Part shown: piece after piece, positions 1 to 64,000 of the stretch | Layout of the letters: each line of letters starts with the position of its first letter | Numbering within the stretch: position 1 is the first letter of the stretch | The notes under the pieces: generated by a model | The model's database searches: none | The model's input: only the letters and a program-made list of their open reading frames with translations | What the model was told of the DNA's origin: nothing | Position numbers and translations under genes: made by a program | Assembly (NCBI GenBank): GCA_963666275.2 | Contig: CAXXOA010000002.1 | Coordinates: forward strand, 2,112,001 to 2,176,000 | From: Oceanispirochaeta sp. | GTDB lineage: Bacteria; Spirochaetota; Spirochaetia; DSM-2461 | Length of the DNA stretch: 64,000 bases | Reading direction: 5' to 3'

Positions 1-24
1 GAGAATAAATACCAGAAGTTTCAT
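1..24 (-). CDS. 5' end of a gene running off the window (MKLLVFIL..., signal-peptide-like)
   Basis: ATG at 24-22 preceded by GGAG on the minus strand; only 8 codons visible. Confidence 0.4.
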
Positions 25-174
25 TCAATACTCCGGAGAAATTATTACATTTCTGATAGTACATATAATCAGGTAAATCAGTTTTATTGTCAAATTCAAA
101 AATTGAACAGGCTCCCGGGAATAACGGGTTCTCTTCCCTTTCTTAGTTCTGCCCCGGTATGTTAAGATCCCTTT

Positions 175-369
175 ATGGATGGAAAAACACGCGCTAATAT
201 CAAACCGGGCCTGAAAGTGGCCATAGTACTGAAAAAAGATCAGAGAACCGGAACACTGACCGAAGGTGTGGTGGCTGATCTGCTGACCAATTCTCCCCAT
301 CATCCCCATGGGATCAAAGTTCGTCTTCAGGACGGTCAGGTCGGAAGGGTTCAGAAGATCCTCTCCTGA
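175..369 (+). CDS. YwbE/DUF2196 family small protein
   Basis: IVLKKDQRTG..LTNS..HPHGIKVRL.DGQVGRV signature. Confidence 0.85.
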   Translation: MDGKTRANIKPGLKVAIVLKKDQRTGTLTEGVVADLLTNSPHHPHGIKVRLQDGQVGRVQKILS

Positions 370-417
370 GGACTGTTCTCTATAAAATCAAATAAATTTA
401 AATGACAGGATCAGTAT

Positions 418-963
418 ATGAAAATAATGGTAATTTCTGATATTCACGGCAAGCTGCCGGCTCTGGAGAAAGCACTGGATATCTATAAAAAGGGAAATTT
501 TCAGAAGCTTTTTATCCTGGGTGACCTTATGTATCACGGTCCCCGGAATCCTATCCCGGAAGGGTATGATCCCGCCGGGGTTGCAGCGCGGCTGAATCCT
601 CTGAAAGAGGAGATCCTGGCAATCCGGGGCAACTGTGACAGCGAGGTGGATCAGATGCTTCTGGAATTCCCCGTGCTGGCCGATTCGGCCCAGTTCGCCT
701 GGGACAAGAGACGTTTTGTTCTTACCCACGGTCATCTGGATGCCTCCCGGGTTCTGCCGCCTCTTTATGGGGAGGTTCGTCTGACCGGGCATACCCATAT
801 ACCGGTACTGGAGGTCAAAGAGGGGGTCTGTTATTTCAATCCCGGATCAGTCTCTCTGCCCAAGGGGGGATTCACCGCCTCTTTCGGTATCATTGAAGAG
901 GATCAGTATTCGGTCTGTCTTCTGGACTCGCAGGAACTTCTCTTCTCCCTGAGCCGGGAATGA
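418..963 (+). CDS. yfcE: YfcE/MJ0936-type metallophosphodiesterase
   Basis: SDIHG, LGDLMYHGPRNP, RGNCD, THGH, GHTH, NPGS motifs. Confidence 0.88.
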   Translation: MKIMVISDIHGKLPALEKALDIYKKGNFQKLFILGDLMYHGPRNPIPEGYDPAGVAARLNPLKEEILAIRGNCDSEVDQMLLEFPVLADSAQFAWDKRRFVLTHGHLDASRVLPPLYGEVRLTGHTHIPVLEVKEGVCYFNPGSVSLPKGGFTASFGIIEEDQYSVCLLDSQELLFSLSRE

Positions 964-976
964 TGGTTCGGGGGTT

Positions 977-1846
977 ATGAAAAGGGTATTCATTAAACTC
1001 ATTCCCTCTCCTCTTCTGCTTATGATCCTCTTCTCGAGTATCCCTCTTTTCGGTCTGAACAGCCCTGTCTCTTTGAAGGTCTGTGCCTTTCAGACGGTTC
1101 TGGACCCCTCGGAATATGCTGATTTCACGACCTATACGGAAAGTCTGGCCCAGCTGGTTTATGACCATCCCGGCCAGGATCTCTATGTATTTCCCGAATA
1201 CACCAGTGCTGTGGCTTTTACCTCTTTTCTGACTCCCCCCGGAAGAATAGATCCCGTTTTTCTGGCGGAAAATCTGAAAAACTGGAATCGAAGAATTCAG
1301 GCGTTCTGGGAAGAACTTGCTTCTGAAACCGGCAGCTATATACTGGCAGGTACAACCCTGGCGGTGGAAAAGGGGAGGCTCTACAACAGAGCCTGGGTTT
1401 TTTCTCCCCCTGGGCTCTTCCATACTCAGGACAAAGCTTTTCTGGGGGATCCGGAAATACTTCTGGGACTGACTCCAGGAAGTCAGGAGCTGATAAAACC
1501 CTTCCGGATCAATGGGATAGAGATAGCACTGACAGTCTGCCGGGATACCTACAACCCTGTCTGGAACAGCCAGTTCGAAAACATTGATCTGTGGATAGAT
1601 ATCAAAGGGAACGAACTGGCCTATACCAGAGAGTATTTTGATCAGGCCCTGCCTGCCAGACTGCGGGAGTATCCCGGGAATCCTCTGGGGCTGACTCTCT
1701 GCGTTACCGGCCCCTGGCTGGACTTTACCTTCAGCGGGATTTCCTCCCTGATCCGCGGGGATCAGACTCTTCTGGAGACAGAGTCGCCCTATAAAGCGGG
1801 GGTGCTTGTATTTACTGTTTTTCCGGGAGGGGGGACGGAGGAATAA
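977..1846 (+). CDS. Carbon-nitrogen hydrolase (nitrilase superfamily) protein with signal peptide
   Basis: VFPEY, YNRAWVF, QDK and VCRD matching the E-K-C triad; hydrophobic N-terminus. Confidence 0.75.
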   Translation: MKRVFIKLIPSPLLLMILFSSIPLFGLNSPVSLKVCAFQTVLDPSEYADFTTYTESLAQLVYDHPGQDLYVFPEYTSAVAFTSFLTPPGRIDPVFLAENLKNWNRRIQAFWEELASETGSYILAGTTLAVEKGRLYNRAWVFSPPGLFHTQDKAFLGDPEILLGLTPGSQELIKPFRINGIEIALTVCRDTYNPVWNSQFENIDLWIDIKGNELAYTREYFDQALPARLREYPGNPLGLTLCVTGPWLDFTFSGISSLIRGDQTLLETESPYKAGVLVFTVFPGGGTEE

Positions 1847-1869
1847 GATAGGGGGACGGAGGAATAAGA
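1830..1869 (+). repeat. Tandem 19-bp direct repeat GGGGGACGGAGGAATAAGA x2 (period 21)
   Basis: Copies at 1830-1848 and 1851-1869 read directly. Confidence 0.9.
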
Positions 1870-1883
1870 AAAGGGAATAGGAG

Positions 1884-2763
1884 TAGGGACGGAGGTTGGA
1901 ACAATTCAAATCTGTCTTCACATTTGTGTTAAAAGTCTTCTTTATGACAATTATGACTCATCTGTGTTACTGATCTTTCCTGATAGAGGGGAAATGTATG
2001 CGGTATGTGATGCCTGGATTGGATTACTCCGTAGAAAATACTGAATTAATGCTTTTTTGCTGGTACTGGAGTCAATTCTCGACAGAATGGGTTGTTATTG
2101 GGACGTAGTTTTCCCTTATTACCATTTTTCAGGAAACATTCTTTATGAAGGGATGATCAGACTATCAAAAAATGTGTGCTGAATGACTAAATTATCAACC
2201 GAATAGTTCCATTAACCAGTCATCAGGCTGATTCAGCAGCCTGAATCGCTTCTTTTTCAGTTCATGTATGCCGCTGTAGATATAATCCCGGGGATTTTCA
2301 CACATTCCGGCTTTAACAGGATTATTGGAAATGTAGTTGAATGTGTTGATCCACTGCAGGAATGTCCGGACAATTTTGCTTTTAAAGCGGTCATACCAGA
2401 CATGACCTTTGTATCCCATCATTTTATTAAACCGTATGGCAAAGACCGACAGGATCCACTGCATCATAGGGGATAGCCTTGTTCCATGCATGGGTTCTAC
2501 AAGCATGTGGATATGATTACTCATTACAGAATAATTAGTTACTTTAAAATTGTAGCTCTCTTTAGCTTCATCTACAACGCTGCAGAACAGTTCTTTTACT
2601 TCGTCTGAATCAAAAATGAATTCCCCTCTGTTGGTTCTGGCTGTTACGTGATAGGTTGCACCCTGCTGGGTTAATCTTGGTTTTCTCATATCTGGTATTA
2701 CTGAAAGAACGAACATGATCCTTCAAAAAAAGAAAAGATTTTTTCCATAAACCTCCGTCCCTA
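1884..2763. mobile_element. Putative RAYT/Y1 element bounded by a perfect 14-bp inverted repeat
   Basis: TAGGGACGGAGGTT (1884-1897) and AACCTCCGTCCCTA (2750-2763) enclose the transposase gene. Confidence 0.6.
2195..2689 (-). CDS. REP-associated tyrosine transposase (RAYT, Y1_Tnp HUH family)
   Basis: YHVTARTN, HUH motif MSNHIH, WYDRFKS, YISNNPVKAG; start placed at MRKPR. Confidence 0.88.
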   Translation of the reverse strand: MRKPRLTQQGATYHVTARTNRGEFIFDSDEVKELFCSVVDEAKESYNFKVTNYSVMSNHIHMLVEPMHGTRLSPMMQWILSVFAIRFNKMMGYKGHVWYDRFKSKIVRTFLQWINTFNYISNNPVKAGMCENPRDYIYSGIHELKKKRFRLLNQPDDWLMELFG

Positions 2764-2849
2764 TAAGGTATTATTAAACAGTCATGTTTTATATTGATAA
2801 AAATGATCAACTATGACACTATAAAGTATTCCCATTAGTGGAGTACAAA

Positions 2850-3879
2850 ATGAAACTTCTCCTTAGAATCCTGATTCCGGATATATTCTTATACTCGCGT
2901 CTGGTTGTTCTCTTTTCAAAGATGAATTATTTGATGAATATACAGTTACCTACTATGACAATTATGCAGATGCCGGCCCCCCCCACCTCAGCAGGTAAAG
3001 GCAGAAGGTAAAAAGATTACCCTTGAAACAAATGCCGGAGGACTTACGCGTTACGGGTATTATTATGTTGGATGGAATACAAAATTGGATGGTAGTGGTA
3101 CAGATTATATGGAAGGGGAGGAGTATTCTGAGGATGAAGACCTGGTTCTCTTTGCAAAATGGTCCGATGTTCCTGCCTATTCTATCACTTACGACTGGAA
3201 TGATGCGGATCTGGGATCGGCTCCGACCAGTCAGCTTAAATATCAGGATGAATCTGTTCAGATAGCAGACAACACAGGGCAGCTGGGAAAATATGACTTT
3301 ACCTTTGCAGGATGGAATACTGCCGCTGATGGGAGTGGTACGGATTATGCTCCGGGAGTTTCCTATTCGGGCAATGCTGATCTGACACTGTTTGCCCGTT
3401 GGGCACCGAGTATTATCACTGATGTAATTGCTTCAGGCGATTATTCATTGATACTTAAAAACGATGGTTCTGTATGGTTGCTTGGTAATAATTATTTCAC
3501 TAGTACTGTAGGAGCAGTTACTGTCAGCTGGACTCCACTGAAAATATTATATAGTAAGGGGGCTGCAATAACTACAGGAGGAGGCTCTTCATTTGTATTC
3601 AGACCAGATGGTACTGTCTGGGCAGGGGGAAGAAATTCATACGGCCAATTAGGTTCTGGGCTCGATGGAACACTTCCCTGAGGTGGTATCAGTAGTACCT
3701 ACAGAAATGAATTTTCTCAAATTCCTATCTCGAATCTAATTTCCATAGCATCAGGGAGCGTTCATTCTTTATTTTTGAAAACTGATGGTTCTGTTTGGGG
3801 TATGGGATACAATCTGACTGGCCAATTGGGATATCAGGAGACTCAGTGTATATACTCTCCAATACAAATTCTGCCCTAA
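2850..3879 (+). pseudogene. Disrupted lipoprotein with two Listeria-Bacteroides (Flg_new/InlB B-type) repeats and RCC1-like repeats
   Basis: Lipobox ILASGC; two GWNT..DGSGTDY..LFA(K/R)W repeats; LKxDGSVW..G.N..GQLG repeats; frameshifts near 2880 and at C8 2977-2984; in-frame TGA 3679-3681. Confidence 0.8.
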
Positions 3880-3900
3880 GATATCTTTATCTATACCAAT

Positions 3901-3938
3901 AAAAAGTGCCGGCTCCTTTATCTAGGAAGCCGGCATTT
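3901..3938. terminator. Probable bidirectional intrinsic terminator
   Basis: TGCCGGCT...AGCCGGCA stem with A-tract on the left and T-rich tail, between convergent genes. Confidence 0.7.
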
Positions 3939-3983
3939 CCTTATTACTTTATATTCTCTCATGATAATTATTAATTGAACCAA

Positions 3984-5072
3984 TCAACCAATCAGATCCA
4001 GCTCCGCCAGAGCCTGGGTAATCTCCTGTTTCGGATTATCACTCAGAAGAAGCGTCTTCCCTGTAATCTTTTCGGCCAGATCGATATACAGGCGGCTCAC
4101 TTCCATCATCTGTTCATCCTTCAGTCGGAAAGTGGCGGCCAGTTCCTTCCTCTCAACCATTCTGTCTTTGTTCAGAAGCACGTCCTTGTCAGGTACGCTG
4201 GCCTGGAGCATCTCCCGGAAAAACTCTTTCGAATCCTCCCGGATCTCTCCCTTTTCATAGAGGGCTTTGTCCCAGTAGCGGGAGGAGTCGGGGGTGCCGA
4301 TTTCATCGATATAGATCATTTCAGTTTTATCCCCTTCGCCGATGAAGCCGAACTCGAATTTGGTGTCTACGAAGACTTTTCCAATCTTGTCCAGTTCCCG
4401 GGAAATCAGGTTAAATCCTTCGGTCAGAAGGGTTTCATAGCGATCAACATCTTCGGCATTCCGGAAGTTGAATACTCCCAGATTGTTCAGGATCTGATCC
4501 TTGGTGATATTCACATCATCAATTTCGGGAATCCCTTCCACTCCGGTAACGATACCTTTGGTAGAGGGGGTAATCAGGAGCTCATCCAGCTTCTGGTTCC
4601 GTTTGAGTCCCTCCGGCAGAGTAATGCCGCAGATCTCCCGGTCCCCCTTTTCGTAGGACCGCCACATACTGCCTGTAATGTACTGCCGGGCAATGGCTTC
4701 GACCATCACAGGCCGGGCCTTTCTGACAACCCAGACCAGAGGGTGGGGGACATCTACAATATGGTTTCCCGCCAGGCCTTCTTCTTCAAAACGGGTAAAC
4801 CAGTAGTGGGCTATGGCATTCAGGGCAGCGCCTTTGCCGGGAATCCCTTTCAGTCCTCCCTCGCTCTGCCAGATACACTCATAGGCGGAGATCCTGTCGC
4901 TGATAACCATAACCGCCAGTTCTTCCTGACCCAGGCCGTAACGGGCACAGAGCCGTTTGTTATCTTCCTCTGTCAGCCAGTAGACTGAACGAACCTTGCC
5001 GGAATGAACGTTTCCTGCATGTTTTATGGGTAGGTCGTCAGTTTTTACAAGTGCTTTTTCGGTTATTGCCAT
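3984..5072 (-). CDS. purC: SAICAR synthetase (long, ~360 aa type)
   Basis: HSGKVRSVY, ISDRISAY, TPSTKG, DTKFEFG, IDEIGTPDSSRYW. Confidence 0.95.
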   Translation of the reverse strand: MAITEKALVKTDDLPIKHAGNVHSGKVRSVYWLTEEDNKRLCARYGLGQEELAVMVISDRISAYECIWQSEGGLKGIPGKGAALNAIAHYWFTRFEEEGLAGNHIVDVPHPLVWVVRKARPVMVEAIARQYITGSMWRSYEKGDREICGITLPEGLKRNQKLDELLITPSTKGIVTGVEGIPEIDDVNITKDQILNNLGVFNFRNAEDVDRYETLLTEGFNLISRELDKIGKVFVDTKFEFGFIGEGDKTEMIYIDEIGTPDSSRYWDKALYEKGEIREDSKEFFREMLQASVPDKDVLLNKDRMVERKELAATFRLKDEQMMEVSRLYIDLAEKITGKTLLLSDNPKQEITQALAELDLIG

Positions 5073-5344
5073 TGATTATCCCCCGATTCATGTACTGTTT
5101 TGCATTATCTATTTACAGGTAAATCCCTGTTCCCAGGTTTTTACTGCTATTTTGTTTCTCCTTTATAGTACTTGTCAGACAACATTTTCAATAGTCCCGG
5201 GCGGAAAATCCAGGGGAAATCCCGAAGGATCCTGTAACCTCGGCCTAATTCGTACGTTTATTATCATATATCCGGTTCTAGTCGTTTTGAGACTATCTTC
5301 CGAAAGTGACTTTGAGAATTATGAATAAATGAAACATTCCCCCA

Positions 5345-5470
5345 ATGAGCAGAACCATACTGATGTCTCTTATCCTATTATCCAGTGTTTCCATTCTGAA
5401 TGCTGAAGAATCCTCCGTCCTCATTGAAAACCTGGAGGAACAACAATCAGAACAATCCTCCGTCCCCTGA
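5345..5470 (+). CDS. 41-aa signal-peptide ORF, possibly a truncated secreted protein
   Basis: MSRTILMSLILLSSVSILNA-EESSV...SSVP*; not in the ORF track (<60 aa). Confidence 0.4.
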   Translation: MSRTILMSLILLSSVSILNAEESSVLIENLEEQQSEQSSVP

Positions 5471-5510
5471 TGCGCGCCTCCTGGCTTCCGATGGATAATC
5501 CTCCGTCCCC
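5409..5510 (-). repeat. Three AATCCTCCGTCC(CC) copies, the inverse of the GGGGACGGAGGA motif near the RAYT
   Basis: Copies start at 5409, 5454 and 5497. Confidence 0.85.
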
Positions 5511-5532
5511 GGGCAGGGAATACTGTCAGTTT

Positions 5533-5570
5533 AAAAAAAGGGCCGCTGCAGATATCATCCGCAACAGCCC
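5533..5570 (-). terminator. Intrinsic terminator of the flavoprotein reductase gene
   Basis: Minus strand GGGCTGTTGCGGA-TGATA-TCTGCAGCGGCCC then TTTTTT (G-U pairs). Confidence 0.7.
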
Positions 5571-5605
5571 TGTTATTTATAGGTCAGCTTTCAGCTGAAG
5601 AGATT

Positions 5606-7558
5606 CTAGAGTCCTGCGGAAGCGCTGGCTCCGGCAATCCGTCCGAATACCATGGTATCGGGAATGGCATTACCGCCCACGCGGTTACCTGCATGGATAC
5701 CTCCAGTGACTTCTCCGGCTGCATAGAACCCGGGGATCGGATTTCCCTCTGAATCCAGGACCTGAGCATCCTTGTTGATTCTCAGACCGCCCATGGTGTG
5801 GTGGATACTGGGTTTCCGGGGAGTCGCCCAGAAGGGGCCCTCGTCGATTTTCTGACCCAGTTTGACTTTGCCGAAATCTTTATCCGCTCCGGCATCGCAG
5901 AAGGCGTTATACTTTTCGATTTCCGCAACGAATACTTCCGGGTCGGCGCCGAACTGTACCGCCAGGTCTTCCAGGGTGTCTGCTTTGTAGATGCTGTGAT
6001 CCTTGAGAAGTTCATCGATGGAGTTGCCCCAGATATTCTGGCCGCCCAGCTGGGGATCACCGGAAGACGCCTGGTCTCCTACAATCCAGAACATACCATC
6101 GGTCTGATTCAGTGCTGCCTTGGCAAGAACGTCCCGGCTTTCGTATTCAGAGACAAAGCGTTTTCCCTCTTTGTTGACAAAAACCTGATCGTCCGCGCTT
6201 CCCCAGACTCCTCCGCCCAGAGATCCTGTGGTGGGGTGGGAGCTGGGCATGAGCTGAATGTAACCCATTCCAACAAGGTCGGCTCCGATCTCTTTACCCA
6301 TGACAATTCCGTCACCTGTTGCCAGGGCTGTGTTAGTGGTGGGCATATCCGGGGTCAGACAGTCCCAGTAGTTATCGTATTCCATGGCCATCTCAGGATT
6401 GGCTCCGTAACCACCGGTGGCCATGACCACTCCCTTTATGGCTGTGAGTATGACTTTGGTTCCGTCGGTTTTTTCAGCAAGAACACCCGTAACCCGGCCG
6501 TTTTCCACAACCAGTTTCTGAGCTTTCGTCTCCAGCATAATGTCGACGTCAAATTTTTTGGAGGCATTGTCCAGGGGAACAATGAATCCGTGACCTACCG
6601 TAGAGCTCAGAGAGTGCATACGGGGCCAGAGGCCTCCCAGTACAGTACTGATGGAGTCCAGGATGTCTGTGTTGTCATCATAGGAAACCAGCCATTCCAG
6701 AGAGTCCAGGGCCCGGGAGGTCAGGGTCCGAACCAGCTCATAATCCCCGTGTATTTCGCTTCCGTCCAGTCCGGTTCTTTTTCCCGCCTTGTAGGTCTGG
6801 AAGATATGGAGTTCCACACTGTCGAAAAGAAGGGATGTATCACCTTTCAGGTAGTCGCTGATCTGGGTTTTAAGAACAGCCAGACTGGGACGGAAATCCG
6901 CATCAATGGTAGATTCGTCGATGGTCAGAATCCTTTTGAGTTCAGTGATCTGGGAAGGATCCATGGGAACTGATTTCTGGCGTACAGGGTCGGCACAGTT
7001 GTAGGCGCCGCCCGCACGGATCGTATTGCCTCCCAGGGCTGATCCTTTTTCAATCAGGATTACTTCCGAACCGTTGGTCACCGCACTCAGGGCCGCAGCC
7101 AGACCGGCACCGCCGCCGCCGATAATGATAACATCAGCTGTTTTTTCAATATCCTGACCGGCTTTCACGGCAGCTGCCGCTTTGGTCATCAGGGCTTCCA
7201 CGTCTCCGCCGGCCTGTTTTACACAGTCCGCAACGGCTTCAATCACAGCCTTGCTTGAATTGGTGGCTCCGCTGACGGTATCCACATTCAAAGTCTGCCC
7301 CGCAACGATCTGTTCGGGGATTTTTACAAGGGCCGGATCGGCAATACCCGGAGTCTCATGATTTTCTCCCACAGAGATAGATTTGATGGCATCATCTGTG
7401 AAAACCACAGTGACGGGAACCATCCCTCCGTTTCCCATTTTCTCAGCCGTATAGCTTCCGGCTTTATAGACGCCGCTCTGTCCTTTTGAACAGCCCGCCG
7501 TGGTCAGCAGCAGAGCCGCTGTCAAGATCAGAGACAGCAGTTTTATACCCTTTTTCAT
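5606..7558 (-). CDS. Lipoprotein flavocytochrome-c-type reductase with FMN-binding domain; urocanate reductase (UrdA)-like
   Basis: Lipobox TTAGC; flavinylation motif DTVSGAT; GGGGAG FAD motif; HHTMGG, GGIHAGNRVGGN; IQLMP in place of the fumarate-reductase His motif. Confidence 0.8.
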   Translation of the reverse strand: MKKGIKLLSLILTAALLLTTAGCSKGQSGVYKAGSYTAEKMGNGGMVPVTVVFTDDAIKSISVGENHETPGIADPALVKIPEQIVAGQTLNVDTVSGATNSSKAVIEAVADCVKQAGGDVEALMTKAAAAVKAGQDIEKTADVIIIGGGGAGLAAALSAVTNGSEVILIEKGSALGGNTIRAGGAYNCADPVRQKSVPMDPSQITELKRILTIDESTIDADFRPSLAVLKTQISDYLKGDTSLLFDSVELHIFQTYKAGKRTGLDGSEIHGDYELVRTLTSRALDSLEWLVSYDDNTDILDSISTVLGGLWPRMHSLSSTVGHGFIVPLDNASKKFDVDIMLETKAQKLVVENGRVTGVLAEKTDGTKVILTAIKGVVMATGGYGANPEMAMEYDNYWDCLTPDMPTTNTALATGDGIVMGKEIGADLVGMGYIQLMPSSHPTTGSLGGGVWGSADDQVFVNKEGKRFVSEYESRDVLAKAALNQTDGMFWIVGDQASSGDPQLGGQNIWGNSIDELLKDHSIYKADTLEDLAVQFGADPEVFVAEIEKYNAFCDAGADKDFGKVKLGQKIDEGPFWATPRKPSIHHTMGGLRINKDAQVLDSEGNPIPGFYAAGEVTGGIHAGNRVGGNAIPDTMVFGRIAGASASAGL

Positions 7559-7630
7559 AGCATCCTCCTAAAGATGATTATTCGGTATTGTAGTATCGAT
7601 AAATTATTATCATAGAAGGAGCCTGCGGTC

Positions 7631-7646
7631 TGTGGTGTGCGCTACA
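7631..7646. promoter_or_regulatory. Putative Crp/Fnr-family binding site
   Basis: TGTGG-N6-CTACA resembles TGTGA-N6-TCACA; lies upstream of the reductase and next to a Crp/Fnr gene. Confidence 0.5.
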
Positions 7647-7660
7647 TAAAAGAAGATTTA

Positions 7661-8347
7661 TTATTCATCCAGGATTTTTTCCAGAGAAGAAAGATCTTTT
7701 ATGACAATTTTCCCTCTGGAGATTTCTATGCAGCCCTTCTTTTTCAGAGCCTGTAGATGCCGGGACACATTGGTTCTATCCATGGCTATATAGGTGGCGA
7801 TCATATCCTGAGTTGCTCTGATTGTCAGAACATCCGGGCAGCAGTGAGCCTGATCTGACGCTCCATGCCGTTCGGCGCAGCTTACCAGGAAACTGACCAC
7901 CCTTTTGGAGCCGTCCGCATAGAGGAGGTGACCCATATCGTACTGGAGAGAAATCGCAAGATTGTCATAAAATGTCAGTATTTTGAAGAGGATCTCCGGG
8001 TTCTCACAGAGGAGGTTTTCATACTGTTTTTTTGTAAAAGCAAGCATTTCCACCCGGGGATAGGGTTCGAAAAGAAAAATCTGCCTGGCGTGCTTTACCT
8101 GGGAGCGGGAGTACATGGGCAGAATGCTCCCTTCTTTGAGAACAGCATTGACCTTTTCATTTCCATTGGTAAGGGATAAAAGCAGACGGCAGCAGCCGGA
8201 GAGCACATAATAGGCATAGTAGGGGCGGTCCAGCAGTTCCTCCAAAGGCTGAGGGGCTGAAAATATTTCTGCCCGGGAAGAGTATTTCAGAAGAGTTTCC
8301 CTGTATTCTGAAAAATCATTGTTCAAGTTTCTGTATAGCAGTGCCAT
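7661..8347 (-). CDS. Crp/Fnr family transcriptional regulator
   Basis: cNMP-like domain (YYVLSG), C-terminal HTH TQDMIATYIAMDRTNVSRHL; start at MALLY after a GGGGAG RBS. Confidence 0.85.
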   Translation of the reverse strand: MALLYRNLNNDFSEYRETLLKYSSRAEIFSAPQPLEELLDRPYYAYYVLSGCCRLLLSLTNGNEKVNAVLKEGSILPMYSRSQVKHARQIFLFEPYPRVEMLAFTKKQYENLLCENPEILFKILTFYDNLAISLQYDMGHLLYADGSKRVVSFLVSCAERHGASDQAHCCPDVLTIRATQDMIATYIAMDRTNVSRHLQALKKKGCIEISRGKIVIKDLSSLEKILDE

Positions 8348-8510
8348 GAGTTTTATTCTCCCCCCGGGCTTATACTTATTGCTTTCCAGAGGCTTTGTCA
8401 ATTCACGGGGCTTCTCATTTATTCCGGGAATAGAATTCCGGAACTGCTTCCATCTACGATTCTGCCCCGGTGTATTGACCAGACGGGAGAAAAAGCCTTT
8501 TATGTACCCT

Positions 8511-9410
8511 ATGGAAAAAGACAAAGATTCTCTTTTTATATATATGCTTGCCGCCGCCCTTTCCGCCCTTTTCATGGGGACTATCGGTACTATTTCCGCC
8601 TATTCCGGGCTGGGTGCGGAGACTGTCACGTTTTTCCGTCTTTTCGGAGGGTGTCTGTTTATGACAATACTCCTGATTGCCCAGAAAAAGATATCTCTTG
8701 TGAAAATCCGTTTCTCTCCCTCCCTTCTTATAAGCGGTTTCTGTCTGGCCGGTTTTATTGTGATGTACATACAGTCCATGAAATATACATCCATGGCCAA
8801 TGCGGTTGTCACGATCTATCTGGCTCCCCTGGCGGCTTCAGCGGGTGGACATTTCTTCTTTTCCGAAAAGCTGAACCGTTTCTCTTTTTTCCTCATCTGT
8901 CTGGCGCTGGCAGGATTCCTTATTATGAAAGGCTTTGACCCAGCAGCTGGAGGGGACGGAGCAAAAAACTCTCTGAAAGGGATGGTTCTGGCCATGACTG
9001 CTATGGTTTTCTATGCCCTTTATATTCTTATGAACAGGATTATTCCCGGAGAAATTCCTGTTTTTGCCAGGACCTGGTATCAGTTCCTCTTCGGTGCTCT
9101 TGTTATACTGCCTTTTTTTCTGATTCACAGGGAAGCCATTGCTCCGGTGCAGGCTTTCTGGCTGGGAATGGCAGGGCTCTTTCCCGGATTTCTGGGGATT
9201 CTTATGGCTGTAACTGCTCTGGACAGACTGCCCGCTGCGGCTTTCGGAACTCTGGCGTATCTGGAACCCATAACAGTGATGTTTCTGGGATGGACTCTCT
9301 TCGGTCAGACTCTGACACTCTGGCAGATGGCAGGAGCACTGATTATCATTTCTGCTGGATTTCTGAGAGTGTTCATTCCGCCTGTGACTCCCCGGATGGC
9401 CGAGGTCTGA
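8511..9410 (+). CDS. DMT/EamA family transporter
   Basis: About 10 TM segments, YLAP..FFSEK, AYLEP motifs; start approximate. Confidence 0.85.
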   Translation: MEKDKDSLFIYMLAAALSALFMGTIGTISAYSGLGAETVTFFRLFGGCLFMTILLIAQKKISLVKIRFSPSLLISGFCLAGFIVMYIQSMKYTSMANAVVTIYLAPLAASAGGHFFFSEKLNRFSFFLICLALAGFLIMKGFDPAAGGDGAKNSLKGMVLAMTAMVFYALYILMNRIIPGEIPVFARTWYQFLFGALVILPFFLIHREAIAPVQAFWLGMAGLFPGFLGILMAVTALDRLPAAAFGTLAYLEPITVMFLGWTLFGQTLTLWQMAGALIIISAGFLRVFIPPVTPRMAEV

Positions 9411-9432
9411 AAGTTTACAGTTTCCGGATGTC

Positions 9433-11676
9433 TCAGCCGTTCTGATTTAACAGAGCTTCGCTGTCCAGGATCTCTCTAACCTTTTCTCTCAGGGCTTTCA
9501 GTGAGAAAGGCTTCTGTATAAAGTTTATTCCCTCTTCCAGAACACCCTGATGGGCTATCACATTGGCAGTGTAACCCGACATGAACAGGCACTTAATCGA
9601 TGGATTCATCCGCTGTATGTGCTCGGCCAGATCTCTTCCTGTCATATTGGGCATCACAACATCTGTCACAAGCAGCTGTATCTTGCCCGGGTTGTTCCGG
9701 ACAAACTCAATGGCCTCTCCTGTGGTGGTTGTGCCTATAACGGAGTAGCCGGAGGTTTCCAGCATCAGAGTGGTCATATCCAGAATCGCAGCTTCATCTT
9801 CCACAAGCAGGATGGTTTCACTTCCCTTGCGGGGCTCCGATTGTGATGCTGTCTCCTGCTGTTCAGAATCCTTTCCCCAAAGATACTGGGGCAGGTAGAT
9901 TTTAAAAGTCGTTCCCCGGTCGGGTTCGCTGTAGACATTGATGAACCCCTTGTTCTGTTTGACTACCCCGTAGACCGTGGCAAGTCCCAATCCGGTTCCC
10001 ATGCCCTGATCTTTGGTTGTGAAAAAGGGTTCAAATATACTGGCCTGAGTTTCCGTATCCATGCCGCAACCGTTATCACTCACAGCCAGCATGACATAAT
10101 CCCCCGGGAGGAATCCCAGATGATGATTGCAGTAATCCCTGTCAAAACAGGCTTTGCCGGTTTCGATGGTGACTTTGCCGATGCCGTTAATGGCATCCCG
10201 GGCATTCACACAGAGATTCGCCAGTATCTGATCAACCTGGCTGGGGTCTATTTTTATCCGGGGCAGATCCTCCTCAGGGAGCCAGGCCAGGTCGATATCC
10301 TCTCCGATAATTCTCTGAAGCATACTGATCAGACCTTCCACGGTACTGTTTAGATTTAGAATTTTCGGGGCAATCGTCTCTTTCCTGGCAAAAGCCAGAA
10401 GCTGTCTGGTCAGGGAGGCTGAGCGCTCCGCCGCATTCTGGATTGCTTCAAGATTCTTAGACAGCGAATGGATCGATCCGGAATTGAGCTGATTGATAGC
10501 CAGTTCCGTATGCCCCAGTATAACACCAAGCATATTATTGAAATCGTGGGCAACCCCGCCGGCAAGGCGTCCTACAGATTCAATTTTCTGAGACTGCGCC
10601 AGCTGGCCCCGCAGGTCCTCTTTCTCCTGTTCGGCCTGTTTTTTTTCTGTAATATCCATATGGGTCCCGAACATCCACTCGGGCTTACCATCTCCTGTCC
10701 ATGTCAGAACCTTCCCTCTGTCTACAACCCAGACCCAGTGGCCGTCTTTGTGTTTCATCCGGCATTCACAGTCATAGTAGTCCAGTTTTTTTTCAAAGCA
10801 CAGATTCAGAAGCCTTTCGGACTCTTTCAGATCCTCCGGATGGGCCAGATCAATCCATGTATTCAGGGTAAGGGGTGTCAGTTCTTCCAGGGTATACCCG
10901 ACAATCTCAGCCCATCTCCTATTGAAGATGGTCTCTCCGGTTTGGATATTCCACTCCCAGGTTCCTACATTCATTCCCTGCAGAATGTAATTCAGTCGGT
11001 TTTTCTGATCCAGAAGAGCTGTTTCCGCCTGCCTTTTCTCCTGCAGTTCCTGCTCCTTCTGCATTCTGGCATAACTGACGTTGGATATGTAGCTAGCGAA
11101 TTTCACAAGGAAACTCATCAGGTTCTTCACATCTTCCCTGCTGTACCGGGGGATTTTCCTGAAGGCTTCCAAATACTCATTCACGTCAAAGCCGTATCTT
11201 TCGGCTTGACCGATGAAATACTGTTCATCCACCTCTTCGTCGTCGAAAAAGAACTGGCCTGTATAAATATTTCCCATATGTTTTTCCCCTATATAAAGGG
11301 GAGTTACCACATCCCAGAGACCGTTTTTACATTTATAGCTCACGTACTCACCGGATTTCAGATTATCTGTAAGGTAAAGATCACTTTCAGTGCAGTAGCC
11401 TGCTGTTTCCGGATGAATCCTGTGGAATTTTGTACACAGATCCTGCCAGCCTGTTTTTTCGATCACATTGCCTTTTGTATCCAGTATGGCCGTGACAAGA
11501 CCGGTCAATTTATGGAAATCATCCATTATCTGCTGGAGTTCTGCAACATTGATGATATCTCCCAGCAGATCCGGGATTTCCCGGGCACTGGCCCAGTCGG
11601 AAAGGAGATACTTTTTCTGTTCCAGCGATTGCAGCTTTTCCAGCAGTTCTTCATATGTGGGGTTGTGATCCATCAA
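9433..11676 (-). CDS. Hybrid sensor histidine kinase (PocR-PAS-HisKA-HATPase-REC)
   Basis: PocR GWQDLCTKFHR/YKCKNGL; AHDFNN H-box; GTGLGL; receiver LLVEDE..TDVVMP. Confidence 0.92.
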   Translation of the reverse strand: MMDHNPTYEELLEKLQSLEQKKYLLSDWASAREIPDLLGDIINVAELQQIMDDFHKLTGLVTAILDTKGNVIEKTGWQDLCTKFHRIHPETAGYCTESDLYLTDNLKSGEYVSYKCKNGLWDVVTPLYIGEKHMGNIYTGQFFFDDEEVDEQYFIGQAERYGFDVNEYLEAFRKIPRYSREDVKNLMSFLVKFASYISNVSYARMQKEQELQEKRQAETALLDQKNRLNYILQGMNVGTWEWNIQTGETIFNRRWAEIVGYTLEELTPLTLNTWIDLAHPEDLKESERLLNLCFEKKLDYYDCECRMKHKDGHWVWVVDRGKVLTWTGDGKPEWMFGTHMDITEKKQAEQEKEDLRGQLAQSQKIESVGRLAGGVAHDFNNMLGVILGHTELAINQLNSGSIHSLSKNLEAIQNAAERSASLTRQLLAFARKETIAPKILNLNSTVEGLISMLQRIIGEDIDLAWLPEEDLPRIKIDPSQVDQILANLCVNARDAINGIGKVTIETGKACFDRDYCNHHLGFLPGDYVMLAVSDNGCGMDTETQASIFEPFFTTKDQGMGTGLGLATVYGVVKQNKGFINVYSEPDRGTTFKIYLPQYLWGKDSEQQETASQSEPRKGSETILLVEDEAAILDMTTLMLETSGYSVIGTTTTGEAIEFVRNNPGKIQLLVTDVVMPNMTGRDLAEHIQRMNPSIKCLFMSGYTANVIAHQGVLEEGINFIQKPFSLKALREKVREILDSEALLNQNG

Positions 11677-11832
11677 ACCGCTCCCGGGTGTCTATAAGTA
11701 ACTTCCTGAGAATTGTTTCTTCTCTTTTCAAATATTACTACATTTCTCAATATTTAGTAGGAGAAAATGGAAAATTAGCAGGAGGAGCCACGGCGAGACA
11801 GAATGTGTCTGTTGCTTCCCATGCACTCTGTT

Positions 11833-13473
11833 TCAGTTCTTTTCCAGGGGAAGAGCTATTCTTATCACTGTCCCTTTTCCCGGTTCACTTTCCACTTTTA
11901 TAAAACCATCATGCTCTTTGACTATTCCATACACTGAGGAAAGGCCCAGGCCTATTCCTTTTCCCTGGGCTTTTGTTGAGAAAAATGGATCAAAGATCTT
12001 ATCAATATTTCCGGGGTCTATCCCGACTCCATTGTCTATGACCGAAATCTCAGCATAATTCATCGTGGACTCAACGGTTTCCCCGGGATAGGATATTTCC
12101 AGTCCCGGATACTTATGGCATTCAATGGTCACACTGCCTTTTTCATCGACAGCCTGGACGGCATTGTCCACCAGGTGCAGAAGAGCATCCGTAATCATAG
12201 TCTGATCTGCTTTCAGAATAACTTTCTCCTGGACTCTGACAGAAATATCCACTGGTTTCGCCGCATGCTTTTTTGCCCTATCCACTGCTTCATTGACAAG
12301 AAGGGCAATATCAAGATCTGTTTTCAGAATCATAAAATTGTTTCTCGAGTAGGAAAGAAGATCCTGAATAATCTTTGTAGCTCTGTCGATGGAATCCATG
12401 ATGACTTCCAGATAGTGATTTTCCGCTTCGGAATTATCACTATCTTTGAGAAGTTCCGAAGCACTCATGATGGCAAAATTGATATTGTTGAACTCATGAG
12501 CCACCCCTCCGGTAACTCTGCCGATTGCCTCCAGTTTGCTCTGCTGATTGATTTTTTCCTCCAGAAGAATCTGCCTGGCCCTTTGATGGGAGTTGTAGCG
12601 GATCAGGGCAAGGCCCAGTATCAGCAGGATCATATACAGCGCGGAATAGATTATATACTGATTCCGAAGGGGAGTGAGCAGCTCCTGATAGTCTGTCGCC
12701 AGGGCAATGGAAAAGGGATATCCCTGGATTTTATATATGGCCAGATTCACATGATCATCCGAGCTGTGCTGAACCCCTGAAAAGGAGCGGGTATAATTCT
12801 CCTGCTTCAGCAGGGAAGAAATATGTGTTTCTGCAGTATGGCTGTGTGTACTCTCATCCTTGGATAGAATGATATTCATAGCATCATCCAGAATGGCAAT
12901 CTCCGACACATTGTACATGGTCTGTATCTCATCAAAACTGAGGATATCCTCCATGCTTAAACTGCATATAAACACATTCGAAACTGATCCGGCCGGATCA
13001 AAAGAGGCCCGGCTGATCATAAAGTTTGATCTTTCCGATTTTTCAACTGATAAATAGGTTCTGATCTTATTCTGTCTGTGAAAATTGAAAAGTTCTTTCA
13101 GTTCCGCTTCCAGAGCGGGGTTCTCGGGATGAGGATTGTGGTTCATCCCGGCGGCATCAAAAAAGTAGAGATCATAAATATTGAAATATTTGAGTCTGTA
13201 ATCCTTTATGAGTGTGAGTATATTCACACCCTGATCCTCCGGAAGGTACCGAACCTCCTGTTCGATCAAATCCAGGATCATCTCTGATTTTTCCAGGACT
13301 TTTGCTATGTTGCCGGCAATCACAATGGCATTGTATTCTATGTCGGTATTCAATTTATACAGGATAACATTCCGGGAGTTCCTGTATAGAAAGAGAAGGG
13401 AAAAGGCGAGAAAAACCATAAAAACCAGAAAGAACACATAGGAATATTTTCTCAATAGCTGCTTTTTTTTCAT
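11833..13473 (-). CDS. Membrane sensor histidine kinase
   Basis: Two TM segments flanking an extracytoplasmic domain; AHEFNN; DNGVG, FDPFFSTK, GLGLS. Confidence 0.9.
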   Translation of the reverse strand: MKKKQLLRKYSYVFFLVFMVFLAFSLLFLYRNSRNVILYKLNTDIEYNAIVIAGNIAKVLEKSEMILDLIEQEVRYLPEDQGVNILTLIKDYRLKYFNIYDLYFFDAAGMNHNPHPENPALEAELKELFNFHRQNKIRTYLSVEKSERSNFMISRASFDPAGSVSNVFICSLSMEDILSFDEIQTMYNVSEIAILDDAMNIILSKDESTHSHTAETHISSLLKQENYTRSFSGVQHSSDDHVNLAIYKIQGYPFSIALATDYQELLTPLRNQYIIYSALYMILLILGLALIRYNSHQRARQILLEEKINQQSKLEAIGRVTGGVAHEFNNINFAIMSASELLKDSDNSEAENHYLEVIMDSIDRATKIIQDLLSYSRNNFMILKTDLDIALLVNEAVDRAKKHAAKPVDISVRVQEKVILKADQTMITDALLHLVDNAVQAVDEKGSVTIECHKYPGLEISYPGETVESTMNYAEISVIDNGVGIDPGNIDKIFDPFFSTKAQGKGIGLGLSSVYGIVKEHDGFIKVESEPGKGTVIRIALPLEKN

Positions 13474-13493
13474 ATTCAGTCCAAAGGCTCCGC

Positions 13494-14471
13494 TTACTCT
13501 ATGATCTCATTGATAAGATCCTGCTGATATTCCATAAGGAAATCTCTGGTTTTACGAATCTCTTCTGCTGAAGGATAGGTAATGACTATGCCCTGTTCCT
13601 CCGCCAGTTTCCTTGCCTCGACCTGTGCTTTTTCCGCTTCCATTCTCTGTTCCCGGGCCACTTCATTCCATATGGATCTGATCAGGTCCTGATCCTCTGA
13701 GCTGAGGGAGCTCCAGAAGCGCCGGGATATCATGGGAACATACTGGGGAAAGTATTCATTATCCACAAATGCATATTTGAGGCCGTACTCCCATAAACGG
13801 GCACTCTTCACTGTTTCAAAGGTTGTGAGCAATCCATTTATGGTGCCTTTCTTGAGGTGGAAGGGAACATCCGACCAGGCTATGATCACCCCGTCAGCCC
13901 CCAGGAGTTCCACCCGCATTTTGTTCATAAGCCCGCCGGCCACCCGTATTGTTTTTCCGGACAGGTCACTGAACTCCCTGACAGGATTTCTTCTCGTGGT
14001 AAAAATAAGCGCATGGCCCAGGTCCATCCAGTCTCCGGGAACAACCACATTCAGTTCAGTTTCAATGTCCCTGATCAACTCTTTTCCCCGATCAGATGTG
14101 AGGTAACTGTAGTTGTATTCTTTTTCCTCCCCGAAGAATTCGGGCAGCAGAAAGTAGCTGACCCTGGGAACATACTGACTCACATGCCAGGTTCCCGGCA
14201 CAGCCATCTCAACCTTTCCGGTGTAAAGGGCGGAAATAACCTCCTGATCCCGATAGAGTTTTCCCGAATCATAGAGTTCCACCCGGATTCTGCCCTGTGC
14301 TCTCAGCTGCAGCCGTTCGGCAAATTCCTTCACATCCCTTGTCTGTATATGATCTTCCGAGTTTTCAATGGATATTCTCAATAAGGGTATGACCTGGGAA
14401 TCAATTGGCGAGATGGGGAAAAACAGAAGAGCAATGAACAGCATTGCGCTGAATACTGATTGTACAGACAT
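13494..14471 (-). CDS. dctP: TRAP-type substrate-binding protein (orphan)
   Basis: DctP pattern (LYDSGKL, DLSGKTIRV, GTINGL); start approximate. Confidence 0.8.
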   Translation of the reverse strand: MSVQSVFSAMLFIALLFFPISPIDSQVIPLLRISIENSEDHIQTRDVKEFAERLQLRAQGRIRVELYDSGKLYRDQEVISALYTGKVEMAVPGTWHVSQYVPRVSYFLLPEFFGEEKEYNYSYLTSDRGKELIRDIETELNVVVPGDWMDLGHALIFTTRRNPVREFSDLSGKTIRVAGGLMNKMRVELLGADGVIIAWSDVPFHLKKGTINGLLTTFETVKSARLWEYGLKYAFVDNEYFPQYVPMISRRFWSSLSSEDQDLIRSIWNEVAREQRMEAEKAQVEARKLAEEQGIVITYPSAEEIRKTRDFLMEYQQDLINEIIE

Positions 14472-14675
14472 CCTTTGAATCCTTTTTCTGCTGGTGTGTT
14501 TCAGTCGGCTCAGGGAATAAACCCTTGGGAAATAGCAAGATGTACTGAAAAACATCTTATTATTCTGAAGTGTAATACAAGGACGGAAGTCTATCAAATG
14601 CTGATTGATTTTCACTGATTCCTGTTCGGGGAATTGAAAGTTTACCGGAATGGGTCCTCCCTGGAAGAATCGCTC

Positions 14676-15860
14676 TTATATGTGATTTTTAAGCAGCCGG
14701 AACCAGAGGAGCACCAGGGCTGTAAAAACAGCAGCCGCCGGGAAAATGGCGCCCATACCGAAGAGATCTCCGATTCCGCCCCAGAGAACGGAACCGATGC
14801 CGATCCCCACATCCATAAAAAGATAGAATGTGGCATTGGCAAAAGCCCGCCTTGAAGGATTTGTCTTTTTGACTGCCGCCACATTGAAAAGGACATGGGA
14901 AAGGCCGAAACCCATACCATAGAGAAAGGCTATTGTGAAAATAAGGGGAGTGGTTCTGACAAGGTATACCCCCCCGATTCCCAGGATCATCTCTCCGATG
15001 GCCAGGCTGATCATCCGGCGTTCTCCCATCATTCTGATCATCTGGCCGGCAAAGACCCGGGAGAGAGTCAGACCAAGCGCTCTGGCAATGAAGAAGATTC
15101 CTATGCCGCTGATTTTCTCCACTTCCGCATAGGGCACAAGAAATGATGTGGTAGAGGCAGTTGCCATGGACAGACAACCAATAATAAAAGAAGGGGCAAC
15201 CGCTTTTCTTTCGACAATTTTGTCGATAAAGCGGCGGGTAGGAGAATCCGCCGTATCTGCTTTCCCGCCATCTGATGTATTCCGGAAAGACCTGTCCTTT
15301 TCATATGTAATAAATTTGAGGGATATTAAGGCTGCCGCCATGACAAGACCCGCAGAGAGAAAGAGCTCGGAAAAGCTGAATCGTTTGTAACTCCATATCG
15401 CCAGAAAGGGGCCGAGGGCCTGAGTCACTGTGGCTGTCAGTCCGAAATAACCCAGACCGTTGACCAGTTTCTCTTCCGGGACAATATCGGTGATTATTGT
15501 GGTCAGAGCGATGGACATCAGAGAAAAACTAAGACCGCTGACTCCCTGCAGCAGATAGAGCATGGTTATGTTACCGAAGAAGCCGAAAGGCAGGGTTGTC
15601 AGGGAAAAGAAGAGCATCCCTGTAAAAAGCATCTTTGTCCGGCCTGTTTTTTCAATGAGGTTACCGCTAATGGGGCGGAATACCAGAGCGAAGATAGTGA
15701 ATACGGTCATTGCCAGACCAGCCTGCATCTTCGTATACCCCAGAGATATCATATACAGGGGAATCAGTGTTATTTTATACTGCATTGCCAGGCGCATAAG
15801 CAGAGATGCCGTGAATGCCATATTATAGTCGGTGGTGAATAGGCTGTTCTTCTTTTTCAT
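14676..15860 (-). CDS. MFS transporter
   Basis: 12 TM pattern, RPISGNLIEKTGR motif A-like. Confidence 0.88.
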   Translation of the reverse strand: MKKKNSLFTTDYNMAFTASLLMRLAMQYKITLIPLYMISLGYTKMQAGLAMTVFTIFALVFRPISGNLIEKTGRTKMLFTGMLFFSLTTLPFGFFGNITMLYLLQGVSGLSFSLMSIALTTIITDIVPEEKLVNGLGYFGLTATVTQALGPFLAIWSYKRFSFSELFLSAGLVMAAALISLKFITYEKDRSFRNTSDGGKADTADSPTRRFIDKIVERKAVAPSFIIGCLSMATASTTSFLVPYAEVEKISGIGIFFIARALGLTLSRVFAGQMIRMMGERRMISLAIGEMILGIGGVYLVRTTPLIFTIAFLYGMGFGLSHVLFNVAAVKKTNPSRRAFANATFYLFMDVGIGIGSVLWGGIGDLFGMGAIFPAAAVFTALVLLWFRLLKNHI

Positions 15861-16080
15861 ATTTTCCCGGATTTTCTGTGCAGTATACTCAGATTTCCTG
15901 ATATTAAATGGTAATTTCATATCAGGAATTTGTATAGTAATAGAATAAATATTTTATGCTTACCTAATATCCTTTTCTCTGATTTTTCCATTCGGTCTGT
16001 CAAAAGGGATAAAACCGGCTTCCGGACATGCCGTTTTCATACCTCCTTCCTGTAGGGATTTGTCCACTGAAACGCTGGGT

Positions 16081-17157
16081 TCAGGCCTTCTGAAATTTTA
16101 TCCGTGAAAGTTTGTAAAGCTCCTCCCTGAAAGATCCGGGAAGCATAGTGTTCACCACATGGTTCATAAGAGCCGGTTTGCAGGGGTCACAGAATTTCTC
16201 AACAAAATCCCGGGCGCTCTGCTTCAGGGTCTCCGGCGTCTCACTGTCGTAGCTCTCCGGGATAACTCCAACAACCAGCTGATCTCCATACTCCTCGTAA
16301 ATTTTATGGGTATCATTGATAATCTGCGGGGACCATACATCCCATCCGGCGTTTATAATGGAAGGCACTCTCATATCCAGCAGTCCGCAGCTGTGAAATT
16401 CCGCAATTCTTCCTCTGCTGTGGATATGGTCGGTCAGACGCTTCATGGCCGGAACAATCATCTCTTCACAGGCTTCTTCAGAAAACAGGGGCCCTCTCTG
16501 GGAACCCCAGTCATCATGGACCAGAAATCCGTCGGCATGAAAATAGTCTATGAAATGATCGACAATCTGAATATAAAGGTCTGTCAGTTTCTCGAACAGC
16601 TCCAGAACCGCCTCTTTCTGTGTATCGTCTATCAGGGCTATAGAGGCATTTCCAAAATCCATAAAGGAAATCAGACGTTCGAAGTAGCCGCTGAAGATGG
16701 TTGTAAAGACCGCCCGGTCGTCGGCAAGGAAGTCTTTATTCTTTTCGGCGGTCTCCTTCCAGTCCCAGGATTCAACATCCGGCCAGATCAGTTTGTCCCT
16801 CCACTCATTGGCATCAGTAAAAAGATGGTAAGACGGATCCACGGCAGAGCCCCGGTTCTCCGGATTGTAATGCCATAGAACTCCGAACATATCCGGACCG
16901 CCATAGGTATCCGGAGAAACCGGTAGTTCCTGAATAATAAATCCTCTTGCCAGATTATCCGGAATGATATCGGGACAGAAAGTCATCTTCTCCACTCCTG
17001 TCAGCTGCCAGAGGGGAGCCTTTTTCAGACCCCTCCGGTAGGCTTCTCCCGGGGCAACCGGAAAGTTGTAAAGAGGAATCACAGGACGCCCCAGCCGTGC
17101 GGGAGGTATCTCCTCTACTATTTTCAGTTCATTTTCTGAAAAAATTATCGTTTCCAT
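16081..17157 (-). CDS. Uroporphyrinogen decarboxylase / MtaA-CmuA methyltransferase family protein
   Basis: DMFGVLW, FERLISFM, HDDWGSQ, FHSCG. Confidence 0.8.
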   Translation of the reverse strand: METIIFSENELKIVEEIPPARLGRPVIPLYNFPVAPGEAYRRGLKKAPLWQLTGVEKMTFCPDIIPDNLARGFIIQELPVSPDTYGGPDMFGVLWHYNPENRGSAVDPSYHLFTDANEWRDKLIWPDVESWDWKETAEKNKDFLADDRAVFTTIFSGYFERLISFMDFGNASIALIDDTQKEAVLELFEKLTDLYIQIVDHFIDYFHADGFLVHDDWGSQRGPLFSEEACEEMIVPAMKRLTDHIHSRGRIAEFHSCGLLDMRVPSIINAGWDVWSPQIINDTHKIYEEYGDQLVVGVIPESYDSETPETLKQSARDFVEKFCDPCKPALMNHVVNTMLPGSFREELYKLSRIKFQKA

Positions 17158-17187
17158 ATTTTCGTCCCCATAGGATAATCTCTCATA

Positions 17188-18399
17188 TCAGATGATCCCT
17201 TCGTTTTCCAGATATTTTATTTTATCTTCACTGAACCCCAGAAAATCCGTGTATATTTCCCCATTGTGCTGCCCCAGGTCGGGAGCGGGTTTTACTGGAA
17301 CATAGGTGTCGGACATTCTGTAGGCAGACCCGCAGAGTGTAATTTCTCCCAGGCTGGGATGATCAATGGTCTGAAGGAAGTTAGACTCGTACATATCAGG
17401 CGAGTTGACCACATCGGCGATGGTAAGAGTGGCACCGCAGGGAATCATTCTTTCGCACATAATGCGCATGACGTCTTCCTTGTCCAGAGAGGATGTCCAT
17501 TTGATAACTTCTTCTTCCAGGGAATCCACATTATCCAGCCGGGTGGAACCGTCTATGTATCTGGGATCTTCGAACAGATCCATTCTGCCGATGCCTTCGC
17601 AGAATTTCTTCCACATGATCTGCCCCGGAGTATCCCGTACCAGTATGAAGACATAGTTGTTTTCGTCTCCCTCAAACCGGGGTTTGGTGGGAAACATATT
17701 CCGGGGAGCATTCCGTCCGGCAAAAAGCATGGCACCGCCCCTTTTGGGCATCTCCTTCTGTTCCACAAAGGACATTCTGGACGAGGAAATCACGACTTCC
17801 TGCATATTGATTCTCAGATGCTGGCCCCGTCCGGTTTTCTCTCTCTGGAAGAGGGCTGCCAGGATACTGGATACCGCATAGTGTCCGGAAGGGTCATCGG
17901 CCAGTCCAACCGAGGAGATAAGGGGAGGTCCGTCGAGCATTCCGGTCTGGCTGGCCAGGGTTCCGGTAGCCTGAACCGGTCCGTCCATGGCGGGGAAATT
18001 CGCATAGGGACTGTTCTCATGATACCCCTTGATCTGACAGAAGATACAGCGGGGATTGATCTCTTTGATGGTATCAAAAGTGAATCCCAGCCGCTCAAAT
18101 GTTCCGGGGGCAAAGTTTTCAATGATCACGTCTCCCTTTTTGATAAGCTCTTTCAGAACCTCTTTTCCCCCGTCGCTTTTCAGATCCAGTGTGATGGATT
18201 TTTTATTGGCATGGAGAATGGCCCAAAGCATGTTCTGACCGCCTCCTCTGGGACGTCCCTGTTCTCCCTCTCCGGGTCTTTCCACCTTGATTATATTGGC
18301 ACCCATCTGGGCCAGTGTGAGGGTACAGATCGGTCCGCTGGCAAACTGGGTCAGGTCTATCACATTAATCCCTTCCAGGGCATTGGCTTTTCCACTCAT
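17188..18399 (-). CDS. Family III CoA-transferase (CaiB/BaiF/Frc)
   Basis: DLTQFASGP, NKKSITLDLK, ENFAPG, GLADD, APDLGQH. Confidence 0.92.
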   Translation of the reverse strand: MSGKANALEGINVIDLTQFASGPICTLTLAQMGANIIKVERPGEGEQGRPRGGGQNMLWAILHANKKSITLDLKSDGGKEVLKELIKKGDVIIENFAPGTFERLGFTFDTIKEINPRCIFCQIKGYHENSPYANFPAMDGPVQATGTLASQTGMLDGPPLISSVGLADDPSGHYAVSSILAALFQREKTGRGQHLRINMQEVVISSSRMSFVEQKEMPKRGGAMLFAGRNAPRNMFPTKPRFEGDENNYVFILVRDTPGQIMWKKFCEGIGRMDLFEDPRYIDGSTRLDNVDSLEEEVIKWTSSLDKEDVMRIMCERMIPCGATLTIADVVNSPDMYESNFLQTIDHPSLGEITLCGSAYRMSDTYVPVKPAPDLGQHNGEIYTDFLGFSEDKIKYLENEGII

Positions 18400-18420
18400 T
18401 TTGTCTCTCCTTTATGGTCG

Positions 18421-19728
18421 TTATTTTCCTCTTTTGGGAAGTATTCTCTTTTCAATAAGATTTTCTACCTGAGCCACCATATTCTCCTGGCTCCATTTTT
18501 TAGCATCCGCCGGATCGGCTCTCAGAACACAGACGGGAAATCCCGCTTCCTCCAGAGACCAGACGATATTGTAGAAGAAGTCCCCGTTGTTCATGCAGTT
18601 TTCAGGCACCAGGAAGACGATCCCGTCGATCTGGTTGTTTTTGGCTTCTTTCACAAACCACTGACTGTTGAAGGGGGGAACATGGAGGATATCCTCCAGG
18701 AAGGAAAACCGTGAGGCCAGTGCCCGGATGGGATTCTCTTCCACTTTGTTCCGGATATAACCGTCCGCAGCCAGGCCCAGGTACATGGTCCATACAAAGG
18801 CCGCACCGTATTTCTCTTCGAAGTGCTGGTAGAAGGCCAGGTTGAACCAGAGCCCCCGTCCGATCCAGAGAAGGCGGACATTTTCATTGGGAACCGCGGC
18901 AGTCTGATTGTCCACCAGAGCTTTCACCTCTTCGTAGAGGCTTTTAGCCATTTCCACTGCTTCGGCAGATCCTCTGTGCCACTGGGCTTGCATAACCGCA
19001 TTGATCGTATCCGTTACGGTGACAGGGGCCGGAACCGTACGGGCTATAAGATCTCTTGTTTTCCGGTACCATCCCTCCTGGGCGTTTACATTGTTCAGAG
19101 TTTCAATCAGCCGGTTCAGATCCAGTTTTCTTCCGGTGGTTCTTTCCAGAAATTCCACAAGAAGTCTCAGTTCCTGTTCGTAGAAGTCGATTCTGTTTTT
19201 TCCCAGAAGGGTTTCCCAGTCATCAGGAGATTTCTCCCACCAGTTATCCAGAATCACATCCTGATGATAGTGCTGTATCCTGAAGGCCTCGGCGTTGAAG
19301 GCTTCGGTCATCAGTTCTTCGATTTTAATCCCGCTGGAACAGGTTTCCGCACAGATCACCAGAGAGGGGTGGGGAAGGCCTCCCCAGGGGCCCTCTTCCG
19401 GTTTGGCATCCAGGGAGCAGGCATAGGCGGCGGCACAGTAGGAACAGATATCATTTCTATAGCCCGCCTGTTCCAGAAGATCGTAGAACCGGGGGCCCAT
19501 CTGCTTAGCCGAACAGATGGCCGTCCACCATTGGTTGACCACAAAGGGAATATCCATGGCCCGGAGCAGTTCCATCGGAGCATTGGCACCCACAAAACCG
19601 AAAGGCTCTCCCGCTTCCACTCTGGCATGAAGGCCCATAAACCACTCTTTCTGGAATTTCCCTACCATTCGGGTCGTTTCCAGCTTTTTTACAGACCTGG
19701 TGCTGTATTGTTTCTTTTCTTCAGCCAT
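18421..19728 (-). CDS. 2-hydroxyacyl-CoA dehydratase / benzoyl-CoA reductase family subunit (Fe-S cysteines retained)
   Basis: DICSYC, ETCS, PENC; PWGGLPHP. Confidence 0.85.
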   Translation of the reverse strand: MAEEKKQYSTRSVKKLETTRMVGKFQKEWFMGLHARVEAGEPFGFVGANAPMELLRAMDIPFVVNQWWTAICSAKQMGPRFYDLLEQAGYRNDICSYCAAAYACSLDAKPEEGPWGGLPHPSLVICAETCSSGIKIEELMTEAFNAEAFRIQHYHQDVILDNWWEKSPDDWETLLGKNRIDFYEQELRLLVEFLERTTGRKLDLNRLIETLNNVNAQEGWYRKTRDLIARTVPAPVTVTDTINAVMQAQWHRGSAEAVEMAKSLYEEVKALVDNQTAAVPNENVRLLWIGRGLWFNLAFYQHFEEKYGAAFVWTMYLGLAADGYIRNKVEENPIRALASRFSFLEDILHVPPFNSQWFVKEAKNNQIDGIVFLVPENCMNNGDFFYNIVWSLEEAGFPVCVLRADPADAKKWSQENMVAQVENLIEKRILPKRGK

Positions 19729-20896
19729 TTTTCCGCTCCCGCTTCACTGTTTCCGCAAATTTGGTGCATCGGTCCAGAATGGAATCCGGATCCTTCAGCG
19801 GGTAGTACTGATCCTCAATGGTGAGGATCCTGATACCCATTTTATCCAGTTCTATTTTCAGCTTGGGAAGGTCCCATATGTAGGACTCGTCGTTGTGATT
19901 CATAAAAATGACAACAGCTTCGGCTCCCGTTTCTTTTACCCTCTCAGGCAGGGCCTGAGCTCTGTCTTTTATAAAGGCCCTTTCACTGCTGGGAAACCGG
20001 TTATGGTATCTGTCCGCAATGGCTCTTGCCGGAGGACGGGCGGTATCAGTCTCTCTGTCCGTATAGCGGTCCCCGGGAACTTTATCTTCACACACCACAT
20101 TCAGTCCGGCATTCTGCAGAATCTCATATACTTCGGTTGTATCCTGCATACTTCCTGTATAGAGGCATCTTACGTTTTCCAGGACGGGCCATCCGGCCGC
20201 ATCTTCTGTAAGAGCCCGGAGCAGTTCAATGGCTTTCTTTTTTTCCAGATAAAAAGATCCGGCCAGGACTGTGAGAGCTTCACTTCCGGTGATCCGGCTT
20301 TCAGGACCGAACCGGAGGGCGGAAAAATCTCTCAGGGCAGCCTTGTAGGCATTACAGAGTGTGATTGCTTCGGCCAGATCTCTGTCACTGATCTTTTTCC
20401 CGGTCCACTCTTCCACCCTTGTCTGAAACCTCTGGGTTTCCCTCCAGTTCCGTTCCCGGGTTCTGAACTCCTTGTTGACAAGCCAGTAATCCACGTATTC
20501 GATGTCGGGCAGCCTCCGCTCAGGCTCGATTTTTTTGAGCTGAACCAGATAGTAGAAGAGTTTTTGAATGATATCGGACGAGTTGGACAGAACCAGATAG
20601 TCCATGATATCCGAATGCTCATCGTTCATGATTGTTTCAAACAGCCCTCTCCAGAGGGCTCCGAAAGACATTTCCAGATATTTATCTGCATTCGGACGGT
20701 TGTCGGGGTGTCCCCAGAGTCTGACCGGAATCAGGTCCGCCGCCATGAGGATCTCTTCGGGAACTTCATCTCCCAGCATCCAGGCTGTCTTTTTTCCACT
20801 CAGCATAAGATTCAGAATCGATTCATGTTTATGATCAAATGCCCTTTTAAACTCATTATATGCGGCACTTTCCAGTGCACATGGTCTTGTAGCCAA
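19721..20896 (-). CDS. 2-hydroxyacyl-CoA dehydratase / BCR family second subunit (HgdB/BcrC-like, cysteine motifs degenerate)
   Basis: VPEEILMAADLIPVRL, ADKYLE, RITGSE, AIADRY; overlaps the partner gene. Confidence 0.8.
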   Translation of the reverse strand: MATRPCALESAAYNEFKRAFDHKHESILNLMLSGKKTAWMLGDEVPEEILMAADLIPVRLWGHPDNRPNADKYLEMSFGALWRGLFETIMNDEHSDIMDYLVLSNSSDIIQKLFYYLVQLKKIEPERRLPDIEYVDYWLVNKEFRTRERNWRETQRFQTRVEEWTGKKISDRDLAEAITLCNAYKAALRDFSALRFGPESRITGSEALTVLAGSFYLEKKKAIELLRALTEDAAGWPVLENVRCLYTGSMQDTTEVYEILQNAGLNVVCEDKVPGDRYTDRETDTARPPARAIADRYHNRFPSSERAFIKDRAQALPERVKETGAEAVVIFMNHNDESYIWDLPKLKIELDKMGIRILTIEDQYYPLKDPDSILDRCTKFAETVKRERKNG

Positions 20897-20945
20897 TGAA
20901 CATACCTCCTTTATGAACGGATAATCCTGTAGTTGATTAAAAATG

Positions 20946-21015
20946 ATGCTACCATGTTTATTTTTTGATTTCTAACACCAAAAGAAACGTATCACTACAA
21001 CAGAAAGATTGTAGT
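20946..21015 (-). promoter_or_regulatory. Putative LysR operator/promoter of the leftward operon
   Basis: ACTACAA-N8-TTGTAGT palindrome; TGGTAGCAT extended -10; collinear with 22223-22293. Confidence 0.6.
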
Positions 21016-21146
21016 AGATGGTCTGGATAGAGTTTCAGCGTGTAGAAGAGTGCAAATATTGCAATAATTTTAATAAATACTGTTTTTCTGTTTTAGTGAA
21101 CCTATGGTATAATGTCGAACATGTTCGACGAAATGAGGGAGACCGT

Positions 21147-22118
21147 GTGACTATATTGAATCTTCATATGTTTGTGGAAATCGTCAAAGATATGAATCTG
21201 TGTGTGACTGCCCAGAGATTGAATACCACCCAGCAGGGCTTGTCGGGTCATATCAAACGTCTTGAGACTCACTTTGGTGTCCGCCTGTTTGAGCGTAATC
21301 CCCGTCTTCTACTGACTTCCGAAGGAAACTTCCTGCAGCGGGAATCAAAGAGCATCCTGGATGCGGAACAGAGAATTTTTACCCATTTCGGAACGGGAGG
21401 AAAGTACCACTCCGGCAGTATCAGGGTTTCCTGCGGTATGGCCCGGGCCCGGTACAGCCTTCCCCATATAATCAGTGAGTTTACCTCCCTTTACCCCTCG
21501 GTCAGTGTGAATCTGGTGGATGAGAATACGTTACGCGAAACAGATGTGTTCTCGGAAGCTAAAGTGGATATGGTCATAGGCCGTCCGGTTAAAACATCCA
21601 GCCAGGTCATGGAGATTCCTCTCATAGATCTTCAGGGGTTTATTATGGTCTCTGATTCGCTGCTGAGAAAAAGTCTGAAATCGGGAACAGAAAACTTTAT
21701 CAGAAACGCTCAGGGAGGAGTGGAGGTAAAGGATATTCCCGGGGACATACCCATGGCCTTCCCGGGGGTCATGAAAAAGGAGCCCTGGATCTGTGAGCAG
21801 ATCCCCGAACTCCGGAGCAGACCCCGGGTTTCGGTAGACCGGGAGAACTATGATATCCTTGTCGGTTTGTGCCGGGAGGGAAAGATGATGATGCTTATCT
21901 CCGAGATGTACCTTCACTTTATCAAGAAAACCTACTCATCCCAGTTCTATGAAAATATCCATTTCTTTCCCCATATTCAGGAGGGCTGCCGCTTTATCGA
22001 GCATGAGGTCCTCTCTTATGACGCCAGTAAGTACCATCCCCAGTATTTCCAGGACTTCATCAGTATTATCCTGAAGGAGTTTCAGGGAATCCGGCATGAA
22101 TTCGATGAGTGCCGTTAA
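21147..22118 (+). CDS. LysR family transcriptional regulator
   Basis: TAQRLNTTQQGLSGHIKRLETHFGVRLFER HTH; GTG start after GAGGGAG. Confidence 0.9.
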   Translation: MTILNLHMFVEIVKDMNLCVTAQRLNTTQQGLSGHIKRLETHFGVRLFERNPRLLLTSEGNFLQRESKSILDAEQRIFTHFGTGGKYHSGSIRVSCGMARARYSLPHIISEFTSLYPSVSVNLVDENTLRETDVFSEAKVDMVIGRPVKTSSQVMEIPLIDLQGFIMVSDSLLRKSLKSGTENFIRNAQGGVEVKDIPGDIPMAFPGVMKKEPWICEQIPELRSRPRVSVDRENYDILVGLCREGKMMMLISEMYLHFIKKTYSSQFYENIHFFPHIQEGCRFIEHEVLSYDASKYHPQYFQDFISIILKEFQGIRHEFDECR

Positions 22119-22222
22119 GCCCTTTTCTGAATATTCCGGACTCCTTTCTCGTTTTTCAGACCCCGCCGCATCTCCTGTCTCCCGTTCCGATCGAATCCTC
22201 CTGTCAGAGCAGATTATTTTTT

Positions 22223-22293
22223 TACAACAACAATAATGTTGTAGTAGTACCCGTATTTTGATGTTAGCGTGCCAAAAAATCCTATGATAGCAT
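22223..22293 (+). promoter_or_regulatory. Putative LysR operator/promoter of the TRAP operon
   Basis: TACAACA..TGTTGTAGT, TTTTGATGTTAG, TGATAGCAT. Confidence 0.6.
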
Positions 22294-22343
22294 TCTTTTA
22301 AAAGGTTGAAATTTGTGAATCAAAGCTCACAAAAGGAGGAATA

Positions 22344-22823
22344 ATGAAGCGATTAATCACCTTTACCGACTTCCTGGCCAGGGGAGTTGTTCTTTTTTCC
22401 TGTGTCTCTTTATCCCTGGTTGTTCTAATAATCGCAGTCAATGTTATTGGAAGGGCCTTTAATCATCCGATTCCCGGAGGTTATGATCTGACCATACTCT
22501 GTTCCGCAGTTTCGGGGAGTCTGGCAATTGCTTACACCACAAAACAATGTGCCCATGTGAGCGTCGATATTGTTACAAATATCCTGCCCCCTTTCCTTAA
22601 AAGAATCCAGAGTATGATAACCCATCTTGTGGCGCTGTTCATCTTTGTGATACTGGCCTGGCAGGCTGCGATTGTCTTTGTGGAACGGTTCCACGGAGAG
22701 CTGACGGACACTCTGAGGATCCCCATCTGGCCCTTCCGGCTGATATGGCTCTTTTCCATGTGCTGTTCAATCCTTTTCTGTGTCACTCAATTCATCATAG
22801 CTATGCTGGGAGGTGAAGAATAA
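22344..22823 (+). CDS. dctQ: TRAP small permease
   Basis: 4 TM, NVIGR, HVSVD. Confidence 0.88.
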   Translation: MKRLITFTDFLARGVVLFSCVSLSLVVLIIAVNVIGRAFNHPIPGGYDLTILCSAVSGSLAIAYTTKQCAHVSVDIVTNILPPFLKRIQSMITHLVALFIFVILAWQAAIVFVERFHGELTDTLRIPIWPFRLIWLFSMCCSILFCVTQFIIAMLGGEE

Positions 22824-24130
22824 TGGATCCTATTACAATAGGTATTATCGCCATAATACTTCTGGTTGTTCTGATGGGAATCGGGATACCTATAGGGTTT
22901 GTCATGATGATCCTGGGGTTTGCGGGAGTGGCGATTCTGGTGAATCCCTCTGCGGCCCTTATGAAAATGGCTGTGATTCCCTTCAGTTTTGTATCCAACT
23001 ATGACTTTGCGGTTATTCCCATGTTTATGCTCATGGCGAATATCATCCTGGTCTCCGGACTGGGAACGGACCTCTACAGGATCGCTTCCAAATGGATGGG
23101 ACGCCGCAACGGGGGACTGGCCGTGGCCACCACTGTGGCCTGTGCGGGATTTGCCGCTATCAGCGGTTCCGGGCTGGCTACTTCGCTGACAATCGGTCAG
23201 ACCGGCATGCCGGAAATGAAGAAATATAAGTATGACACCGCATTTTCCGCCGCAGTTATCTGTTCCAGCGGAACCATCGGTCTTCTTATTCCTCCCAGTA
23301 CGGCTCTGATGGTGTACGGTATTGTGACGGGAACTTCCATCCGGAGCTTATTTATCGGAGGTTTTATTCCCGGTATCACTCAGGCTCTCTTCTATATCGT
23401 TCTGATCTCTATCATGACCCGGATCAAACCGTCCCTGGGACCCCACAGCGACAAGGCCTCTTTCAAAGAGAAGCTGCTCTCCCTGAAACAGGGGATTGAT
23501 ATTATTATCCTGATCTCCTTTGTTTTCTTCGGTATGCTTTTCGGCTGGTTCACTCCCACCGAAGCCGGAGCCATGGGTGCGGCGGGAGCCTTCCTGATAA
23601 CCATCGTCCGGAAAAGGATGGACTGGGAAGGATTCAAGTCGGCCATCCGGGATACCATCAAGATTTCAGGAATGTACTTTCTGATCCTGATCGGAGCCCA
23701 GATGTTCATGTACCTGACCTCCGTCACAACCCTTCCCCGGGTGGTGGCACTCTGGGTCGGCGGACTGGATGTGGCTCCCATGACAATTATGCTGATTATG
23801 ATGGGAATCTATATGATTCTGGGCTGTTTCATGAGCGGCAATGCCATCATGATGCTGACTATCCCCATCTTCTTTCCCATTGTTATTCAGCTGGGATTCA
23901 ATCCTATCTGGTTCGGAATCCTCCTTACCAGAGTTTCCGAGATCGGCCAGCTGACTCCTCCGGTGGGACTGGGTGTTTACAGTATTCAGGCCATTCTGCC
24001 TGAAAAAGTTCCCATTCACCGGATTTTCAAATGGACCGCATGTTTCGTCGGTGCCGATGCGCTCCATCTGCTTCTGCTTCTGCTCGTACCGGCTGTGACT
24101 TTGTTTCTACCAATGCTTTTTGCAGGTTGA
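22823..24130 (+). CDS. dctM: TRAP large permease
   Basis: IPMFMLM, GGLAVAT, LIPPS, TPTEAG, LTPPVG. Confidence 0.93.
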   Translation: MDPITIGIIAIILLVVLMGIGIPIGFVMMILGFAGVAILVNPSAALMKMAVIPFSFVSNYDFAVIPMFMLMANIILVSGLGTDLYRIASKWMGRRNGGLAVATTVACAGFAAISGSGLATSLTIGQTGMPEMKKYKYDTAFSAAVICSSGTIGLLIPPSTALMVYGIVTGTSIRSLFIGGFIPGITQALFYIVLISIMTRIKPSLGPHSDKASFKEKLLSLKQGIDIIILISFVFFGMLFGWFTPTEAGAMGAAGAFLITIVRKRMDWEGFKSAIRDTIKISGMYFLILIGAQMFMYLTSVTTLPRVVALWVGGLDVAPMTIMLIMMGIYMILGCFMSGNAIMMLTIPIFFPIVIQLGFNPIWFGILLTRVSEIGQLTPPVGLGVYSIQAILPEKVPIHRIFKWTACFVGADALHLLLLLLVPAVTLFLPMLFAG

Positions 24131-24154
24131 AAATAATAAAGAAAGGAGAATTCT

Positions 24155-25252
24155 ATGTTTACAAAAAGGAAAAACAGTTCTGTTTTACTGGCTGGTCAGA
24201 TTCTGGTTCTTATCCTGGTGGTTGGGCTCAGCGGATGCAGTAAAAAAACAGAGACCGCTTCCGGCGAAAAGTCAGAGAAGGCGCTCACAGAAATGAAGAT
24301 GACCTTCGCGGCTCCCCATACACCTCCCCAGACCTATGCTCAGGTGGATGTGGCTTTTACGGATCATATGAAAGAGGTTTCGGGAGGTAAAATCAATTTC
24401 ACCTACTATCCCGGAGGAACTCTGATCGGCGGAAGCGAAGCTGCTGCGGAACTGAAAGCCGGTGCAGCCGATTTCGGATGGCCCCGGGTAGGTTACTCCA
24501 AGCACGGGTATAAACTCTATAATGCCAACCTGATCTGGATGTACAACCTGGATCCGGTCGAGGATGTTGAAGCGGAACTGGAAATCTATAAAAAGCTCTA
24601 CGAACTGGAACCCATGTATTCCGAGTTTGACGGTATCGTTCCCTACGGTGCGAATGCTTCCGGTACAACAGCATGGCTTTTCACCAATAAACCCATTGAG
24701 TCTCTGAAAGATATCAAGGGAATGACCATCCGGGCTAATGCCGCCTGGGCCAAGGTTGTGACCGAACTGGGAGGCGTTCCCCTGAATATGCCCTTTTCCG
24801 AGCTCTATCTTGCCATGGAAAAAGGAACCATCGACGGAATCCTGGGACTGCCCGGTACGGTTATCAAAGGGGAAAATCTGGGAGAAGTTATCGATTATGC
24901 CATGGATATCAAGATGAACCAGAGCCCCTATTACGCCTGGGCCTTCAATGAAAAATCCTGGAATGAGATGCCCGCTGAAGCTCAGGAAATGTTCAAATCC
25001 GAAGAGGGATGGATTGAACAGAGGGTCGTTGACCAGCTTCAGGGAGAGAACGGACCTTCCATCGAATATGGAAAGGCTCTGGGAATCAACTTCCTTGATA
25101 TCTCAGAAGAAGATAAAAATATGTTATACGGCATTATGGACAGCGTCTGCCGGGAAAACTGTGCCGTTCTGGACGGAGAAGGCTACCCTGCCACAGAAAT
25201 GTACGAATACACCCAGAAACTGATCAAAGAGTTCAAAGACTCCCAGTCCTGA
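24155..25252 (+). CDS. dctP: TRAP substrate-binding lipoprotein
   Basis: Lipobox LSGC; YPGGTL, DIKGMTIR, ELYLAMEKGTIDG. Confidence 0.9.
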   Translation: MFTKRKNSSVLLAGQILVLILVVGLSGCSKKTETASGEKSEKALTEMKMTFAAPHTPPQTYAQVDVAFTDHMKEVSGGKINFTYYPGGTLIGGSEAAAELKAGAADFGWPRVGYSKHGYKLYNANLIWMYNLDPVEDVEAELEIYKKLYELEPMYSEFDGIVPYGANASGTTAWLFTNKPIESLKDIKGMTIRANAAWAKVVTELGGVPLNMPFSELYLAMEKGTIDGILGLPGTVIKGENLGEVIDYAMDIKMNQSPYYAWAFNEKSWNEMPAEAQEMFKSEEGWIEQRVVDQLQGENGPSIEYGKALGINFLDISEEDKNMLYGIMDSVCRENCAVLDGEGYPATEMYEYTQKLIKEFKDSQS

Positions 25253-25312
25253 TAAATCTCACCCGGGACAACCTTTTTCTCAGGCTGTCCCAAAAAATCT
25301 GAAAAGGAAGAA

Positions 25313-26530
25313 TTGATGAATAACACAGCATTAGAAGGCATCCGGGTTGTGGACCTGACCCAGTTTGAAGCGGGAACGGTCTGTACCATGTCTCTGGCAT
25401 GGATGGGTGCTGAAGTCATTAAAGTAGAACATCCGAAAAGGGGCGCCGGGGGAAGATTCTCCTTTGAGGATCCCGGACAGGACTGCAAGGGATTTCTTAT
25501 TATGAATGCCAATAAGAAATCGGTAACCCTGGATGTCAAATCTGAAAAGGGAAAAGAGATCCTGACAGATCTTATCCGCAACGGCGATGTGCTTGTTGAA
25601 AATATGGGCCCCGGTACCATTGAGCGTCTGGGTTTTGACTATGAGACCGTCAAAGCGATCAACCCGAAGATCATTTTTGCCCAGATCAAAGGCTTCGGAA
25701 AAGACAGCCCCTATGCGAAATTCCCCGCTTTTGCTCCCATCGGACACGCCACAGGCGGTGCAGCCAGCATTACCGGCGACCCTGAAGGTCCTCCCATGCA
25801 GATGGGTGTGAATGTGGGTGACAGCGGCCCCGGATATCTCTGCGCTATGGGGATAGTTTCGGCCCTCTATCAGAGAAATACAACCGGAATAGGCCAGAGG
25901 ATCGAAGTGACCATGCAGGAGAGTGTGATCGCCTTCGGCAGATCCGCCTGGGAACAGCAGTACCGGACAGGCAAAGCCGCTCCCCGGGCCGGAAACGGTA
26001 TGCCCCTGGAAAATGTGGCCCCTGCGGGAATGTACCCCTGCAAACCCTTCGGCCCCAATGACTATGTTCATATTTATATTTCCCGGCATCCCGGATCCAA
26101 ACAGTGGGATCTGTTTTGCGAAACTATCGATAGAACCGATCTGCTTGAGGATGAGAGGCTGAAAACACCCCAGTCCCGGTACAACTACCGGGAAGAGCTG
26201 AACACCATCATTGGTGAGTGGACCTCCCAAAGGACAAAGCATGAGGCTATGGAAACGCTGGCTCTGGCGGGAATTCCTGCGGGTGCCACTCTGGATACGA
26301 TGGAGATTACCAACGATCCCTATCTGAGAGAGCGGGGCATTATTTCAGAAGTGGAACATCCTTTTCACGGGAAAGTACTTATTCCCGGATTTCCTGTTCA
26401 TATGTCTGAAACAAAGGTTCCGGTACAGTGTGCCCCGGCTCTCGGCGCAGATAACAAAGTGATCTATCAGGATCTTCTGGGTATGACAGAAGCTGAACTT
26501 GATGCTCTGAAAGAGCAGAAAGTCATATAA
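25313..26530 (+). CDS. Family III CoA-transferase (formyl-CoA transferase-like)
   Basis: DLTQFEAG, NANKKSVTLD, ENMGPG, VGDSG catalytic Asp. Confidence 0.92.
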   Translation: MMNNTALEGIRVVDLTQFEAGTVCTMSLAWMGAEVIKVEHPKRGAGGRFSFEDPGQDCKGFLIMNANKKSVTLDVKSEKGKEILTDLIRNGDVLVENMGPGTIERLGFDYETVKAINPKIIFAQIKGFGKDSPYAKFPAFAPIGHATGGAASITGDPEGPPMQMGVNVGDSGPGYLCAMGIVSALYQRNTTGIGQRIEVTMQESVIAFGRSAWEQQYRTGKAAPRAGNGMPLENVAPAGMYPCKPFGPNDYVHIYISRHPGSKQWDLFCETIDRTDLLEDERLKTPQSRYNYREELNTIIGEWTSQRTKHEAMETLALAGIPAGATLDTMEITNDPYLRERGIISEVEHPFHGKVLIPGFPVHMSETKVPVQCAPALGADNKVIYQDLLGMTEAELDALKEQKVI

Positions 26531-26541
26531 AAGGAAATTTT

Positions 26542-27672
26542 ATGGACAAGGTTTCAATGGTTTTTGCCGGAGATATCATTCTGGGTGAGAATCCGGAGGA
26601 GTATTTCGGGAGCGTCGATCCTGTTCTGAGGAATACCGATGTGGTTGCCGGTCAGCTGGAGGTCCCCTACAGCAACAGGGCGCCGGAGCTGGCGGATCTG
26701 AATCGGCAGGTTGAAAACCTTGCTCCACTGAAAGAGTATTTTGACATTGTTTCTCTGGCGGGGAATCATATCTACGATGCAAAGGACCAGGGGGTCATCG
26801 ACACCCTCTCCTGGCTGGAGAACAATGCCATCCAGTATGTGGGCGGAGGCCTCAACAGGGCAGAGGCCAGAAAAGCCCGGATTGTAGAGAAACAGGGAAT
26901 CCGGATCGGATTTCTGAGCTATAACTGTACGGGGCCGTCGATCATGACTGCCACGGACTCCAAACCGGGTTGTGCTTCTGTTGATATTGTAACCCACTAT
27001 GAGCTGGGGGATATTGCCAATCCCGGGGGCCCTCCCGAATCGATCTACTCCTGGCCGGAACCGAAAAGCTACCGGAAGATGATAGAGGAGATCAGAGATC
27101 TCCGGACCAACTGCGATGTGCTCTGCCTTTACCTTCACAAAGGTCTGGTCCACAAGCCAATAAAACTGGCGGCCTACGAACAGCCTCTCTGTTACGGCGC
27201 CATTGATGCGGGGGTGGATATCATCTTCTGTTCCCATCCTCATATCCTTCACGGTATTGAGGTATACAGGGGAAAAACAATCTATCACAGTCTGGGGAAT
27301 TTTATAGCCTGGGTTCCCTCGCTCAGTCCCGGTTTCAAAGCGGTCCATGGTAAGAAAAATGAGTTTTTCGACCCGGAAGAGTGGGCTAAAACGCGGATTG
27401 AACGGTTTGGTTTTGTTCCCGATCCGGAGTATCCGACCTATCCTTTTCACAGTGAAGCCAGATTCTGCCTGATTGCCAGGTGTTATCTGGATAGAAGCGG
27501 AATCCTCAGTACCGGATGCGTTCCCATGATCGTGGATAAAAAAGGGGTTCCCCGTGTAGTAAAAAGAGTGGACGGGGGAGAGGAAGTCTTCAACTATCTG
27601 AAAATGATCACAGAGAAAGCCGGCCTGGAAGCGGAATTTTTCTGGGATAAAGAGGAAATACTGATCCGCTGA
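26542..27672 (+). CDS. CapA/PGA_cap family metallophosphoesterase-fold protein
   Basis: AGDI, QLE, LAGNHIYD, LHKG, SHPH, HSLGNF; no signal peptide. Confidence 0.85.
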   Translation: MDKVSMVFAGDIILGENPEEYFGSVDPVLRNTDVVAGQLEVPYSNRAPELADLNRQVENLAPLKEYFDIVSLAGNHIYDAKDQGVIDTLSWLENNAIQYVGGGLNRAEARKARIVEKQGIRIGFLSYNCTGPSIMTATDSKPGCASVDIVTHYELGDIANPGGPPESIYSWPEPKSYRKMIEEIRDLRTNCDVLCLYLHKGLVHKPIKLAAYEQPLCYGAIDAGVDIIFCSHPHILHGIEVYRGKTIYHSLGNFIAWVPSLSPGFKAVHGKKNEFFDPEEWAKTRIERFGFVPDPEYPTYPFHSEARFCLIARCYLDRSGILSTGCVPMIVDKKGVPRVVKRVDGGEEVFNYLKMITEKAGLEAEFFWDKEEILIR

Positions 27673-29288
27673 TGAAAGAGTTTCTGAAATCTACCATAGG
27701 AGAAAAGCTGAAAGAGACAGCTCTGCATTTTCCTCTCAGGACTGCTCTGAAGTCAGAGCGGGAAACTCTCAGCTATAGGGAACTGGACCTGATTACCGAC
27801 CGTATTGCAGCCAATCTTCTGGGTCTGGGCCTGAAAGCGGGAGACAAGGTTCTTCTGGTGGATGATAATTCGCTGCGGGGGATCTCTTTTTTCTATGCTT
27901 TACAGAAGATCCGGGTCATTCCTGTTCTGACAGGACCGAAAATCCTGCCCGGAGCCCTCCAGAACCTGATTGATCTGGTTCAATCCGATTATCTGGCCAT
28001 GGGGAGCGGAAAACACGCTCTCGAGCTCATGGACCAGATCCGCCTGAACAAGACCGATCTGAAAAGCCGTCTGGTCTTTTCTCTGGGCTATGAAGGTTAC
28101 CCGGGGCAGGTTGATTACTGCAGTCTCATAAGGGAACCCCGGGAGGTAGATCGGAAACATCTGGAGAGAGTCTTCCGGCAGGCGGATCCGGATGATACGT
28201 CCAGCATCCTTTTTACTTCCGGTACCACAGGAGTTCCCAAAGGGGTCAAAACCAGTCATTTTTCCTGGCTCAACAGCGGCTATTTCCAGGCCATTGATCT
28301 CGAGGCGAGTGAAAAGGATGTGTTCTGCAGCGTTCTGCCCATGTATCACTGTTTCGGTTTAAGCACCAACATCATTGCGGCTATGACCATAGGGGCATCG
28401 GTAGTCCTTCCGGAAGACCGCAGTCCCCGGGGAATCCTGAACGTTATTGAACGGCACGGGTGTACAATCCTGAATGCGGTCCCAACTGTTTTCTATCGTA
28501 TCCTGACATCCGGCAATTACCGGAAAAACGACCTCTCCTCTCTCAGAACCGGTATCATCGGCGGTTCCGGGTGCAGTCCCTCATTTTTCCGGGGAATAGA
28601 AAAGTCCCTGGGTATGACCCTCCTTTCCAGTCTGGGAATGACTGAAGCCACAGCAGGGATCACTGTCAGCACCATGAATGATTCCCTCGAACTGCGTTCA
28701 TCCAGTGTGGGCCGCTTTATGGACTGTGTTGAGGGGGCTATCCTAGATCCCCGGACTGGGGATCTTCTTCTGCCGGGACAGGTGGGGGAGATCTGCATGA
28801 AAGGATACCTGCAGATGCAGGGGTATTACGGAGCTCCCGCTCTTACTGCCGAGGTGATAGACCAGAATGGATGGCTCCATACGGGAGATCTCGGTTATAT
28901 GGACCATCAGGGATATTTGTATCTGAAAGGCCGGATCAAAGAGCTGATTATCAAAGGGGGTGAGAATATCTGTCCCTGTGAGGTGGAAAAAGTCCTGCTG
29001 GAAAACAATAAAGTGGCGGAAGCCAAAGTGATCGGTGTTCCCGATCTGCATTACGGGGAGGAGCTGTATGCATTTATAGTTCCCCAGCAGAATCAGGAAC
29101 TCAAGCTGGAGGAGATCTCTGCCTATACCCGGGAAAGGCTAATCCGGTTCAAGATTCCCCGGTATTTTTCCATTGTCGGAAATCTGCCGAAAAATACTAT
29201 TGGCAAAATCCAGGTGGACCATCTCAGGGAGACCGCCGTGAGGAATCTGGAGAGTGCTGAAAACAAAAAACTCCGCTACTATGAATAA
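27672..29288 (+). CDS. AMP-dependent acyl-CoA synthetase
   Basis: FTSGTTGVPKG, GMTE, LHTGD, GRIKELII, GK. Confidence 0.92.
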   Translation: MKEFLKSTIGEKLKETALHFPLRTALKSERETLSYRELDLITDRIAANLLGLGLKAGDKVLLVDDNSLRGISFFYALQKIRVIPVLTGPKILPGALQNLIDLVQSDYLAMGSGKHALELMDQIRLNKTDLKSRLVFSLGYEGYPGQVDYCSLIREPREVDRKHLERVFRQADPDDTSSILFTSGTTGVPKGVKTSHFSWLNSGYFQAIDLEASEKDVFCSVLPMYHCFGLSTNIIAAMTIGASVVLPEDRSPRGILNVIERHGCTILNAVPTVFYRILTSGNYRKNDLSSLRTGIIGGSGCSPSFFRGIEKSLGMTLLSSLGMTEATAGITVSTMNDSLELRSSSVGRFMDCVEGAILDPRTGDLLLPGQVGEICMKGYLQMQGYYGAPALTAEVIDQNGWLHTGDLGYMDHQGYLYLKGRIKELIIKGGENICPCEVEKVLLENNKVAEAKVIGVPDLHYGEELYAFIVPQQNQELKLEEISAYTRERLIRFKIPRYFSIVGNLPKNTIGKIQVDHLRETAVRNLESAENKKLRYYE

Positions 29289-29467
29289 TCCCATTCACTT
29301 TTATAGTCCCAAAGGCAGCTGATTTTTTCTCTCTTTTATCATTAAAAATTACTCAGATAGACTTAATTCACCGGACGTAACCATTCAAAACTTGCTGAAG
29401 AACAGCCTTCTGGTTCTGCAGAAACCGGGATGTTCTATTTAAAAACAAAGAAAAGAGAATTTAAAAA

Positions 29468-30631
29468 ATGACTGGTCAAAGGAAAAACCCTGAAAAAGTG
29501 TCTGGAACAAATCCGCTTTACAGTGAAATATTTACCTCCGAATTCCTCCGGGGGGGGAATCATTCACAGAAATATCAACTGGTTTGCCTACTCGGTTATT
29601 CTTCTTTTCAGTCTATCCACCTGGCTTTTTCAGGGAAACAGCATTGCCGGGCCTGTAGGAGTGGCCCTAGCGATGTTTAATCTGGTATATAACTTTCTGA
29701 TCGGATATTTCATCAATGACTATAAAAGGATCCACTATATAGGTTATGTGACAATCACACTGAATATAATTTCCCTAACAGTCTATAACTGTCTGGATGC
29801 CATGAACAATTCATTATTCCTGCCGGCTACATCGGCTACACTTCTTCTGTTCCCAGTCATTATTTTTCTTGCCTCTCTGAGGATCAACCATAAACTAGTT
29901 ATTTTTTCGACAGTTCTTTCTGTTGCTTCAATGGATGGCCTTTACCTTTATGTCGCTCATTTTCATGATCTTGATATCCATACAAGTGCCCTCTCCACCG
30001 ACTGGCTCAGCCGGGGATATAGAACCATTTATCTGATTATGATCGGGTATATGATCTCCAGAATCCCGAAAACCATGTACAGGATTCTGGGAAAACAGGA
30101 AGTTCTGAGACAGGAGACTCTGGTTCATCAGACAAAAGCCGAAAAAGACCCGCTCACAACTTTACATAACAGGCATTATCTGAACTCCTACTTTGAAAAC
30201 TACCGTCAGGCCTCATGCCTGCAGAACCAGAAATTCGCTCTACTTTACATCGATATCAATGATTTCAAACAGATCAACGATACCTACGGGCATGACTATG
30301 GAGATTTTGTTTTAATCTCCCTGGGAAAGGATCTGAGATCTGCTGTAAGAGATGAGGATATTGTAGCCCGGCTGGGGGGGATGAACTTGTGATCCTTGTC
30401 AAACTCCAGCCGGACAGGAAGGGCCTTGATGAAATGACTCAGAGAGTCTCCCGGGCGGTTGCCAGCCCCCGCAGCTTTCAGGATGTGACATTTCATATCA
30501 AATGCAGCATCGGGGTCGCTGTCTATCCGGATAAAGCTTCCTCACTGGATGAGCTTCTGAAGAAAGCGGACCAGGCTATGTATTCCGTCAAAAAACAGAA
30601 AAAACACGGCGTGGCCTACTGTTCCGGGTAA
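29468..30631 (+). pseudogene. Membrane GGDEF diguanylate cyclase, frameshifted at two G homopolymers
   Basis: DPLTTLHNR, DINDFKQINDTYGH, ARLGG|DEL, SIGVA..ADQAMY; shifts at G8 29550-29557 and G7 30374-30380. Confidence 0.8.
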
Positions 30632-30640
30632 AAAAGGTCT

Positions 30641-32275
30641 CTACAGGCTCTTCTGTTTCTCCAGATAGTAGGAGTAGTCTCCCTCATAGATTTTCATCTC
30701 GCCATGATCTATATGAAAAACCCTGTTGGCCAGGTGGCTCAGAAAGTAACGGTCATGGCTAACTACTATAACAGTGCCTTCAAACTCCTGCAGTGCCTCC
30801 AGCAGGACCTCCCGGCTGGCAATATCCAGATGGTTGGTCGGTTCGTCCAGTATCAGAAAGTTCAGGGGCTGAGCCAGAAGAGATGCCAGCATCACCCGGC
30901 TTTTCTCTCCTCCCGACAGGATCCCGATCTTCTTGTCCGCATCATCACCGGAAAACTGGAATGCCCCCAGCAGATTTTTGATGGTTCCCACTGACTCTCC
31001 CGGAAGAATGGCGGAAATCTCCTCGAATACGGTTCGGTTCGGGTCCAGAATATCCGATGAGTACTGACTGAAATAGCCGGTGCTCACACTGGCTCCGATG
31101 GCCGAGGTTCCTGAGGTGGCTTCGGTCTGGCCGCAGATCACTTTCAGCAGGGTCGACTTTCCCGCTCCGTTGACTCCGGTCAGGGCTATCTTGTTGCCCC
31201 GCTCAATGACAGCGTTGATCCCGGAAAAAACCTGATGATCCGTTCCGTCTTCCTGAGGCCAGGTTTTGGCCAGGTTTTCCATCTCAACCACCCTGTCTCC
31301 GCTACGGGGGCAGGGCTGAAACTGGAATTTCATTACCTTAGGATCCGGAGGTACCACAATCCTCTCCATCTTTTCAATCATTTTAACCCGGGACTGAACC
31401 TGGGCGGCATGGGAGGCCCGGGCGGCAAAGCGGGCAATGAACTCCTCTTCCTTGGCCAGCATGGCCTGCTGCCTTTTACTGGCCGCAATGAGCTGCTCCC
31501 GGCGGATCTCCCTCTCTCTCAGATAGAAGTCGTAATCACCGCTGTAGGTGGTGATGGTTTCTCCACCGGCCTCTATGGTACGGCTGCAGATCCGGGTCAT
31601 GAACTCCCTGTCATGACTGGTCATCATCAGGGCGCCTTTGAAAGACCCCAGCCACTGTTCCAGCCACAGGATCGATTCCATATCCAGATGGTTGGTGGGT
31701 TCGTCCATCAGGAGAACATCCGGATTCAGAAGCAGAATTTTCGCCAGGGCGATCCGCATTTTCCATCCTCCGCTGAAACTCTCCAGAGGCTGGTTCTGCC
31801 GGCTTTCGGGAATTCCCAGTCCGTCCAGGATCGCTTTGGCGCTGCTTTCCAGTTCGTATCCGCCCCGGTTCTGGTATTCCATCTGGACTTCTCCGTAACG
31901 GCCCATAAACCTGTCCATTTCCTCATCACTCATGGCGGCCATGGCCTCCATGTCCCCCATGGTGTGTTCCATGAGGGCTAGTTCTTCTCCCAGCTGATAG
32001 ACCCTGCCGGCTCCGGAGAGGACTTCCTCCAGGGCAGATCCGCCTGAAAGTTCTCCCGTATCCTGGGAGAAATAGCCGATGACAACGCCCGGATCTATGG
32101 TCACAGTGCCTTCATCGGGATGCTCTTCCCCTGTGATCAGTTTAAATACAGTGGATTTTCCCGCGCCGTTGGGGCCGACAAGGCCGATTCTGTCCTGAGG
32201 ACGGATCAGAAATGAGGAATCTCTGAAAAGGATACGATCACCGTAGGCAACGCGGATGCCCGAAAGATTGACCAT
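30641..32275 (-). CDS. ABC-F family ATPase
   Basis: Two ABC domains (GPNGAGKS, FSGGW, DEPTNHLD; GVNGAGKS, LSGGE), no TM. Confidence 0.93.
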   Translation of the reverse strand: MVNLSGIRVAYGDRILFRDSSFLIRPQDRIGLVGPNGAGKSTVFKLITGEEHPDEGTVTIDPGVVIGYFSQDTGELSGGSALEEVLSGAGRVYQLGEELALMEHTMGDMEAMAAMSDEEMDRFMGRYGEVQMEYQNRGGYELESSAKAILDGLGIPESRQNQPLESFSGGWKMRIALAKILLLNPDVLLMDEPTNHLDMESILWLEQWLGSFKGALMMTSHDREFMTRICSRTIEAGGETITTYSGDYDFYLREREIRREQLIAASKRQQAMLAKEEEFIARFAARASHAAQVQSRVKMIEKMERIVVPPDPKVMKFQFQPCPRSGDRVVEMENLAKTWPQEDGTDHQVFSGINAVIERGNKIALTGVNGAGKSTLLKVICGQTEATSGTSAIGASVSTGYFSQYSSDILDPNRTVFEEISAILPGESVGTIKNLLGAFQFSGDDADKKIGILSGGEKSRVMLASLLAQPLNFLILDEPTNHLDIASREVLLEALQEFEGTVIVVSHDRYFLSHLANRVFHIDHGEMKIYEGDYSYYLEKQKSL

Positions 32276-32406
32276 GAAATACTCTCCTGATAAGCAAAAT
32301 ATAGGGGGGGAAAACCCGGGGATTTTACTTTATTGTTTTTACAGTGTCAATTTACAAAAGACTCCGAGGCGTGATATTCAGGGGCTAATGGGCAAAAGAG
32401 GGAGAG

Positions 32407-33915
32407 TTACTTATTCAATTCCCTGTCAATTTCACTGTATAGTTCGGGATAGAGTTCTTTGACGCAATCCGGACAGAGATTGTGGGAGAACTGTGCGGAG
32501 CTTCTGTCGGATATATATTTTTCAACCTGTTCCCAGTACCCTTTGTCATCCCGGACCCTTTTACAGTTGGCGCAGATCGGAATAAATTCTCTCAGCTCCT
32601 GAATCTCCGCCAGGGCTTTTTTCAGATCCAGAATCAAATCTTCCCGTTCCTTTTCCATTTTTTTCCGAATGCTGATATCTTCGACAAAACCAAAAAAGGA
32701 GAGGCCGTCGCCATAGATATTCTCTAATTTTGAAACAGTAATATTCATCCAGAAAAAGTTACCATCTTTCCTTTTATAACGTTTTTCCAGAGAGTAGGAG
32801 GGGATCTTTTCATCCTTCAGATCCTTCAGAAGTTTTCTTTCGACAGGGATGTCCTCGGGATGGGTCATCTCGTCTATAGTATGATTTAATAGTTCATCTC
32901 TTCCATAGCCCAGCATGGTAAGGAGAGACTGATTGGCATCAATAATTTCTCCTTCACTGTTTATCACAACAAAACCCAGAGGAGCCAGGTTGATAAGGGC
33001 TCTGTATTTCTTTTCACTTTTCTGCACAAGGATTTCGGACATTTTCTTTTCTGTTATATCCTGAAAGGATCCCTGAATACTTGAAAATTCCCCGTTTTTC
33101 ATAAGAGGGGGATCGCAGATAGTTCTGATCCATTTATGAGAGCCTTCGGCATCGGTCATCTCCATTTCTATATCGTAGTTTGTTCCCTCTTTCACTGCCT
33201 CATAGAATGCGGATTCAAGAATTTTTCGATTTTTATCATCAAAAAACTGAAGGGCCTGTTCCGGATTGGCTTCTCCGCCGGGTTCCAGACCGAATATGCG
33301 ATAGACTTCATCTGTCCATTGGGACACCCCTTTTTCAATCCCGTATTTCCATGCGCCGATTTTTACAAGGCGCTCCATGTCTCTGAGGAGTCTGTCTTTA
33401 TCCTTCAGCTGTTCCTCATTTTCTAGGCGCTGGGTTATGTCTCTTGTAAAAGCCACCGAAAAGGATTTCCCCCTGTATTCCAGCAGATTGCTGTAAATTT
33501 CAACAGGAATCAGAGAGCCGTCCTTTCTCCTGTGCCATCTCATGGCGAAATCCTGGATATTCTCCTTCTCCAGATTTTTCCAGAAGGTGATTCCCTCTTC
33601 GGGAGTGGAGACTCTGTCAATATCCCCTAAGCTCATATTCTCCAGCTCTTCTTTTGTATATCCCAGCATCTCGGCAGCTTTCCTGTTCACTTCCTGGATG
33701 GAGCCGTCAGGTCTGATCAGAAAAATCCCTATATTGGCACTGTCAATAATGGTCCGGGATAGATACAGGGATTCTGCAATCTCCTTCCGTTCCGGATTTG
33801 TTCCTGAGTATTCTTTGCGGCCATGGGAATTATTCTGCTCCCCAGCGGCCAGACGGGCACGGAGGAGCTGGAGCTCCTCTATCAGCTGTGATCGGTTTTT
33901 CTCTTCATCTTTCAA
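32407..33915 (-). CDS. Multi-PAS signal protein with C-terminal Cys-rich domain
   Basis: Three PAS/PAC repeats; IPICANCKRVRDDKGYW..SHNLCPDC. Confidence 0.85.
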   Translation of the reverse strand: MKDEEKNRSQLIEELQLLRARLAAGEQNNSHGRKEYSGTNPERKEIAESLYLSRTIIDSANIGIFLIRPDGSIQEVNRKAAEMLGYTKEELENMSLGDIDRVSTPEEGITFWKNLEKENIQDFAMRWHRRKDGSLIPVEIYSNLLEYRGKSFSVAFTRDITQRLENEEQLKDKDRLLRDMERLVKIGAWKYGIEKGVSQWTDEVYRIFGLEPGGEANPEQALQFFDDKNRKILESAFYEAVKEGTNYDIEMEMTDAEGSHKWIRTICDPPLMKNGEFSSIQGSFQDITEKKMSEILVQKSEKKYRALINLAPLGFVVINSEGEIIDANQSLLTMLGYGRDELLNHTIDEMTHPEDIPVERKLLKDLKDEKIPSYSLEKRYKRKDGNFFWMNITVSKLENIYGDGLSFFGFVEDISIRKKMEKEREDLILDLKKALAEIQELREFIPICANCKRVRDDKGYWEQVEKYISDRSSAQFSHNLCPDCVKELYPELYSEIDRELNK

Positions 33916-34135
33916 AATATCTCTCCCGGAAAGATGTTTCTATTTTTAAATCTGTCTAATTCAAAGTATAGGAACCCGCAGATGAAGTTAAAAATAGTTT
34001 TTGTGAAGTTTTTCTGCAGATCATCAGGAATCCTGATATCTCTCAGCCTAATGGTTCCGGGAACCTCCCCGGTGGCATTTTTCTTCCTCCGGTAGAGATG
34101 TTTCTCCTCTCCCCGGAATCTCTGCCAGGTATCTG

Positions 34136-34347
34136 TGTATAGATGCACACTACGGATTTGTAGGAAAACCCTGTTTAATCCTCACTGAATTCAGGGAACC
34201 CGGTAGGATTTCTCAGAAGGGAAGAAATATCGGGGTTTGGTCATACAGAAATGTCATATCTACTGAAATGTAAAAAATGAAAGGAACCGGCCTCTTTCTC
34301 CGTATGTGTAAATGCATATTGCTGGAGAGCGGGAAGATACCTAAAGT
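34136..34347 (+). promoter_or_regulatory. Three operator-like boxes plus sigma70 promoter TTGCTG-N17-TAAAGT
   Basis: Collinear match to 45991-46203 on the minus strand. Confidence 0.75.
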
Positions 34348-34378
34348 TAGGGCAGAACTTGAAAGGGGATAGCTGGTT

Positions 34379-35041
34379 ATGAAGAGTCCGCGTATTGGAA
34401 TTTTACGGGTTTTAACAACGGAAGATCAGGCTGTGATGATGGCCCATCAGAATAAGCTGCAGGATCTGTTTCCCCACTGGACTTTTACAACCAGATGCAT
34501 CCCCGATCAGTACGAGGGCATACATGACGATGAAACCCATGAAGCCGCCCTGCCCAAGATTCGGCAGATGGCCTGTGAATGGGAAGGGGACCTGGATGGT
34601 CTCATTATCAGCTGCGCCGGCGATCCCGGTGTGACAGAACTCAGAGAGGTCCTCTCCATTCCCGTCATCGGCGGGGGGATCGCAGCCTCCTCTCTCAGCC
34701 TGACCATGGGAAAAAAAGTCGGTGTCATCGGGATCGAAAAAACTGTTCCCCCCAACTATCCCCGGATCCTGGGGGAACATTTCGGTGGTTATATCCTCCC
34801 TGCGGGAATCGTCAATACCAACGATCTCGGGACCGGGGCGGGAAAAGCCGCCGTGGTACAGGCTGCAGAGGATTTGAAGGACAGAGGCTGTGATGTCATC
34901 GCCTTTGCCTGTACGGGGCTGACAACGGCAAAGGCCGCGTCTCTTCTCTATCCGGTCGGTCTTCCTGTGGTGGATGCTGTGATAGCCGAGGGGATAGCCA
35001 TGGATGTAATGCTGAAATCTTCAGGATGGTTTGAGGTTTAA
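34379..35041 (+). CDS. Asp/Glu/hydantoin racemase family protein
   Basis: IISCAGDPG and FACTG two-cysteine motifs. Confidence 0.85.
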   Translation: MKSPRIGILRVLTTEDQAVMMAHQNKLQDLFPHWTFTTRCIPDQYEGIHDDETHEAALPKIRQMACEWEGDLDGLIISCAGDPGVTELREVLSIPVIGGGIAASSLSLTMGKKVGVIGIEKTVPPNYPRILGEHFGGYILPAGIVNTNDLGTGAGKAAVVQAAEDLKDRGCDVIAFACTGLTTAKAASLLYPVGLPVVDAVIAEGIAMDVMLKSSGWFEV

Positions 35042-35042
35042 A

Positions 35043-36125
35043 ATGATGGAACTGACAAAAGAACTGGCAACGGCAGCCCTTTACGGAGGTCTCTTCCTCG
35101 GAGGCGGCGGCGGAGGTCATCTCAAGGGGGGGCTGGAAACTCTGGAAGCGGCTCTCTCTCTGGGAACAATCCATATGCTGGATCTCGATGAATTTGATTC
35201 AGACGGTCTGGTTATTACCGCTTCTGCAGTGGGATCCCCTGCTTCAAAAGAGGGCTATCTTTCCACCGATCAGGTCCTGGCGGCCTTTGAACTGATTCAG
35301 AGCCGGCTGGATGCTCCCGTTAAGGGGATTATAACCAATGAGAACGGGGGGCACTCCACTTCAAACGGCTGGATCCTTTCCGCCTCAACAGGCCTGCCCT
35401 TTATCGATGCGCCCTGCAACGGAAGAGCCCATCCGACAGGAGTCATGGGCAGCATGGGGATGGATCTTCTCCCCGACTACAGATCCCTGCAGGCTGCTGC
35501 GGGCGGAAGGGGAAGGAAAGCCCTGGAGGTCACTGCTTCAGGTGATATGAACAGCTGTGCGGGGATCATCCGCCAGGCCGCGGTCAGTGCGGGTGGGCTT
35601 GTGAGTGTTTACAGGAATCCTGTCAAAGCCTCGTACCTGTCGGACCATGCCGCTCCCGGAGGGATAGCTCAGGCTGTCCGGGTGGGAGAGCTCTTTATGA
35701 AGTCCCGGGACAAAGAGGAACTGTACAGATCCCTCACAGAGCTTCTGGATATGGAAGTACTTGTCTCCGGCAAGGTCAGTGAGTTCTCTCTTACCATTGA
35801 AGGGGGATTTGACCACGGCTATCTCTGCATCTCAGATGGGAAGGATACCTGGAAAACAACCTTCTGGAACGAGTTCATGTCTGTAGATGTCAACGGAAAA
35901 CGGATCTCAACCTTCCCCGATCTGATTGCCTGTCTGGACAGTGGGAGCGGCCGGGTCGTTACAAGTGCGGAAATGAGCCGGGACAGAAATATTGATGTTG
36001 TCCGTGTTCCCATGGAGAAACTGATCCTTGGTGCGGGAATGCGCAACCGGGGGCAGTTCGAGCTGGTTGAAACGGTACTGGGAATCTCCATGATTCCCTA
36101 TCTGGATAAAGGATTTTTACAATGA
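35043..36125 (+). CDS. DUF917 family protein
   Basis: LGGGGGG, VGSP, ENGG, DAPCNGRAHP, GGFDHG, WNEF, TFPDLI. Confidence 0.82.
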   Translation: MMELTKELATAALYGGLFLGGGGGGHLKGGLETLEAALSLGTIHMLDLDEFDSDGLVITASAVGSPASKEGYLSTDQVLAAFELIQSRLDAPVKGIITNENGGHSTSNGWILSASTGLPFIDAPCNGRAHPTGVMGSMGMDLLPDYRSLQAAAGGRGRKALEVTASGDMNSCAGIIRQAAVSAGGLVSVYRNPVKASYLSDHAAPGGIAQAVRVGELFMKSRDKEELYRSLTELLDMEVLVSGKVSEFSLTIEGGFDHGYLCISDGKDTWKTTFWNEFMSVDVNGKRISTFPDLIACLDSGSGRVVTSAEMSRDRNIDVVRVPMEKLILGAGMRNRGQFELVETVLGISMIPYLDKGFLQ

Positions 36126-36796
36126 AATTAGGTGTAATAACAGTAGGACAGTCCCCCAGAACGGACTTTACAGATGATGTGGCCGAGGCTTTCTCTCCTG
36201 ATGTGGAACTTCTGCAGAGAGGCGCTCTGGATTCTTTCACAAGGGACACTCTCCCTTCTATCGCCCCCGAGGAGGGGGATGCGGTTCTGGTTTCCAGAAT
36301 GCGGGACGGATCTCAGGCCACATTTGCCGAGAAGCATGTCCTGCCGCTGCTGCAGGAGGCTATTGATGATCTGGAAGAGAAAGGCTGCCAGGTTATCCTG
36401 CTCCTTTGCACCGGTAAATTTCCTCCTTTCAGGCATGATTCCATCCTTATAAAGCCCCAGGAGATCCTTCCCGGAGTGGTCGAGAAAATAGCCGCAGGAA
36501 AGAGACTGGGGATACTCATTCCCGAAAAAGAACAGATTCCCCAGATGCGCCAGTGGTGGAGCATCGAAGACGAACGGCTCTGCACGGCAAGCGGTTCTCC
36601 CTACGGGGAACTGAAGCATGTGGAGGCAGCCGCAGAGGAGCTGCGCCGCCAGGGGGCGGATCTGATCTATCTGGACTGCATGGGATATTCAAGGCATATG
36701 AAAGAAAGGGTTTCCGCCATTGCGGGAGTTCCCGTCATCCTGCCCAGAATGCTGATCGTCCGTATTATCAATGAGCTGCTGGAAGGGCAGGGCTGA
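36122..36796 (+). CDS. aroM: AroM family protein (racemase-like fold)
   Basis: TVGQSPRTD, LVSRMRDG, LLCTG, SPY, LDCMGY. Confidence 0.85.
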   Translation: MKLGVITVGQSPRTDFTDDVAEAFSPDVELLQRGALDSFTRDTLPSIAPEEGDAVLVSRMRDGSQATFAEKHVLPLLQEAIDDLEEKGCQVILLLCTGKFPPFRHDSILIKPQEILPGVVEKIAAGKRLGILIPEKEQIPQMRQWWSIEDERLCTASGSPYGELKHVEAAAEELRRQGADLIYLDCMGYSRHMKERVSAIAGVPVILPRMLIVRIINELLEGQG

Positions 36797-36869
36797 TTCT
36801 GATTTTTTCACATAGACCTGTTGAGAGACCCTGTTGCGGCGGGGAAGTGGGAAGGAAGGAAATGAGATT

Positions 36870-37970
36870 ATGAAAGATATACTGAGCCGTTTTATGGAAT
36901 ATGTGCAGATTGACAGTGAATCGGGCAATGAAAAAGCCATGATGGAGGTTCTCAAAGAGGAACTGACCGCCCTGGGCGCTGAGATCTATCTGGATGATGC
37001 GGGCGCAAAAGTCGGATCCAATGGGGCGAATCTCTATGCTTTTTTCAGGGGGGATCCCTCCCGGGAGCCGCTCCTTTTTTCCTGCCATATGGACACGGTC
37101 GCCCCGGGAGTGGGCATCAGGCCTGTTGTGATAGACGGTATCATCCAAAGCGAAGGGGATACCATTCTGGGAGGAGACGACAAGTCGGGAATCAGCGCTC
37201 TTATGGACGCCCTGACAAGAGTCCGGGCCCGGGAGGAAGGGCATGCCCCCGTTGAGATCATTTTCACCATCTGCGAAGAGGGAGGGCTGAAAGGTTCGGC
37301 CAATCTGGATTACTCCCGCCTTTCTGCAAAGGAAGGGTATGTCCTGGACAGCAGCGGCCCTGTGGGGAAGATCATAGTCCAGGCCCCCACCCAGTTCAAA
37401 ATTACCGCTGACATCAGGGGCAAAGCCGCGCATGCGGGGCTGTCCCCCGAAAAAGGCGTCAGTGCCATCCAGGTCGGCGCTGCTGCTCTGGCAGGGATAA
37501 ATCTTCTCAGGATCGACGAGGAGACCACAGCGAATATCGGGACTTTCCAGTCTGCCGGGCCGACCAATATCGTCAGGGATTCTGCTCAGGTGATTGCTGA
37601 GGTGCGGAGTCTCTCCATAGAAAAAGCCGAAGCCCAGATTGCCCATATGAAGGACTGTTTCACAGAAGAAGCCGAAAAGGCCGGGGCGGAAGTCAGTATT
37701 GAAGTGTCCTGCCTGTATGAGTCCTACAATTTCTCTTCTCGGGACCAGGTGGTCGCCTTTGCGCAGGAGTGTTTTGAGGCGGCGGGAATAGAGTCTTTCA
37801 CCGCTTCCACAGGCGGGGGAAGCGATGCCAACAACTACAATGCCAGGGGCATTCATGTCCTGAATCTGGGATGCGGGGTTACAGGCCCTCATTCCTTTGA
37901 GGAGAGTCTTCCCGCTGAAGAACTGGAACGGCTCTCCCGGCTGGTCTACACCATGATTGTATCAAGATAG
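36870..37970 (+). CDS. M20 peptidase T-like metallohydrolase
   Basis: CHMDTV, GGDDKSG, CEEGGL, HAG, GGGSDAN, PHSFEE. Confidence 0.9.
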   Translation: MKDILSRFMEYVQIDSESGNEKAMMEVLKEELTALGAEIYLDDAGAKVGSNGANLYAFFRGDPSREPLLFSCHMDTVAPGVGIRPVVIDGIIQSEGDTILGGDDKSGISALMDALTRVRAREEGHAPVEIIFTICEEGGLKGSANLDYSRLSAKEGYVLDSSGPVGKIIVQAPTQFKITADIRGKAAHAGLSPEKGVSAIQVGAAALAGINLLRIDEETTANIGTFQSAGPTNIVRDSAQVIAEVRSLSIEKAEAQIAHMKDCFTEEAEKAGAEVSIEVSCLYESYNFSSRDQVVAFAQECFEAAGIESFTASTGGGSDANNYNARGIHVLNLGCGVTGPHSFEESLPAEELERLSRLVYTMIVSR

Positions 37971-38037
37971 CGATGGAAAACCCTGTACCTGCGTACAGAT
38001 GAAAATATTAGATTTTAATGATAGTAAGGATAAAAAT

Positions 38038-38985
38038 ATGCTTATCAGACAAGTAATGGAACTTTTCGATCTTTTAGACAAACCCTCTGCCAATGGTCTT
38101 GAAGTGGCCCGGATGTTTCAGGCCAGGGGAATTCAGGATGTGGTTGTGACCACTCTGGAGGGAGACAAGGGATCCACCGACTGTATCCGGGTGGTGATTC
38201 CCGGGAAAAACGGCAAATCTGCGGGAGGCTCTGTTCCCACTCTGGGAATCATCGGCCGCCTGGGAGGTCTGGGTGCCAGACCGGAAATGACTGGATTCGT
38301 CTCAGACGGGGACGGAGCCCTGGCGGCCCTTGCGGCGGCACTCAAACTGGGTGAAATGCATGTAAACGGAGACGTCCTGGAAGGGGACGTGATCATCACG
38401 ACTCATATCTGCCCCGATGCTCCTACCAGAGAGCACTACCCCGTGCCTTTCATGGACTCTCCCATCAGTATGGAACAGATGAACACCACAGAAATTGTCC
38501 CGGAAATGGACTGCATTGTATCGATTGATACAACCAAGGGAAATGAAGTGATCAATGTCAACGGAATCGCTATTTCTCCCACTGTGAAAGAGGGGTATAT
38601 CCTTCCTGTCAGTTACGACATGCTTCAGATTATGAAAAGGGTTACAGGAACAAAACCGGCTGTATTTGCCCTGTCCACCCAGGACATTACACCCTATGAG
38701 AATAATCTGTCCCATATCAACAGCATTCTCCAGCCGGCCATAGCCACGGATGCTCCGGTCGTGGGAGTTGCCGTTACCACCGAGGCTCCCGTTGCGGGCT
38801 GTGCCACTGGAGCTTCCAGCTTTATCAGTATCGAACAGGCCTCCCGTTTTGCTGTGGAGGTTGCCAAAGACCTCAGCAAGGATATCTGTTCTTTCTATGA
38901 CAAGGAGAACTTTAAAAAACTCTCGGCCCTCTACGGCCATATGACTCACCTTCAGACCCCCGGAAAGGATCTGGCAGGGGTATAA
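38038..38985 (+). CDS. DUF1177 family protein
   Basis: GIIGRLGGLGARP, VSDGDG, THICPDAPT, SIDTTKGN, QDITPY, HINSILQP. Confidence 0.82.
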   Translation: MLIRQVMELFDLLDKPSANGLEVARMFQARGIQDVVVTTLEGDKGSTDCIRVVIPGKNGKSAGGSVPTLGIIGRLGGLGARPEMTGFVSDGDGALAALAAALKLGEMHVNGDVLEGDVIITTHICPDAPTREHYPVPFMDSPISMEQMNTTEIVPEMDCIVSIDTTKGNEVINVNGIAISPTVKEGYILPVSYDMLQIMKRVTGTKPAVFALSTQDITPYENNLSHINSILQPAIATDAPVVGVAVTTEAPVAGCATGASSFISIEQASRFAVEVAKDLSKDICSFYDKENFKKLSALYGHMTHLQTPGKDLAGV

Positions 38986-38987
38986 TC

Positions 38988-39020
38988 AAAGGGGCTACCG
39001 GAACAATCCGGGAGCCTTTT
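38988..39020. terminator. Probable terminator between convergent DUF1177 and PucR genes
   Basis: GGCT(A)CCGG...CCGG(G)AGCC imperfect stem, A and T tails. Confidence 0.55.
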
Positions 39021-40526
39021 TCAGTTCCGGTTCACCGACATGATCTGATCCAGTTTCAGAGCCATCAGCATCAGCAGGCGCCCCTCCTGGGACTTCACGT
39101 CGATTCCCGTAATGTTTTTGATCTTTTCAAGGCGCTGGTACATTGTATTTCTGTGGAGTCCCAGAGACTTTGAGGCTTCGGAGATATGAAAATCCCCCTG
39201 GGAGAGAATTCTGAGGGTTTCCAGAAGATTCTCCCTATAGGTTTCATCATTTTTCCGGAGCGTCTCAATGGAGTTCTTGTAGAGCCTTTTGAGTATGGGA
39301 TTCTCCCTCTGGCTCGACAGGAAGTGGTAGAGCAGCAGATCGTTGTATGTGAGGAACTTTTTCAGATGAGGCGAGAGGGACTGCCCCATTCTGAGGGTGA
39401 ACATGGCATCCTGATAGGCCTGCCTCATATCGAAGAGATCCTGATAGGCCCTGCTGTTGCCGACCTGACAGCGCAGATCGGGGTAGAGGTTCTCTATGCG
39501 CTTCATAAGCTGATTGACCCTCCCCGCGGCGGATTCATCACTCTCTTCATCTTTTTCGTGGATCGAAATGATCTGATCCTGATCGCTTAAGAATATATTT
39601 TTGGGAAAGTCGGTTTCGCACATCCTCACAATCCGATCCATGTTGTGTTTTTTCTGATCAAAATTGTACAAATGCATAATCCAGATATACCGGAGCCCCA
39701 CAAAATTGAGATTGTAGAGCTGGCTTTCCTTTATGACAGCTTCCTTGCTTGTATTGAGCCCGAAGATAAGGCTGAAAAGGAACTCGTTTTTTCTTTTTTT
39801 ATACTGGGCCGGAAAGTTCATCTCTCCCACACGGGCCATGAGAATGTAGGGACGGAGCAGTTTTCTCTGGATCTGATCGGGAGCCATGATGGAGGATCGT
39901 CCCTGGAGAAAGAAGAAGGCCGAAATGCTCCCGTAGGCCATCAGAGTATTGCCGTGCCACTTCTCATTTTCATGGGTAAAAAGGACTTCCTCCTGGCCGA
40001 TGGAGGAGTAGGATCGCTCATTTTCCAGGTGGTTGGCCCAGTCCTGAAAAGGGATCGACGCCGGGTTCTCTGTCCGGTTGTCCAGAACCAGTCTTTTATC
40101 AGGCCCCAGAATAACAATGGGGGCTCCTGTCACATAGCTGATAAGGCTGCACATATTGGTGAGCGAAAAGTGCAGACTCCCCGCCAGGCTGTTGAGGGTT
40201 TCCTTCAGCTCCTCAAAGAGAGAGTAGGGATCGTACTGATCGATCAGCTTATCCAGTGAGTCCACGGCTCCTGAGGGAAAAGCGGCCTTCTGCAGAGACT
40301 CCTGCCAGGGAAGGGGCACCGGGCCGGTGGGATTTATGATAAACAGACCCTGAACGTTTTTCACTTCCGCCAGTTCAATGAGGGAGCCGATCTCTTCTTC
40401 CTTCAGGAAATTGGTAAAAATACAGAGAACCTTGGACGATTCGATTCTGTATGTGTCAGCTACTGTGAAGACCAGGAGCATATCTTTTTTGGATACTGTG
40501 GGCAAGTTTTCTGATAACCAGGGCAT
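39021..40526 (-). CDS. PucR/CdaR family transcriptional regulator
   Basis: C-terminal HTH ISEASKSLGLHRNTMYQRLEKI. Confidence 0.85.
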   Translation of the reverse strand: MPWLSENLPTVSKKDMLLVFTVADTYRIESSKVLCIFTNFLKEEEIGSLIELAEVKNVQGLFIINPTGPVPLPWQESLQKAAFPSGAVDSLDKLIDQYDPYSLFEELKETLNSLAGSLHFSLTNMCSLISYVTGAPIVILGPDKRLVLDNRTENPASIPFQDWANHLENERSYSSIGQEEVLFTHENEKWHGNTLMAYGSISAFFFLQGRSSIMAPDQIQRKLLRPYILMARVGEMNFPAQYKKRKNEFLFSLIFGLNTSKEAVIKESQLYNLNFVGLRYIWIMHLYNFDQKKHNMDRIVRMCETDFPKNIFLSDQDQIISIHEKDEESDESAAGRVNQLMKRIENLYPDLRCQVGNSRAYQDLFDMRQAYQDAMFTLRMGQSLSPHLKKFLTYNDLLLYHFLSSQRENPILKRLYKNSIETLRKNDETYRENLLETLRILSQGDFHISEASKSLGLHRNTMYQRLEKIKNITGIDVKSQEGRLLMLMALKLDQIMSVNRN

Positions 40527-40616
40527 GAGCCATTATAGCATGAAAGAAAAACATCATAGAAGTCCGGAGGCTTTCGCCAGACCGGGAGGAGAAGAGATCA
40601 CTTTGAAGGGAAAAGA

Positions 40617-40664
40617 ACAGCCTCTCTGATGCCGTCGGGGGCCCGCGGTATTCAGAGAGGCTGT
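40617..40664 (-). terminator. Hairpin at the end of the peptide ABC operon
   Basis: ACAGCCTCTCTGA / TCAGAGAGGCTGT 13-bp stem. Confidence 0.7.
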
Positions 40665-40674
40665 AATAAAAACC

Positions 40675-41514
40675 TTATTCCTTATCCAACTGGATTCGGT
40701 CCAGAAAAGCCTGTTCTTCCGGGTTAACAACCGCGATGGCTTTTAATAGGCGTTTTGTATACTCCTTCCGGGGAGAATCAAAGATTTTATCCACTGTTCC
40801 CTGTTCCACAAGGTTACCCTGCTGAAGAATAATCACATCGTCCGCAAAGTTTTTCACCAGGGCCAGGTCATGGGTTATGAAAAAGTAGGTTATCTGATAC
40901 TGATCCTTGATAGACTGGAGCAGGTCGATAACTTTACTCTGTACAGACACATCCAGGGCTGATGTGGGTTCATCCAGAACAATAACAGGAGATTTCAGAG
41001 CGATGGCCCTGGCAATCCCTATCCTCTGCTTCTGTCCGCCGCTGAGCATATGGGGATAGCGCTCAAGGAAGGACTGGGGAAGATGAACTACATCCATCAG
41101 TTCCCTGACCTGTTTCAGACGGGCCGCTTTATCTCCTGTCTGGTGGACGATCATGGGTTCCTCTATAATCTCTTTGAGAGTTTTCCGTGGATTCAGAGAG
41201 GAAGTGGGGTCCTGATGGACTATCTGAACTTTCTGCCGGAACTTTTTCAGATCCTGTTTGCTCTGAATCGCGGAAATGTCCATGCCGTCCAACGTTATCA
41301 CACCCTTTGTGGGGACTTCAAATTTCATCAGCATTTTGGCCATGGTTGTTTTTCCGGAACCTGATTCGCCGATGACCGCAAAGGTTTTGCCTCTCTCAAT
41401 TTTGAAAGACACATCATCTACGGCTTTGACAAGATTTTTCCCCTGACCCAGAAGGGACTTCTCTCCTCCGAAATATTTACAGACATTTTTAAATTCAACT
41501 ATTGTATCGGACAT
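40675..41514 (-). CDS. Dipeptide/oligopeptide ABC ATPase (OppF/DppF-like)
   Basis: GESGSGKT, LSGGQKQR, DEPTSALD. Confidence 0.92.
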   Translation of the reverse strand: MSDTIVEFKNVCKYFGGEKSLLGQGKNLVKAVDDVSFKIERGKTFAVIGESGSGKTTMAKMLMKFEVPTKGVITLDGMDISAIQSKQDLKKFRQKVQIVHQDPTSSLNPRKTLKEIIEEPMIVHQTGDKAARLKQVRELMDVVHLPQSFLERYPHMLSGGQKQRIGIARAIALKSPVIVLDEPTSALDVSVQSKVIDLLQSIKDQYQITYFFITHDLALVKNFADDVIILQQGNLVEQGTVDKIFDSPRKEYTKRLLKAIAVVNPEEQAFLDRIQLDKE

Positions 41515-41529
41515 TCGGTAACTCCTGGA

Positions 41530-42366
41530 CTATATGATCTTGGGCAGCACATCAAGCAGGTGCCTGGTGTAGTCGGTCTGCGGGTTGAGGAATACATCCT
41601 GACTGAGGCCTTCTTCCACAACTTCTCCCAGTTTCATAACGTAGGTCCGTGTTCCCAGCTGCTTGGCAACGCCCAGGTTATGGGTTATGAAAAACATGGC
41701 GATGTTCTCTTCTTCCACAAGGCGTTTCAGTTCCATATTGATACTGGCCTGTACTGTGACATCCAGAGAGGTTCCCGGTTCGTCCGCCAGCAGCAGCCTG
41801 GGAGTTTTGATCAGAGCCATGGCAATGATCACCCTCTGTTTCATACCGCCGGAAAGTTCAAAAGGATACATTTTGAGTATGTTTTCGGGATGGGGAAGAC
41901 TCATTTTTTCAAGGAGATGGATCGACCGGTCCCTGGCCTCTTTCTTCAGGATTTTCGCTGATCTTCTGTAGCCTCGGAAGGTGGAATTTTTCCCCTGATA
42001 CAGATAGATGTTCTCCATCTGTTTTCCGATGGTGAAAACAGGATTGAGGGCAATCATGGGATCCTGGAATACCATGGAAATTTCACTTCCCCTGATACGC
42101 TGGATCTCATTCTCATTCATGGCGAGGATATTCTCCCCTCTGAACAGAATCTCTCCCTCCGTATAGACAGCGGGAGGTGTGGGGATCAGCCGGAGGATCG
42201 ACCGGATTGAAACGGACTTTCCGCTGCCTGATTCTCCCACTATGGTGACAATTTCACCTTCATTGATATGAATGTTCACATCCTTGATGGTGGGAGTTAT
42301 CTTCTTCTCGTCATTCAGGAATCCGATACTCATATGATTTATTTCAAGTAAATGTTTTTTTTCCAT
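41530..42366 (-). CDS. Dipeptide/oligopeptide ABC ATPase (OppD/DppD-like)
   Basis: GESGSGKS, FQDPM, LSGGMKQR. Confidence 0.92.
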   Translation of the reverse strand: MEKKHLLEINHMSIGFLNDEKKITPTIKDVNIHINEGEIVTIVGESGSGKSVSIRSILRLIPTPPAVYTEGEILFRGENILAMNENEIQRIRGSEISMVFQDPMIALNPVFTIGKQMENIYLYQGKNSTFRGYRRSAKILKKEARDRSIHLLEKMSLPHPENILKMYPFELSGGMKQRVIIAMALIKTPRLLLADEPGTSLDVTVQASINMELKRLVEEENIAMFFITHNLGVAKQLGTRTYVMKLGEVVEEGLSQDVFLNPQTDYTRHLLDVLPKII

Positions 42367-42378
42367 ACTGATCTCCTG

Positions 42379-43266
42379 TTAAACCTGTACATCCAGAGCA
42401 TCGCGGAGACCGTCACCGAGGAAACTGAATCCCAGAACTGTAATCATAATGGCCAGACCGGGAAATACCGAAGACCACCATACCGTGGGCATGAAGGTTC
42501 TGCCCGATGCGATCATGGTTCCCCATTCGGGGGTGGGGGGAAGAGCTCCCAGTCCCAGGAATCCCAGACTGGCCCCGGTCAGGATGACAAATCCCACGTC
42601 TGTTGAAATCTTCACTATAATGGTGGGAAGACAGTTGGGAAGGATTTCATGAAACATGATTCTCCACTGGCTGGCACCGATTCCTTCTGAGGAGATAATG
42701 AACTGTTCGTTCTTGATTTTCAGAGTTTCCGCCTGTACCAGACGGGTAAACCAGGGCCACCATCCAAAGGATATGGCAATCATGGAGTTCATCAGATTCG
42801 GTTCCAGTATGGCCGCCACAGCCATGGCCAGTATGATCGAGGGAACCGCCAGAAAAATATCGGTGATTCTCATAATGATTTTGTTGGTCCATCCGCCCCG
42901 GTAGCCCGCAAACAGTCCCAGGGGAACACCGATCAAAACGGCAATAGTCAGTACAACCACGCCCATCATGAGGGAATACCGGGACCCGTATATGACGCGG
43001 CTGAGAATATCTCTTCCGATTTCATCCGTGCCGAACAGAAACTCCCTGCTGGGGGGCTCATTGACCCGGCTGAAATGGATATCTCCTTTGGAATCATCAG
43101 GATAGGGTGCCAGGAGCGGGGCGAAAACCGCGGAAAACAGGATGGCAATGACTATGACAAAGCCGACAATGGTCAGCTTATTATGGAAAAGTCTTTTGAA
43201 CATCTTCCTGCGGCTGGAATATTTTTCTTCATGTTGTGCGTTCATGGTCTTTTCCTTATTTTCCAA
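42379..43266 (-). CDS. Peptide ABC permease (OppC/DppC-like)
   Basis: FGTDEIGRD, PPTPEWG, LGDGLRDALD. Confidence 0.92.
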   Translation of the reverse strand: MENKEKTMNAQHEEKYSSRRKMFKRLFHNKLTIVGFVIVIAILFSAVFAPLLAPYPDDSKGDIHFSRVNEPPSREFLFGTDEIGRDILSRVIYGSRYSLMMGVVVLTIAVLIGVPLGLFAGYRGGWTNKIIMRITDIFLAVPSIILAMAVAAILEPNLMNSMIAISFGWWPWFTRLVQAETLKIKNEQFIISSEGIGASQWRIMFHEILPNCLPTIIVKISTDVGFVILTGASLGFLGLGALPPTPEWGTMIASGRTFMPTVWWSSVFPGLAIMITVLGFSFLGDGLRDALDVQV

Positions 43267-44257
43267 GCCGGATACGGGGATCCAGGATGCTGTAGATCAG
43301 ATCCACCACCAGATTGATAATGGCAAATATAATACCGATTACCAGAGTCACTCCGATAATGGCGTTGTAGTCTTTATACATCAGACCGGCAATGCTGTAG
43401 GAAGCCATGCCGGGCCATCCGAAAACGGTTTCTACAAGGAAGGCGTTCCCGATGAGAGAGCCGAACTGCATGCCTATGATGGAGAGAATGGTTATGAAAG
43501 CATTTTTAAGCATGTACTGATTGATGATCAGGTTCTTCGGAAGGCCGTAGGACCTGGCGGCCACAATATACTCTTTATTGAGCTGTTCCATCATATTGGT
43601 TCTTGTAAGCCTCATGATCTGAGCCGCTGAAGCGATGGCCAGAGAGACTGCCGGAATGATGATATGTTTAAGGCTGTCAAAAAAAGCGGGAAAATTCAGA
43701 GTCAGAAGACTGTCCAGCAGCCAGAGACCCGTGATATGGGAAGGAACAATATTCCCGCGGCCTATAACAGGCATAACGCCCAGAATGTAGCTGAAAACAA
43801 ACTGGAGCAGGATCGCCAGCCAGAAACGGGGGATGGCAATCCCTGAGAGTGAGACTATTCGAATCAAATGGTCTGCAAATTTGTTGTTCTTCACTGCGGC
43901 AAGAACACCCAGGGGAACACCCAGCAGGATGGCAATCACCATTCCAACCAGACAGAGCTCAAAGGTTGCGGCAAAACTTTCTCGGATATCCTGGTAGACA
44001 TTATGCTGCGTCCGCAGTGAGTATCCCCAGTCTCCTTTGAAAATACCGCCTATATACCTCAGGTACTGCATGTATACTGGCTGGTCCAATCCCATCTTTT
44101 CCGTCAATTGAGCAATCTGCTCGGGTGTGGCATCCATTCCGGCTGCCAGCTTGACCGAATCTCCCGGGATAATGCGTGTTAGTGCAAAGATAAGCAAAGA
44201 CAACCCGATCAAAGTGGGTATCATTTCCAAAATCCTGTGTAATAACTCTTTCCTCAT
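43256..44257 (-). CDS. Peptide ABC permease (OppB/DppB-like)
   Basis: GLDQP, ARSYGL, VETVFGWPG, LDPRIR. Confidence 0.92.
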   Translation of the reverse strand: MRKELLHRILEMIPTLIGLSLLIFALTRIIPGDSVKLAAGMDATPEQIAQLTEKMGLDQPVYMQYLRYIGGIFKGDWGYSLRTQHNVYQDIRESFAATFELCLVGMVIAILLGVPLGVLAAVKNNKFADHLIRIVSLSGIAIPRFWLAILLQFVFSYILGVMPVIGRGNIVPSHITGLWLLDSLLTLNFPAFFDSLKHIIIPAVSLAIASAAQIMRLTRTNMMEQLNKEYIVAARSYGLPKNLIINQYMLKNAFITILSIIGMQFGSLIGNAFLVETVFGWPGMASYSIAGLMYKDYNAIIGVTLVIGIIFAIINLVVDLIYSILDPRIRLGK

Positions 44258-44282
44258 CGATCATCCTTCTGTTAAAAAAACA

Positions 44283-44319
44283 GGACTGCCGCTGAACCGT
44301 TTCCGGAGGGCGGCAGTCC
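44283..44319 (-). terminator. Intra-operon hairpin downstream of the SBP gene
   Basis: GGACTGCCGC / GCGGCAGTCC stem followed by a T-tract on the minus strand. Confidence 0.65.
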
Positions 44320-44329
44320 GTAAAAACCA

Positions 44330-45955
44330 TTATTTAACTGTTAAACTGTAAAAATTGATATCATATCCCATGAGGCCTACGTAGGTGTAACCCTCAACAT
44401 TCTTTCTCATGGCCACCCTGTGAGTGGGGTTGGCTACAAAAACGGCAGGAACCAGTTCGGCTGCCATAACCTGAGACTCTTCGTAAAGAGCTTTCTGCTC
44501 GGCCGGATCAGTGGCTTTTCTCGCTTCTACAAGAACCTCGTCTATGGCGGAGTTGGCTGCCCAGTGCATGGACCGGTAGCTTCCGGCAGTCGATGAGTGG
44601 AGGATACCATAGGTATGGCTGTCCACATGGGGGTACTTGAGGGAGTCGGAAATAACGGTCAGGTTGGCAGTTGTCTCGATTGAAGAGGCGGACTGGGTTA
44701 CCTGAGCCCATGTGACAGGCTTGGGAACAACTTTGATTCCGATAGCCTGCAGGTTGGCGGCGATGAGCTGGCTGAACTGACGCTGCTCAACAGTGTCGGC
44801 CAGGTACATAAAGGTTACTGAGATATCCTGACCGGCATACTTTGACTGGGCCAGATACTCTTTTGCCTTTGCCACGTCCTGAGTGACAGGGGTCACCGCT
44901 GAAGCGTGTCCGGGAACAACAGTGGGAACAAAACCGGCGGCAGGATTGGCGTGTCCCAGGATATCATTCAGGGCGGAAGAGTAATCGAAAGCAGACGCAA
45001 TGGCCCGTCTTACATTGATATCATCAGTAGGTGCCAGTTTGGTGTTCATGGGAAAGTACTGAAGCTTGGCGCTGGGAGCAGCTGCCACTTTGATGTTTTC
45101 ATTCTTCGCCATATCGGTAAAGGCGGAAACCGCCAGCCACTGATGGACCATATCGGCCTGACCGGAAACAAGCAGTGTTTTGACTGTTGCTTCTTCCAGG
45201 ATGGTCTGCATTCTTGCTTTTCTGATCTGACCTTCAGACCATCCTTTCCAGTAGCCTTCGTAGGCTGTGAAATCCAGATAGGACTGTCTGTTCCAGTCTG
45301 CCAGAACATAGGGACCGGAACCGGCGCTGTTTTCAGCAATATAGGCCTGTCCGTAATCGCCTTCTTCGCCGAACTCTCCCTCCTCTTTATTCTCTCTCAG
45401 AAGTTTGCTGTCCACAATGTAGAGCTGGGTCAGAGAGGAGATGAAAGGGGCATAGGGGGATTCCAGAGTGAAAACGACTGTATTGGCATCGGGTGTGCTT
45501 ACATCACTGAGAATACTGCTCCAGAGCCAGGCGTTTCCCTGGTTGATGGCGATCATTCTTTCCATAGAGTAGACAACATCAGCAGCGCTGAGGGCATTTC
45601 CGCTCTGGAAAAGCACATCGTCGCGGATGGTCATTGTGTATTCTGTTCCCGCATCATTGACGGTATATCCCGTGGCGATATGGGGAGCAGGATCCATGGA
45701 ATTGTTGGCTACATCCGGATAGAAAAGGGGATCATAAAGATTCACAGCTGTGATAATCTCTGTTTCATCCTTAACTTTGGCCGGATCAATTGTGTTCACA
45801 AGCTGCTGTGAAATATAAAGGAAAGTGTCATCAGAACCCTGAGCTCCCGAAGAAGCTGCTGCCTGATTTTCTGTCTGCCCGGCGGCAAACATGGGGAATG
45901 CAATCATGGAAATCAGAAAAGACGCCATGATAGTTCTTTTAATTATGTGTTTCAT
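44330..45955 (-). CDS. Family 5 (peptide/nickel) ABC substrate-binding protein
   Basis: Signal peptide ..FAAGQ; IDPA, GSGPY, VRRAIA. Confidence 0.9.
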   Translation of the reverse strand: MKHIIKRTIMASFLISMIAFPMFAAGQTENQAAASSGAQGSDDTFLYISQQLVNTIDPAKVKDETEIITAVNLYDPLFYPDVANNSMDPAPHIATGYTVNDAGTEYTMTIRDDVLFQSGNALSAADVVYSMERMIAINQGNAWLWSSILSDVSTPDANTVVFTLESPYAPFISSLTQLYIVDSKLLRENKEEGEFGEEGDYGQAYIAENSAGSGPYVLADWNRQSYLDFTAYEGYWKGWSEGQIRKARMQTILEEATVKTLLVSGQADMVHQWLAVSAFTDMAKNENIKVAAAPSAKLQYFPMNTKLAPTDDINVRRAIASAFDYSSALNDILGHANPAAGFVPTVVPGHASAVTPVTQDVAKAKEYLAQSKYAGQDISVTFMYLADTVEQRQFSQLIAANLQAIGIKVVPKPVTWAQVTQSASSIETTANLTVISDSLKYPHVDSHTYGILHSSTAGSYRSMHWAANSAIDEVLVEARKATDPAEQKALYEESQVMAAELVPAVFVANPTHRVAMRKNVEGYTYVGLMGYDINFYSLTVK

Positions 45956-45990
45956 CCAAGTACCTCCAATACTGTACGGGGTTTGTGCTA

Positions 45991-46203
45991 ACTTTATGTA
46001 TGATCAGAGAAATCAGCAATGTGCATATATACATCCCCATAGATGAATGAGACTCTGCTCTATTTATACCTTTATGTAGATACCACATTTTTGTATGTCC
46101 CTTTTATGAGATTCCTCCTGTTTTCGATATTTTTCCCGGTTCGTGAGAATTAAAGAAGGGCTCGGGGATGTTTTCCTACCTGAATGTAGTGTGCATCTAT
46201 ACA
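45991..46203 (-). promoter_or_regulatory. Three operator-like boxes plus sigma70 promoter TTGCTG-N17-TAAAGT
   Basis: Collinear match to 34136-34347. Confidence 0.75.
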
Positions 46204-46441
46204 TATTTTAAAAATCCATACCTCTGTTTTTTATTTTATAGTTTAGTAGAATAGGAATCAGAAAGAAAATAAATCGCCCGAACAGTTGAAAACAGCATTG
46301 GGAAAAAAGAATAAATCATTGGATTATAGAGTATTAGTTCCTGTAAGTTTACAAAACAGTATCCCTTTCCTCCGTCTGATCTTAAGAGGGGAACAGGAAT
46401 GGAACCGACAATAATCTTTTGAAGATTTGAAAGGAATCGAT

Positions 46442-46972
46442 ATGGAATTTTCAGACGTTATCAGTAAAAGGCACAGTATAAGGAGTTTCAAAGAGACCCC
46501 GGTTTCCCGGGAAATTTTAAACTCTCTCCTGGAAGCCGGAATTCAGGCCCCTACAGCCAGTAACCTGCAGGCCTGGCGTTTTGTGGTGGTCCATGATCCC
46601 GGAGTGGTCCGGAAAATCAATATGTTCAGTCCCGGAATGAGCGGCGGTCCCGCGGCGGTGATAGCCATCTGTTCTGACTACGGATATGCCGAGGCAAAAA
46701 AATCGGGTAAACACTACAAAGATTACGGCTGTATCATGGATGCTTCCATGGCTGCCCAGAATATAATGCTCGCGGCGGTTGATGCAGGCCTGGGAACCTG
46801 CGCCATAAAATCCTATACCGAATCGGCAGTGCGGAAAATCCTCAAGCTCCCCGAAGAGATCCATCTTGAAATTCTCATAGCTGTGGGATATCCCGCCGGA
46901 GAAGGGCGGAATGTGCCCCGGAAAGGTTTGAACGAAATTGTCAGCTACAACAGCTGGGGGAGTGAAGAATGA
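46442..46972 (+). CDS. Nitroreductase family flavoprotein
   Basis: KRHSIRSF, APTASNLQAW, MAAQNIML, GLGTC. Confidence 0.9.
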   Translation: MEFSDVISKRHSIRSFKETPVSREILNSLLEAGIQAPTASNLQAWRFVVVHDPGVVRKINMFSPGMSGGPAAVIAICSDYGYAEAKKSGKHYKDYGCIMDASMAAQNIMLAAVDAGLGTCAIKSYTESAVRKILKLPEEIHLEILIAVGYPAGEGRNVPRKGLNEIVSYNSWGSEE

Positions 46973-47247
46973 AAAATATCAATGAAGAACTTTATGCCCT
47001 GCTGGCCTACCTTGTCAGCAGCGCCGCCAGGCTGGGGGAGGAACCGGCATCCTACGGTCCCATACGGCTCATTGAAGGAGCGAAAAGACTCTCTGCCGTA
47101 CTGGCCCTGACGGATGAAGAAAAATCTTCTGAGCTTAAGGAGCTGGCGCATCTTATAGAAGAGGGCAGACAGAAGAGCATGAGCGACGAAGCCGCTTTTC
47201 AGGATATGCTGGATCAGACTGTGGAGAGATTGGTGGATATTGTCTGA
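46969..47247 (+). CDS. Small conserved protein (DUF6092-like)
   Basis: YLVSSAARL.EEP..YGP.RL pattern; ATGA overlap with the nitroreductase. Confidence 0.65.
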   Translation: MKNINEELYALLAYLVSSAARLGEEPASYGPIRLIEGAKRLSAVLALTDEEKSSELKELAHLIEEGRQKSMSDEAAFQDMLDQTVERLVDIV

Positions 47248-47617
47248 GAGTGGGGTTGCGGGATCATCTCTCATCGGTCCTGCAATGCTGAAAATATGGT
47301 CATCTGCTGCCGGATGAGATTCCAATATATCATCTGATCATTCCCGCACGCTTTGGCTTTTCAGATATATTTTCCGTAAGTCCGCTACTTTCAGGAGGGG
47401 AAATCCTACCGTTCATCCGGCTATTTGGCTCTTTAATGGGAAAAGACGCAGTCAGGCCTCTTTTCATTCTGCTGAATATGCTTCCATGGTATCATTATTA
47501 GATTTTCAGAGGGTTTTCTGATGCATAGACATCATACCGACCCGGTTAAGATATCCTGCCGGGACTGTTTCGGGTCTGTCTACAGTATCGCATCCCATTT
47601 CACAGAAAGGAAAAGGA

Positions 47618-48703
47618 GTGTCAATTTTGAAACTGAATCGAAACAATTACAAATATTCTCTCTTGTCTCCCACCAGTATGGGAGTCCGGCTGACACCGGC
47701 TGACAGGCAGCCTGTTCATGCTTCTTCTCAGTTTTCACTGCAGGTGACCAGTGCGGAAACCAATGTGCTCAGTGTGGCAGCCTCTCTGGGGGAACCCGTG
47801 AAGGTTCTGACCGCATTTGTAAAGGACAGCCCCATCGCCCGTTTGATAAAGGACAATCTGGCCGGACGGCACATGGATTACGAGGGACCCGAACGGGATC
47901 AGGGAGGGCCCTGGGGATACAGGCATCAGTTCAATATCGCCGATTCGGGTTTTGGAAACCGGGGCCCCCGGGTGCATAATGACAGGGCCGGAGAAGTGGG
48001 GCGGACTCTGAAGACTTCAGATTTTGATCTTGACCGCCTCTTCGGTGAAGAAGGTGTGGGGATTGTCCATCTTTCGGGGCTGATCGCAGCTCTGTCTCCC
48101 GAAACCGGATCGTTCTGTCTTGAAATGGCACGGGCCGCTAAAAAGCACAATACAAAGATCTCTTTCGATCTGAACTACAGGGAGAGTTTCTGGGTTGACC
48201 GGAAGGAGGAACTGGGAGGAATTTTCCGGGAAATCGCAGACCTTTCTGACATTCTGATAGGCAATGAAGAGGACTTTCAGCTCTGCCTGGGGATCCCGGG
48301 GCCTGAAGCCGGGGGACACAGGATAGAAGAGAAGATAGAAGGGTTCAAAGAGATGATCCTCCGGCTGCGCAAAGAGTTTCCCCGGGCGGAAGTTTTTGCC
48401 ACCACTCTCCGGGAGGTGGTCAGTGCCAACTCTCATCTCTGGGGGGCCATCCTTTCTGCTGGAGATGAAATCTATGTGGAATCACCCAGAGAAATTGCCG
48501 TCTTTGACAGGATCGGCGGGGGCGACGGATTTGTCGGGGGAATACTCTACGGCATTGTCAAAGCCTGGGAACCGGTAAAATGGCTCCGTTTCGGCTGGGC
48601 AACCGGTGCTCTGGCGGCATCTATGGCCACCGATTACGGGCAGCCTGTCGATGAAGATCAGGTCTGGAGCCTCTGGGAGGGAAATGCCCGGGTCAAACGG
48701 TAA
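47618..48703 (+). CDS. PfkB family sugar kinase (KDG kinase-like)
   Basis: FDLNYR, GNEEDF, DRIGGGDGF. Confidence 0.88.
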   Translation: MSILKLNRNNYKYSLLSPTSMGVRLTPADRQPVHASSQFSLQVTSAETNVLSVAASLGEPVKVLTAFVKDSPIARLIKDNLAGRHMDYEGPERDQGGPWGYRHQFNIADSGFGNRGPRVHNDRAGEVGRTLKTSDFDLDRLFGEEGVGIVHLSGLIAALSPETGSFCLEMARAAKKHNTKISFDLNYRESFWVDRKEELGGIFREIADLSDILIGNEEDFQLCLGIPGPEAGGHRIEEKIEGFKEMILRLRKEFPRAEVFATTLREVVSANSHLWGAILSAGDEIYVESPREIAVFDRIGGGDGFVGGILYGIVKAWEPVKWLRFGWATGALAASMATDYGQPVDEDQVWSLWEGNARVKR

Positions 48704-48891
48704 TGGCAGCAGGGATGTCATAATCCCTGTAAATTTGTCCGGTTAAAAATTTTTTCATTCCAAAGAAATTGTATTTGACTGTTTATTACTCCTTAAGTAG
48801 TGATATACTTTCAAAGCCGGGAGAGAAGTTCCTTTTTTGCCGGAATTCACTCTAAAACAGGGAAACTTTGAAAGGGAGTAATCGTAAGAGT

Positions 48892-50109
48892 ATGTTTGAA
48901 CGGAGCATTGTATCAAAAGGCCATCTGATCGACTCGGGGACCATGTCTAAAATCCTCACCCTTATTATTGACGAAAATGCGGATTATAAAATTGTCAGCT
49001 TTCAGATAGGAAAAAAGCAGGATGAGATCTCTCATCTGGAACTGCGTCTGATCTGTGATTCAGAGGAACAGCTGAATGATGTCACAGAAAAGCTTGTCAT
49101 TCTGGGAGCCTGGGAGAAAGGCGCTACCGAACCGGTTCTGAAGGCCAGTGAAAAGGACGGTTCGGTTCCGGAAGATTTCTACTCCACCTCGAATCACAGG
49201 ACCGAAGTCTTTTATGACGGGGCCTGGCGGAAAGTGGATAAACAGAGAATGGACGCCATGATCCGGAAGACACCCGAAGGCTTTGAATGTATCAAGCTCC
49301 GGGATGTGAAAAAAGGGGATTTGATCCTCTGCGGCAGCGAATCGGTCAGGCTGTTTCCCCCTGATGTGGAAAAACCTTCAGAGGGTTTTGGCTTTATGAC
49401 AAACGAAGTTTCCTCCGAAAGGAGCGACAGCATTGCGGTTGCCAAAGTGGCACAGACATTGCAGGATATGAAGGAACAGGGAAAAAAAGCCGTCGTTGTG
49501 GCAGGGCCTGTGGTTGTTCATACAGGCGGCGCCGGGGCTCTGGCGGCCCTCTTCCGGGAAGGCTATTTTCAGGGGCTCCTGGGGGGAAATGCCATCGCCG
49601 TACACGATCTGGAATCCTGCTTTTACGGGACGTCCCTGGGAGTGGATATGACCACGGGAAAACCCACTCACGGCGGCCATTACCACCATATGAAAGCTAT
49701 TAATAAAATCAAAACCTACGGTTCCATCAAAGGGGCCATTGAGGCGGGGGAACTGACCGGGGGACTGATGTACGAACTGGAAACCGCGGGGATTCCCTAC
49801 TGTCTGGCCGGGTCCATCCGGGACGACGGCCCTCTGCCTGAAACCGAGATGGATATGATCCGGGCCCAGGGACAGTATACGGAAATAATCAAAGGGACCG
49901 ATCTGCTTCTGATGCTTTCCACTATGCTCCACTCCATCGGAGCGGGCAATATGACGCCCTCCTGGGTTAAAACCATCTGCGTGGATATCAATCCTGCTGT
50001 GGTCACCAAACTTTCCGACAGGGGAACAGGACAGGCTGTGGGAATTGTCAGCGATGTGGGTCTGTTTCTGCGGGCTCTGGCAACAGAACTGGGGCTGATA
50101 TTCCAGTAA
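48892..50109 (+). CDS. LOR/SDH (TIGR00300) family protein; probable ArgZ/AgrE-type ornithine cyclodeaminase
   Basis: GHLIDSG, FYSTSNH, GPVVVHTGG, GNAIAVHD, AGSIRDDGPLP, CVDINP..TKLSDRG. Confidence 0.85.
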   Translation: MFERSIVSKGHLIDSGTMSKILTLIIDENADYKIVSFQIGKKQDEISHLELRLICDSEEQLNDVTEKLVILGAWEKGATEPVLKASEKDGSVPEDFYSTSNHRTEVFYDGAWRKVDKQRMDAMIRKTPEGFECIKLRDVKKGDLILCGSESVRLFPPDVEKPSEGFGFMTNEVSSERSDSIAVAKVAQTLQDMKEQGKKAVVVAGPVVVHTGGAGALAALFREGYFQGLLGGNAIAVHDLESCFYGTSLGVDMTTGKPTHGGHYHHMKAINKIKTYGSIKGAIEAGELTGGLMYELETAGIPYCLAGSIRDDGPLPETEMDMIRAQGQYTEIIKGTDLLLMLSTMLHSIGAGNMTPSWVKTICVDINPAVVTKLSDRGTGQAVGIVSDVGLFLRALATELGLIFQ

Positions 50110-50152
50110 ATGTATCCCGCTGACAGGGAATGTCTCTTAAAAGTTGTTCCGC

Positions 50153-50177
50153 AACAGGAAGGATTGTCTTTCCTGTT
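50153..50177 (+). terminator. Hairpin downstream of the LOR/SDH gene
   Basis: AACAGGAAGGA-TTG-TCTTTCCTGTT. Confidence 0.55.
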
Positions 50178-50552
50178 ATATAGTTCTATCTATTCCGGGC
50201 CGGGAGCGGCCTTTCCATATGGATGAGCATATATGAATACTGACAGCATAAAATCCTCTCTGTCAGGAAATACTCCCGCCGGAGAGTCCTGTATCCGGAG
50301 AACCTGATGTGTCCCTGCGAACACTGGAAAAGGGTTCGGAACTCAGGTCTGCATCGGAAGGATATCCAGTATGAAAATATCCTCTCAGCCATAATCATGA
50401 GAGACTTTTCATAAACCATGTAAAAAAACTCTTTTCCTGATTTTTTTTCCCCTCCATGGTAATAATGACCTCTTTGCCCTATAATTCTGAGTAAATTAGT
50501 CTAGATTGAAAAAGACTTTGGGTGAAACGGCAGTTTTCTAGGAGAAATACCA

Positions 50553-50990
50553 ATGCAGATATATCTTACGGCGCTAATGCCTGTGCTTCTCATCCTGTTT
50601 GTTCTGCTGAGCAGAATTCTTATTTCCTATCGCACGGCCGGCAAAGGCTGGCAGACCCTGGCAGGGGAGTATGCTTCTCCTGATATCCCTGAAGAGGGTA
50701 CAGATCTCCGCTTCGCTTCCATGAAGGTGGGGAAGGGCTATTACAAAAACTGCGTCCACATCCGTTACAATGAAAAGGGTATGCATCTGCGTCTGTTGTC
50801 TATATACAGAATGTTCCATACCCCCCTGTTCATCCCATGGAAGGCTGTGGGTTACGATAGGCAGACCAACCCGATCAGCTTTAACAGGCATATCCTGGAG
50901 ATCCGGGCCATCCGGAACATCCCTGTTACCCTGAACGATAATGTTTTTTCTTCGCTCCGACCTTATATTTTGAAGGATACCTCTGTATGA
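50553..50990 (+). CDS. Hypothetical membrane-anchored protein
   Basis: AGGAG RBS, N-terminal TM, HTPLFIPW motif. Confidence 0.65.
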   Translation: MQIYLTALMPVLLILFVLLSRILISYRTAGKGWQTLAGEYASPDIPEEGTDLRFASMKVGKGYYKNCVHIRYNEKGMHLRLLSIYRMFHTPLFIPWKAVGYDRQTNPISFNRHILEIRAIRNIPVTLNDNVFSSLRPYILKDTSV

Positions 50991-51472
50991 CAGGGGGTCT
51001 CACAATGATCAATCTGATTCCTCTTTTCATTATTCTGCTGCTGGCGGTTCCCCTCTATTTCCTCTTCCGGAGATTTCTGGAAAAGCATAATATCCTTTCC
51101 GGCAGAAAACGCACCTATCTGCTGCTCCTTTCGGTGTTGCTGACGGCTGTTGTGATCTATACCGTTTTTGTCTTCGGGGCCCTTCAGCTGGCCTTTTACT
51201 ATCCCAGAGGAGATTTCACTGTCCGGGAGTGGAAGGAAGACCCCGGAAACAGGTATACCCTGGTGGACAGTCTACTGAAGGATCACAGCCTGATCGGTAT
51301 GACCAGGGAGGACGTGATTGAACTGCTGGGCAGTGATTTCGGTGAATCCGGCTCCTCCCTGTTTTATGATATCGGCTATCCTCCCTCCATAGTGTCTCTG
51401 GAGCCGGACCGGTTCTATGTGAATTTTGACAGGGGAAAGGTTATCAGCGCGGGAGACAGACCGTTAGAATAA
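50987..51472 (+). CDS. Hypothetical membrane protein
   Basis: Two TM segments; LIGMTREDVIELLG SmpA/BamE-like motif; ATGA coupling. Confidence 0.65.
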   Translation: MTGGLTMINLIPLFIILLLAVPLYFLFRRFLEKHNILSGRKRTYLLLLSVLLTAVVIYTVFVFGALQLAFYYPRGDFTVREWKEDPGNRYTLVDSLLKDHSLIGMTREDVIELLGSDFGESGSSLFYDIGYPPSIVSLEPDRFYVNFDRGKVISAGDRPLE

Positions 51473-51560
51473 AAAACTCATAACAAAACAGTTTGTCCCT
51501 TGTCGTCAAGACCCAGGAATTTCCCCGTGCCGGTGATGTCAAATCTTCTTCTCCGGGAGA

Positions 51561-52361
51561 TTACTCTTTAGCCATATACCTGTTCTTGAAAGTCATCGGG
51601 GTCACTCCCATCTTTTTCTTGAACAGGATTCCGAAATATTTGGGATCTTTATACCCGACCTGTTCGGATACTTCATAGATTTTGATATGATGGTCCTTCA
51701 GAAGCTGAACCGCCATTTTGATCCGGTAGTCGGTGAGGTATTCCACAAAGGTATAGCCCATATAGTTTTTGAAGAGCCGGCTCAGATAGCTTTCGCTGAT
51801 CTCCAGAGAGGAGGCCGCATCGCTTATACCTATGTTCCGGCTGTAATGGTCCTCGATCCACTTGACCGCACTCATTACATACTTCTGCCTGCTGTCGTGT
51901 CCGGATTCGAAGCCGTCTACTCTGGCCAGGCTCACTTTGCCTTCCAGAAGCAGCCTGTTCTGTTCATGCTCTCTCAGGAGAGTCCGCTTTTCTTCTATCT
52001 GTCTGATAACCTTTCCGATGGTGCTGTGGAAGTCATCATCATCCAGGGGTTTGAGAAGATAGTCCCGGACTCCCAGTTTGATAGCCTGCCGGGCATAGTC
52101 GAAGTCGTTATAGCCCGAAATAATGATGTATTCCGTATCGATCTCACCGTCCAGTTTCCGGAGCATCTCAATCCCGTCGAGCACAGGCATATCCACATCG
52201 GTAATGACAATATCCGGTTTCAGGCGCCTGATAAGATCGTAGCCCTCCCTGCCGTCACCGGCTTCGCCAACCACGCGGCATCCCAGGGACTCCCAGGGAG
52301 TTGTGACAACCATACCTCTGCGGATATAGGTTTCGTCTTCTACAATAACCACGTCTATCAT
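51561..52361 (-). CDS. YesN-type response regulator (REC + AraC HTH)
   Basis: VEDE, TDVDMP, YLLKP, SYLSRLFK. Confidence 0.92.
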   Translation of the reverse strand: MIDVVIVEDETYIRRGMVVTTPWESLGCRVVGEAGDGREGYDLIRRLKPDIVITDVDMPVLDGIEMLRKLDGEIDTEYIIISGYNDFDYARQAIKLGVRDYLLKPLDDDDFHSTIGKVIRQIEEKRTLLREHEQNRLLLEGKVSLARVDGFESGHDSRQKYVMSAVKWIEDHYSRNIGISDAASSLEISESYLSRLFKNYMGYTFVEYLTDYRIKMAVQLLKDHHIKIYEVSEQVGYKDPKYFGILFKKKMGVTPMTFKNRYMAKE

Positions 52362-54109
52362 AGGGGCGCCCCGTCTCTGGAACTGGGCATGGTGATCACA
52401 ACTTCAGTGCCCGGGCTCCTGCTGCTGATCCTCACGCCGTAATCCTCCCCGAAATACATTTTGATGCGCTTGTCCACATTGTAGATCCCGAGATGGTTTT
52501 CAGGGCGCTCCTTTGTGAGCTCCAGAATCTCCTGTTCGGTCATACCAATGCCGTTATCAGAGATTCTGAACTCAATGATCCTGCTATCATTCAGATCTCC
52601 TTCCGGACAGTCCCGGCAGAATCTACCGGAGATTCTGATGATCCCGTCGGTTCTGTTTGTTTTCCCGAAACCGTGGATAATCGAGTTCTCAATGAAAGGC
52701 TGCAGGATGAGCCGGGGAATTCTATAATCCATCAGGGAGTCCTCGATGTGGGTAATGACTTCGAAACTGTTGTTGTATTTGATCCTCTGTATGGCCAGAT
52801 AGCTGTTGATGAAGTCAATGTTATTCCGGATCGTCAGAAACTCCTCAACACTGTCTATGGAGAACCGGAGCAGCCTTGCCAGATTGGTGACAACGCTTAT
52901 AGTCTCTTCATGATGCCCCAGTTTGACGCTCCATTTGATCACATCCAGGGTATTGTAAATAAAATGGGGCTTCATCTGGGCCTGAAGCATTTTGATCTCT
53001 GTTGTCCGGAGCTGCTTCTGTTTTTCAATCACCTTTTCCATATATTTATTCAGCCGGTTCAGCATCTGGTTGAAATACTTCCCCAGATCGCCGATCTCAT
53101 CGCGGCTGCCCAGATCGGCTCTGATATCCAGTGCCCCCTTTTCCACGTCTCCCATTATTTTTATAAGTTCCCGGATGGGCCGTGAGATCGCTCCGGCCTG
53201 AACCACTGCAAGGGCTATGGATAAAACCAGACTGACAAGGCTTCCTATAATCATGATAAGGGTCAGAATACGGTTGAACTCCCTGAAAACACCGGAAGAA
53301 ACGCTCACCCTGGTGATGGTATTCAGCTTTTCGTCCGAATAATCGAGAAAAAGAAATGTATCATTGCCGATGAGACTGGCTATGGGCTTGTGTTTTTCAA
53401 TCTTTTCCCTGTCCATATAGGAAGCCTGCTGGAACTTCCCCTCCATATAGCTGTTTATGGAGTCGAAGAGGGTATAGCCCTGATCGTCAGTAATGATCAT
53501 ATGGCTGGACAGCCCCCAGTTGAACACTCTGGCTTCTTCGGCAACCACAAGCCGGGGCATCTCTACAAGGACATAGCCCTCATGCCGGCCCTCCCTGTCA
53601 TAGAGTTTACTTCCCACTGTAAAAAGGGTTTTTCCCTCGGGTAGGTAATCCATCTGCTGGGCATAGGTCACGACCCTGCCGGGAGAATTGTCCAGTTTCC
53701 GGAATATACCCCAGCTGTTGTTCAGCCCCGCCCGGTAATCTTCGGGGAACCGGGACGTTGAATAGACGATGCTCCCATCCAGGCCGATCAGATGAACTAC
53801 CGGTTTCACAGATTCGCCGATCAGGGCCTCATACATGATTTCGTAGATCTCATTGCTTTCTCCCGGGGTGTCTTTCAGATTCAGCCCGTTCTGAATTTCA
53901 CTGATTATATTTTCATAGGTGGAAACCTTGTTATGAAGCCCCCCCTGAAAGGTCTTTATACTGTTCAGGGTCTGTTCCTTGAGGGTTTTATTCAGAAAAT
54001 TCAGGGAAAAACCGTAAATCAGCCCGCCAATGATAAAGAGGGGCAGTATACTGCAGAGAATATAGGTCAGAAAAAGCCGCTGGAAAATGGGGATCCGGAT
54101 CTGTTTCAT
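52358..54109 (-). CDS. YesM-type sensor histidine kinase (HAMP, His_kinase)
   Basis: DEIGDL, QMKPHFIYNTL, LQPFIENS, DNGIGM. Confidence 0.92.
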   Translation of the reverse strand: MKQIRIPIFQRLFLTYILCSILPLFIIGGLIYGFSLNFLNKTLKEQTLNSIKTFQGGLHNKVSTYENIISEIQNGLNLKDTPGESNEIYEIMYEALIGESVKPVVHLIGLDGSIVYSTSRFPEDYRAGLNNSWGIFRKLDNSPGRVVTYAQQMDYLPEGKTLFTVGSKLYDREGRHEGYVLVEMPRLVVAEEARVFNWGLSSHMIITDDQGYTLFDSINSYMEGKFQQASYMDREKIEKHKPIASLIGNDTFLFLDYSDEKLNTITRVSVSSGVFREFNRILTLIMIIGSLVSLVLSIALAVVQAGAISRPIRELIKIMGDVEKGALDIRADLGSRDEIGDLGKYFNQMLNRLNKYMEKVIEKQKQLRTTEIKMLQAQMKPHFIYNTLDVIKWSVKLGHHEETISVVTNLARLLRFSIDSVEEFLTIRNNIDFINSYLAIQRIKYNNSFEVITHIEDSLMDYRIPRLILQPFIENSIIHGFGKTNRTDGIIRISGRFCRDCPEGDLNDSRIIEFRISDNGIGMTEQEILELTKERPENHLGIYNVDKRIKMYFGEDYGVRISSRSPGTEVVITMPSSRDGAPL

Positions 54110-54113
54110 AGTT

Positions 54114-55139
54114 CTATTCGCTTCCCTGTCTTTCCAGAGGGAGCTGGCGCCACTTCTCCAGAATCCTGTCTTTATTCTGATAGGTGGAGAGCCTGCCCGC
54201 ATCGTAGCTGTTCAGCTCGTTCATGGGAGAGAGGCCTTCGGGGACTCTCACATCATTTCTGACGGATCTGAGATAGAATCGGTCCACCATAAAGGTTTGA
54301 ACCTTTCTGCTCAGAACAAAATCAATGAAGGCCCTGGCTTCCTCTTTATGAACAGCATCTTTCATCAGGGCGATAGAATCATTGATCACAGGAGTTCCCT
54401 CCTCCAGATAGACGATTCCGATGTCCTCCCCCAGGTGTATCAGGTTCACTGCCGCCTCTTCCATGGTGATGCCGATGGCAAAGTCGCCCGCTGCAACGCC
54501 TTCGTACACCTCGGAAGATTTGGCAAGCATCTTGCCTTCCACATTCCGGTAGAGTTTTCCGGCGTTTTCCCAGTTGTAGTCTGCGTCCGCATCCAGTTCC
54601 AGAAGAAAGGAGAGGGCTATATAGGCGGAACCGGAACCCTCGGGATCGGCCAGGGCCAGCCGACCCTTCCATCTGGGGTCGAGCACCTCTTTCCAGCTGC
54701 GGCTGACCTCCTCCCGGGAGACAAGCTTTTTGTTGTAGATCAGAACAATGGGAAGCTGATTGAATCCGAGGATGTACTCCTCGTCCCTGCCGGGATGGAT
54801 AGGGTCAAAGAGATCTTTGTAGATGTTCAGATACTCCTTGCTCCCGCCCCACATAAGATCCATAAGATAGCGGTCATCCTTGTTTTCCAGAGAATTCAGA
54901 AGATCCAGGGTCCCTGCGGAGGTGTACTCCACAGGAATTCCCGTGGTCTCCTGGAATTCCTTGACAATGGGAATGATAATCCTCTCGTTCAGGGGACTGT
55001 ATATTTTCAGGGCGCTCTGTTCCGACTCCTTCGGATTCAGAAATCCCCATCGGGGGATATTCAGGAGCAGGGCGGCCGCCGCTGCCAGCAGAAGCAGTAT
55101 CAGAACCGCAGGCAGCCCTTTTAGTATCATTCCTTTCAT
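54114..55139 (-). CDS. Extracellular solute-binding protein (AfuA/family 1-6-like) linked to the two-component system
   Basis: LKIYSP, DLMWGG, WKGRLALADP..SGS. Confidence 0.82.
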   Translation of the reverse strand: MKGMILKGLPAVLILLLLAAAAALLLNIPRWGFLNPKESEQSALKIYSPLNERIIIPIVKEFQETTGIPVEYTSAGTLDLLNSLENKDDRYLMDLMWGGSKEYLNIYKDLFDPIHPGRDEEYILGFNQLPIVLIYNKKLVSREEVSRSWKEVLDPRWKGRLALADPEGSGSAYIALSFLLELDADADYNWENAGKLYRNVEGKMLAKSSEVYEGVAAGDFAIGITMEEAAVNLIHLGEDIGIVYLEEGTPVINDSIALMKDAVHKEEARAFIDFVLSRKVQTFMVDRFYLRSVRNDVRVPEGLSPMNELNSYDAGRLSTYQNKDRILEKWRQLPLERQGSE

Positions 55140-55202
55140 GGACAGGGGATTCTCCTCTTTTCAATGGACACATCAGTGCAATGGATCATATTACAGGATA
55201 AA

Positions 55203-56495
55203 TCAGCCCCCGAACAACCTTAATGTGAACAGAGCTACTGTTTCGGAATAGGTGACAAGAAGCAGCACCAGGAGAAGGGCAACTATGAATGGCCAGACTT
55301 CCCTGACGAACTTCTCCAGCTTTATGTCCACTATGGAGCAGACAGTGAACATCATCGAACCGAAAGGAGGAGTCAGACCGCCGATCATGATATTGACAAT
55401 AAAGATGATTCCGAAATGCAGCGGATCAATTCCGAACATTTTAACAGCGGGAACCAGCAGCGGGGCCAGGATCACAAGGGCCGCTCCGCCTTCAATAAAC
55501 ATACCGATGAAAAGCAGCATAATATTGATCACGATCAGCAGTATGAAGGGGCTTCCTGTCATGTTGACCAGGAACTCGGTAATCATCTGGGGGATCCGTT
55601 CCAGAGTCAGGTAGTACCCGAATACTTTCGCGCTGGCAATAATTGCCATAACCGCTCCTGTCCCTTTGACTGTGTCCATAAGAATCAGGGGTATATGGGA
55701 GGGTTTCAGTTCCTTGTAGACAAAAAAACCGACGATCGTGGCAAAGGCAACGGCAATACCTCCCGCTTCGGTGGGTGTGAAAATCCCGAAACGCATTCCC
55801 ATGATGATGGCAAAGGGAATGAACAGAGCCCAGATGGATTTTCCCAGCTGTTTCATTATAACTCCGGGAGAAGCCATTCCTTTTCTGCTGGGCTGGTATT
55901 TTCTTTTCAGAGAGATGATATGAACCGTAATCATCAGGGCTACTGCCATCAGTATACCGGGCATGTAGGCCGCAAGAAACATGCTTCCCACAGACACATT
56001 GGCTATGAGAGCGTACAGGATCAGATTGGTTCCGGGAGGTATTACCGGGCTTATGGCCGATGAGGCTGCTGTAATGGCGCCGGAAAACTCTTTTGAAAAT
56101 CCCTTTCTCTGCATTTCGGGGACGAGTATTTTCGACTGCATGGCCGCATCTGCGTTGGCCGAGCCTGAAATTCCCCCCATAAGGGCGCTGAGAAGTACGT
56201 TGACCTGTGCCAGACCGCCTCTGGTATGGCCCACCAGGACATCGGAAAAGTCCATGAGGGCTTTGCTTATGCCCGAATGATTCATGACCGAACCGACCAT
56301 GATAAAGAAGGGAACAGCCAGGTAGGGGAAGGATTCCACTGCCGTAACAAACTGCTGGATGATCATCTCCATGGGCATGGTCGTATTGATAAAGATAAAA
56401 TAGGTGAGCGAGGCTCCCATCAGTGAGAAAGCGATGGGGATATTCAGAAAAAACAGTATAAAAAGAACAACAATGGGAAATAGTACTTCCATCAC
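55203..56495 (-). CDS. dctM: TRAP large permease
   Basis: LAVPFF, GGLAQVN, VIPPG, TPTEAG, LTPPFG. Confidence 0.93.
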   Translation of the reverse strand: MMEVLFPIVVLFILFFLNIPIAFSLMGASLTYFIFINTTMPMEMIIQQFVTAVESFPYLAVPFFIMVGSVMNHSGISKALMDFSDVLVGHTRGGLAQVNVLLSALMGGISGSANADAAMQSKILVPEMQRKGFSKEFSGAITAASSAISPVIPPGTNLILYALIANVSVGSMFLAAYMPGILMAVALMITVHIISLKRKYQPSRKGMASPGVIMKQLGKSIWALFIPFAIIMGMRFGIFTPTEAGGIAVAFATIVGFFVYKELKPSHIPLILMDTVKGTGAVMAIIASAKVFGYYLTLERIPQMITEFLVNMTGSPFILLIVINIMLLFIGMFIEGGAALVILAPLLVPAVKMFGIDPLHFGIIFIVNIMIGGLTPPFGSMMFTVCSIVDIKLEKFVREVWPFIVALLLVLLLVTYSETVALFTLRLFGG

Positions 56496-57055
56496 TCAGT
56501 CTCCTTCTGGAGTTTCATATTTTTCATCTCTGTTTCGAGTAGTTCTTCCTCCAGATCGTCTTTCACTTCCAGGGACACATCTCCTCCCGTTACCATTTTT
56601 CTGAAGCTCTGTTCCAGAAAATAGAGGGAGTACAGAGTCATAAGGGCAAAAGAAAATACGATAGAGCTGTAAATGTACTTGTAGGATACTTCCAGGGCCG
56701 CTGTTATTTTTGTGGAATTCATAACGTATTTGAAACTGAAAACAAACATGGTACCAGCCAGGACAGAGACGACGGCGGAGGTGATAAAAACAATCACAGG
56801 CCGGCCCTTCTCCGGGACCAGGTTGGTCAGAAGTTCCACTCCGATCAGGCCCCTTGTTTTATACGCATTGGCCAGACCCAGAAAAATGGTCCAGACGAAG
56901 CAGCCGACAGCAATTTCTTCGGCCCAGGTAAAGGTAAAGTTCAGAAAATACCTTGTGATGACATTCATGATGACTATGACAGTCGTGACGGAAAGAAATA
57001 CGGCGCCTATGTACAGTTCAAAATGAACGCCTAAATTTCTGATTTTTTTTTTCAT
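56492..57055 (-). CDS. dctQ: TRAP small permease
   Basis: NVITRY, WAEE, 4 TM. Confidence 0.9.
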   Translation of the reverse strand: MKKKIRNLGVHFELYIGAVFLSVTTVIVIMNVITRYFLNFTFTWAEEIAVGCFVWTIFLGLANAYKTRGLIGVELLTNLVPEKGRPVIVFITSAVVSVLAGTMFVFSFKYVMNSTKITAALEVSYKYIYSSIVFSFALMTLYSLYFLEQSFRKMVTGGDVSLEVKDDLEEELLETEMKNMKLQKETE

Positions 57056-57137
57056 AATTTCCTTTTACCGATCTACCGGGACAGCGCCTCCCCCTTTTTT
57101 GATACGAAGACGCTGTCCGGAAGCTATTTGTCTTGAA

Positions 57138-58163
57138 TTAAAGAGCCGACTTAATGGTATTCAGCTCAGCCAGAATCCTGTCGTAAATACCGGGTGTCCA
57201 CTGGGGAAACCTGGTATAGACGGGAGCGGCTGCTTTGAGGAAAGCATCACTGTCTACAGTATTGAAGTTCACTCCTTCAGCTTTCAGGAGATCAACGAAC
57301 TCTTCTTCCGCCTCGAGGGTGGCGCTCAGATTGTCTTCCCGGCCCATGTCAAAGGCTTCTGCCAGGATCGTTCTTTCTTCTTCTGTCAGCTTATCCCACA
57401 GTTTTGTGGAGAGTGTTACCGCAGAAACACCGAGCAGATGGTTTGTCAGAGAGTACTCTTTCACATTTTCATACTGCTGTGTACCGTAATAGGTCATGAT
57501 AGAGCCTTCCACTCCGTCGATAACACCCTGCTGAAGTGCCGCATAGGTATCGGGGTAGGGCATGGCAACGGGATTGCCGCCCATGGCTTCGATGGTGTAG
57601 GTATACAGCTGGCTGGTGGGAACCCGGATGTTCAGGCCTTCCATATCGGCGGGAGCCAGAATCGGTTTGTTTGTCATCATGCTCCGGAATCCGAAAACCC
57701 AGTCCAGAGACAGAACTTTGATTCCATACTCATCTTCCACTTTCTGATTCAGTTCCTTGACAAGATCCGTTTTGGTCATGGCAAAGTATTCATCAAATGA
57801 ACTGTACAGGAAAGGTCCTGTAATGGCATTGTAATCGGGAACATAGTCTCCCAGGAAGTTGACACCGTCTACGAGAATCCAGTCTGAACCGGCGACAACC
57901 TGTTCCATTCCGTCTTTCCCGATGGGGAGGACACCGCTGGAGAAAAGCTGAAGCTCCAGAGATCCCCCGCTTCGCTCATTCACCTGTTCCACAACCTTTT
58001 TCAGTGAAATTGCCGTCTGTTCATCATCAACGAACTTTGTACTGATCTTGATGACTTTCGGTTCAACCTCAGCCTTTCCGGAGGCTTTTGATTCCTCTTT
58101 TGCACATGACGCCAGAGTGATCACCATAGCGGCAGCCAGCAAGGGCAATAAAAATTTTCTCAT
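57138..58163 (-). CDS. dctP: TRAP substrate-binding lipoprotein
   Basis: Lipobox LASC; FGFR, GLNIRV, YAALQQGVIDG. Confidence 0.92.
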   Translation of the reverse strand: MRKFLLPLLAAAMVITLASCAKEESKASGKAEVEPKVIKISTKFVDDEQTAISLKKVVEQVNERSGGSLELQLFSSGVLPIGKDGMEQVVAGSDWILVDGVNFLGDYVPDYNAITGPFLYSSFDEYFAMTKTDLVKELNQKVEDEYGIKVLSLDWVFGFRSMMTNKPILAPADMEGLNIRVPTSQLYTYTIEAMGGNPVAMPYPDTYAALQQGVIDGVEGSIMTYYGTQQYENVKEYSLTNHLLGVSAVTLSTKLWDKLTEEERTILAEAFDMGREDNLSATLEAEEEFVDLLKAEGVNFNTVDSDAFLKAAAPVYTRFPQWTPGIYDRILAELNTIKSAL

Positions 58164-58450
58164 CCTTTTTTTCTCCTGGAAAATGATTTCAGTCTTTTTC
58201 ATCTGCTGAAAGTACATTGAAAAAGATCTTGAAAAACTATAAACCCCGCTGAATGAGAAGCAAACTGAATATACTGTTATTTAGTTTAAAATAATGAACT
58301 CCCGGTGAATCTAAAACAGTATTCTGCTATGATTCTCCCGTTTTCCGGTTCAGAATATTGGATCGTCCGGTACGGATTATGAGGGAAAAGAATATAGAAT
58401 CGAGATTATATTGAATGAGCCGCTTATTCGATTGCGACTCCGGTTCTGCT

Positions 58451-59380
58451 TTAATCGTCTTCATTCCATAAATACAGATCATTTTGGATCTGAGCTCCGT
58501 GCCATTTGGATGGAGATACTCCTGTTTTCTTTTTGAAGAGTCTGGAAAAATAATAGGGGTTGTCAAAGGCCAGTTTGAAGGAAATCTCTTTGACAGACTG
58601 CTCTCCTGATATTAGTAATTCCTTTGCTTTATTTATCTTCATATGCAGGAAGTACTGGTAGGGAGACAGACCGGTGTGTTCATTGAAATATTCCCTCAGG
58701 GTGTGATAGTTGACTCTCAACGCAGATGTGATGGCTTCCACGTCAAACTTGACAAAAAGGTTTTCCTCCATAAGTTCACGGGTCTGCTCAAGCAGACTTG
58801 TTCTATCACTTTTCAGAGCAAAGTTCTTACGACTGACCTGCAGATGGGCAAATATCTGGGGAATGAGAGAAGAAATCAACTGCTGCATGCAGGGAGGCTC
58901 CTCCCTGGCATACTCAATCGCTTTTTCAAAAAGAGACTTCATCGTACTGTTAACCCCGGGATGATAAATAGGTTCATTTCTCTCAATATAGTTGCGGTTA
59001 AGCCAGTTCTGGGCACACTCTCCATTAAATCCGAACCAGTACTCGGTCCATCCTGTATCGGGGTCAGGACTGTAAAAATGGCGCTCCCCCGGTATTAATA
59101 AGATAACACTTCCAGGCAGCAGGGAGTATTCGCCCTGATAGGAACGGAATCTGCCTGATCCTTCAGTTATATAGACGAGCTGAAATTCATTGAGAACACG
59201 GCCTCTGAACCAGTCGGCTATGTACTGATTGGGATGCTCATCCTTTTTGTAGGGATAATCATCTCCCGGATGAATTTCCACTCTCCCGACAGTTGTTGTA
59301 TAGAGCTGCCAGAAAATATCCTCCTCACTGTAGGTAAGATATCTGAAGATATTGAAATTGGGATCTGAAGTGTAATTCAT
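58451..59380 (-). CDS. AraC family transcriptional regulator
   Basis: Cupin N-domain; FDNPYYFSRLFKKKTGVSP. Confidence 0.92.
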   Translation of the reverse strand: MNYTSDPNFNIFRYLTYSEEDIFWQLYTTTVGRVEIHPGDDYPYKKDEHPNQYIADWFRGRVLNEFQLVYITEGSGRFRSYQGEYSLLPGSVILLIPGERHFYSPDPDTGWTEYWFGFNGECAQNWLNRNYIERNEPIYHPGVNSTMKSLFEKAIEYAREEPPCMQQLISSLIPQIFAHLQVSRKNFALKSDRTSLLEQTRELMEENLFVKFDVEAITSALRVNYHTLREYFNEHTGLSPYQYFLHMKINKAKELLISGEQSVKEISFKLAFDNPYYFSRLFKKKTGVSPSKWHGAQIQNDLYLWNEDD

Positions 59381-59632
59381 TGTTTTCAGTTCTCTATCTT
59401 ATCCAGGTCCTTCACTCCATCCCCGGACATGTTCTTCACCTGATATTGCAAAAATCAAAGGTTTACGCTTCCGGGGGGATGATACTTCTCGGGACTTTAA
59501 TCCTAACATGACCTGGAAAGATCGGTTAAGCTTTTTTATATATTATCGAGTCGTTATAAATAATGGCTTTTCTGAGACAGTCATACAGAGCCGAAAAACA
59601 TATATTCCGTCTCTGTATGCTGAATTTATGCT

Positions 59633-60634
59633 TTAGAAACTATAGGAAGCGTGATTTTCTTTAGTAAAGTCAGCTGGCGGACCCATTATGACAGTTCTTC
59701 CGTCTTCCCATACAGTAATTTTTCCTACATTGGCAATTTCCTGTCCATCAACCGGTTTTTCACCGTTCAGAAAGTTGTAGGCAAGAACCACTGTCAAATA
59801 TCCGAGTTTTGAGGGATCCCAGAGTGTTCCGACACGTAGGGAACCATCATCAAGATAGGGGCCGGAATCTGTAGGGAGCGATGTGCCCACTACGGCGATG
59901 CTATCTTTCAGACCTTTCTCCTGAACTGCCTGAGCAGCACCGAGAGGAGCAGGAGTACTGACTCCGATCACACCTTTCAGATTGGGGTAGGCTTTTATAA
60001 GGTCCAGAGTTTTCTGATAGGCCATCTGCTGTTTTTCGTCAGAAGGGACTTTATCAGTTACAAGGTTCATATCGGGATATGTTTTCTCAGCATAGGAAAG
60101 ACCCGCATCAATCCATGTGTTCAGATTCGCTGCAGAGAGTCCTCCAGTTATGATGGCATAATCTCCTGAGTCGCCCATCTCCTGAGCCAGAAGGTCCCAG
60201 ATATGCTGACCATATTCTTTATCGTCAATCTGATGAACTGATAAATCTACAACCGATGCATCTGCCGGTGTATCCCAGTCAAGTACTGCTATTCCCGCCC
60301 TTTTTGCTTTCATAAGAACAGGAGTCAATGCTGCGGCATCATTAGGGGCTACACAGATAGCATCTACACCTTTGCTTATCAGATCTTCAAGCATACGTAC
60401 CTGTTCAGCGGCATCGGGAGTTGTAGGTCCTGTATAAATCACATTGATGCCCAGGTCTTTACCTGCCTGGATGGCCCCTGTTTCCGAGGCATTGAAATAG
60501 GGGATTCCAACCAGCTTGGGCATAACAACAATGGTTACTTCATCACTGCCTTTGGCATCCTTGGATCCGTTTGCCCAGACTCCAGTCAGGCAAAACACTG
60601 TAAGAATCAGTACCGCAAGAACTCTTTTTTTCAT
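59633..60634 (-). CDS. Sugar ABC substrate-binding protein (LsrB/rhamnose-type)
   Basis: PKLVGIPYF, VDAICVAPND, LWDP. Confidence 0.88.
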   Translation of the reverse strand: MKKRVLAVLILTVFCLTGVWANGSKDAKGSDEVTIVVMPKLVGIPYFNASETGAIQAGKDLGINVIYTGPTTPDAAEQVRMLEDLISKGVDAICVAPNDAAALTPVLMKAKRAGIAVLDWDTPADASVVDLSVHQIDDKEYGQHIWDLLAQEMGDSGDYAIITGGLSAANLNTWIDAGLSYAEKTYPDMNLVTDKVPSDEKQQMAYQKTLDLIKAYPNLKGVIGVSTPAPLGAAQAVQEKGLKDSIAVVGTSLPTDSGPYLDDGSLRVGTLWDPSKLGYLTVVLAYNFLNGEKPVDGQEIANVGKITVWEDGRTVIMGPPADFTKENHASYSF

Positions 60635-60687
60635 AAGGTTCTCCTCCTTTTGATATTTAATCCGGATTAATCCGGATATTCCCGGTT

Positions 60688-61668
60688 TTACGCAGTCTGT
60701 TTCCGACGGTCCGTCAGAAAGTTTATCGTCAGAACAATAATCAGAATGGCACCCATCACCACATTTGTGAGGTACCTGTTGAATCCGAAAATATTCAGAC
60801 CGCTTGAGATCACCTGAAGTATCATCACTGCAATGACTGTTCCTATGACCTTGCCTTCTCCGCCGTTAATACTGGTTCCTCCCAGAACAGAGGCCGCAAC
60901 AGCTTGAAGAAGATAGGATGATCCATAGGATTCTTTGGCTGAATTGTATCTGGATGCCATTAGAATCCCCGCGACAGCCGCCAGGAGGCTCGCAATCAGA
61001 TAGGTCTGAAACAGGATTCTGCGTACTTTTATTCCCGAATATCTGGCGACTTTGGGATTACAGCCTATCATGTAGATTGTTAAGCCCATCCGGCTCCTTT
61101 CAAGAAGCAGCCAGGTTCCGGCGATAACCAGAATGAATATGATCATAGGGATAGGAATGCCCAGGACAGATGAATTCCCTATGATAAGGAATTCAAATGG
61201 AAAGCCTGAAATGGCTCCGCCTTTTGTGATATTAAGGCTGAGTCCTTCAAAAAGCGTCATTGCACCCAGAGTGGCAAGCATCGGGGTAACTCCAATGTAG
61301 GAGACGACAAACCCGTTGAATATGCCGCAAAGCGCCGCAACTCCCAACATCACAAGGATCCCGGAGATGACTGCCAGTGTTCCGTTTACCCCTGACGCAT
61401 ACTGATTGGCCATGACGAGGCCTCCGACAATCATGGAAAGAGTTGCCGTATAAGTCAATGAAAGATTAATTCCTCCGGTAACAACCACAAGCATCATGGA
61501 TAAAGCCAGAATACCGAATTCCGGTAGCTGATAGGCCATGGACTGCAGATTGTACAATCTCAGGAACTGACCTGGAGACAGAAGACTCATCAGGATAAAT
61601 ATGATGAGGAAAATGCCAAAAAGTATCCCTTCTTTACTTGCTGCTGCTGACTTGATTTTTGATTTCAT
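60688..61668 (-). CDS. Sugar ABC permease
   Basis: GGINLS, LGGTSINGGEG. Confidence 0.92.
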   Translation of the reverse strand: MKSKIKSAAASKEGILFGIFLIIFILMSLLSPGQFLRLYNLQSMAYQLPEFGILALSMMLVVVTGGINLSLTYTATLSMIVGGLVMANQYASGVNGTLAVISGILVMLGVAALCGIFNGFVVSYIGVTPMLATLGAMTLFEGLSLNITKGGAISGFPFEFLIIGNSSVLGIPIPMIIFILVIAGTWLLLERSRMGLTIYMIGCNPKVARYSGIKVRRILFQTYLIASLLAAVAGILMASRYNSAKESYGSSYLLQAVAASVLGGTSINGGEGKVIGTVIAVMILQVISSGLNIFGFNRYLTNVVMGAILIIVLTINFLTDRRKQTA

Positions 61669-61674
61669 CGGTCT

Positions 61675-62673
61675 TTACTCCACATCCACTCTTATGGTGT
61701 TCTTTTCCGCTCTCTGTTTCTGAATCATATCAATACTGATGGAGCTGATAATGATCAGACCTACGACGATTTTCTGCCAGAAAGTGGGGATATGCATGAG
61801 AATCAGGCCGTTATTGATAACGCAGAACAGGGAGACGCCTATTATGGTTCCCAGAACAGAACCATAACCGCCAAGGATACTGGCTCCGCCCAGAACAACT
61901 GCCGCAATCACCTGCATTTCAAATCCGAGAAAGGCATTCGGGTCTACCTGCCTCATAATCGATGTATGCACAACCGCGGCAAGTCCTATGAGAAAGCCTT
62001 CGAAACTGTAGACGAATATGAGAATCTTTTCCGGTTTGAAACCCATTCTTTCAGCAGATTCCAGGTTTCCTCCAATGGCATAGATTCCCCGCCCTATAAC
62101 TGTCCTTTTGAGAATAAACCATGTTGCAATGATGGTGGGTATCAGAAACAGAACCTGAATGGGAAGACCTATGGTTCTTCCGTCTGCCAGCTGCAGGGGA
62201 AAAAGGATTCTCCGTCCGAAATTGATAAAACTTACGGGAATACCTGTAATCCAGGTCCCGTTTGTGAGGTAGAGAACCAGCCCCAGTATAACGCTCATTG
62301 TTCCCAGAGTCGCAACTATGGGAGGTATTTTCAGTTTTGCTATAAGTATACCGTTTGCAAGACCCATCAGGGTGCCGCTGAGACAGGCAACAAAGATTGT
62401 TATGAAAACATTGGAACTGATGTGAATCAGGGACTGGCCGGTAATAACAGTCACCGCTGATATGATGGAGGCAACAGAAACGTCGATTCCTCCTGTTAAA
62501 AGTACCAGAAGCATTCCTAATGCCATCATGGCAAGAACCAGATTGCTTTTCAGTATATCCAGAAAATTCTCGGTTGAGAAAAAAGTCGGATTGGCAATTC
62601 CTATGACAAGGGAGATTGCTATAAGGACCAGTATTATGGGTAGTTCTTTTATTTTCATTGATCGTCTATTCAT
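61675..62673 (-). CDS. Sugar ABC permease
   Basis: GGIDVS, LGGASILGG. Confidence 0.92.
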   Translation of the reverse strand: MNRRSMKIKELPIILVLIAISLVIGIANPTFFSTENFLDILKSNLVLAMMALGMLLVLLTGGIDVSVASIISAVTVITGQSLIHISSNVFITIFVACLSGTLMGLANGILIAKLKIPPIVATLGTMSVILGLVLYLTNGTWITGIPVSFINFGRRILFPLQLADGRTIGLPIQVLFLIPTIIATWFILKRTVIGRGIYAIGGNLESAERMGFKPEKILIFVYSFEGFLIGLAAVVHTSIMRQVDPNAFLGFEMQVIAAVVLGGASILGGYGSVLGTIIGVSLFCVINNGLILMHIPTFWQKIVVGLIIISSISIDMIQKQRAEKNTIRVDVE

Positions 62674-62682
62674 ATTGTCCCT

Positions 62683-64000
62683 CTATAAAGCCTTGCTCAT
62701 AATATCTTCCTGATTAAGATCCTCGCAGAACATCTGAGCGGTTATTCGTCCATGCCGCATAACTGCAACTCTGTCGGCAATTGCAAGAATTTCAGGGAGT
62801 TCCGAAGATATGACTATGATTCCCAGCCCGGATTCCGCCAATTCTCTCAGTAACTGGTGAATTTCTGCCTTCGCACCGATATCAATACCATTGGTTGGTT
62901 CGTCAACGATCAGAACACGGGGTTCAGTGGCAAGCCACTTTGATACCACTACTCGCTGCTGATTGCCCCCTGAGAGTTTGGAGGCCAGCATCTGCGGTAT
63001 TTTAGGACGGATGCCTAGCTGATCCATCCATTTTTCAGTCAGTATCTCTTTCTTTTGAAAATCGATGAGTCCGTTCCTGCCGCTCAGAGAGTCAAGAACA
63101 GTCAGAGATATGTTGTCTTCAATAGATTTTCTGAGAACCAGTCCCTCCTGAAGCCGGTTTTCGGGGACGTAGGAAATTCCCGCTTTTACAGCGTCGCTGG
63201 GATTACTGACTATAAGTTCTTTTCCATCCAGATATATTTTTCCTTCATCAACAGGATTCAAGCCGAATATGGCCTGCGCTACTTCTGTTCTGCCTGCGCC
63301 AACAAGCCCTGTCAGTCCCAGGATTTCCCCTTTATGAAGAGTAAAATTAATATCGATGAAATTGCCTTTCTTTGAAAAATTCTCCACCTGGAGCAGAGGT
63401 TCCTCTTTTCTCTTTTTAGGATAAATCCTGTACTCAATTTTTCTTCCAACCATTAATGATATGAGTTGATCATCATCGAGCTCGTCTTCGCTGTAGGTTC
63501 CTATATACTGTCCATCTCTCAAAACTGTGAAACGATCAGAAATAGCAAAAAGCTCATCCAGTTTATGACTTATGAAGAGCAGAGCTATGCCCTTTTTTTT
63601 CAGGGAAATCATAATATCGAAAAGTTTTTTTACTTCTCCCTTGGACAGGGATGATGTCGGTTCATCAAGAATCAGCAATTTGGCATTATTCGCCAGAGCT
63701 CTTGCGATAGCCACAAGCTGCTGGCGGGCTACTGACAGTTCTCCCAGTGGTGTTTGAAGATCCATGGAGACTCCCAGCTGCTCAATAGCATTTTTGGCTA
63801 TTTTTTCCATGGATTTCCAGCTGATAAGCTTCTCATTCTTCTCTACACTGTTACCAAGAGCGATATTTTCCATAACAGAAAGATTGGGAAATAATGAAAA
63901 ATCCTGATAAATCACAACAATACCGCTTCTCAGTGATTCCAGAGGTGTGAGGTTTTCCAGTTCCGAACCGTTAATTTTTATAGAACCGCCGGACTCAGGT
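62683..64000 (-). CDS. Sugar ABC ATPase (5' end outside the window)
   Basis: DEPTSSL, GLVGAGRTE, LSGGNQQ; frame open to the window edge. Confidence 0.9.
   Translation of the reverse strand, partial: PESGGSIKINGSELENLTPLESLRSGIVVIYQDFSLFPNLSVMENIALGNSVEKNEKLISWKSMEKIAKNAIEQLGVSMDLQTPLGELSVARQQLVAIARALANNAKLLILDEPTSSLSKGEVKKLFDIMISLKKKGIALLFISHKLDELFAISDRFTVLRDGQYIGTYSEDELDDDQLISLMVGRKIEYRIYPKKRKEEPLLQVENFSKKGNFIDINFTLHKGEILGLTGLVGAGRTEVAQAIFGLNPVDEGKIYLDGKELIVSNPSDAVKAGISYVPENRLQEGLVLRKSIEDNISLTVLDSLSGRNGLIDFQKKEILTEKWMDQLGIRPKIPQMLASKLSGGNQQRVVVSKWLATEPRVLIVDEPTNGIDIGAKAEIHQLLRELAESGLGIIVISSELPEILAIADRVAVMRHGRITAQMFCEDLNQEDIMSKAL

Follow-up and report, generated by a model that had tools for sequence, protein, structure and literature searches.

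Characterised two-subunit members of the HAD/BCR fold are described as iron-sulfur (Fe-S) enzymes powered by an ATP-dependent activator, and the (R)-2-hydroxyacyl-CoA dehydratases among them include FldBC, HgdAB and LcdAB. A pair of this fold is encoded in the stretch of 64,000 nucleotides analysed here (the window), and the question raised by the locus is what chemistry the pair carries out and in which pathway. At a probability of about 50%, the locus is read as a LysR-controlled catabolic module around a predicted alpha-beta HAD/BCR-fold pair that would perform non-radical CoA-thioester chemistry, most likely an elimination yielding an enoyl-CoA. The features of the locus are as follows.

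14676..15920, minus strand: MFS transporter, accessory (Pfam MFS_1; the orthologous loci L002 and L005 encode homologues of 42% and 52%)
16081..17157, minus strand: URO-D-superfamily protein, accessory (Pfam URO-D, weak: 28 bits, cut-off 23.9)
17188..18399, minus strand: family III CoA-transferase 1, Frc-like (Pfam CoA_transf_3; Asp168 in the Asp motif)
18421..19728, minus strand: HAD/BCR-fold alpha (substrate-binding) subunit (C95, C98, C130, C378; Y97, Y316; Q66/A48)
19721..20896, minus strand: HAD/BCR-fold beta subunit (TTG start with ribosome-binding site; HGD-D fold)
20946..21014, minus strand: left promoter (palindrome ACAAY-N6-GTTGT, second conserved box, extended -10-like site)
21147..22118, plus strand: LysR regulator (Pfam HTH_1 and LysR_substrate; longest ORF from 21018)
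22225..22293, plus strand: right promoter, upstream of dctQ (palindrome ACAAY-N6-GTTGT, -10-like site)
22344-22823, plus strand: TRAP DctQ (Pfam, NCBIfam)
22823-24130, plus strand: TRAP DctM (Pfam, NCBIfam)
24155-25252, plus strand: TRAP DctP (Pfam, NCBIfam, PDB relatives; Arg193 of the IRA motif)
25313..26530, plus strand: family III CoA-transferase 2, Frc-like (Pfam CoA_transf_3; catalytic Asp170 aligned)
26542..27672, plus strand: CapA/PGA_cap-family metalloenzyme (Pfam PGA_cap)
27672..29288, plus strand: acyl-CoA ligase, accessory (Pfam AMP-binding; P-loop intact)

The gene content and coordinates given for the arms flanking LysR by the sequence-only reading were confirmed, with 12/12 ORFs in place and the Pfam families matching (MFS_1, URO-D, CoA_transf_3 twice, HGD-D twice, LysR, DctQ/M/P, PGA_cap and AMP-binding). 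That reading had described divergent operons flanking LysR; the two arms stand, but LysR itself is on the plus strand and reads in the same direction as the TRAP arm. Intergenic gaps in both arms range from -8 to 60 bp, with the exception of 160 bp before the MFS gene. The LysR start is probably GTG 21147, which is preceded by a ribosome-binding site; the longer alternative, ATG 21018, is separated by 4 bp from the left promoter motif at its upstream edge. LysR orthologues of 42-71% identity adjoin beta in eight genome loci.

A promoter matrix was trained on eight orthologous promoters with the window excluded. The left promoter is its best match genome-wide (42.8 bits) and the right promoter the second best (33.1 bits), the next site reaching 14.8 bits. 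That the two arms carry the top two sites of the genome supports their co-regulation. A generic scan for promoters and terminators did no better than chance, with 18 hits where 17.3 were expected.

The beta subunit differs from its canonical relatives. Its predicted structure (pLDDT 94) superimposes on BzdN/HadC with TM 0.85-0.88, and it is under purifying selection relative to L002 (pN 0.18, pS 0.73). The cluster cysteines are absent from all three ligand columns in 75/75 non-redundant homologues (0/75 with any), whereas they are present in 12/12 canonical controls. Only two beta columns have a cysteine majority, neither of them at a ligand position in the alignment or by hhalign. In canonical HADs it is the cluster of beta that receives the electron from the activator (PMC11574389), and the loss of the beta cluster cysteines would explain the missing activator.

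The absence of an activator from the locus, noted in the sequence-only reading, was borne out: neither PF01869 nor TIGR00241 was found within the 64-kb window, and only 1/108 family loci has an activator, which belongs to a separate convergent canonical operon. The corresponding figure for canonical loci (12/12 with an adjacent activator) is circular, these loci having been fetched via their activators, and does not serve as a control. Elsewhere in the window genome there are three activator matches, one stand-alone and two that are domains of a single 1438-aa fusion. The stand-alone activator belongs to a canonical Had-like operon of its own on another contig (C3), and a match above cut-off is found somewhere in 18/23 host genomes, as in the window genome. 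On these grounds the pair could be a canonical, radical-type 2-hydroxyacyl-CoA dehydratase served by the activator from the C3 operon. This is very improbable, as the ligands of the electron-receiving cluster are missing from beta, 11/17 fetched activator regions have a canonical pair of their own, and some hosts of the module have no stand-alone activator above cut-off. Among the hosts of the closest orthologues, G064 has none and G061 and G073 have only fusions of 1418-1478 aa above cut-off; TIGR00241 found no match in G064, G082 or G083, nor in two single-contig genomes that also carry the module (G280, G459).

The alpha subunit retains more of the ancestral equipment. Its predicted structure matches BzdO/HadB with TM 0.79-0.83, and selection against L002 is again purifying (pN 0.08, pS 0.80). 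C95, C130 and C378 are the three ancestral [4Fe-4S] ligand cysteines, and C98 is an extra one. The tyrosine pair that binds the thioester oxygen in BzdO, Tyr97/Tyr298, has its counterpart in Y97/Y316, conserved in 56/56, 6/6 and 35/36 sequences. The equivalent of BzdO Glu65 is Q66 in 55/56 alphas (controls: E in 12/12), and that of Ser44 is A48 in 54/56 (controls: S in 11/12). Two tryptophans gained in the pocket, W67 and W250, are invariant across all three family sets, and Arg291 is replaced by Ala or Thr in 6/6 aerobe sequences.

The retention of C95, C130 and C378 in 49/56 sequences of the anaerobe set, the window alpha included, would suit an alpha subunit whose single, retained catalytic [4Fe-4S] cluster serves as Lewis acid or redox centre and takes its electrons directly from ferredoxin or from a beta-bound flavin; flavin is carried by some HADs (PMC11574389). 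Such an enzyme is improbable here. C98 co-occurs with the three ligands in those 49/56 sequences and would close the open iron site, and the Glu and Ser that position the Fe-bound water are lost. Moreover, all four cysteines are missing in 7/56 sequences of the anaerobe set, while among the aerobe sequences C95, C98 and C130 are missing in 2/6 and C378 in 6/6. The four are lost together in relatives of about 50% identity, and six Cys-free NDGD sequences nest on a short branch within the four-Cys clade of the FastTree phylogeny. The number of independent losses is uncertain because of long-branch warnings in this tree (L131/L137 and L120/L123).

The alpha and beta genes overlap, and beta lies immediately upstream of alpha in 45/47 loci; 14/18 long representatives are beta-alpha fusions. 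A heterodimer is predicted from this adjacency and from the fusions. A beta subunit devoid of cluster cysteines and the lack of an adjacent activator indicate that the pair likely performs a simpler, non-radical chemistry. The pathway had been called anaerobic, but an anaerobic radical route of HAD/BCR type is not supported: beta lacks the relay ligands, the catalytic Glu and Ser are replaced, and the module is also present in aerobic sphingomonads and rhizobia (Novosphingobium, Croceicoccus, Rhizobium).

A synteny search for the HAD-family pair with a CoA-transferase and CapA had been advised; the family loci show a recurrent module of beta, alpha, a family III CoA-transferase and often CapA. 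In 38/55 loci a CoA-transferase gene is no more than 8 kb away, CapA was found in 14/55 and URO-D in 5/55, the two low counts being due in part to short contigs. The enoyl-CoA-handling genes that recur beside the pair are those for acyl-CoA dehydrogenase (a cluster of six loci), OYE, and 3HCDH with thiolase or BKACE, as expected of an enoyl-CoA maker. The downstream neighbours are diverse and include glycyl radical enzymes (5/55 loci), peptide ABC transporters, dicarboxylate carriers and amide hydrolases; so wide a variation fixes neither an enoyl-CoA product nor an aryl acid. Neither the neighbouring P450 nor a neighbouring glycyl radical enzyme has a characterised match close enough to name a substrate. 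The distribution of the locus is patchy, since a beta orthologue at E<=1e-30 was found in 0/60 related genomes; viral contigs held no beta relative.

The same residue evidence would fit an activator-independent, non-radical pair with another thioester reaction, such as decarboxylation, retro-aldol or Claisen cleavage, epimerisation, acyl transfer or aroyl-CoA substitution. In fold, the benzoyl-CoA-binding BzdO/MbdO come closest, the pocket tryptophans are invariant, aerobic loci encode a fused BbsEF-like CoA-transferase, and some anaerobic loci the glycyl radical enzymes mentioned above. We regard this as somewhat unlikely, given the acyl-CoA dehydrogenase, OYE and beta-oxidation genes that recur beside the pair.

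The two CoA-transferases are 42% identical to each other and score 322 and 366 bits with the Frc model, below the NCBIfam cut-offs of 442/504; oxalate/formate transfer was rejected for both on this basis. With the canonical catalytic residues gone and a CoA-transferase directly after alpha in 21/45 loci with room, the pair might have no catalysis of its own and serve that enzyme by binding acyl-CoA or as a scaffold. This is quite improbable: alpha is better conserved than the CoA-transferase (88% against 83% to L002), in some loci (L003, L004, L006, L007) the pair and LysR have no CoA-transferase within the flanks fetched, and no other gene of the window obviously transforms the thioester.

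CapA has MslH entries as its only PDB relatives. Residues D11, E40, N75, H76, D79, H199, H232 and H234 are invariant in 29/29 sequences. The MslH dyads D11/H295 and H88/D91 and the ligands E44, N87 and H259 have equivalents, and MslH His261 is Gly, so that 7/8 named residues are matched; residues of this kind also occur in phosphoesterases. The protein had been called a hydrolase, an assignment that is not established. As both MslH catalytic dyads are kept, an epimerase is at least as likely, and CapA is a candidate C-alpha epimerase or hydrolase. NF038314 gave 47 bits (cut-off 700). Capsule synthesis was rejected, there being no capB/capC-like gene among the 12 of the locus.

The URO-D protein had no sequence match in the PDB; Atlas URO-D/methyltransferase clusters matched it at 0.96-0.97. 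H255 and C257 are invariant in 6/6 sequences and form an HxC that we take to be a Zn motif. A corrinoid protein and a RACE activase are encoded at other sites of the genome. The protein is possibly a corrinoid-dependent O-demethylase subunit (methyltransferase I). The acyl-CoA ligase occurs in 2/55 family loci, and a paralogue (52%) adjoins the canonical Had-like operon on contig C3. PDB relatives of DctP are distant (best E 2e-18), and some of them presumably bind coumarate, indole acids or benzoate, which is a lead only, a search for confirmation having returned nothing.

Under the preferred elimination reading, the TRAP system would import a carboxylic acid, probably aryl-substituted and freed from esters or amides. 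The ligase would prime the imported acid, and the two CoA-transferases would recycle CoA. CapA might interconvert stereoisomers at the carbon beside the carboxylate, and the URO-D protein might strip an O-methyl group with corrinoid partners encoded elsewhere. In the pair, Tyr97/Tyr316 (with Arg291 in anaerobes) would hold the thioester oxygen for acid-base chemistry via an enolate, and the role of the four alpha cysteines would be structural, as the site of a closed Fe-S cluster or of Zn. The MFS transporter possibly exports a product.

An aromatic or methoxylated substrate, as had been suggested, is plausible, the basis being the neighbouring genes only. The substrate is possibly plant-derived. 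Weak clues point to a hydroxycinnamate or lignin dimer, and no decisive support was obtained for aryl-lactates, hydroxymandelates, substituted succinates, N-acyl amino acids, betaines or tropate. A more specific proposal, which we consider unlikely, is a metal-dispensable CoA-thioester lyase derived, in a widespread subfamily, from the oxygen-sensitive HAD/BCR radical scaffold. Together with a CapA-type epimerase it would break a linkage within dimers or conjugates of hydroxycinnamate (acids of the diferulate or lignan type) in gut and sediment anaerobes and in aerobic lignin degraders, with the four-Cys form of the window as an evolutionary intermediate.

In gut genomes and on sphingomonad plasmids, members of the subfamily carry the annotation 2-hydroxyacyl-CoA dehydratase. 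These annotations and the pathway predictions derived from them are probably wrong, since the subfamily lacks the Fe-S/activator machinery. Natural versions with four, three plus one, and zero cysteines at 35-50% identity offer a direct test of cluster-free function of the fold, and culturable aerobic hosts make the subfamily tractable. An acyl-CoA lyase of this scaffold, if indeed air-stable, could be relevant to turnover of plant phenolics in the gut and to lignin valorisation. No description of the subfamily or gene set was found in the literature titles or abstracts covered, subscription journals being outside this coverage.

The CoA-dependent route had been thought uncharacterised, in agreement with the NCBIfam equivalogs for HadB/C, BzdN/O and Frc, none of whose cut-offs is reached by the locus proteins. 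In comparison with MslH and the CapA (PGA_cap) calcineurin-fold epimerases, the locus has neither lasso-peptide nor capsule genes. DCCP/YjiM share the fold (TM 0.71-0.85); their hallmark is a 7-Cys motif (PMC7317905). Unlike them, the locus has no such motif, an alpha-beta pair instead of a homodimer and no reductase gene, and the DCCP model NF040772 gives 44 and 88 bits on the pair (cut-off 350). With HadBC/HadI the pair shares the HGD-D fold in both subunits (TM 0.81-0.86 to 3O3M/3O3N), the alpha/beta pairing, a linked family III CoA-transferase, the three alpha cysteines and both thioester tyrosines. It differs in having no beta cluster cysteines or adjacent activator, in the change of the catalytic Glu/Ser to Gln/Ala, in the extra Cys98, in the CapA partner and in its Cys-free and aerobic relatives, and its identity to HAD dehydratases is about 18-20%. 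Compared with the class I benzoyl-CoA reductases BzdNO and MbdON, beta lacks the double-cubane ligands, equivalents of Glu65/Ser44/His131 are missing, the window holds neither BzdPQ ATPase nor ring-degradation genes, and the pair reaches 64-65 bits with the BzdN/O models, whose cut-offs are about 450. These reductases are nevertheless the best structural matches (TM 0.79-0.88), and equivalents of their Tyr97/Tyr298 are kept.

The twelve genes described in the sequence-only reading lie at the positions claimed for them and contain the claimed domains. They form two arms, each with operon-like gene spacing:

Left arm, minus strand: beta (19721..20896), alpha (18421..19728), CoA-transferase 1, URO-D protein, MFS transporter
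Right arm, plus strand: LysR regulator, dctQMP, CoA-transferase 2, CapA (PGA_cap-family metalloenzyme), ligase

DNA 5' of beta from eight orthologous loci was aligned with two intergenic regions of the window. The common promoter layout combines the palindrome ACAAC-N6-GTTGT with a second box and an extended -10-like site. A motif matrix built from the eight orthologues only, with the window left out, was scanned across all 5.27 Mb; ranks one and two were window positions 21014 (minus strand, 42.8 bits) and 22225 (plus strand, 33.1 bits), and the next site scored 14.8 bits. The motif precedes beta in 8/9 loci with a LysR orthologue, a largely training-set and thus partly circular count, and in 0/62 loci without such an orthologue. 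From these sites, LysR is the putative controller of both arms.

Elsewhere in the window, a membrane GGDEF protein (29523-30392) is possibly frameshifted; its domain match ends at profile position 81/161, the expected site of the GGDEF motif. At 9433-14615 a lone DctP gene without DctQM lies directly 5' of two sensor histidine kinases and possibly encodes a binding protein serving sensing. The region 34379-45955 is an uncharacterised catabolic cluster: genes for an Asp/Glu/hydantoin racemase, an S-Me-THD-like protein, AroM, an M20 peptidase and DUF1177 face those for a PucR regulator and a peptide ABC transporter.

In canonical 2-hydroxyacyl-CoA dehydratases (HADs), an activator reduces the beta cluster, from which the electron passes on to the alpha cluster (available text of PMC11574389 and PMC7317905). 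The predicted fold of the window beta resembles HadC and BzdN (pLDDT 94, TM 0.85-0.88), with Cys at 0/3 ligand positions of either. Across all fetched loci, 89 beta ORFs measured 330 aa or more; reduction at 90% identity left 75, and 0/75 have Cys in the three ligand columns, versus 12/12 canonical controls. The window contains no activator gene; the genome (G000, 97% complete) encodes a separate canonical CoA-transferase-HadC-HadB-activator operon on contig C3 and a 1438-aa activator fusion. Among 108 family loci (28 genomic and 80 metagenomic, redundant, median 11.6 kb) an activator occurs once, within a convergent canonical operon. That the pair borrows an activator is very improbable. Activator-family matches above cut-off in 18 of 23 host genomes count against activator independence; 11 of 17 fetched activator regions have their own canonical pair, the only above-cut-off matches in two Spirochaetota hosts (G061, G073) are large fusions, and no match was found in three of the host genomes searched or in two single-contig Pseudomonadota genomes carrying the pair. 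The pair very probably works independently of an activator.

The canonical operon of G000 (C3:38640-46090) is accompanied by a divergently oriented ligase gene, whose product shares 52% identity with the window ligase, and a URO-D paralogue lies nearby (C3:52136). Many genomes hosting the new pair also encode an operon of this kind, suggesting a metabolic link between the two. The fusion (C2:517493-521809) has two activator domains, is matched by similar fusions in most host genomes, and may resemble plasmalogen synthases.

The predicted alpha fold is of the HadB/BzdO type (pLDDT 89, TM about 0.8). The window alpha retains C95, C130 and C378. The comparison took in 99 alpha ORFs no shorter than 380 aa, reduced to 56; a new Cys98, giving a CxxC motif, accompanies these three ligands in 49/56 and is lost with them in 7/56. 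This co-occurrence suggests Cys98 as a fourth ligand that would close the site. A one-cluster enzyme is improbable. Six of the seven Cys-free alphas form one clade nested among four-Cys sequences, with Asn, Asp, Gly and Asp in place of the cysteines:

Cys-free NDGD clade, alpha genes: L099, L103, L105, L108, L117, L124

These are about 50% identical to the window alpha and have unchanged neighbours. Their beta likewise has acidic residues where the cluster site was, so a different metal may bind.

BzdO Glu65 and Ser44 hold the Fe-bound water, according to the available text of PMC11971306; they become Gln66 in 55/56 and Ala48 in 54/56 alphas. BzdO Tyr97 and Tyr298, described there as hydrogen-bonded to the thioester oxygen, correspond to Y97 and Y316, kept in 56/56, 6/6 aerobe and 35/36 distant representative sequences. 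BzdO Gln274 becomes Arg291 in 54/56, and Ala or Thr in aerobe alphas. E53, W67, W250 and W294 are invariant across all three alpha sets, and selection on the pair is purifying. The pair is best read as a polar acyl-CoA lyase, at a probability of roughly 0.5. The two tyrosines would hold the thioester oxygen, an enolate would form on the CoA thioester, the leaving group would then depart, and the enoyl-CoA product would be reduced or beta-oxidised downstream. Other polar chemistry, which would fit the same residue evidence, is a less probable but appreciable alternative; a binding or scaffold protein is improbable.

Neighbours were counted at 55 non-redundant loci, where short contigs depress the counts: beta 54, CoA-transferase 38, PucR 15, CapA 14, URO-D 5, glycyl radical enzyme 5, esterase 4, TRAP 4, OYE 3 and ligase 2. 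Recurrent neighbours in the metagenome set further include acyl-CoA dehydrogenase, at 6 loci, and citrate/dicarboxylate-type carriers, at 12. The glycyl radical enzymes adjoining the pair at L008:5678-8125, L009:4918-7416 and L025:15122-17512 fall below every NCBIfam cut-off and are possibly new activities. MslH, an epimerase, acts on the carbon adjoining a free carboxylate (available text of PMC10406935 and PMC8179263). Both of its His/Asp dyads are retained in the window CapA, a candidate MslH-like epimerase; phosphoesterases have the same residues, so this is a lead only. The Rhizobium locus, without CapA, encodes two MmgE/PrpD proteins and one of the mandelate-racemase family.

Several pointers concern plant phenolics as candidate substrate, from few loci and with sphingomonads generally rich in such genes. 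The closest orthologous locus has an extra carboxylesterase and two DUF3237 ORFs, a family including the lignin-dimer decarboxylases PhcF, PhcG and PinX (PMC12607616 and PMC9942872, in part). Tannase/feruloyl esterase or hydroxycinnamoyl-CoA lyase genes lie near sphingomonad loci. The URO-D superfamily includes O-demethylases (bioRxiv 10.1101/2023.07.31.551370, in part), and G000 encodes corrinoid partners; a corrinoid protein with a RACE-type activase (C2:2265588-2268640) possibly partners the genome's 12 URO-D-family matches. Peptide transporters and amide hydrolases near the pair point instead to N-acyl compounds.

No beta orthologue was found in 60 related genomes searched, and in the tree the window alpha and sequences from Spirochaetota MAGs form a group placed among those of Bacillota. 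The family occurs in 2/400 sampled Pseudomonadota genomes, seed not counted. A plasmid search gave nine records, seven at 34-37% identity, from the aerobes Novosphingobium, Croceicoccus and Rhizobium. Three annotated sphingomonad loci share GntR, CocE/NonD hydrolase, CapA, TRAP, beta, a fused BbsEF-like CoA-transferase, alpha, a PETase-like hydrolase and a further CoA-transferase, with a P450 nearby in two. Their alphas have C95, C98, C130 and C132 and lack C378; those of Rhizobium and G459, a single-contig pseudomonadotal genome, have none of these four. When 1.84 billion representatives were searched with a profile, 234 proteins reached E<=1e-30; the best 150 include 81 full-length alpha rows, 18 of them long and 14 of these with beta fused N-terminally. 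One locus (L076:1-7549) has two divergent copies of the pair, and several MAGs have two paralogous loci.

No description of the gene set was found in the open-access papers searched. The HAD/BCR overviews name Fe-S-bearing members only, in the available text of PMC11971306 and PMC7317905, and that of PMC8473912 adds nothing on residues. The pair shares its scaffold with HAD and class I benzoyl-CoA reductase (BCR) but lacks three of their defining features, the beta cluster ligands, the catalytic Glu/Ser and the activator, and so should not be classed as either. Its chemistry is probably new.

Follow-up and report, generated by a model that had tools for sequence, protein, structure and literature searches.

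A conserved DUF1177 gene module in Oceanispirochaeta and its proposed role in the salvage of ring-closed peptides

The window analysed here, a 64,000-nucleotide stretch of an Oceanispirochaeta contig, contains 13 linked genes (34379-47247), and the question that they raise is what compound such a set would import and process. A five-gene run on the plus strand converges on a PucR-family regulator and a minus-strand ABC operon of five genes, and an oxidase pair completes the locus. The first-pass annotation had proposed that the genes import and break down a modified peptide or cyclic amide, and the analysis supported this proposal in part, for a module that is conserved and co-regulated. The gene module is real and conserved and occurs in genomes besides that of Oceanispirochaeta; as a whole it is uncharacterised, and its novelty is partial, similar oxidase clusters being already in print.

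Gene content and regulation of the locus

Gene calls and family matches agreed with the annotated positions of the five-gene run, the PucR gene and the ABC operon (Table 1). Within the run the first two genes are 1 nt apart, the second and third overlap by 4 nt, and the two later gaps measure 73 and 67 nt; the racemase, DUF917 and AroM genes are thus tightly coupled, as had been noted.

Table 1. Features of the locus in window coordinates. Longest-ORF starts lie too early for several genes; 35043, 36870, 38038 and 46442 are the better starts.
Feature	Position	Strand	Assignment or remark
Distal operator-like box	34136-34160	+	TGTRYA-N2-TGCAYA + conserved extension; ~243 nt upstream of racemase start
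Middle promoter box	34242-34263	+	137 nt upstream of racemase start
Proximal operator-like box	34305-34318	+	74 nt upstream of racemase start
Racemase, two-cysteine	34379-35041	+	PF01177, E 3e-21
DUF917 / S-Me-THD-like hydrolase, GRAHP type	35043-36125	+	PF06032+PF20906
AroM, second two-cysteine protein	36122-36796	+	PF07302, E 8e-80
PepT-like M20 peptidase	36870-37970	+	TIGR01883, 397 bits vs cut-off 274
DUF1177	38038-38985	+	PF06675, E 4e-129
PucR/CdaR-family activator	39021-40526	-	PF13556+PF17853
ABC ATPases, two	40675-41514, 41530-42366	-	family-5 importer
ABC permeases, two	42379-43266, 43256-44257	-	family-5 importer
Family-5 substrate-binding protein	44330-45955	-	PF00496
ABC operon promoter region	46020-46203	-	between ABC operon and divergent oxidase pair
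ABC promoter boxes: proximal, middle, distal	46020-46033, 46076-46097, 46190-46203	-	
AlbA-like (CDOA) flavoprotein subunit	46442-46972	+	PF00881
AlbB-like (CDOB, DUF6092) subunit	46969-47247	+	PF19585, 87 bits vs cut-off 28.7

A promoter architecture common to the two operons had also been described, and this was borne out by four elements that stand at near-equal offsets from the starts of the racemase and binding-protein genes. In the whole 5.27-Mb genome the middle-box pattern has two occurrences, one per promoter, and three of the four elements, the distal and middle boxes among them, are visibly retained in a congener (G002) whose spacer DNA has diverged. The regulator carries a GGDEF-like domain and a C-terminal HTH_30, as in PucR/CdaR activators, and may be the protein that binds to the operator-like boxes.

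The transporter combines SBP_bac_5, two permeases and two ATPases in one operon and is therefore of the family-5 (Dpp/Opp) type; since it has a binding protein, it imports. The binding protein fell under every NCBIfam cut-off (best 113 bits vs 600 on the Dpp/Opp/Gsi/Nik/Ddp models), with a best PDB match at E 2e-28. Its closest matches beyond the congener, L017 (64% identical) and L185 (45%), both belong to DUF1177 loci.

Recurrence of the module in other genomes

All 13 genes were found in the same order in G002, at 74-94% identity and with other flanking genes. Co-occurrence was then counted in an evenly drawn sample of Bacillota, which supplied 51 DUF1177 loci, partner families being tested within 7 kb; the sampled genomes include close kin and hence are not independent. 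A racemase was present in 26 of these loci, AroM, a peptide importer and any peptidase in 24 each, PucR in 22 and DUF917 of the locus type in 17 (absent from two thirds), while about a third of the sampled DUF1177 copies had none of the tested families within 7 kb. A nitrilase-like gene, recognised with a local profile built from one sequence, occurred in 6/51. The oxidase was found in none of the 51 and is present in two further loci fetched through CDOB.

Anchoring on the locus-type DUF917 gave 23 metagenome loci, 17 with DUF1177, 15 with AroM, 12 each with racemase and peptide importer, and three with the oxidase; among lower-scoring DUF917 loci, DUF1177 was present in 2 of 38. DUF1177 was carried by 3 of 11 CDOB genomes, against 52 of 401 overall, and most of the DUF917 and racemase genes in 12 CDOB loci belonged to other subfamilies, the locus-type DUF917 occurring in one. 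Co-occurrence elsewhere, for which a neighbourhood analysis had been suggested, was thus found in all three sets of loci (G002, Bacillota and metagenomes). Racemase, DUF917, DUF1177, AroM, importer and PucR recur jointly across phyla; the gene set has a wide bacterial distribution with DUF1177 as its core gene, and the oxidase is an accessory that is loosely linked to it.

The view of the five enzymes as one fixed set did not hold, because the PepT-like M20 adjoins DUF1177 in only 1/51 loci; it is an accessory, replaceable part. Peptidase type swaps among loci (M29, several M20 types, PepV, PepE), as does importer type (OPT, family-5 ABC, NCS1, TctC, LIV-type ABC). Interchangeable importers and peptidases would be expected if DUF1177 turns an unusual peptide into an ordinary linear one.

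The enzymes and a possible route

Paired racemase-type cysteines, previously pointed out in two proteins, were located at C79/C178 in the racemase and C96/C186 in AroM. The first protein is by sequence a member of the Asp/Glu/hydantoin racemase superfamily, above the PF01177 cut-off, and both of its catalytic cysteines align with those of its nearest solved relative, PDB 2EQ5 (E 1e-47). The latter, a 'hypothetical hydantoin racemase' of Pyrococcus horikoshii, is named only hypothetically, and the literature search gave no paper on its substrate; the named allantoin racemase 5LFD was matched at E 7e-5 only. The AroM pair is invariant in 40/40 aligned AroM sequences, and the AroM profile matched 2EQ5 weakly (E 0.007) with both cysteines in register; the AroM protein itself scored under the PF01177 cut-off. 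No paper characterising AroM or DUF1177 turned up in the literature search, in agreement with the earlier statement that neither has an assigned reaction. The M20 protein matched PDB 3GB0 (E 1e-90), its HMD/GDDK/CEEG/LDSS/PHSFE motifs and metal-ligand set are intact, and its TIGR01883 score assigns it as a PepT-like M20B peptidase. Allantoate amidohydrolase and N-carbamyl-glutamate hydrolase were rejected as identities, the scores being far under both cut-offs.

The Pfam DUF917 families now bear the name S-Me-THD-like. A link of DUF917 to thiohydantoin desulfurases had been mentioned in the first-pass annotation, and it stood at the level of the family, the desulfurases of ergothioneine breakdown being the nearest named function, with the GRAHP motif and acidic residues in common. 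It failed at the level of membership: the protein scored 254 bits on both desulfurase models (NF058529/NF058532) against cut-offs of 440/450, where the positive controls L134 and L140 reached 590 and 600 bits and hydantoinase-linked DUF917s 67-127 bits, so that it was rejected as a member and is a relative instead. A quick tree placed the clade that contains the desulfurases (25 rows, support 99) within or beside the group of the DUF917 protein, and D123, R129, H131, D258, N277, E278 and D294 are common to both. At likely active-site positions, however, the protein has E101 for Q and C126-N127 for G-D. Its model (pLDDT 94.8) gave a single structural match, PDB 2O3I (Z 32.6, rmsd 2.9, 333 aligned). 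A urocanase-family gene adjoins in all three desulfurase-clade loci tested, whereas none (PF01175) was found in the 97% complete Oceanispirochaeta genome. With the sub-cut-off scores, this left the earlier suggestion of a sulfur substrate unsupported.

The structure check proposed for DUF1177 (residues numbered from codon 38032) returned a predicted zinc-exopeptidase (M28/M17/M20) fold (Foldseek E 8e-8; Z 16-17, rmsd 3.5-3.7, 238-245 aligned), at 8-16% identity to PDB 1RTQ, 1GYT and 5GNE. In contrast to these enzymes, the usual ligand set is unrecognisable by sequence and other residues are invariant. By sequence, Arg76 appears to stand at the first-His position and no Glu-Glu motif is retained; alignments to M20/M28/M17 profiles were not significant. 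As the usual metal ligands are apparently not kept, hydrolase activity is not assured. R83, D92, D94, D166, N171, D218, H228, N230, S231 and Q234 are present in 151/151 free-standing copies, while regulator-fused copies have lost R83, H125, D166 and N171; such a pattern is consistent with catalysis by the free protein. A DUF1177-AroM fusion also exists (P0242).

The AlbA/AlbB-like pair, which lies inside the range of the earlier annotation and was not named in it, consists of adjacent genes with a 4-nt overlap, divergent from the ABC operon. AlbAB (8UC3) and the 9EXV enzyme, likewise encoded by overlapping genes, are the closest solved relatives of both subunits (CDOA, 8UC3 E 5e-32 and 9EXV E 2e-29, next a nitroreductase at E 4e-21; CDOB, 9EXV_C E 5e-7 and 8UC3_D E 6e-5). 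Catalytic residues are intact, AlbA R24, R28, S54, N55, C135, S139 and R175 and AlbB E33, P34, Y37 and R41 having identical counterparts; AlbB Tyr37 and AlbA Ser54 are needed for activity, and Arg24/28/175 bind FMN (PMC11055893). AlbA C115, which holds FMN covalently, is Asp in CDOA. The sequences thus indicate a cyclodipeptide-oxidase-like enzyme outside the CDPS-linked type. No cyclodipeptide synthase (PF16715) was found in the genome, which means that any ring substrate would have an external source.

We infer, at a little less than even confidence, that the products of the locus import cyclic dipeptides or related rings of peptide origin, epimerise and open them, and finish them with a peptidase; in what follows the catabolic direction, the substrate class, what each enzyme does and in which order are all conjectural. 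Under PucR activation, the module would salvage small peptide derivatives that are closed into rings, in part racemised and beyond the reach of ordinary peptidases; the likeliest of these are cyclic dipeptides (2,5-diketopiperazines) or hydantoin-like rings derived from peptides. The ABC system would bring the compound into the cell, and the racemase and AroM would give D-containing forms access to the route by inverting alpha-carbons. Hydrolysis of the unusual ring or amide bond would fall to DUF1177, the sole constant enzyme, with DUF917 hydrolysing at a ring carbon for a subset of substrates. A locus-specific peptidase, here the PepT-like M20, would finish the linear L-peptide, and the AlbAB-like flavoenzyme would supply an accessory redox step at the C-alpha/C-beta bond. 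Counting against this reading, activity on cyclic dipeptides is known only for the oxidase, which is loosely linked, and the nearest named DUF917 relatives act on thiohydantoin, not diketopiperazine.

A bolder form of the proposal, which we regard as doubtful though worth stating, is that DUF1177 itself is a cyclic-dipeptide (diketopiperazine) hydrolase with a new active site on a zinc-exopeptidase scaffold (candidate residues R83, D92, D94, H125, D166, H228, N230, S231 and Q234) and that the locus is a complete catabolic pathway. AroM and the racemase would then epimerise the ring, while the AlbAB-like filament enzyme would run catabolically. Bacteria have been reported to split cyclic dipeptides via a ring hydrolase followed by a dipeptidase, the hydrolase not being identified there (PMC3852281). 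The locus may contain this sought-after enzyme, and if so would represent an inducible full pathway by which bacteria break down dipeptides that are cyclic or contain D-residues.

Alternative readings and comparison with known systems

Thiohydantoins may form as isothiocyanate or thiocyanate adducts of peptides, and arginine glycation yields a hydroimidazolone. A compound of this kind, a 2-substituted imidazol(id)inone carried by a peptide or an amino acid, is an unlikely candidate for the substrate: DUF917 would swap the C2 substituent for water to give a hydantoin, as thiohydantoin desulfurases do, the racemases would equilibrate it, and DUF1177 with a carbamoylase or peptidase would free the amino acid. 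The standing of DUF917 between the desulfurases and the hydantoinase-linked proteins in score, its place in the tree, the seven common residues and the nitrilase-like genes speak for this, whereas the three altered positions, the two thirds of DUF1177 loci without DUF917, the missing hydantoinase and the lack of a recurring sulfur-handling gene among scanned neighbours speak against it. We consider it quite unlikely that the module salvages peptides damaged at aspartate (dipeptides with a succinimide, iso-aspartyl or D-aspartyl residue); here AroM and the racemase would epimerise succinimide or D-Asp, DUF1177 would open or cleave the product and an Asp-specific dipeptidase would finish it. PepE prefers Asp-X, and a PepE-type (S51) gene adjoins DUF1177 in 10 of 39 hand-dereplicated loci (three of three tested pass the NCBIfam PepE cut-off), seven of the 39 have TctC carboxylate receptors, and locus L020 has an iso-aspartyl dipeptidase above cut-off. 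However, neither PepE nor IadA is present at the locus or was found in the 51 Bacillota loci, and DUF917 and the oxidase would be left unexplained. This explanation overlaps our preferred ring-salvage reading if the ring is cyclo(Asp-X).

It is decidedly improbable that the genes form no single pathway, a generic peptide importer and peptidase having joined unrelated small-molecule enzymes under one regulator and DUF1177 serving to bind or scaffold rather than to catalyse. DUF1177 seldom has the M20 type or the oxidase beside it, the first metal-binding His of M28/M20 is apparently Arg, and in P0246 and P0247 a degenerate DUF1177 domain is fused to PucR, which shows that the fold can be of use when the conserved site is incomplete; yet the six families recur together across phyla, the residue set of free DUF1177 is invariant, and both promoters have the same boxes. 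Purine/allantoin or hydantoin catabolism was suggested for CDPS-less oxidase clusters in the AlbAB paper (PMC11055893). The PucR-family regulator, the hydantoin-racemase-like genes and the DUF917 family name agree with it, but the family-5 peptide importer, the PepT-like M20 and the distance from allantoin racemase make purine/allantoin or simple hydantoin catabolism very improbable here, as the missing urocanase-family gene does ergothioneine breakdown. That the cluster makes or tailors a modified peptide is scarcely credible, even though tailoring is what the characterised AlbAB enzymes do and the same paper leaves biosynthesis possible: the genome has no cyclodipeptide synthase, the locus no synthetase, precursor peptide or exporter, and the transporter is an importer.

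Known hydantoin utilisation (hyu) operons combine a permease, hydantoin racemase, hydantoinase and carbamoylase. The locus resembles them in uniting importer, racemase, hydrolases and activator and in its apparent logic of racemising, opening and releasing. It differs in having two racemases, a peptide ABC importer in place of an NCS1 permease, a PepT-like M20 rather than a carbamoylase, and neither hydantoinase nor N-carbamoylase among its genes (the one PF01968 match is on contig C1, away from the locus).

The AlbAB cluster has an AlbC-like synthase, whereas here the oxidase is instead divergent from a putatively catabolic importer. Closer to the locus are the non-CDPS cyclodipeptide-oxidase-like clusters recorded by Andreas & Giessen (bioRxiv 10.1101/2023.09.25.559410 = Nat Commun 2024, PMC11055893), to which that paper assigns no function. 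Both have synthase-less CDOA and CDOB, a hydantoin racemase (PF01177), DUF917, AroM, a peptide ABC transporter and a peptidase, and both lack the FMN-linking cysteine. As its oxidase pair is of this published type, the description of the system as undescribed is only partly true; what stands is that the term 'DUF1177' does not occur in the main text or the searched part of the supplements of PMC11055893. The constant core of the module described here is formed by DUF1177 and AroM rather than by the oxidase.

Gene layout and promoters of the locus

The arrangement described in the first-pass annotation was borne out: the run of five rightward genes spans 34379-38985 and converges with PucR, and the family-5 ABC operon is transcribed leftward. 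Gene starts were chosen from ribosome-site context and orthologue lengths, and the intergenic gaps in the five-gene run were 1, -4, 73 and 67 nt. The divergent AlbA-like and AlbB-like genes, which resemble those for the two subunit types of cyclodipeptide oxidase, overlap by 4 nt. Cysteine pairs were located at C79 and C178 in the racemase and at C96 and C186 in AroM. The unit spans 13 kb and brings together DUF1177, DUF917, two racemases, an oxidase pair, an importer and a regulator, for which operator-like boxes were mapped.

Coordinates of the genes and neighbouring features (window positions unless a genome is named)
Feature	Position	Orientation	Assignment or remark
Racemase	start 34379	rightward	PF01177
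DUF917	start 35043	rightward	PF06032+PF20906 (current name S-Me-THD-like)
AroM	start 36122	rightward	PF07302
M20	start 36870	rightward	M20
DUF1177	start 38038	rightward	PF06675
AlbA-like gene	46442-46972	divergent from ABC operon	within the first-pass range, unnamed there
AlbB-like gene	46969-47247	divergent from ABC operon	PF19585, matches AlbB; unnamed in the first-pass annotation
Further 14-mer copy	39665-39678		inside the PucR gene
Further 14-mer copy	G000:C2:1072721		source genome
Ornithine cyclodeaminase	48868-50109		nickel-pincer-dependent, TIGR00300 above cut-off; 1.6 kb beyond the locus, not adjacent in the congener
Dehydratase/CoA-transferase cluster	16081-29288		two 2-hydroxyacyl-CoA dehydratase-type subunits, two family III CoA-transferases, TRAP transporter, LysR regulator, CapA-like protein, acyl-CoA ligase
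GGDEF protein	29523-30392		membrane-bound; domain ends at profile position 81 of 161; looks truncated or frameshifted

The racemase and binding-protein promoters had four elements in common, at offsets of -243/-248, -219/-224, -137/-142 and -74/-78, together with a 9-mer at -37/-41. The operator-like 14-mer occurred six times in the genome, five of these within the locus, and the middle box twice, once in each promoter. Since the operator pattern was built from the same sites, its five window matches against 0.84 expected are circular, and the independent check is therefore the congener G002, in which all four 14-mers were kept while the spacer DNA had diverged. A search of the loci in two further genomes, G019 and G060, did not recover the pattern, and a sigma-70 promoter scan was uninformative (16 sites against 12.9 expected). 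PucR is predicted to bind the promoter boxes.

Recurrence of the module in other genomes

Counting the source genome, DUF1177 was present in 4 of the 61 related genomes and in 3 of the 301 from the phylum, and it also occurred in two archaeal control genomes. Gene order in the congener is the same for all 13 genes, which are 74-94% identical and have different flanking genes, and thus the unit could be bounded by the racemase and the AlbB-like gene. In G019, AroM, DUF1177 and PucR were found with an M20 of another type and with a peptide ABC system other than that of the window; the G060 locus comprised a peptide ABC system, OPT, racemase, DUF917, DUF1177, AroM and M29.

In neighbourhood counts, which include kin so that loci are not independent, DUF1177, AroM, racemase, DUF917, importer and PucR were found to recur together. 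AroM accompanied DUF1177 in 57 of 80 loci from named genomes, kept from 139 and rich in Achromobacter and Lysinibacillus. Among 39 loci hand-picked to lessen this bias, AroM was found in 21, a peptidase or amidohydrolase of some type in 28, a PepE-type gene in 10, NCS1 in 8, DUF917 in 7 and the oxidase pair in 3, the local profiles having been seeded from those loci, so that seeds match by construction.

An even sample of 401 genomes from the phylum of G061 (Bacillota per tree labels) contained PF19585 in 11 genomes, of which 3 also carried DUF1177. It yielded 54 DUF1177 loci, of which all except L003, L182 and L185 were counted, with partners scored within about 7 kb. These 51 loci included a racemase in 26, AroM, a peptide importer and a peptidase in 24 each, PucR in 22, the DUF917 subfamily of the window (window-type) in 17, a nitrilase-like gene in 6 and a PepT-like gene in 1; the oxidase pair occurred in none of the 51 but in L182 and L185. 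The most frequent layout was PucR, racemase, OPT, DUF917, DUF1177, AroM and M29. About one third of the 51 had none of the tested partners, and four of these lay within LIV-type (branched-chain amino acid/amide) ABC operons. DUF1177 stands between two ATPase genes of such operons in L237 (6140-8576), L238 (6306-8731), L232 and L234, with neither AroM nor DUF917. Between DUF1177 and AroM, 9 of the 51 loci have a protein of 280 aa that belongs to no Pfam family and is absent from the window. It is represented by L089:12956-13795, for which an atlas search returned unnamed clusters only, and in L003 (10935-11780) it forms a fusion with AroM. Elsewhere, an iso-aspartyl dipeptidase gene (L020:8602-9732; TIGR01975 above cut-off) is divergent from DUF1177-AroM-M29-M20.

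A metagenome set of 61 DUF917-anchored loci, many on short contigs, was split at 400 bits on the window-type DUF917. The 23 loci with at least 400 bits contained DUF1177 in 17, AroM in 15, a racemase and a peptide importer in 12 each, the oxidase pair in 3 and a PepT-like gene in none, and DUF1177 was found in 2 of the remaining 38. Of 12 loci anchored on the AlbB-like subunit, DUF917 was present in 8 (window-type in 1), a racemase in 5 and DUF1177 in 2. Taken across these sets, the counts indicate that DUF1177 and AroM form a real module with racemase, DUF917, importer and PucR, and that the PepT-like M20 and the oxidase pair are accessory parts. A second, paralogous module was seen around AlbAB-like pairs in Bacillota (L174, L175, L177, L179, L180, L181, L183 and L184), comprising PucR, M29-like genes, another DUF917 type, NCS1 or a peptide ABC system and a distant racemase, with DUF1177 mostly absent.

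DUF1177 and the other proteins of the locus

A structural model of DUF1177 (pLDDT 88.6, from a 52-row alignment) matched M28 and M17 aminopeptidases at a Foldseek E of 8e-8, with M28, M20, M42 and M17 tied at Z 16-17, an rmsd of about 3.6 over some 240 aligned residues and 8-16% identity. The fold search suggested in the first-pass annotation thus produced a zinc-exopeptidase fold, but the usual metal-ligand set was not recognised by sequence. Across 151 distinct sequences of at least 270 aa, numbered from the codon at 38032, R83, S91, D92, D94, D166, N171, D218, Y222, H228, N230, S231, Q234 and E276 were invariant and H125 was 98% conserved. As read from the sequences, an arginine appears to occupy the position of the first M28/M20 histidine and the Glu-Glu motif appears not to be kept. 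Profile-profile alignments to the M20, M28-like and M17 sets did not reach significance (probability of 1% or less); the M17 alignment, no more than a lead, pairs R76, R83 and D92 with the two lysines and an aspartate of M17. An atlas search with DUF1177 that excluded its own family gave no usable match.

Six longer DUF1177-containing proteins were found. P0242 is a natural 561-aa DUF1177-AroM fusion present on 3 contigs, and P0246 and P0247 are 733-aa PucR fusions with a degenerate C-terminal DUF1177 domain. The PucR-fused copies have lost R83, H125, D166 and N171 and have kept D92, D94, H228, N230, S231 and Q234. From this loss we infer that free DUF1177 may be a catalytic enzyme and the PucR-fused copy a dead ligand sensor, the enzyme fold possibly being reused.

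The closest solved relatives of the AlbA-like protein were AlbA (8UC3, E 5e-32) and 9EXV (E 2e-29), generic nitroreductases following at E 4e-21. In the numbering available from PMC11055893, AlbA R24, R28, S54, N55, C135, S139 and R175, and AlbB E33, P34, Y37 and R41, have identical counterparts in the two locus proteins, while AlbA C115 is replaced by Asp, as the same source reports for enzymes without a cyclodipeptide synthase (CDPS). According to that paper, a substrate is known for only a minority of AlbAB-like enzymes, and its preprint reports hydantoin racemases, DUF917, AroM, peptide ABC transporters and peptidases near CDPS-less oxidases, with no function assigned; DUF1177 is not mentioned in the text and 11 supplements searched by term. 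The racemase was nearest to the uncharacterised 2EQ5, to which AroM gave a weak alignment that keeps its two cysteines in register. The M20 resembles PepT and retains its full set of metal ligands. The binding protein fell below every named cut-off tested, and its nearest matches among fetched loci, the congener aside, lay in DUF1177 loci.

Candidate substrates and comparison with known pathways

The sole structure matched by the DUF917 model (pLDDT 94.8) was 2O3I, a structural-genomics entry, no other exceeding Z 4.5, and single-sequence PDB searches with DUF917 and with AroM gave no matches. The locus protein scored 254 bits on both thiohydantoin desulfurase models, against cut-offs of 440 and 450; control loci L134 and L140 scored 590-600 and hydantoinase-linked DUF917s 67-127 bits. 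In a quick midpoint-rooted tree of 72 rows, which carries a long-branch warning and leaves out duplicates and pieces below 270 aa, a 25-row clade with L134 and L140 fell within or beside the group of the locus DUF917, apart from the hydantoinase-linked proteins. With two long-branch rows dropped, this group and the desulfurase clade had D123, R129, H131, D258, N277, E278 and D294 in common, and differed in having E101 rather than Q and C126-N127 rather than G-D. A urocanase-family gene adjoins the desulfurase-clade gene in 3 of 3 loci tested, and a search of the source genome recovered none. Thiohydantoin desulfurases act by water attack at a ring carbon. Kinship, residue differences and the missing urocanase gene together suggest that the locus DUF917 probably has similar chemistry and a different substrate.

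The module is real, conserved, uncharacterised, apparently co-regulated and probably catabolic; it is unusually full here, with an AlbAB-like pair, and the cluster type has been noted in print. The ABC system would import a compound that activates PucR, the racemases would correct its stereochemistry, DUF1177 (always) and DUF917 (often) would break a bond resistant to peptidases, and a replaceable peptidase would release amino acids. That the importers (for peptides, cyclic amides, carboxylates and amino acids) can stand in for one another, as can the dipeptidases, together with the presence of two racemases and an AlbAB-like enzyme, points tentatively to ring-closed dipeptide derivatives as the substrate class, against which count the weak oxidase linkage and the action of named DUF917 relatives on thiohydantoins. 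Thiohydantoin or hydroimidazolone adducts seem unlikely substrates, and peptides with aspartate damage slightly more so; were a thiohydantoin or damaged-aspartate peptide the substrate instead, the salvage route would still be new. That the genes serve no single pathway is improbable, and breakdown of purine (allantoin) or ergothioneine very improbable. Biosynthesis is hardly to be expected, and a cyclodipeptide synthase was not found in the source genome.

DUF1177 was present in 52 of the 401 sampled Bacillota genomes and the module is common, yet a literature search covering few subscription journals found no paper on DUF1177 function, the sole match, in its accessible part, concerning fungal DUF1996 proteins. 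The same search gave no characterisation of AroM or window-type DUF917, three other papers naming DUF917, in the passages available, only in gene lists; the portions available of PMC13405746, PMC12516527 and 10.64898/2026.04.22.720169 contained nothing on the DUF1177, AroM or DUF917 families. One ligand identified for PucR or for the binding protein could give several orphan families an assignment together.

Measurements of cyclic-dipeptide breakdown by bacteria go back decades; PMC3852281 reports that the process takes two steps, by a ring hydrolase and then a dipeptidase, the hydrolase being unidentified as of 2013. DUF1177 is a candidate, if a doubtful one, for such a cyclic-dipeptide hydrolase and, if it is one, would supply the ring-opening enzyme. 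In the way it is proposed to work, the locus resembles a hydantoin-utilisation operon without being one.
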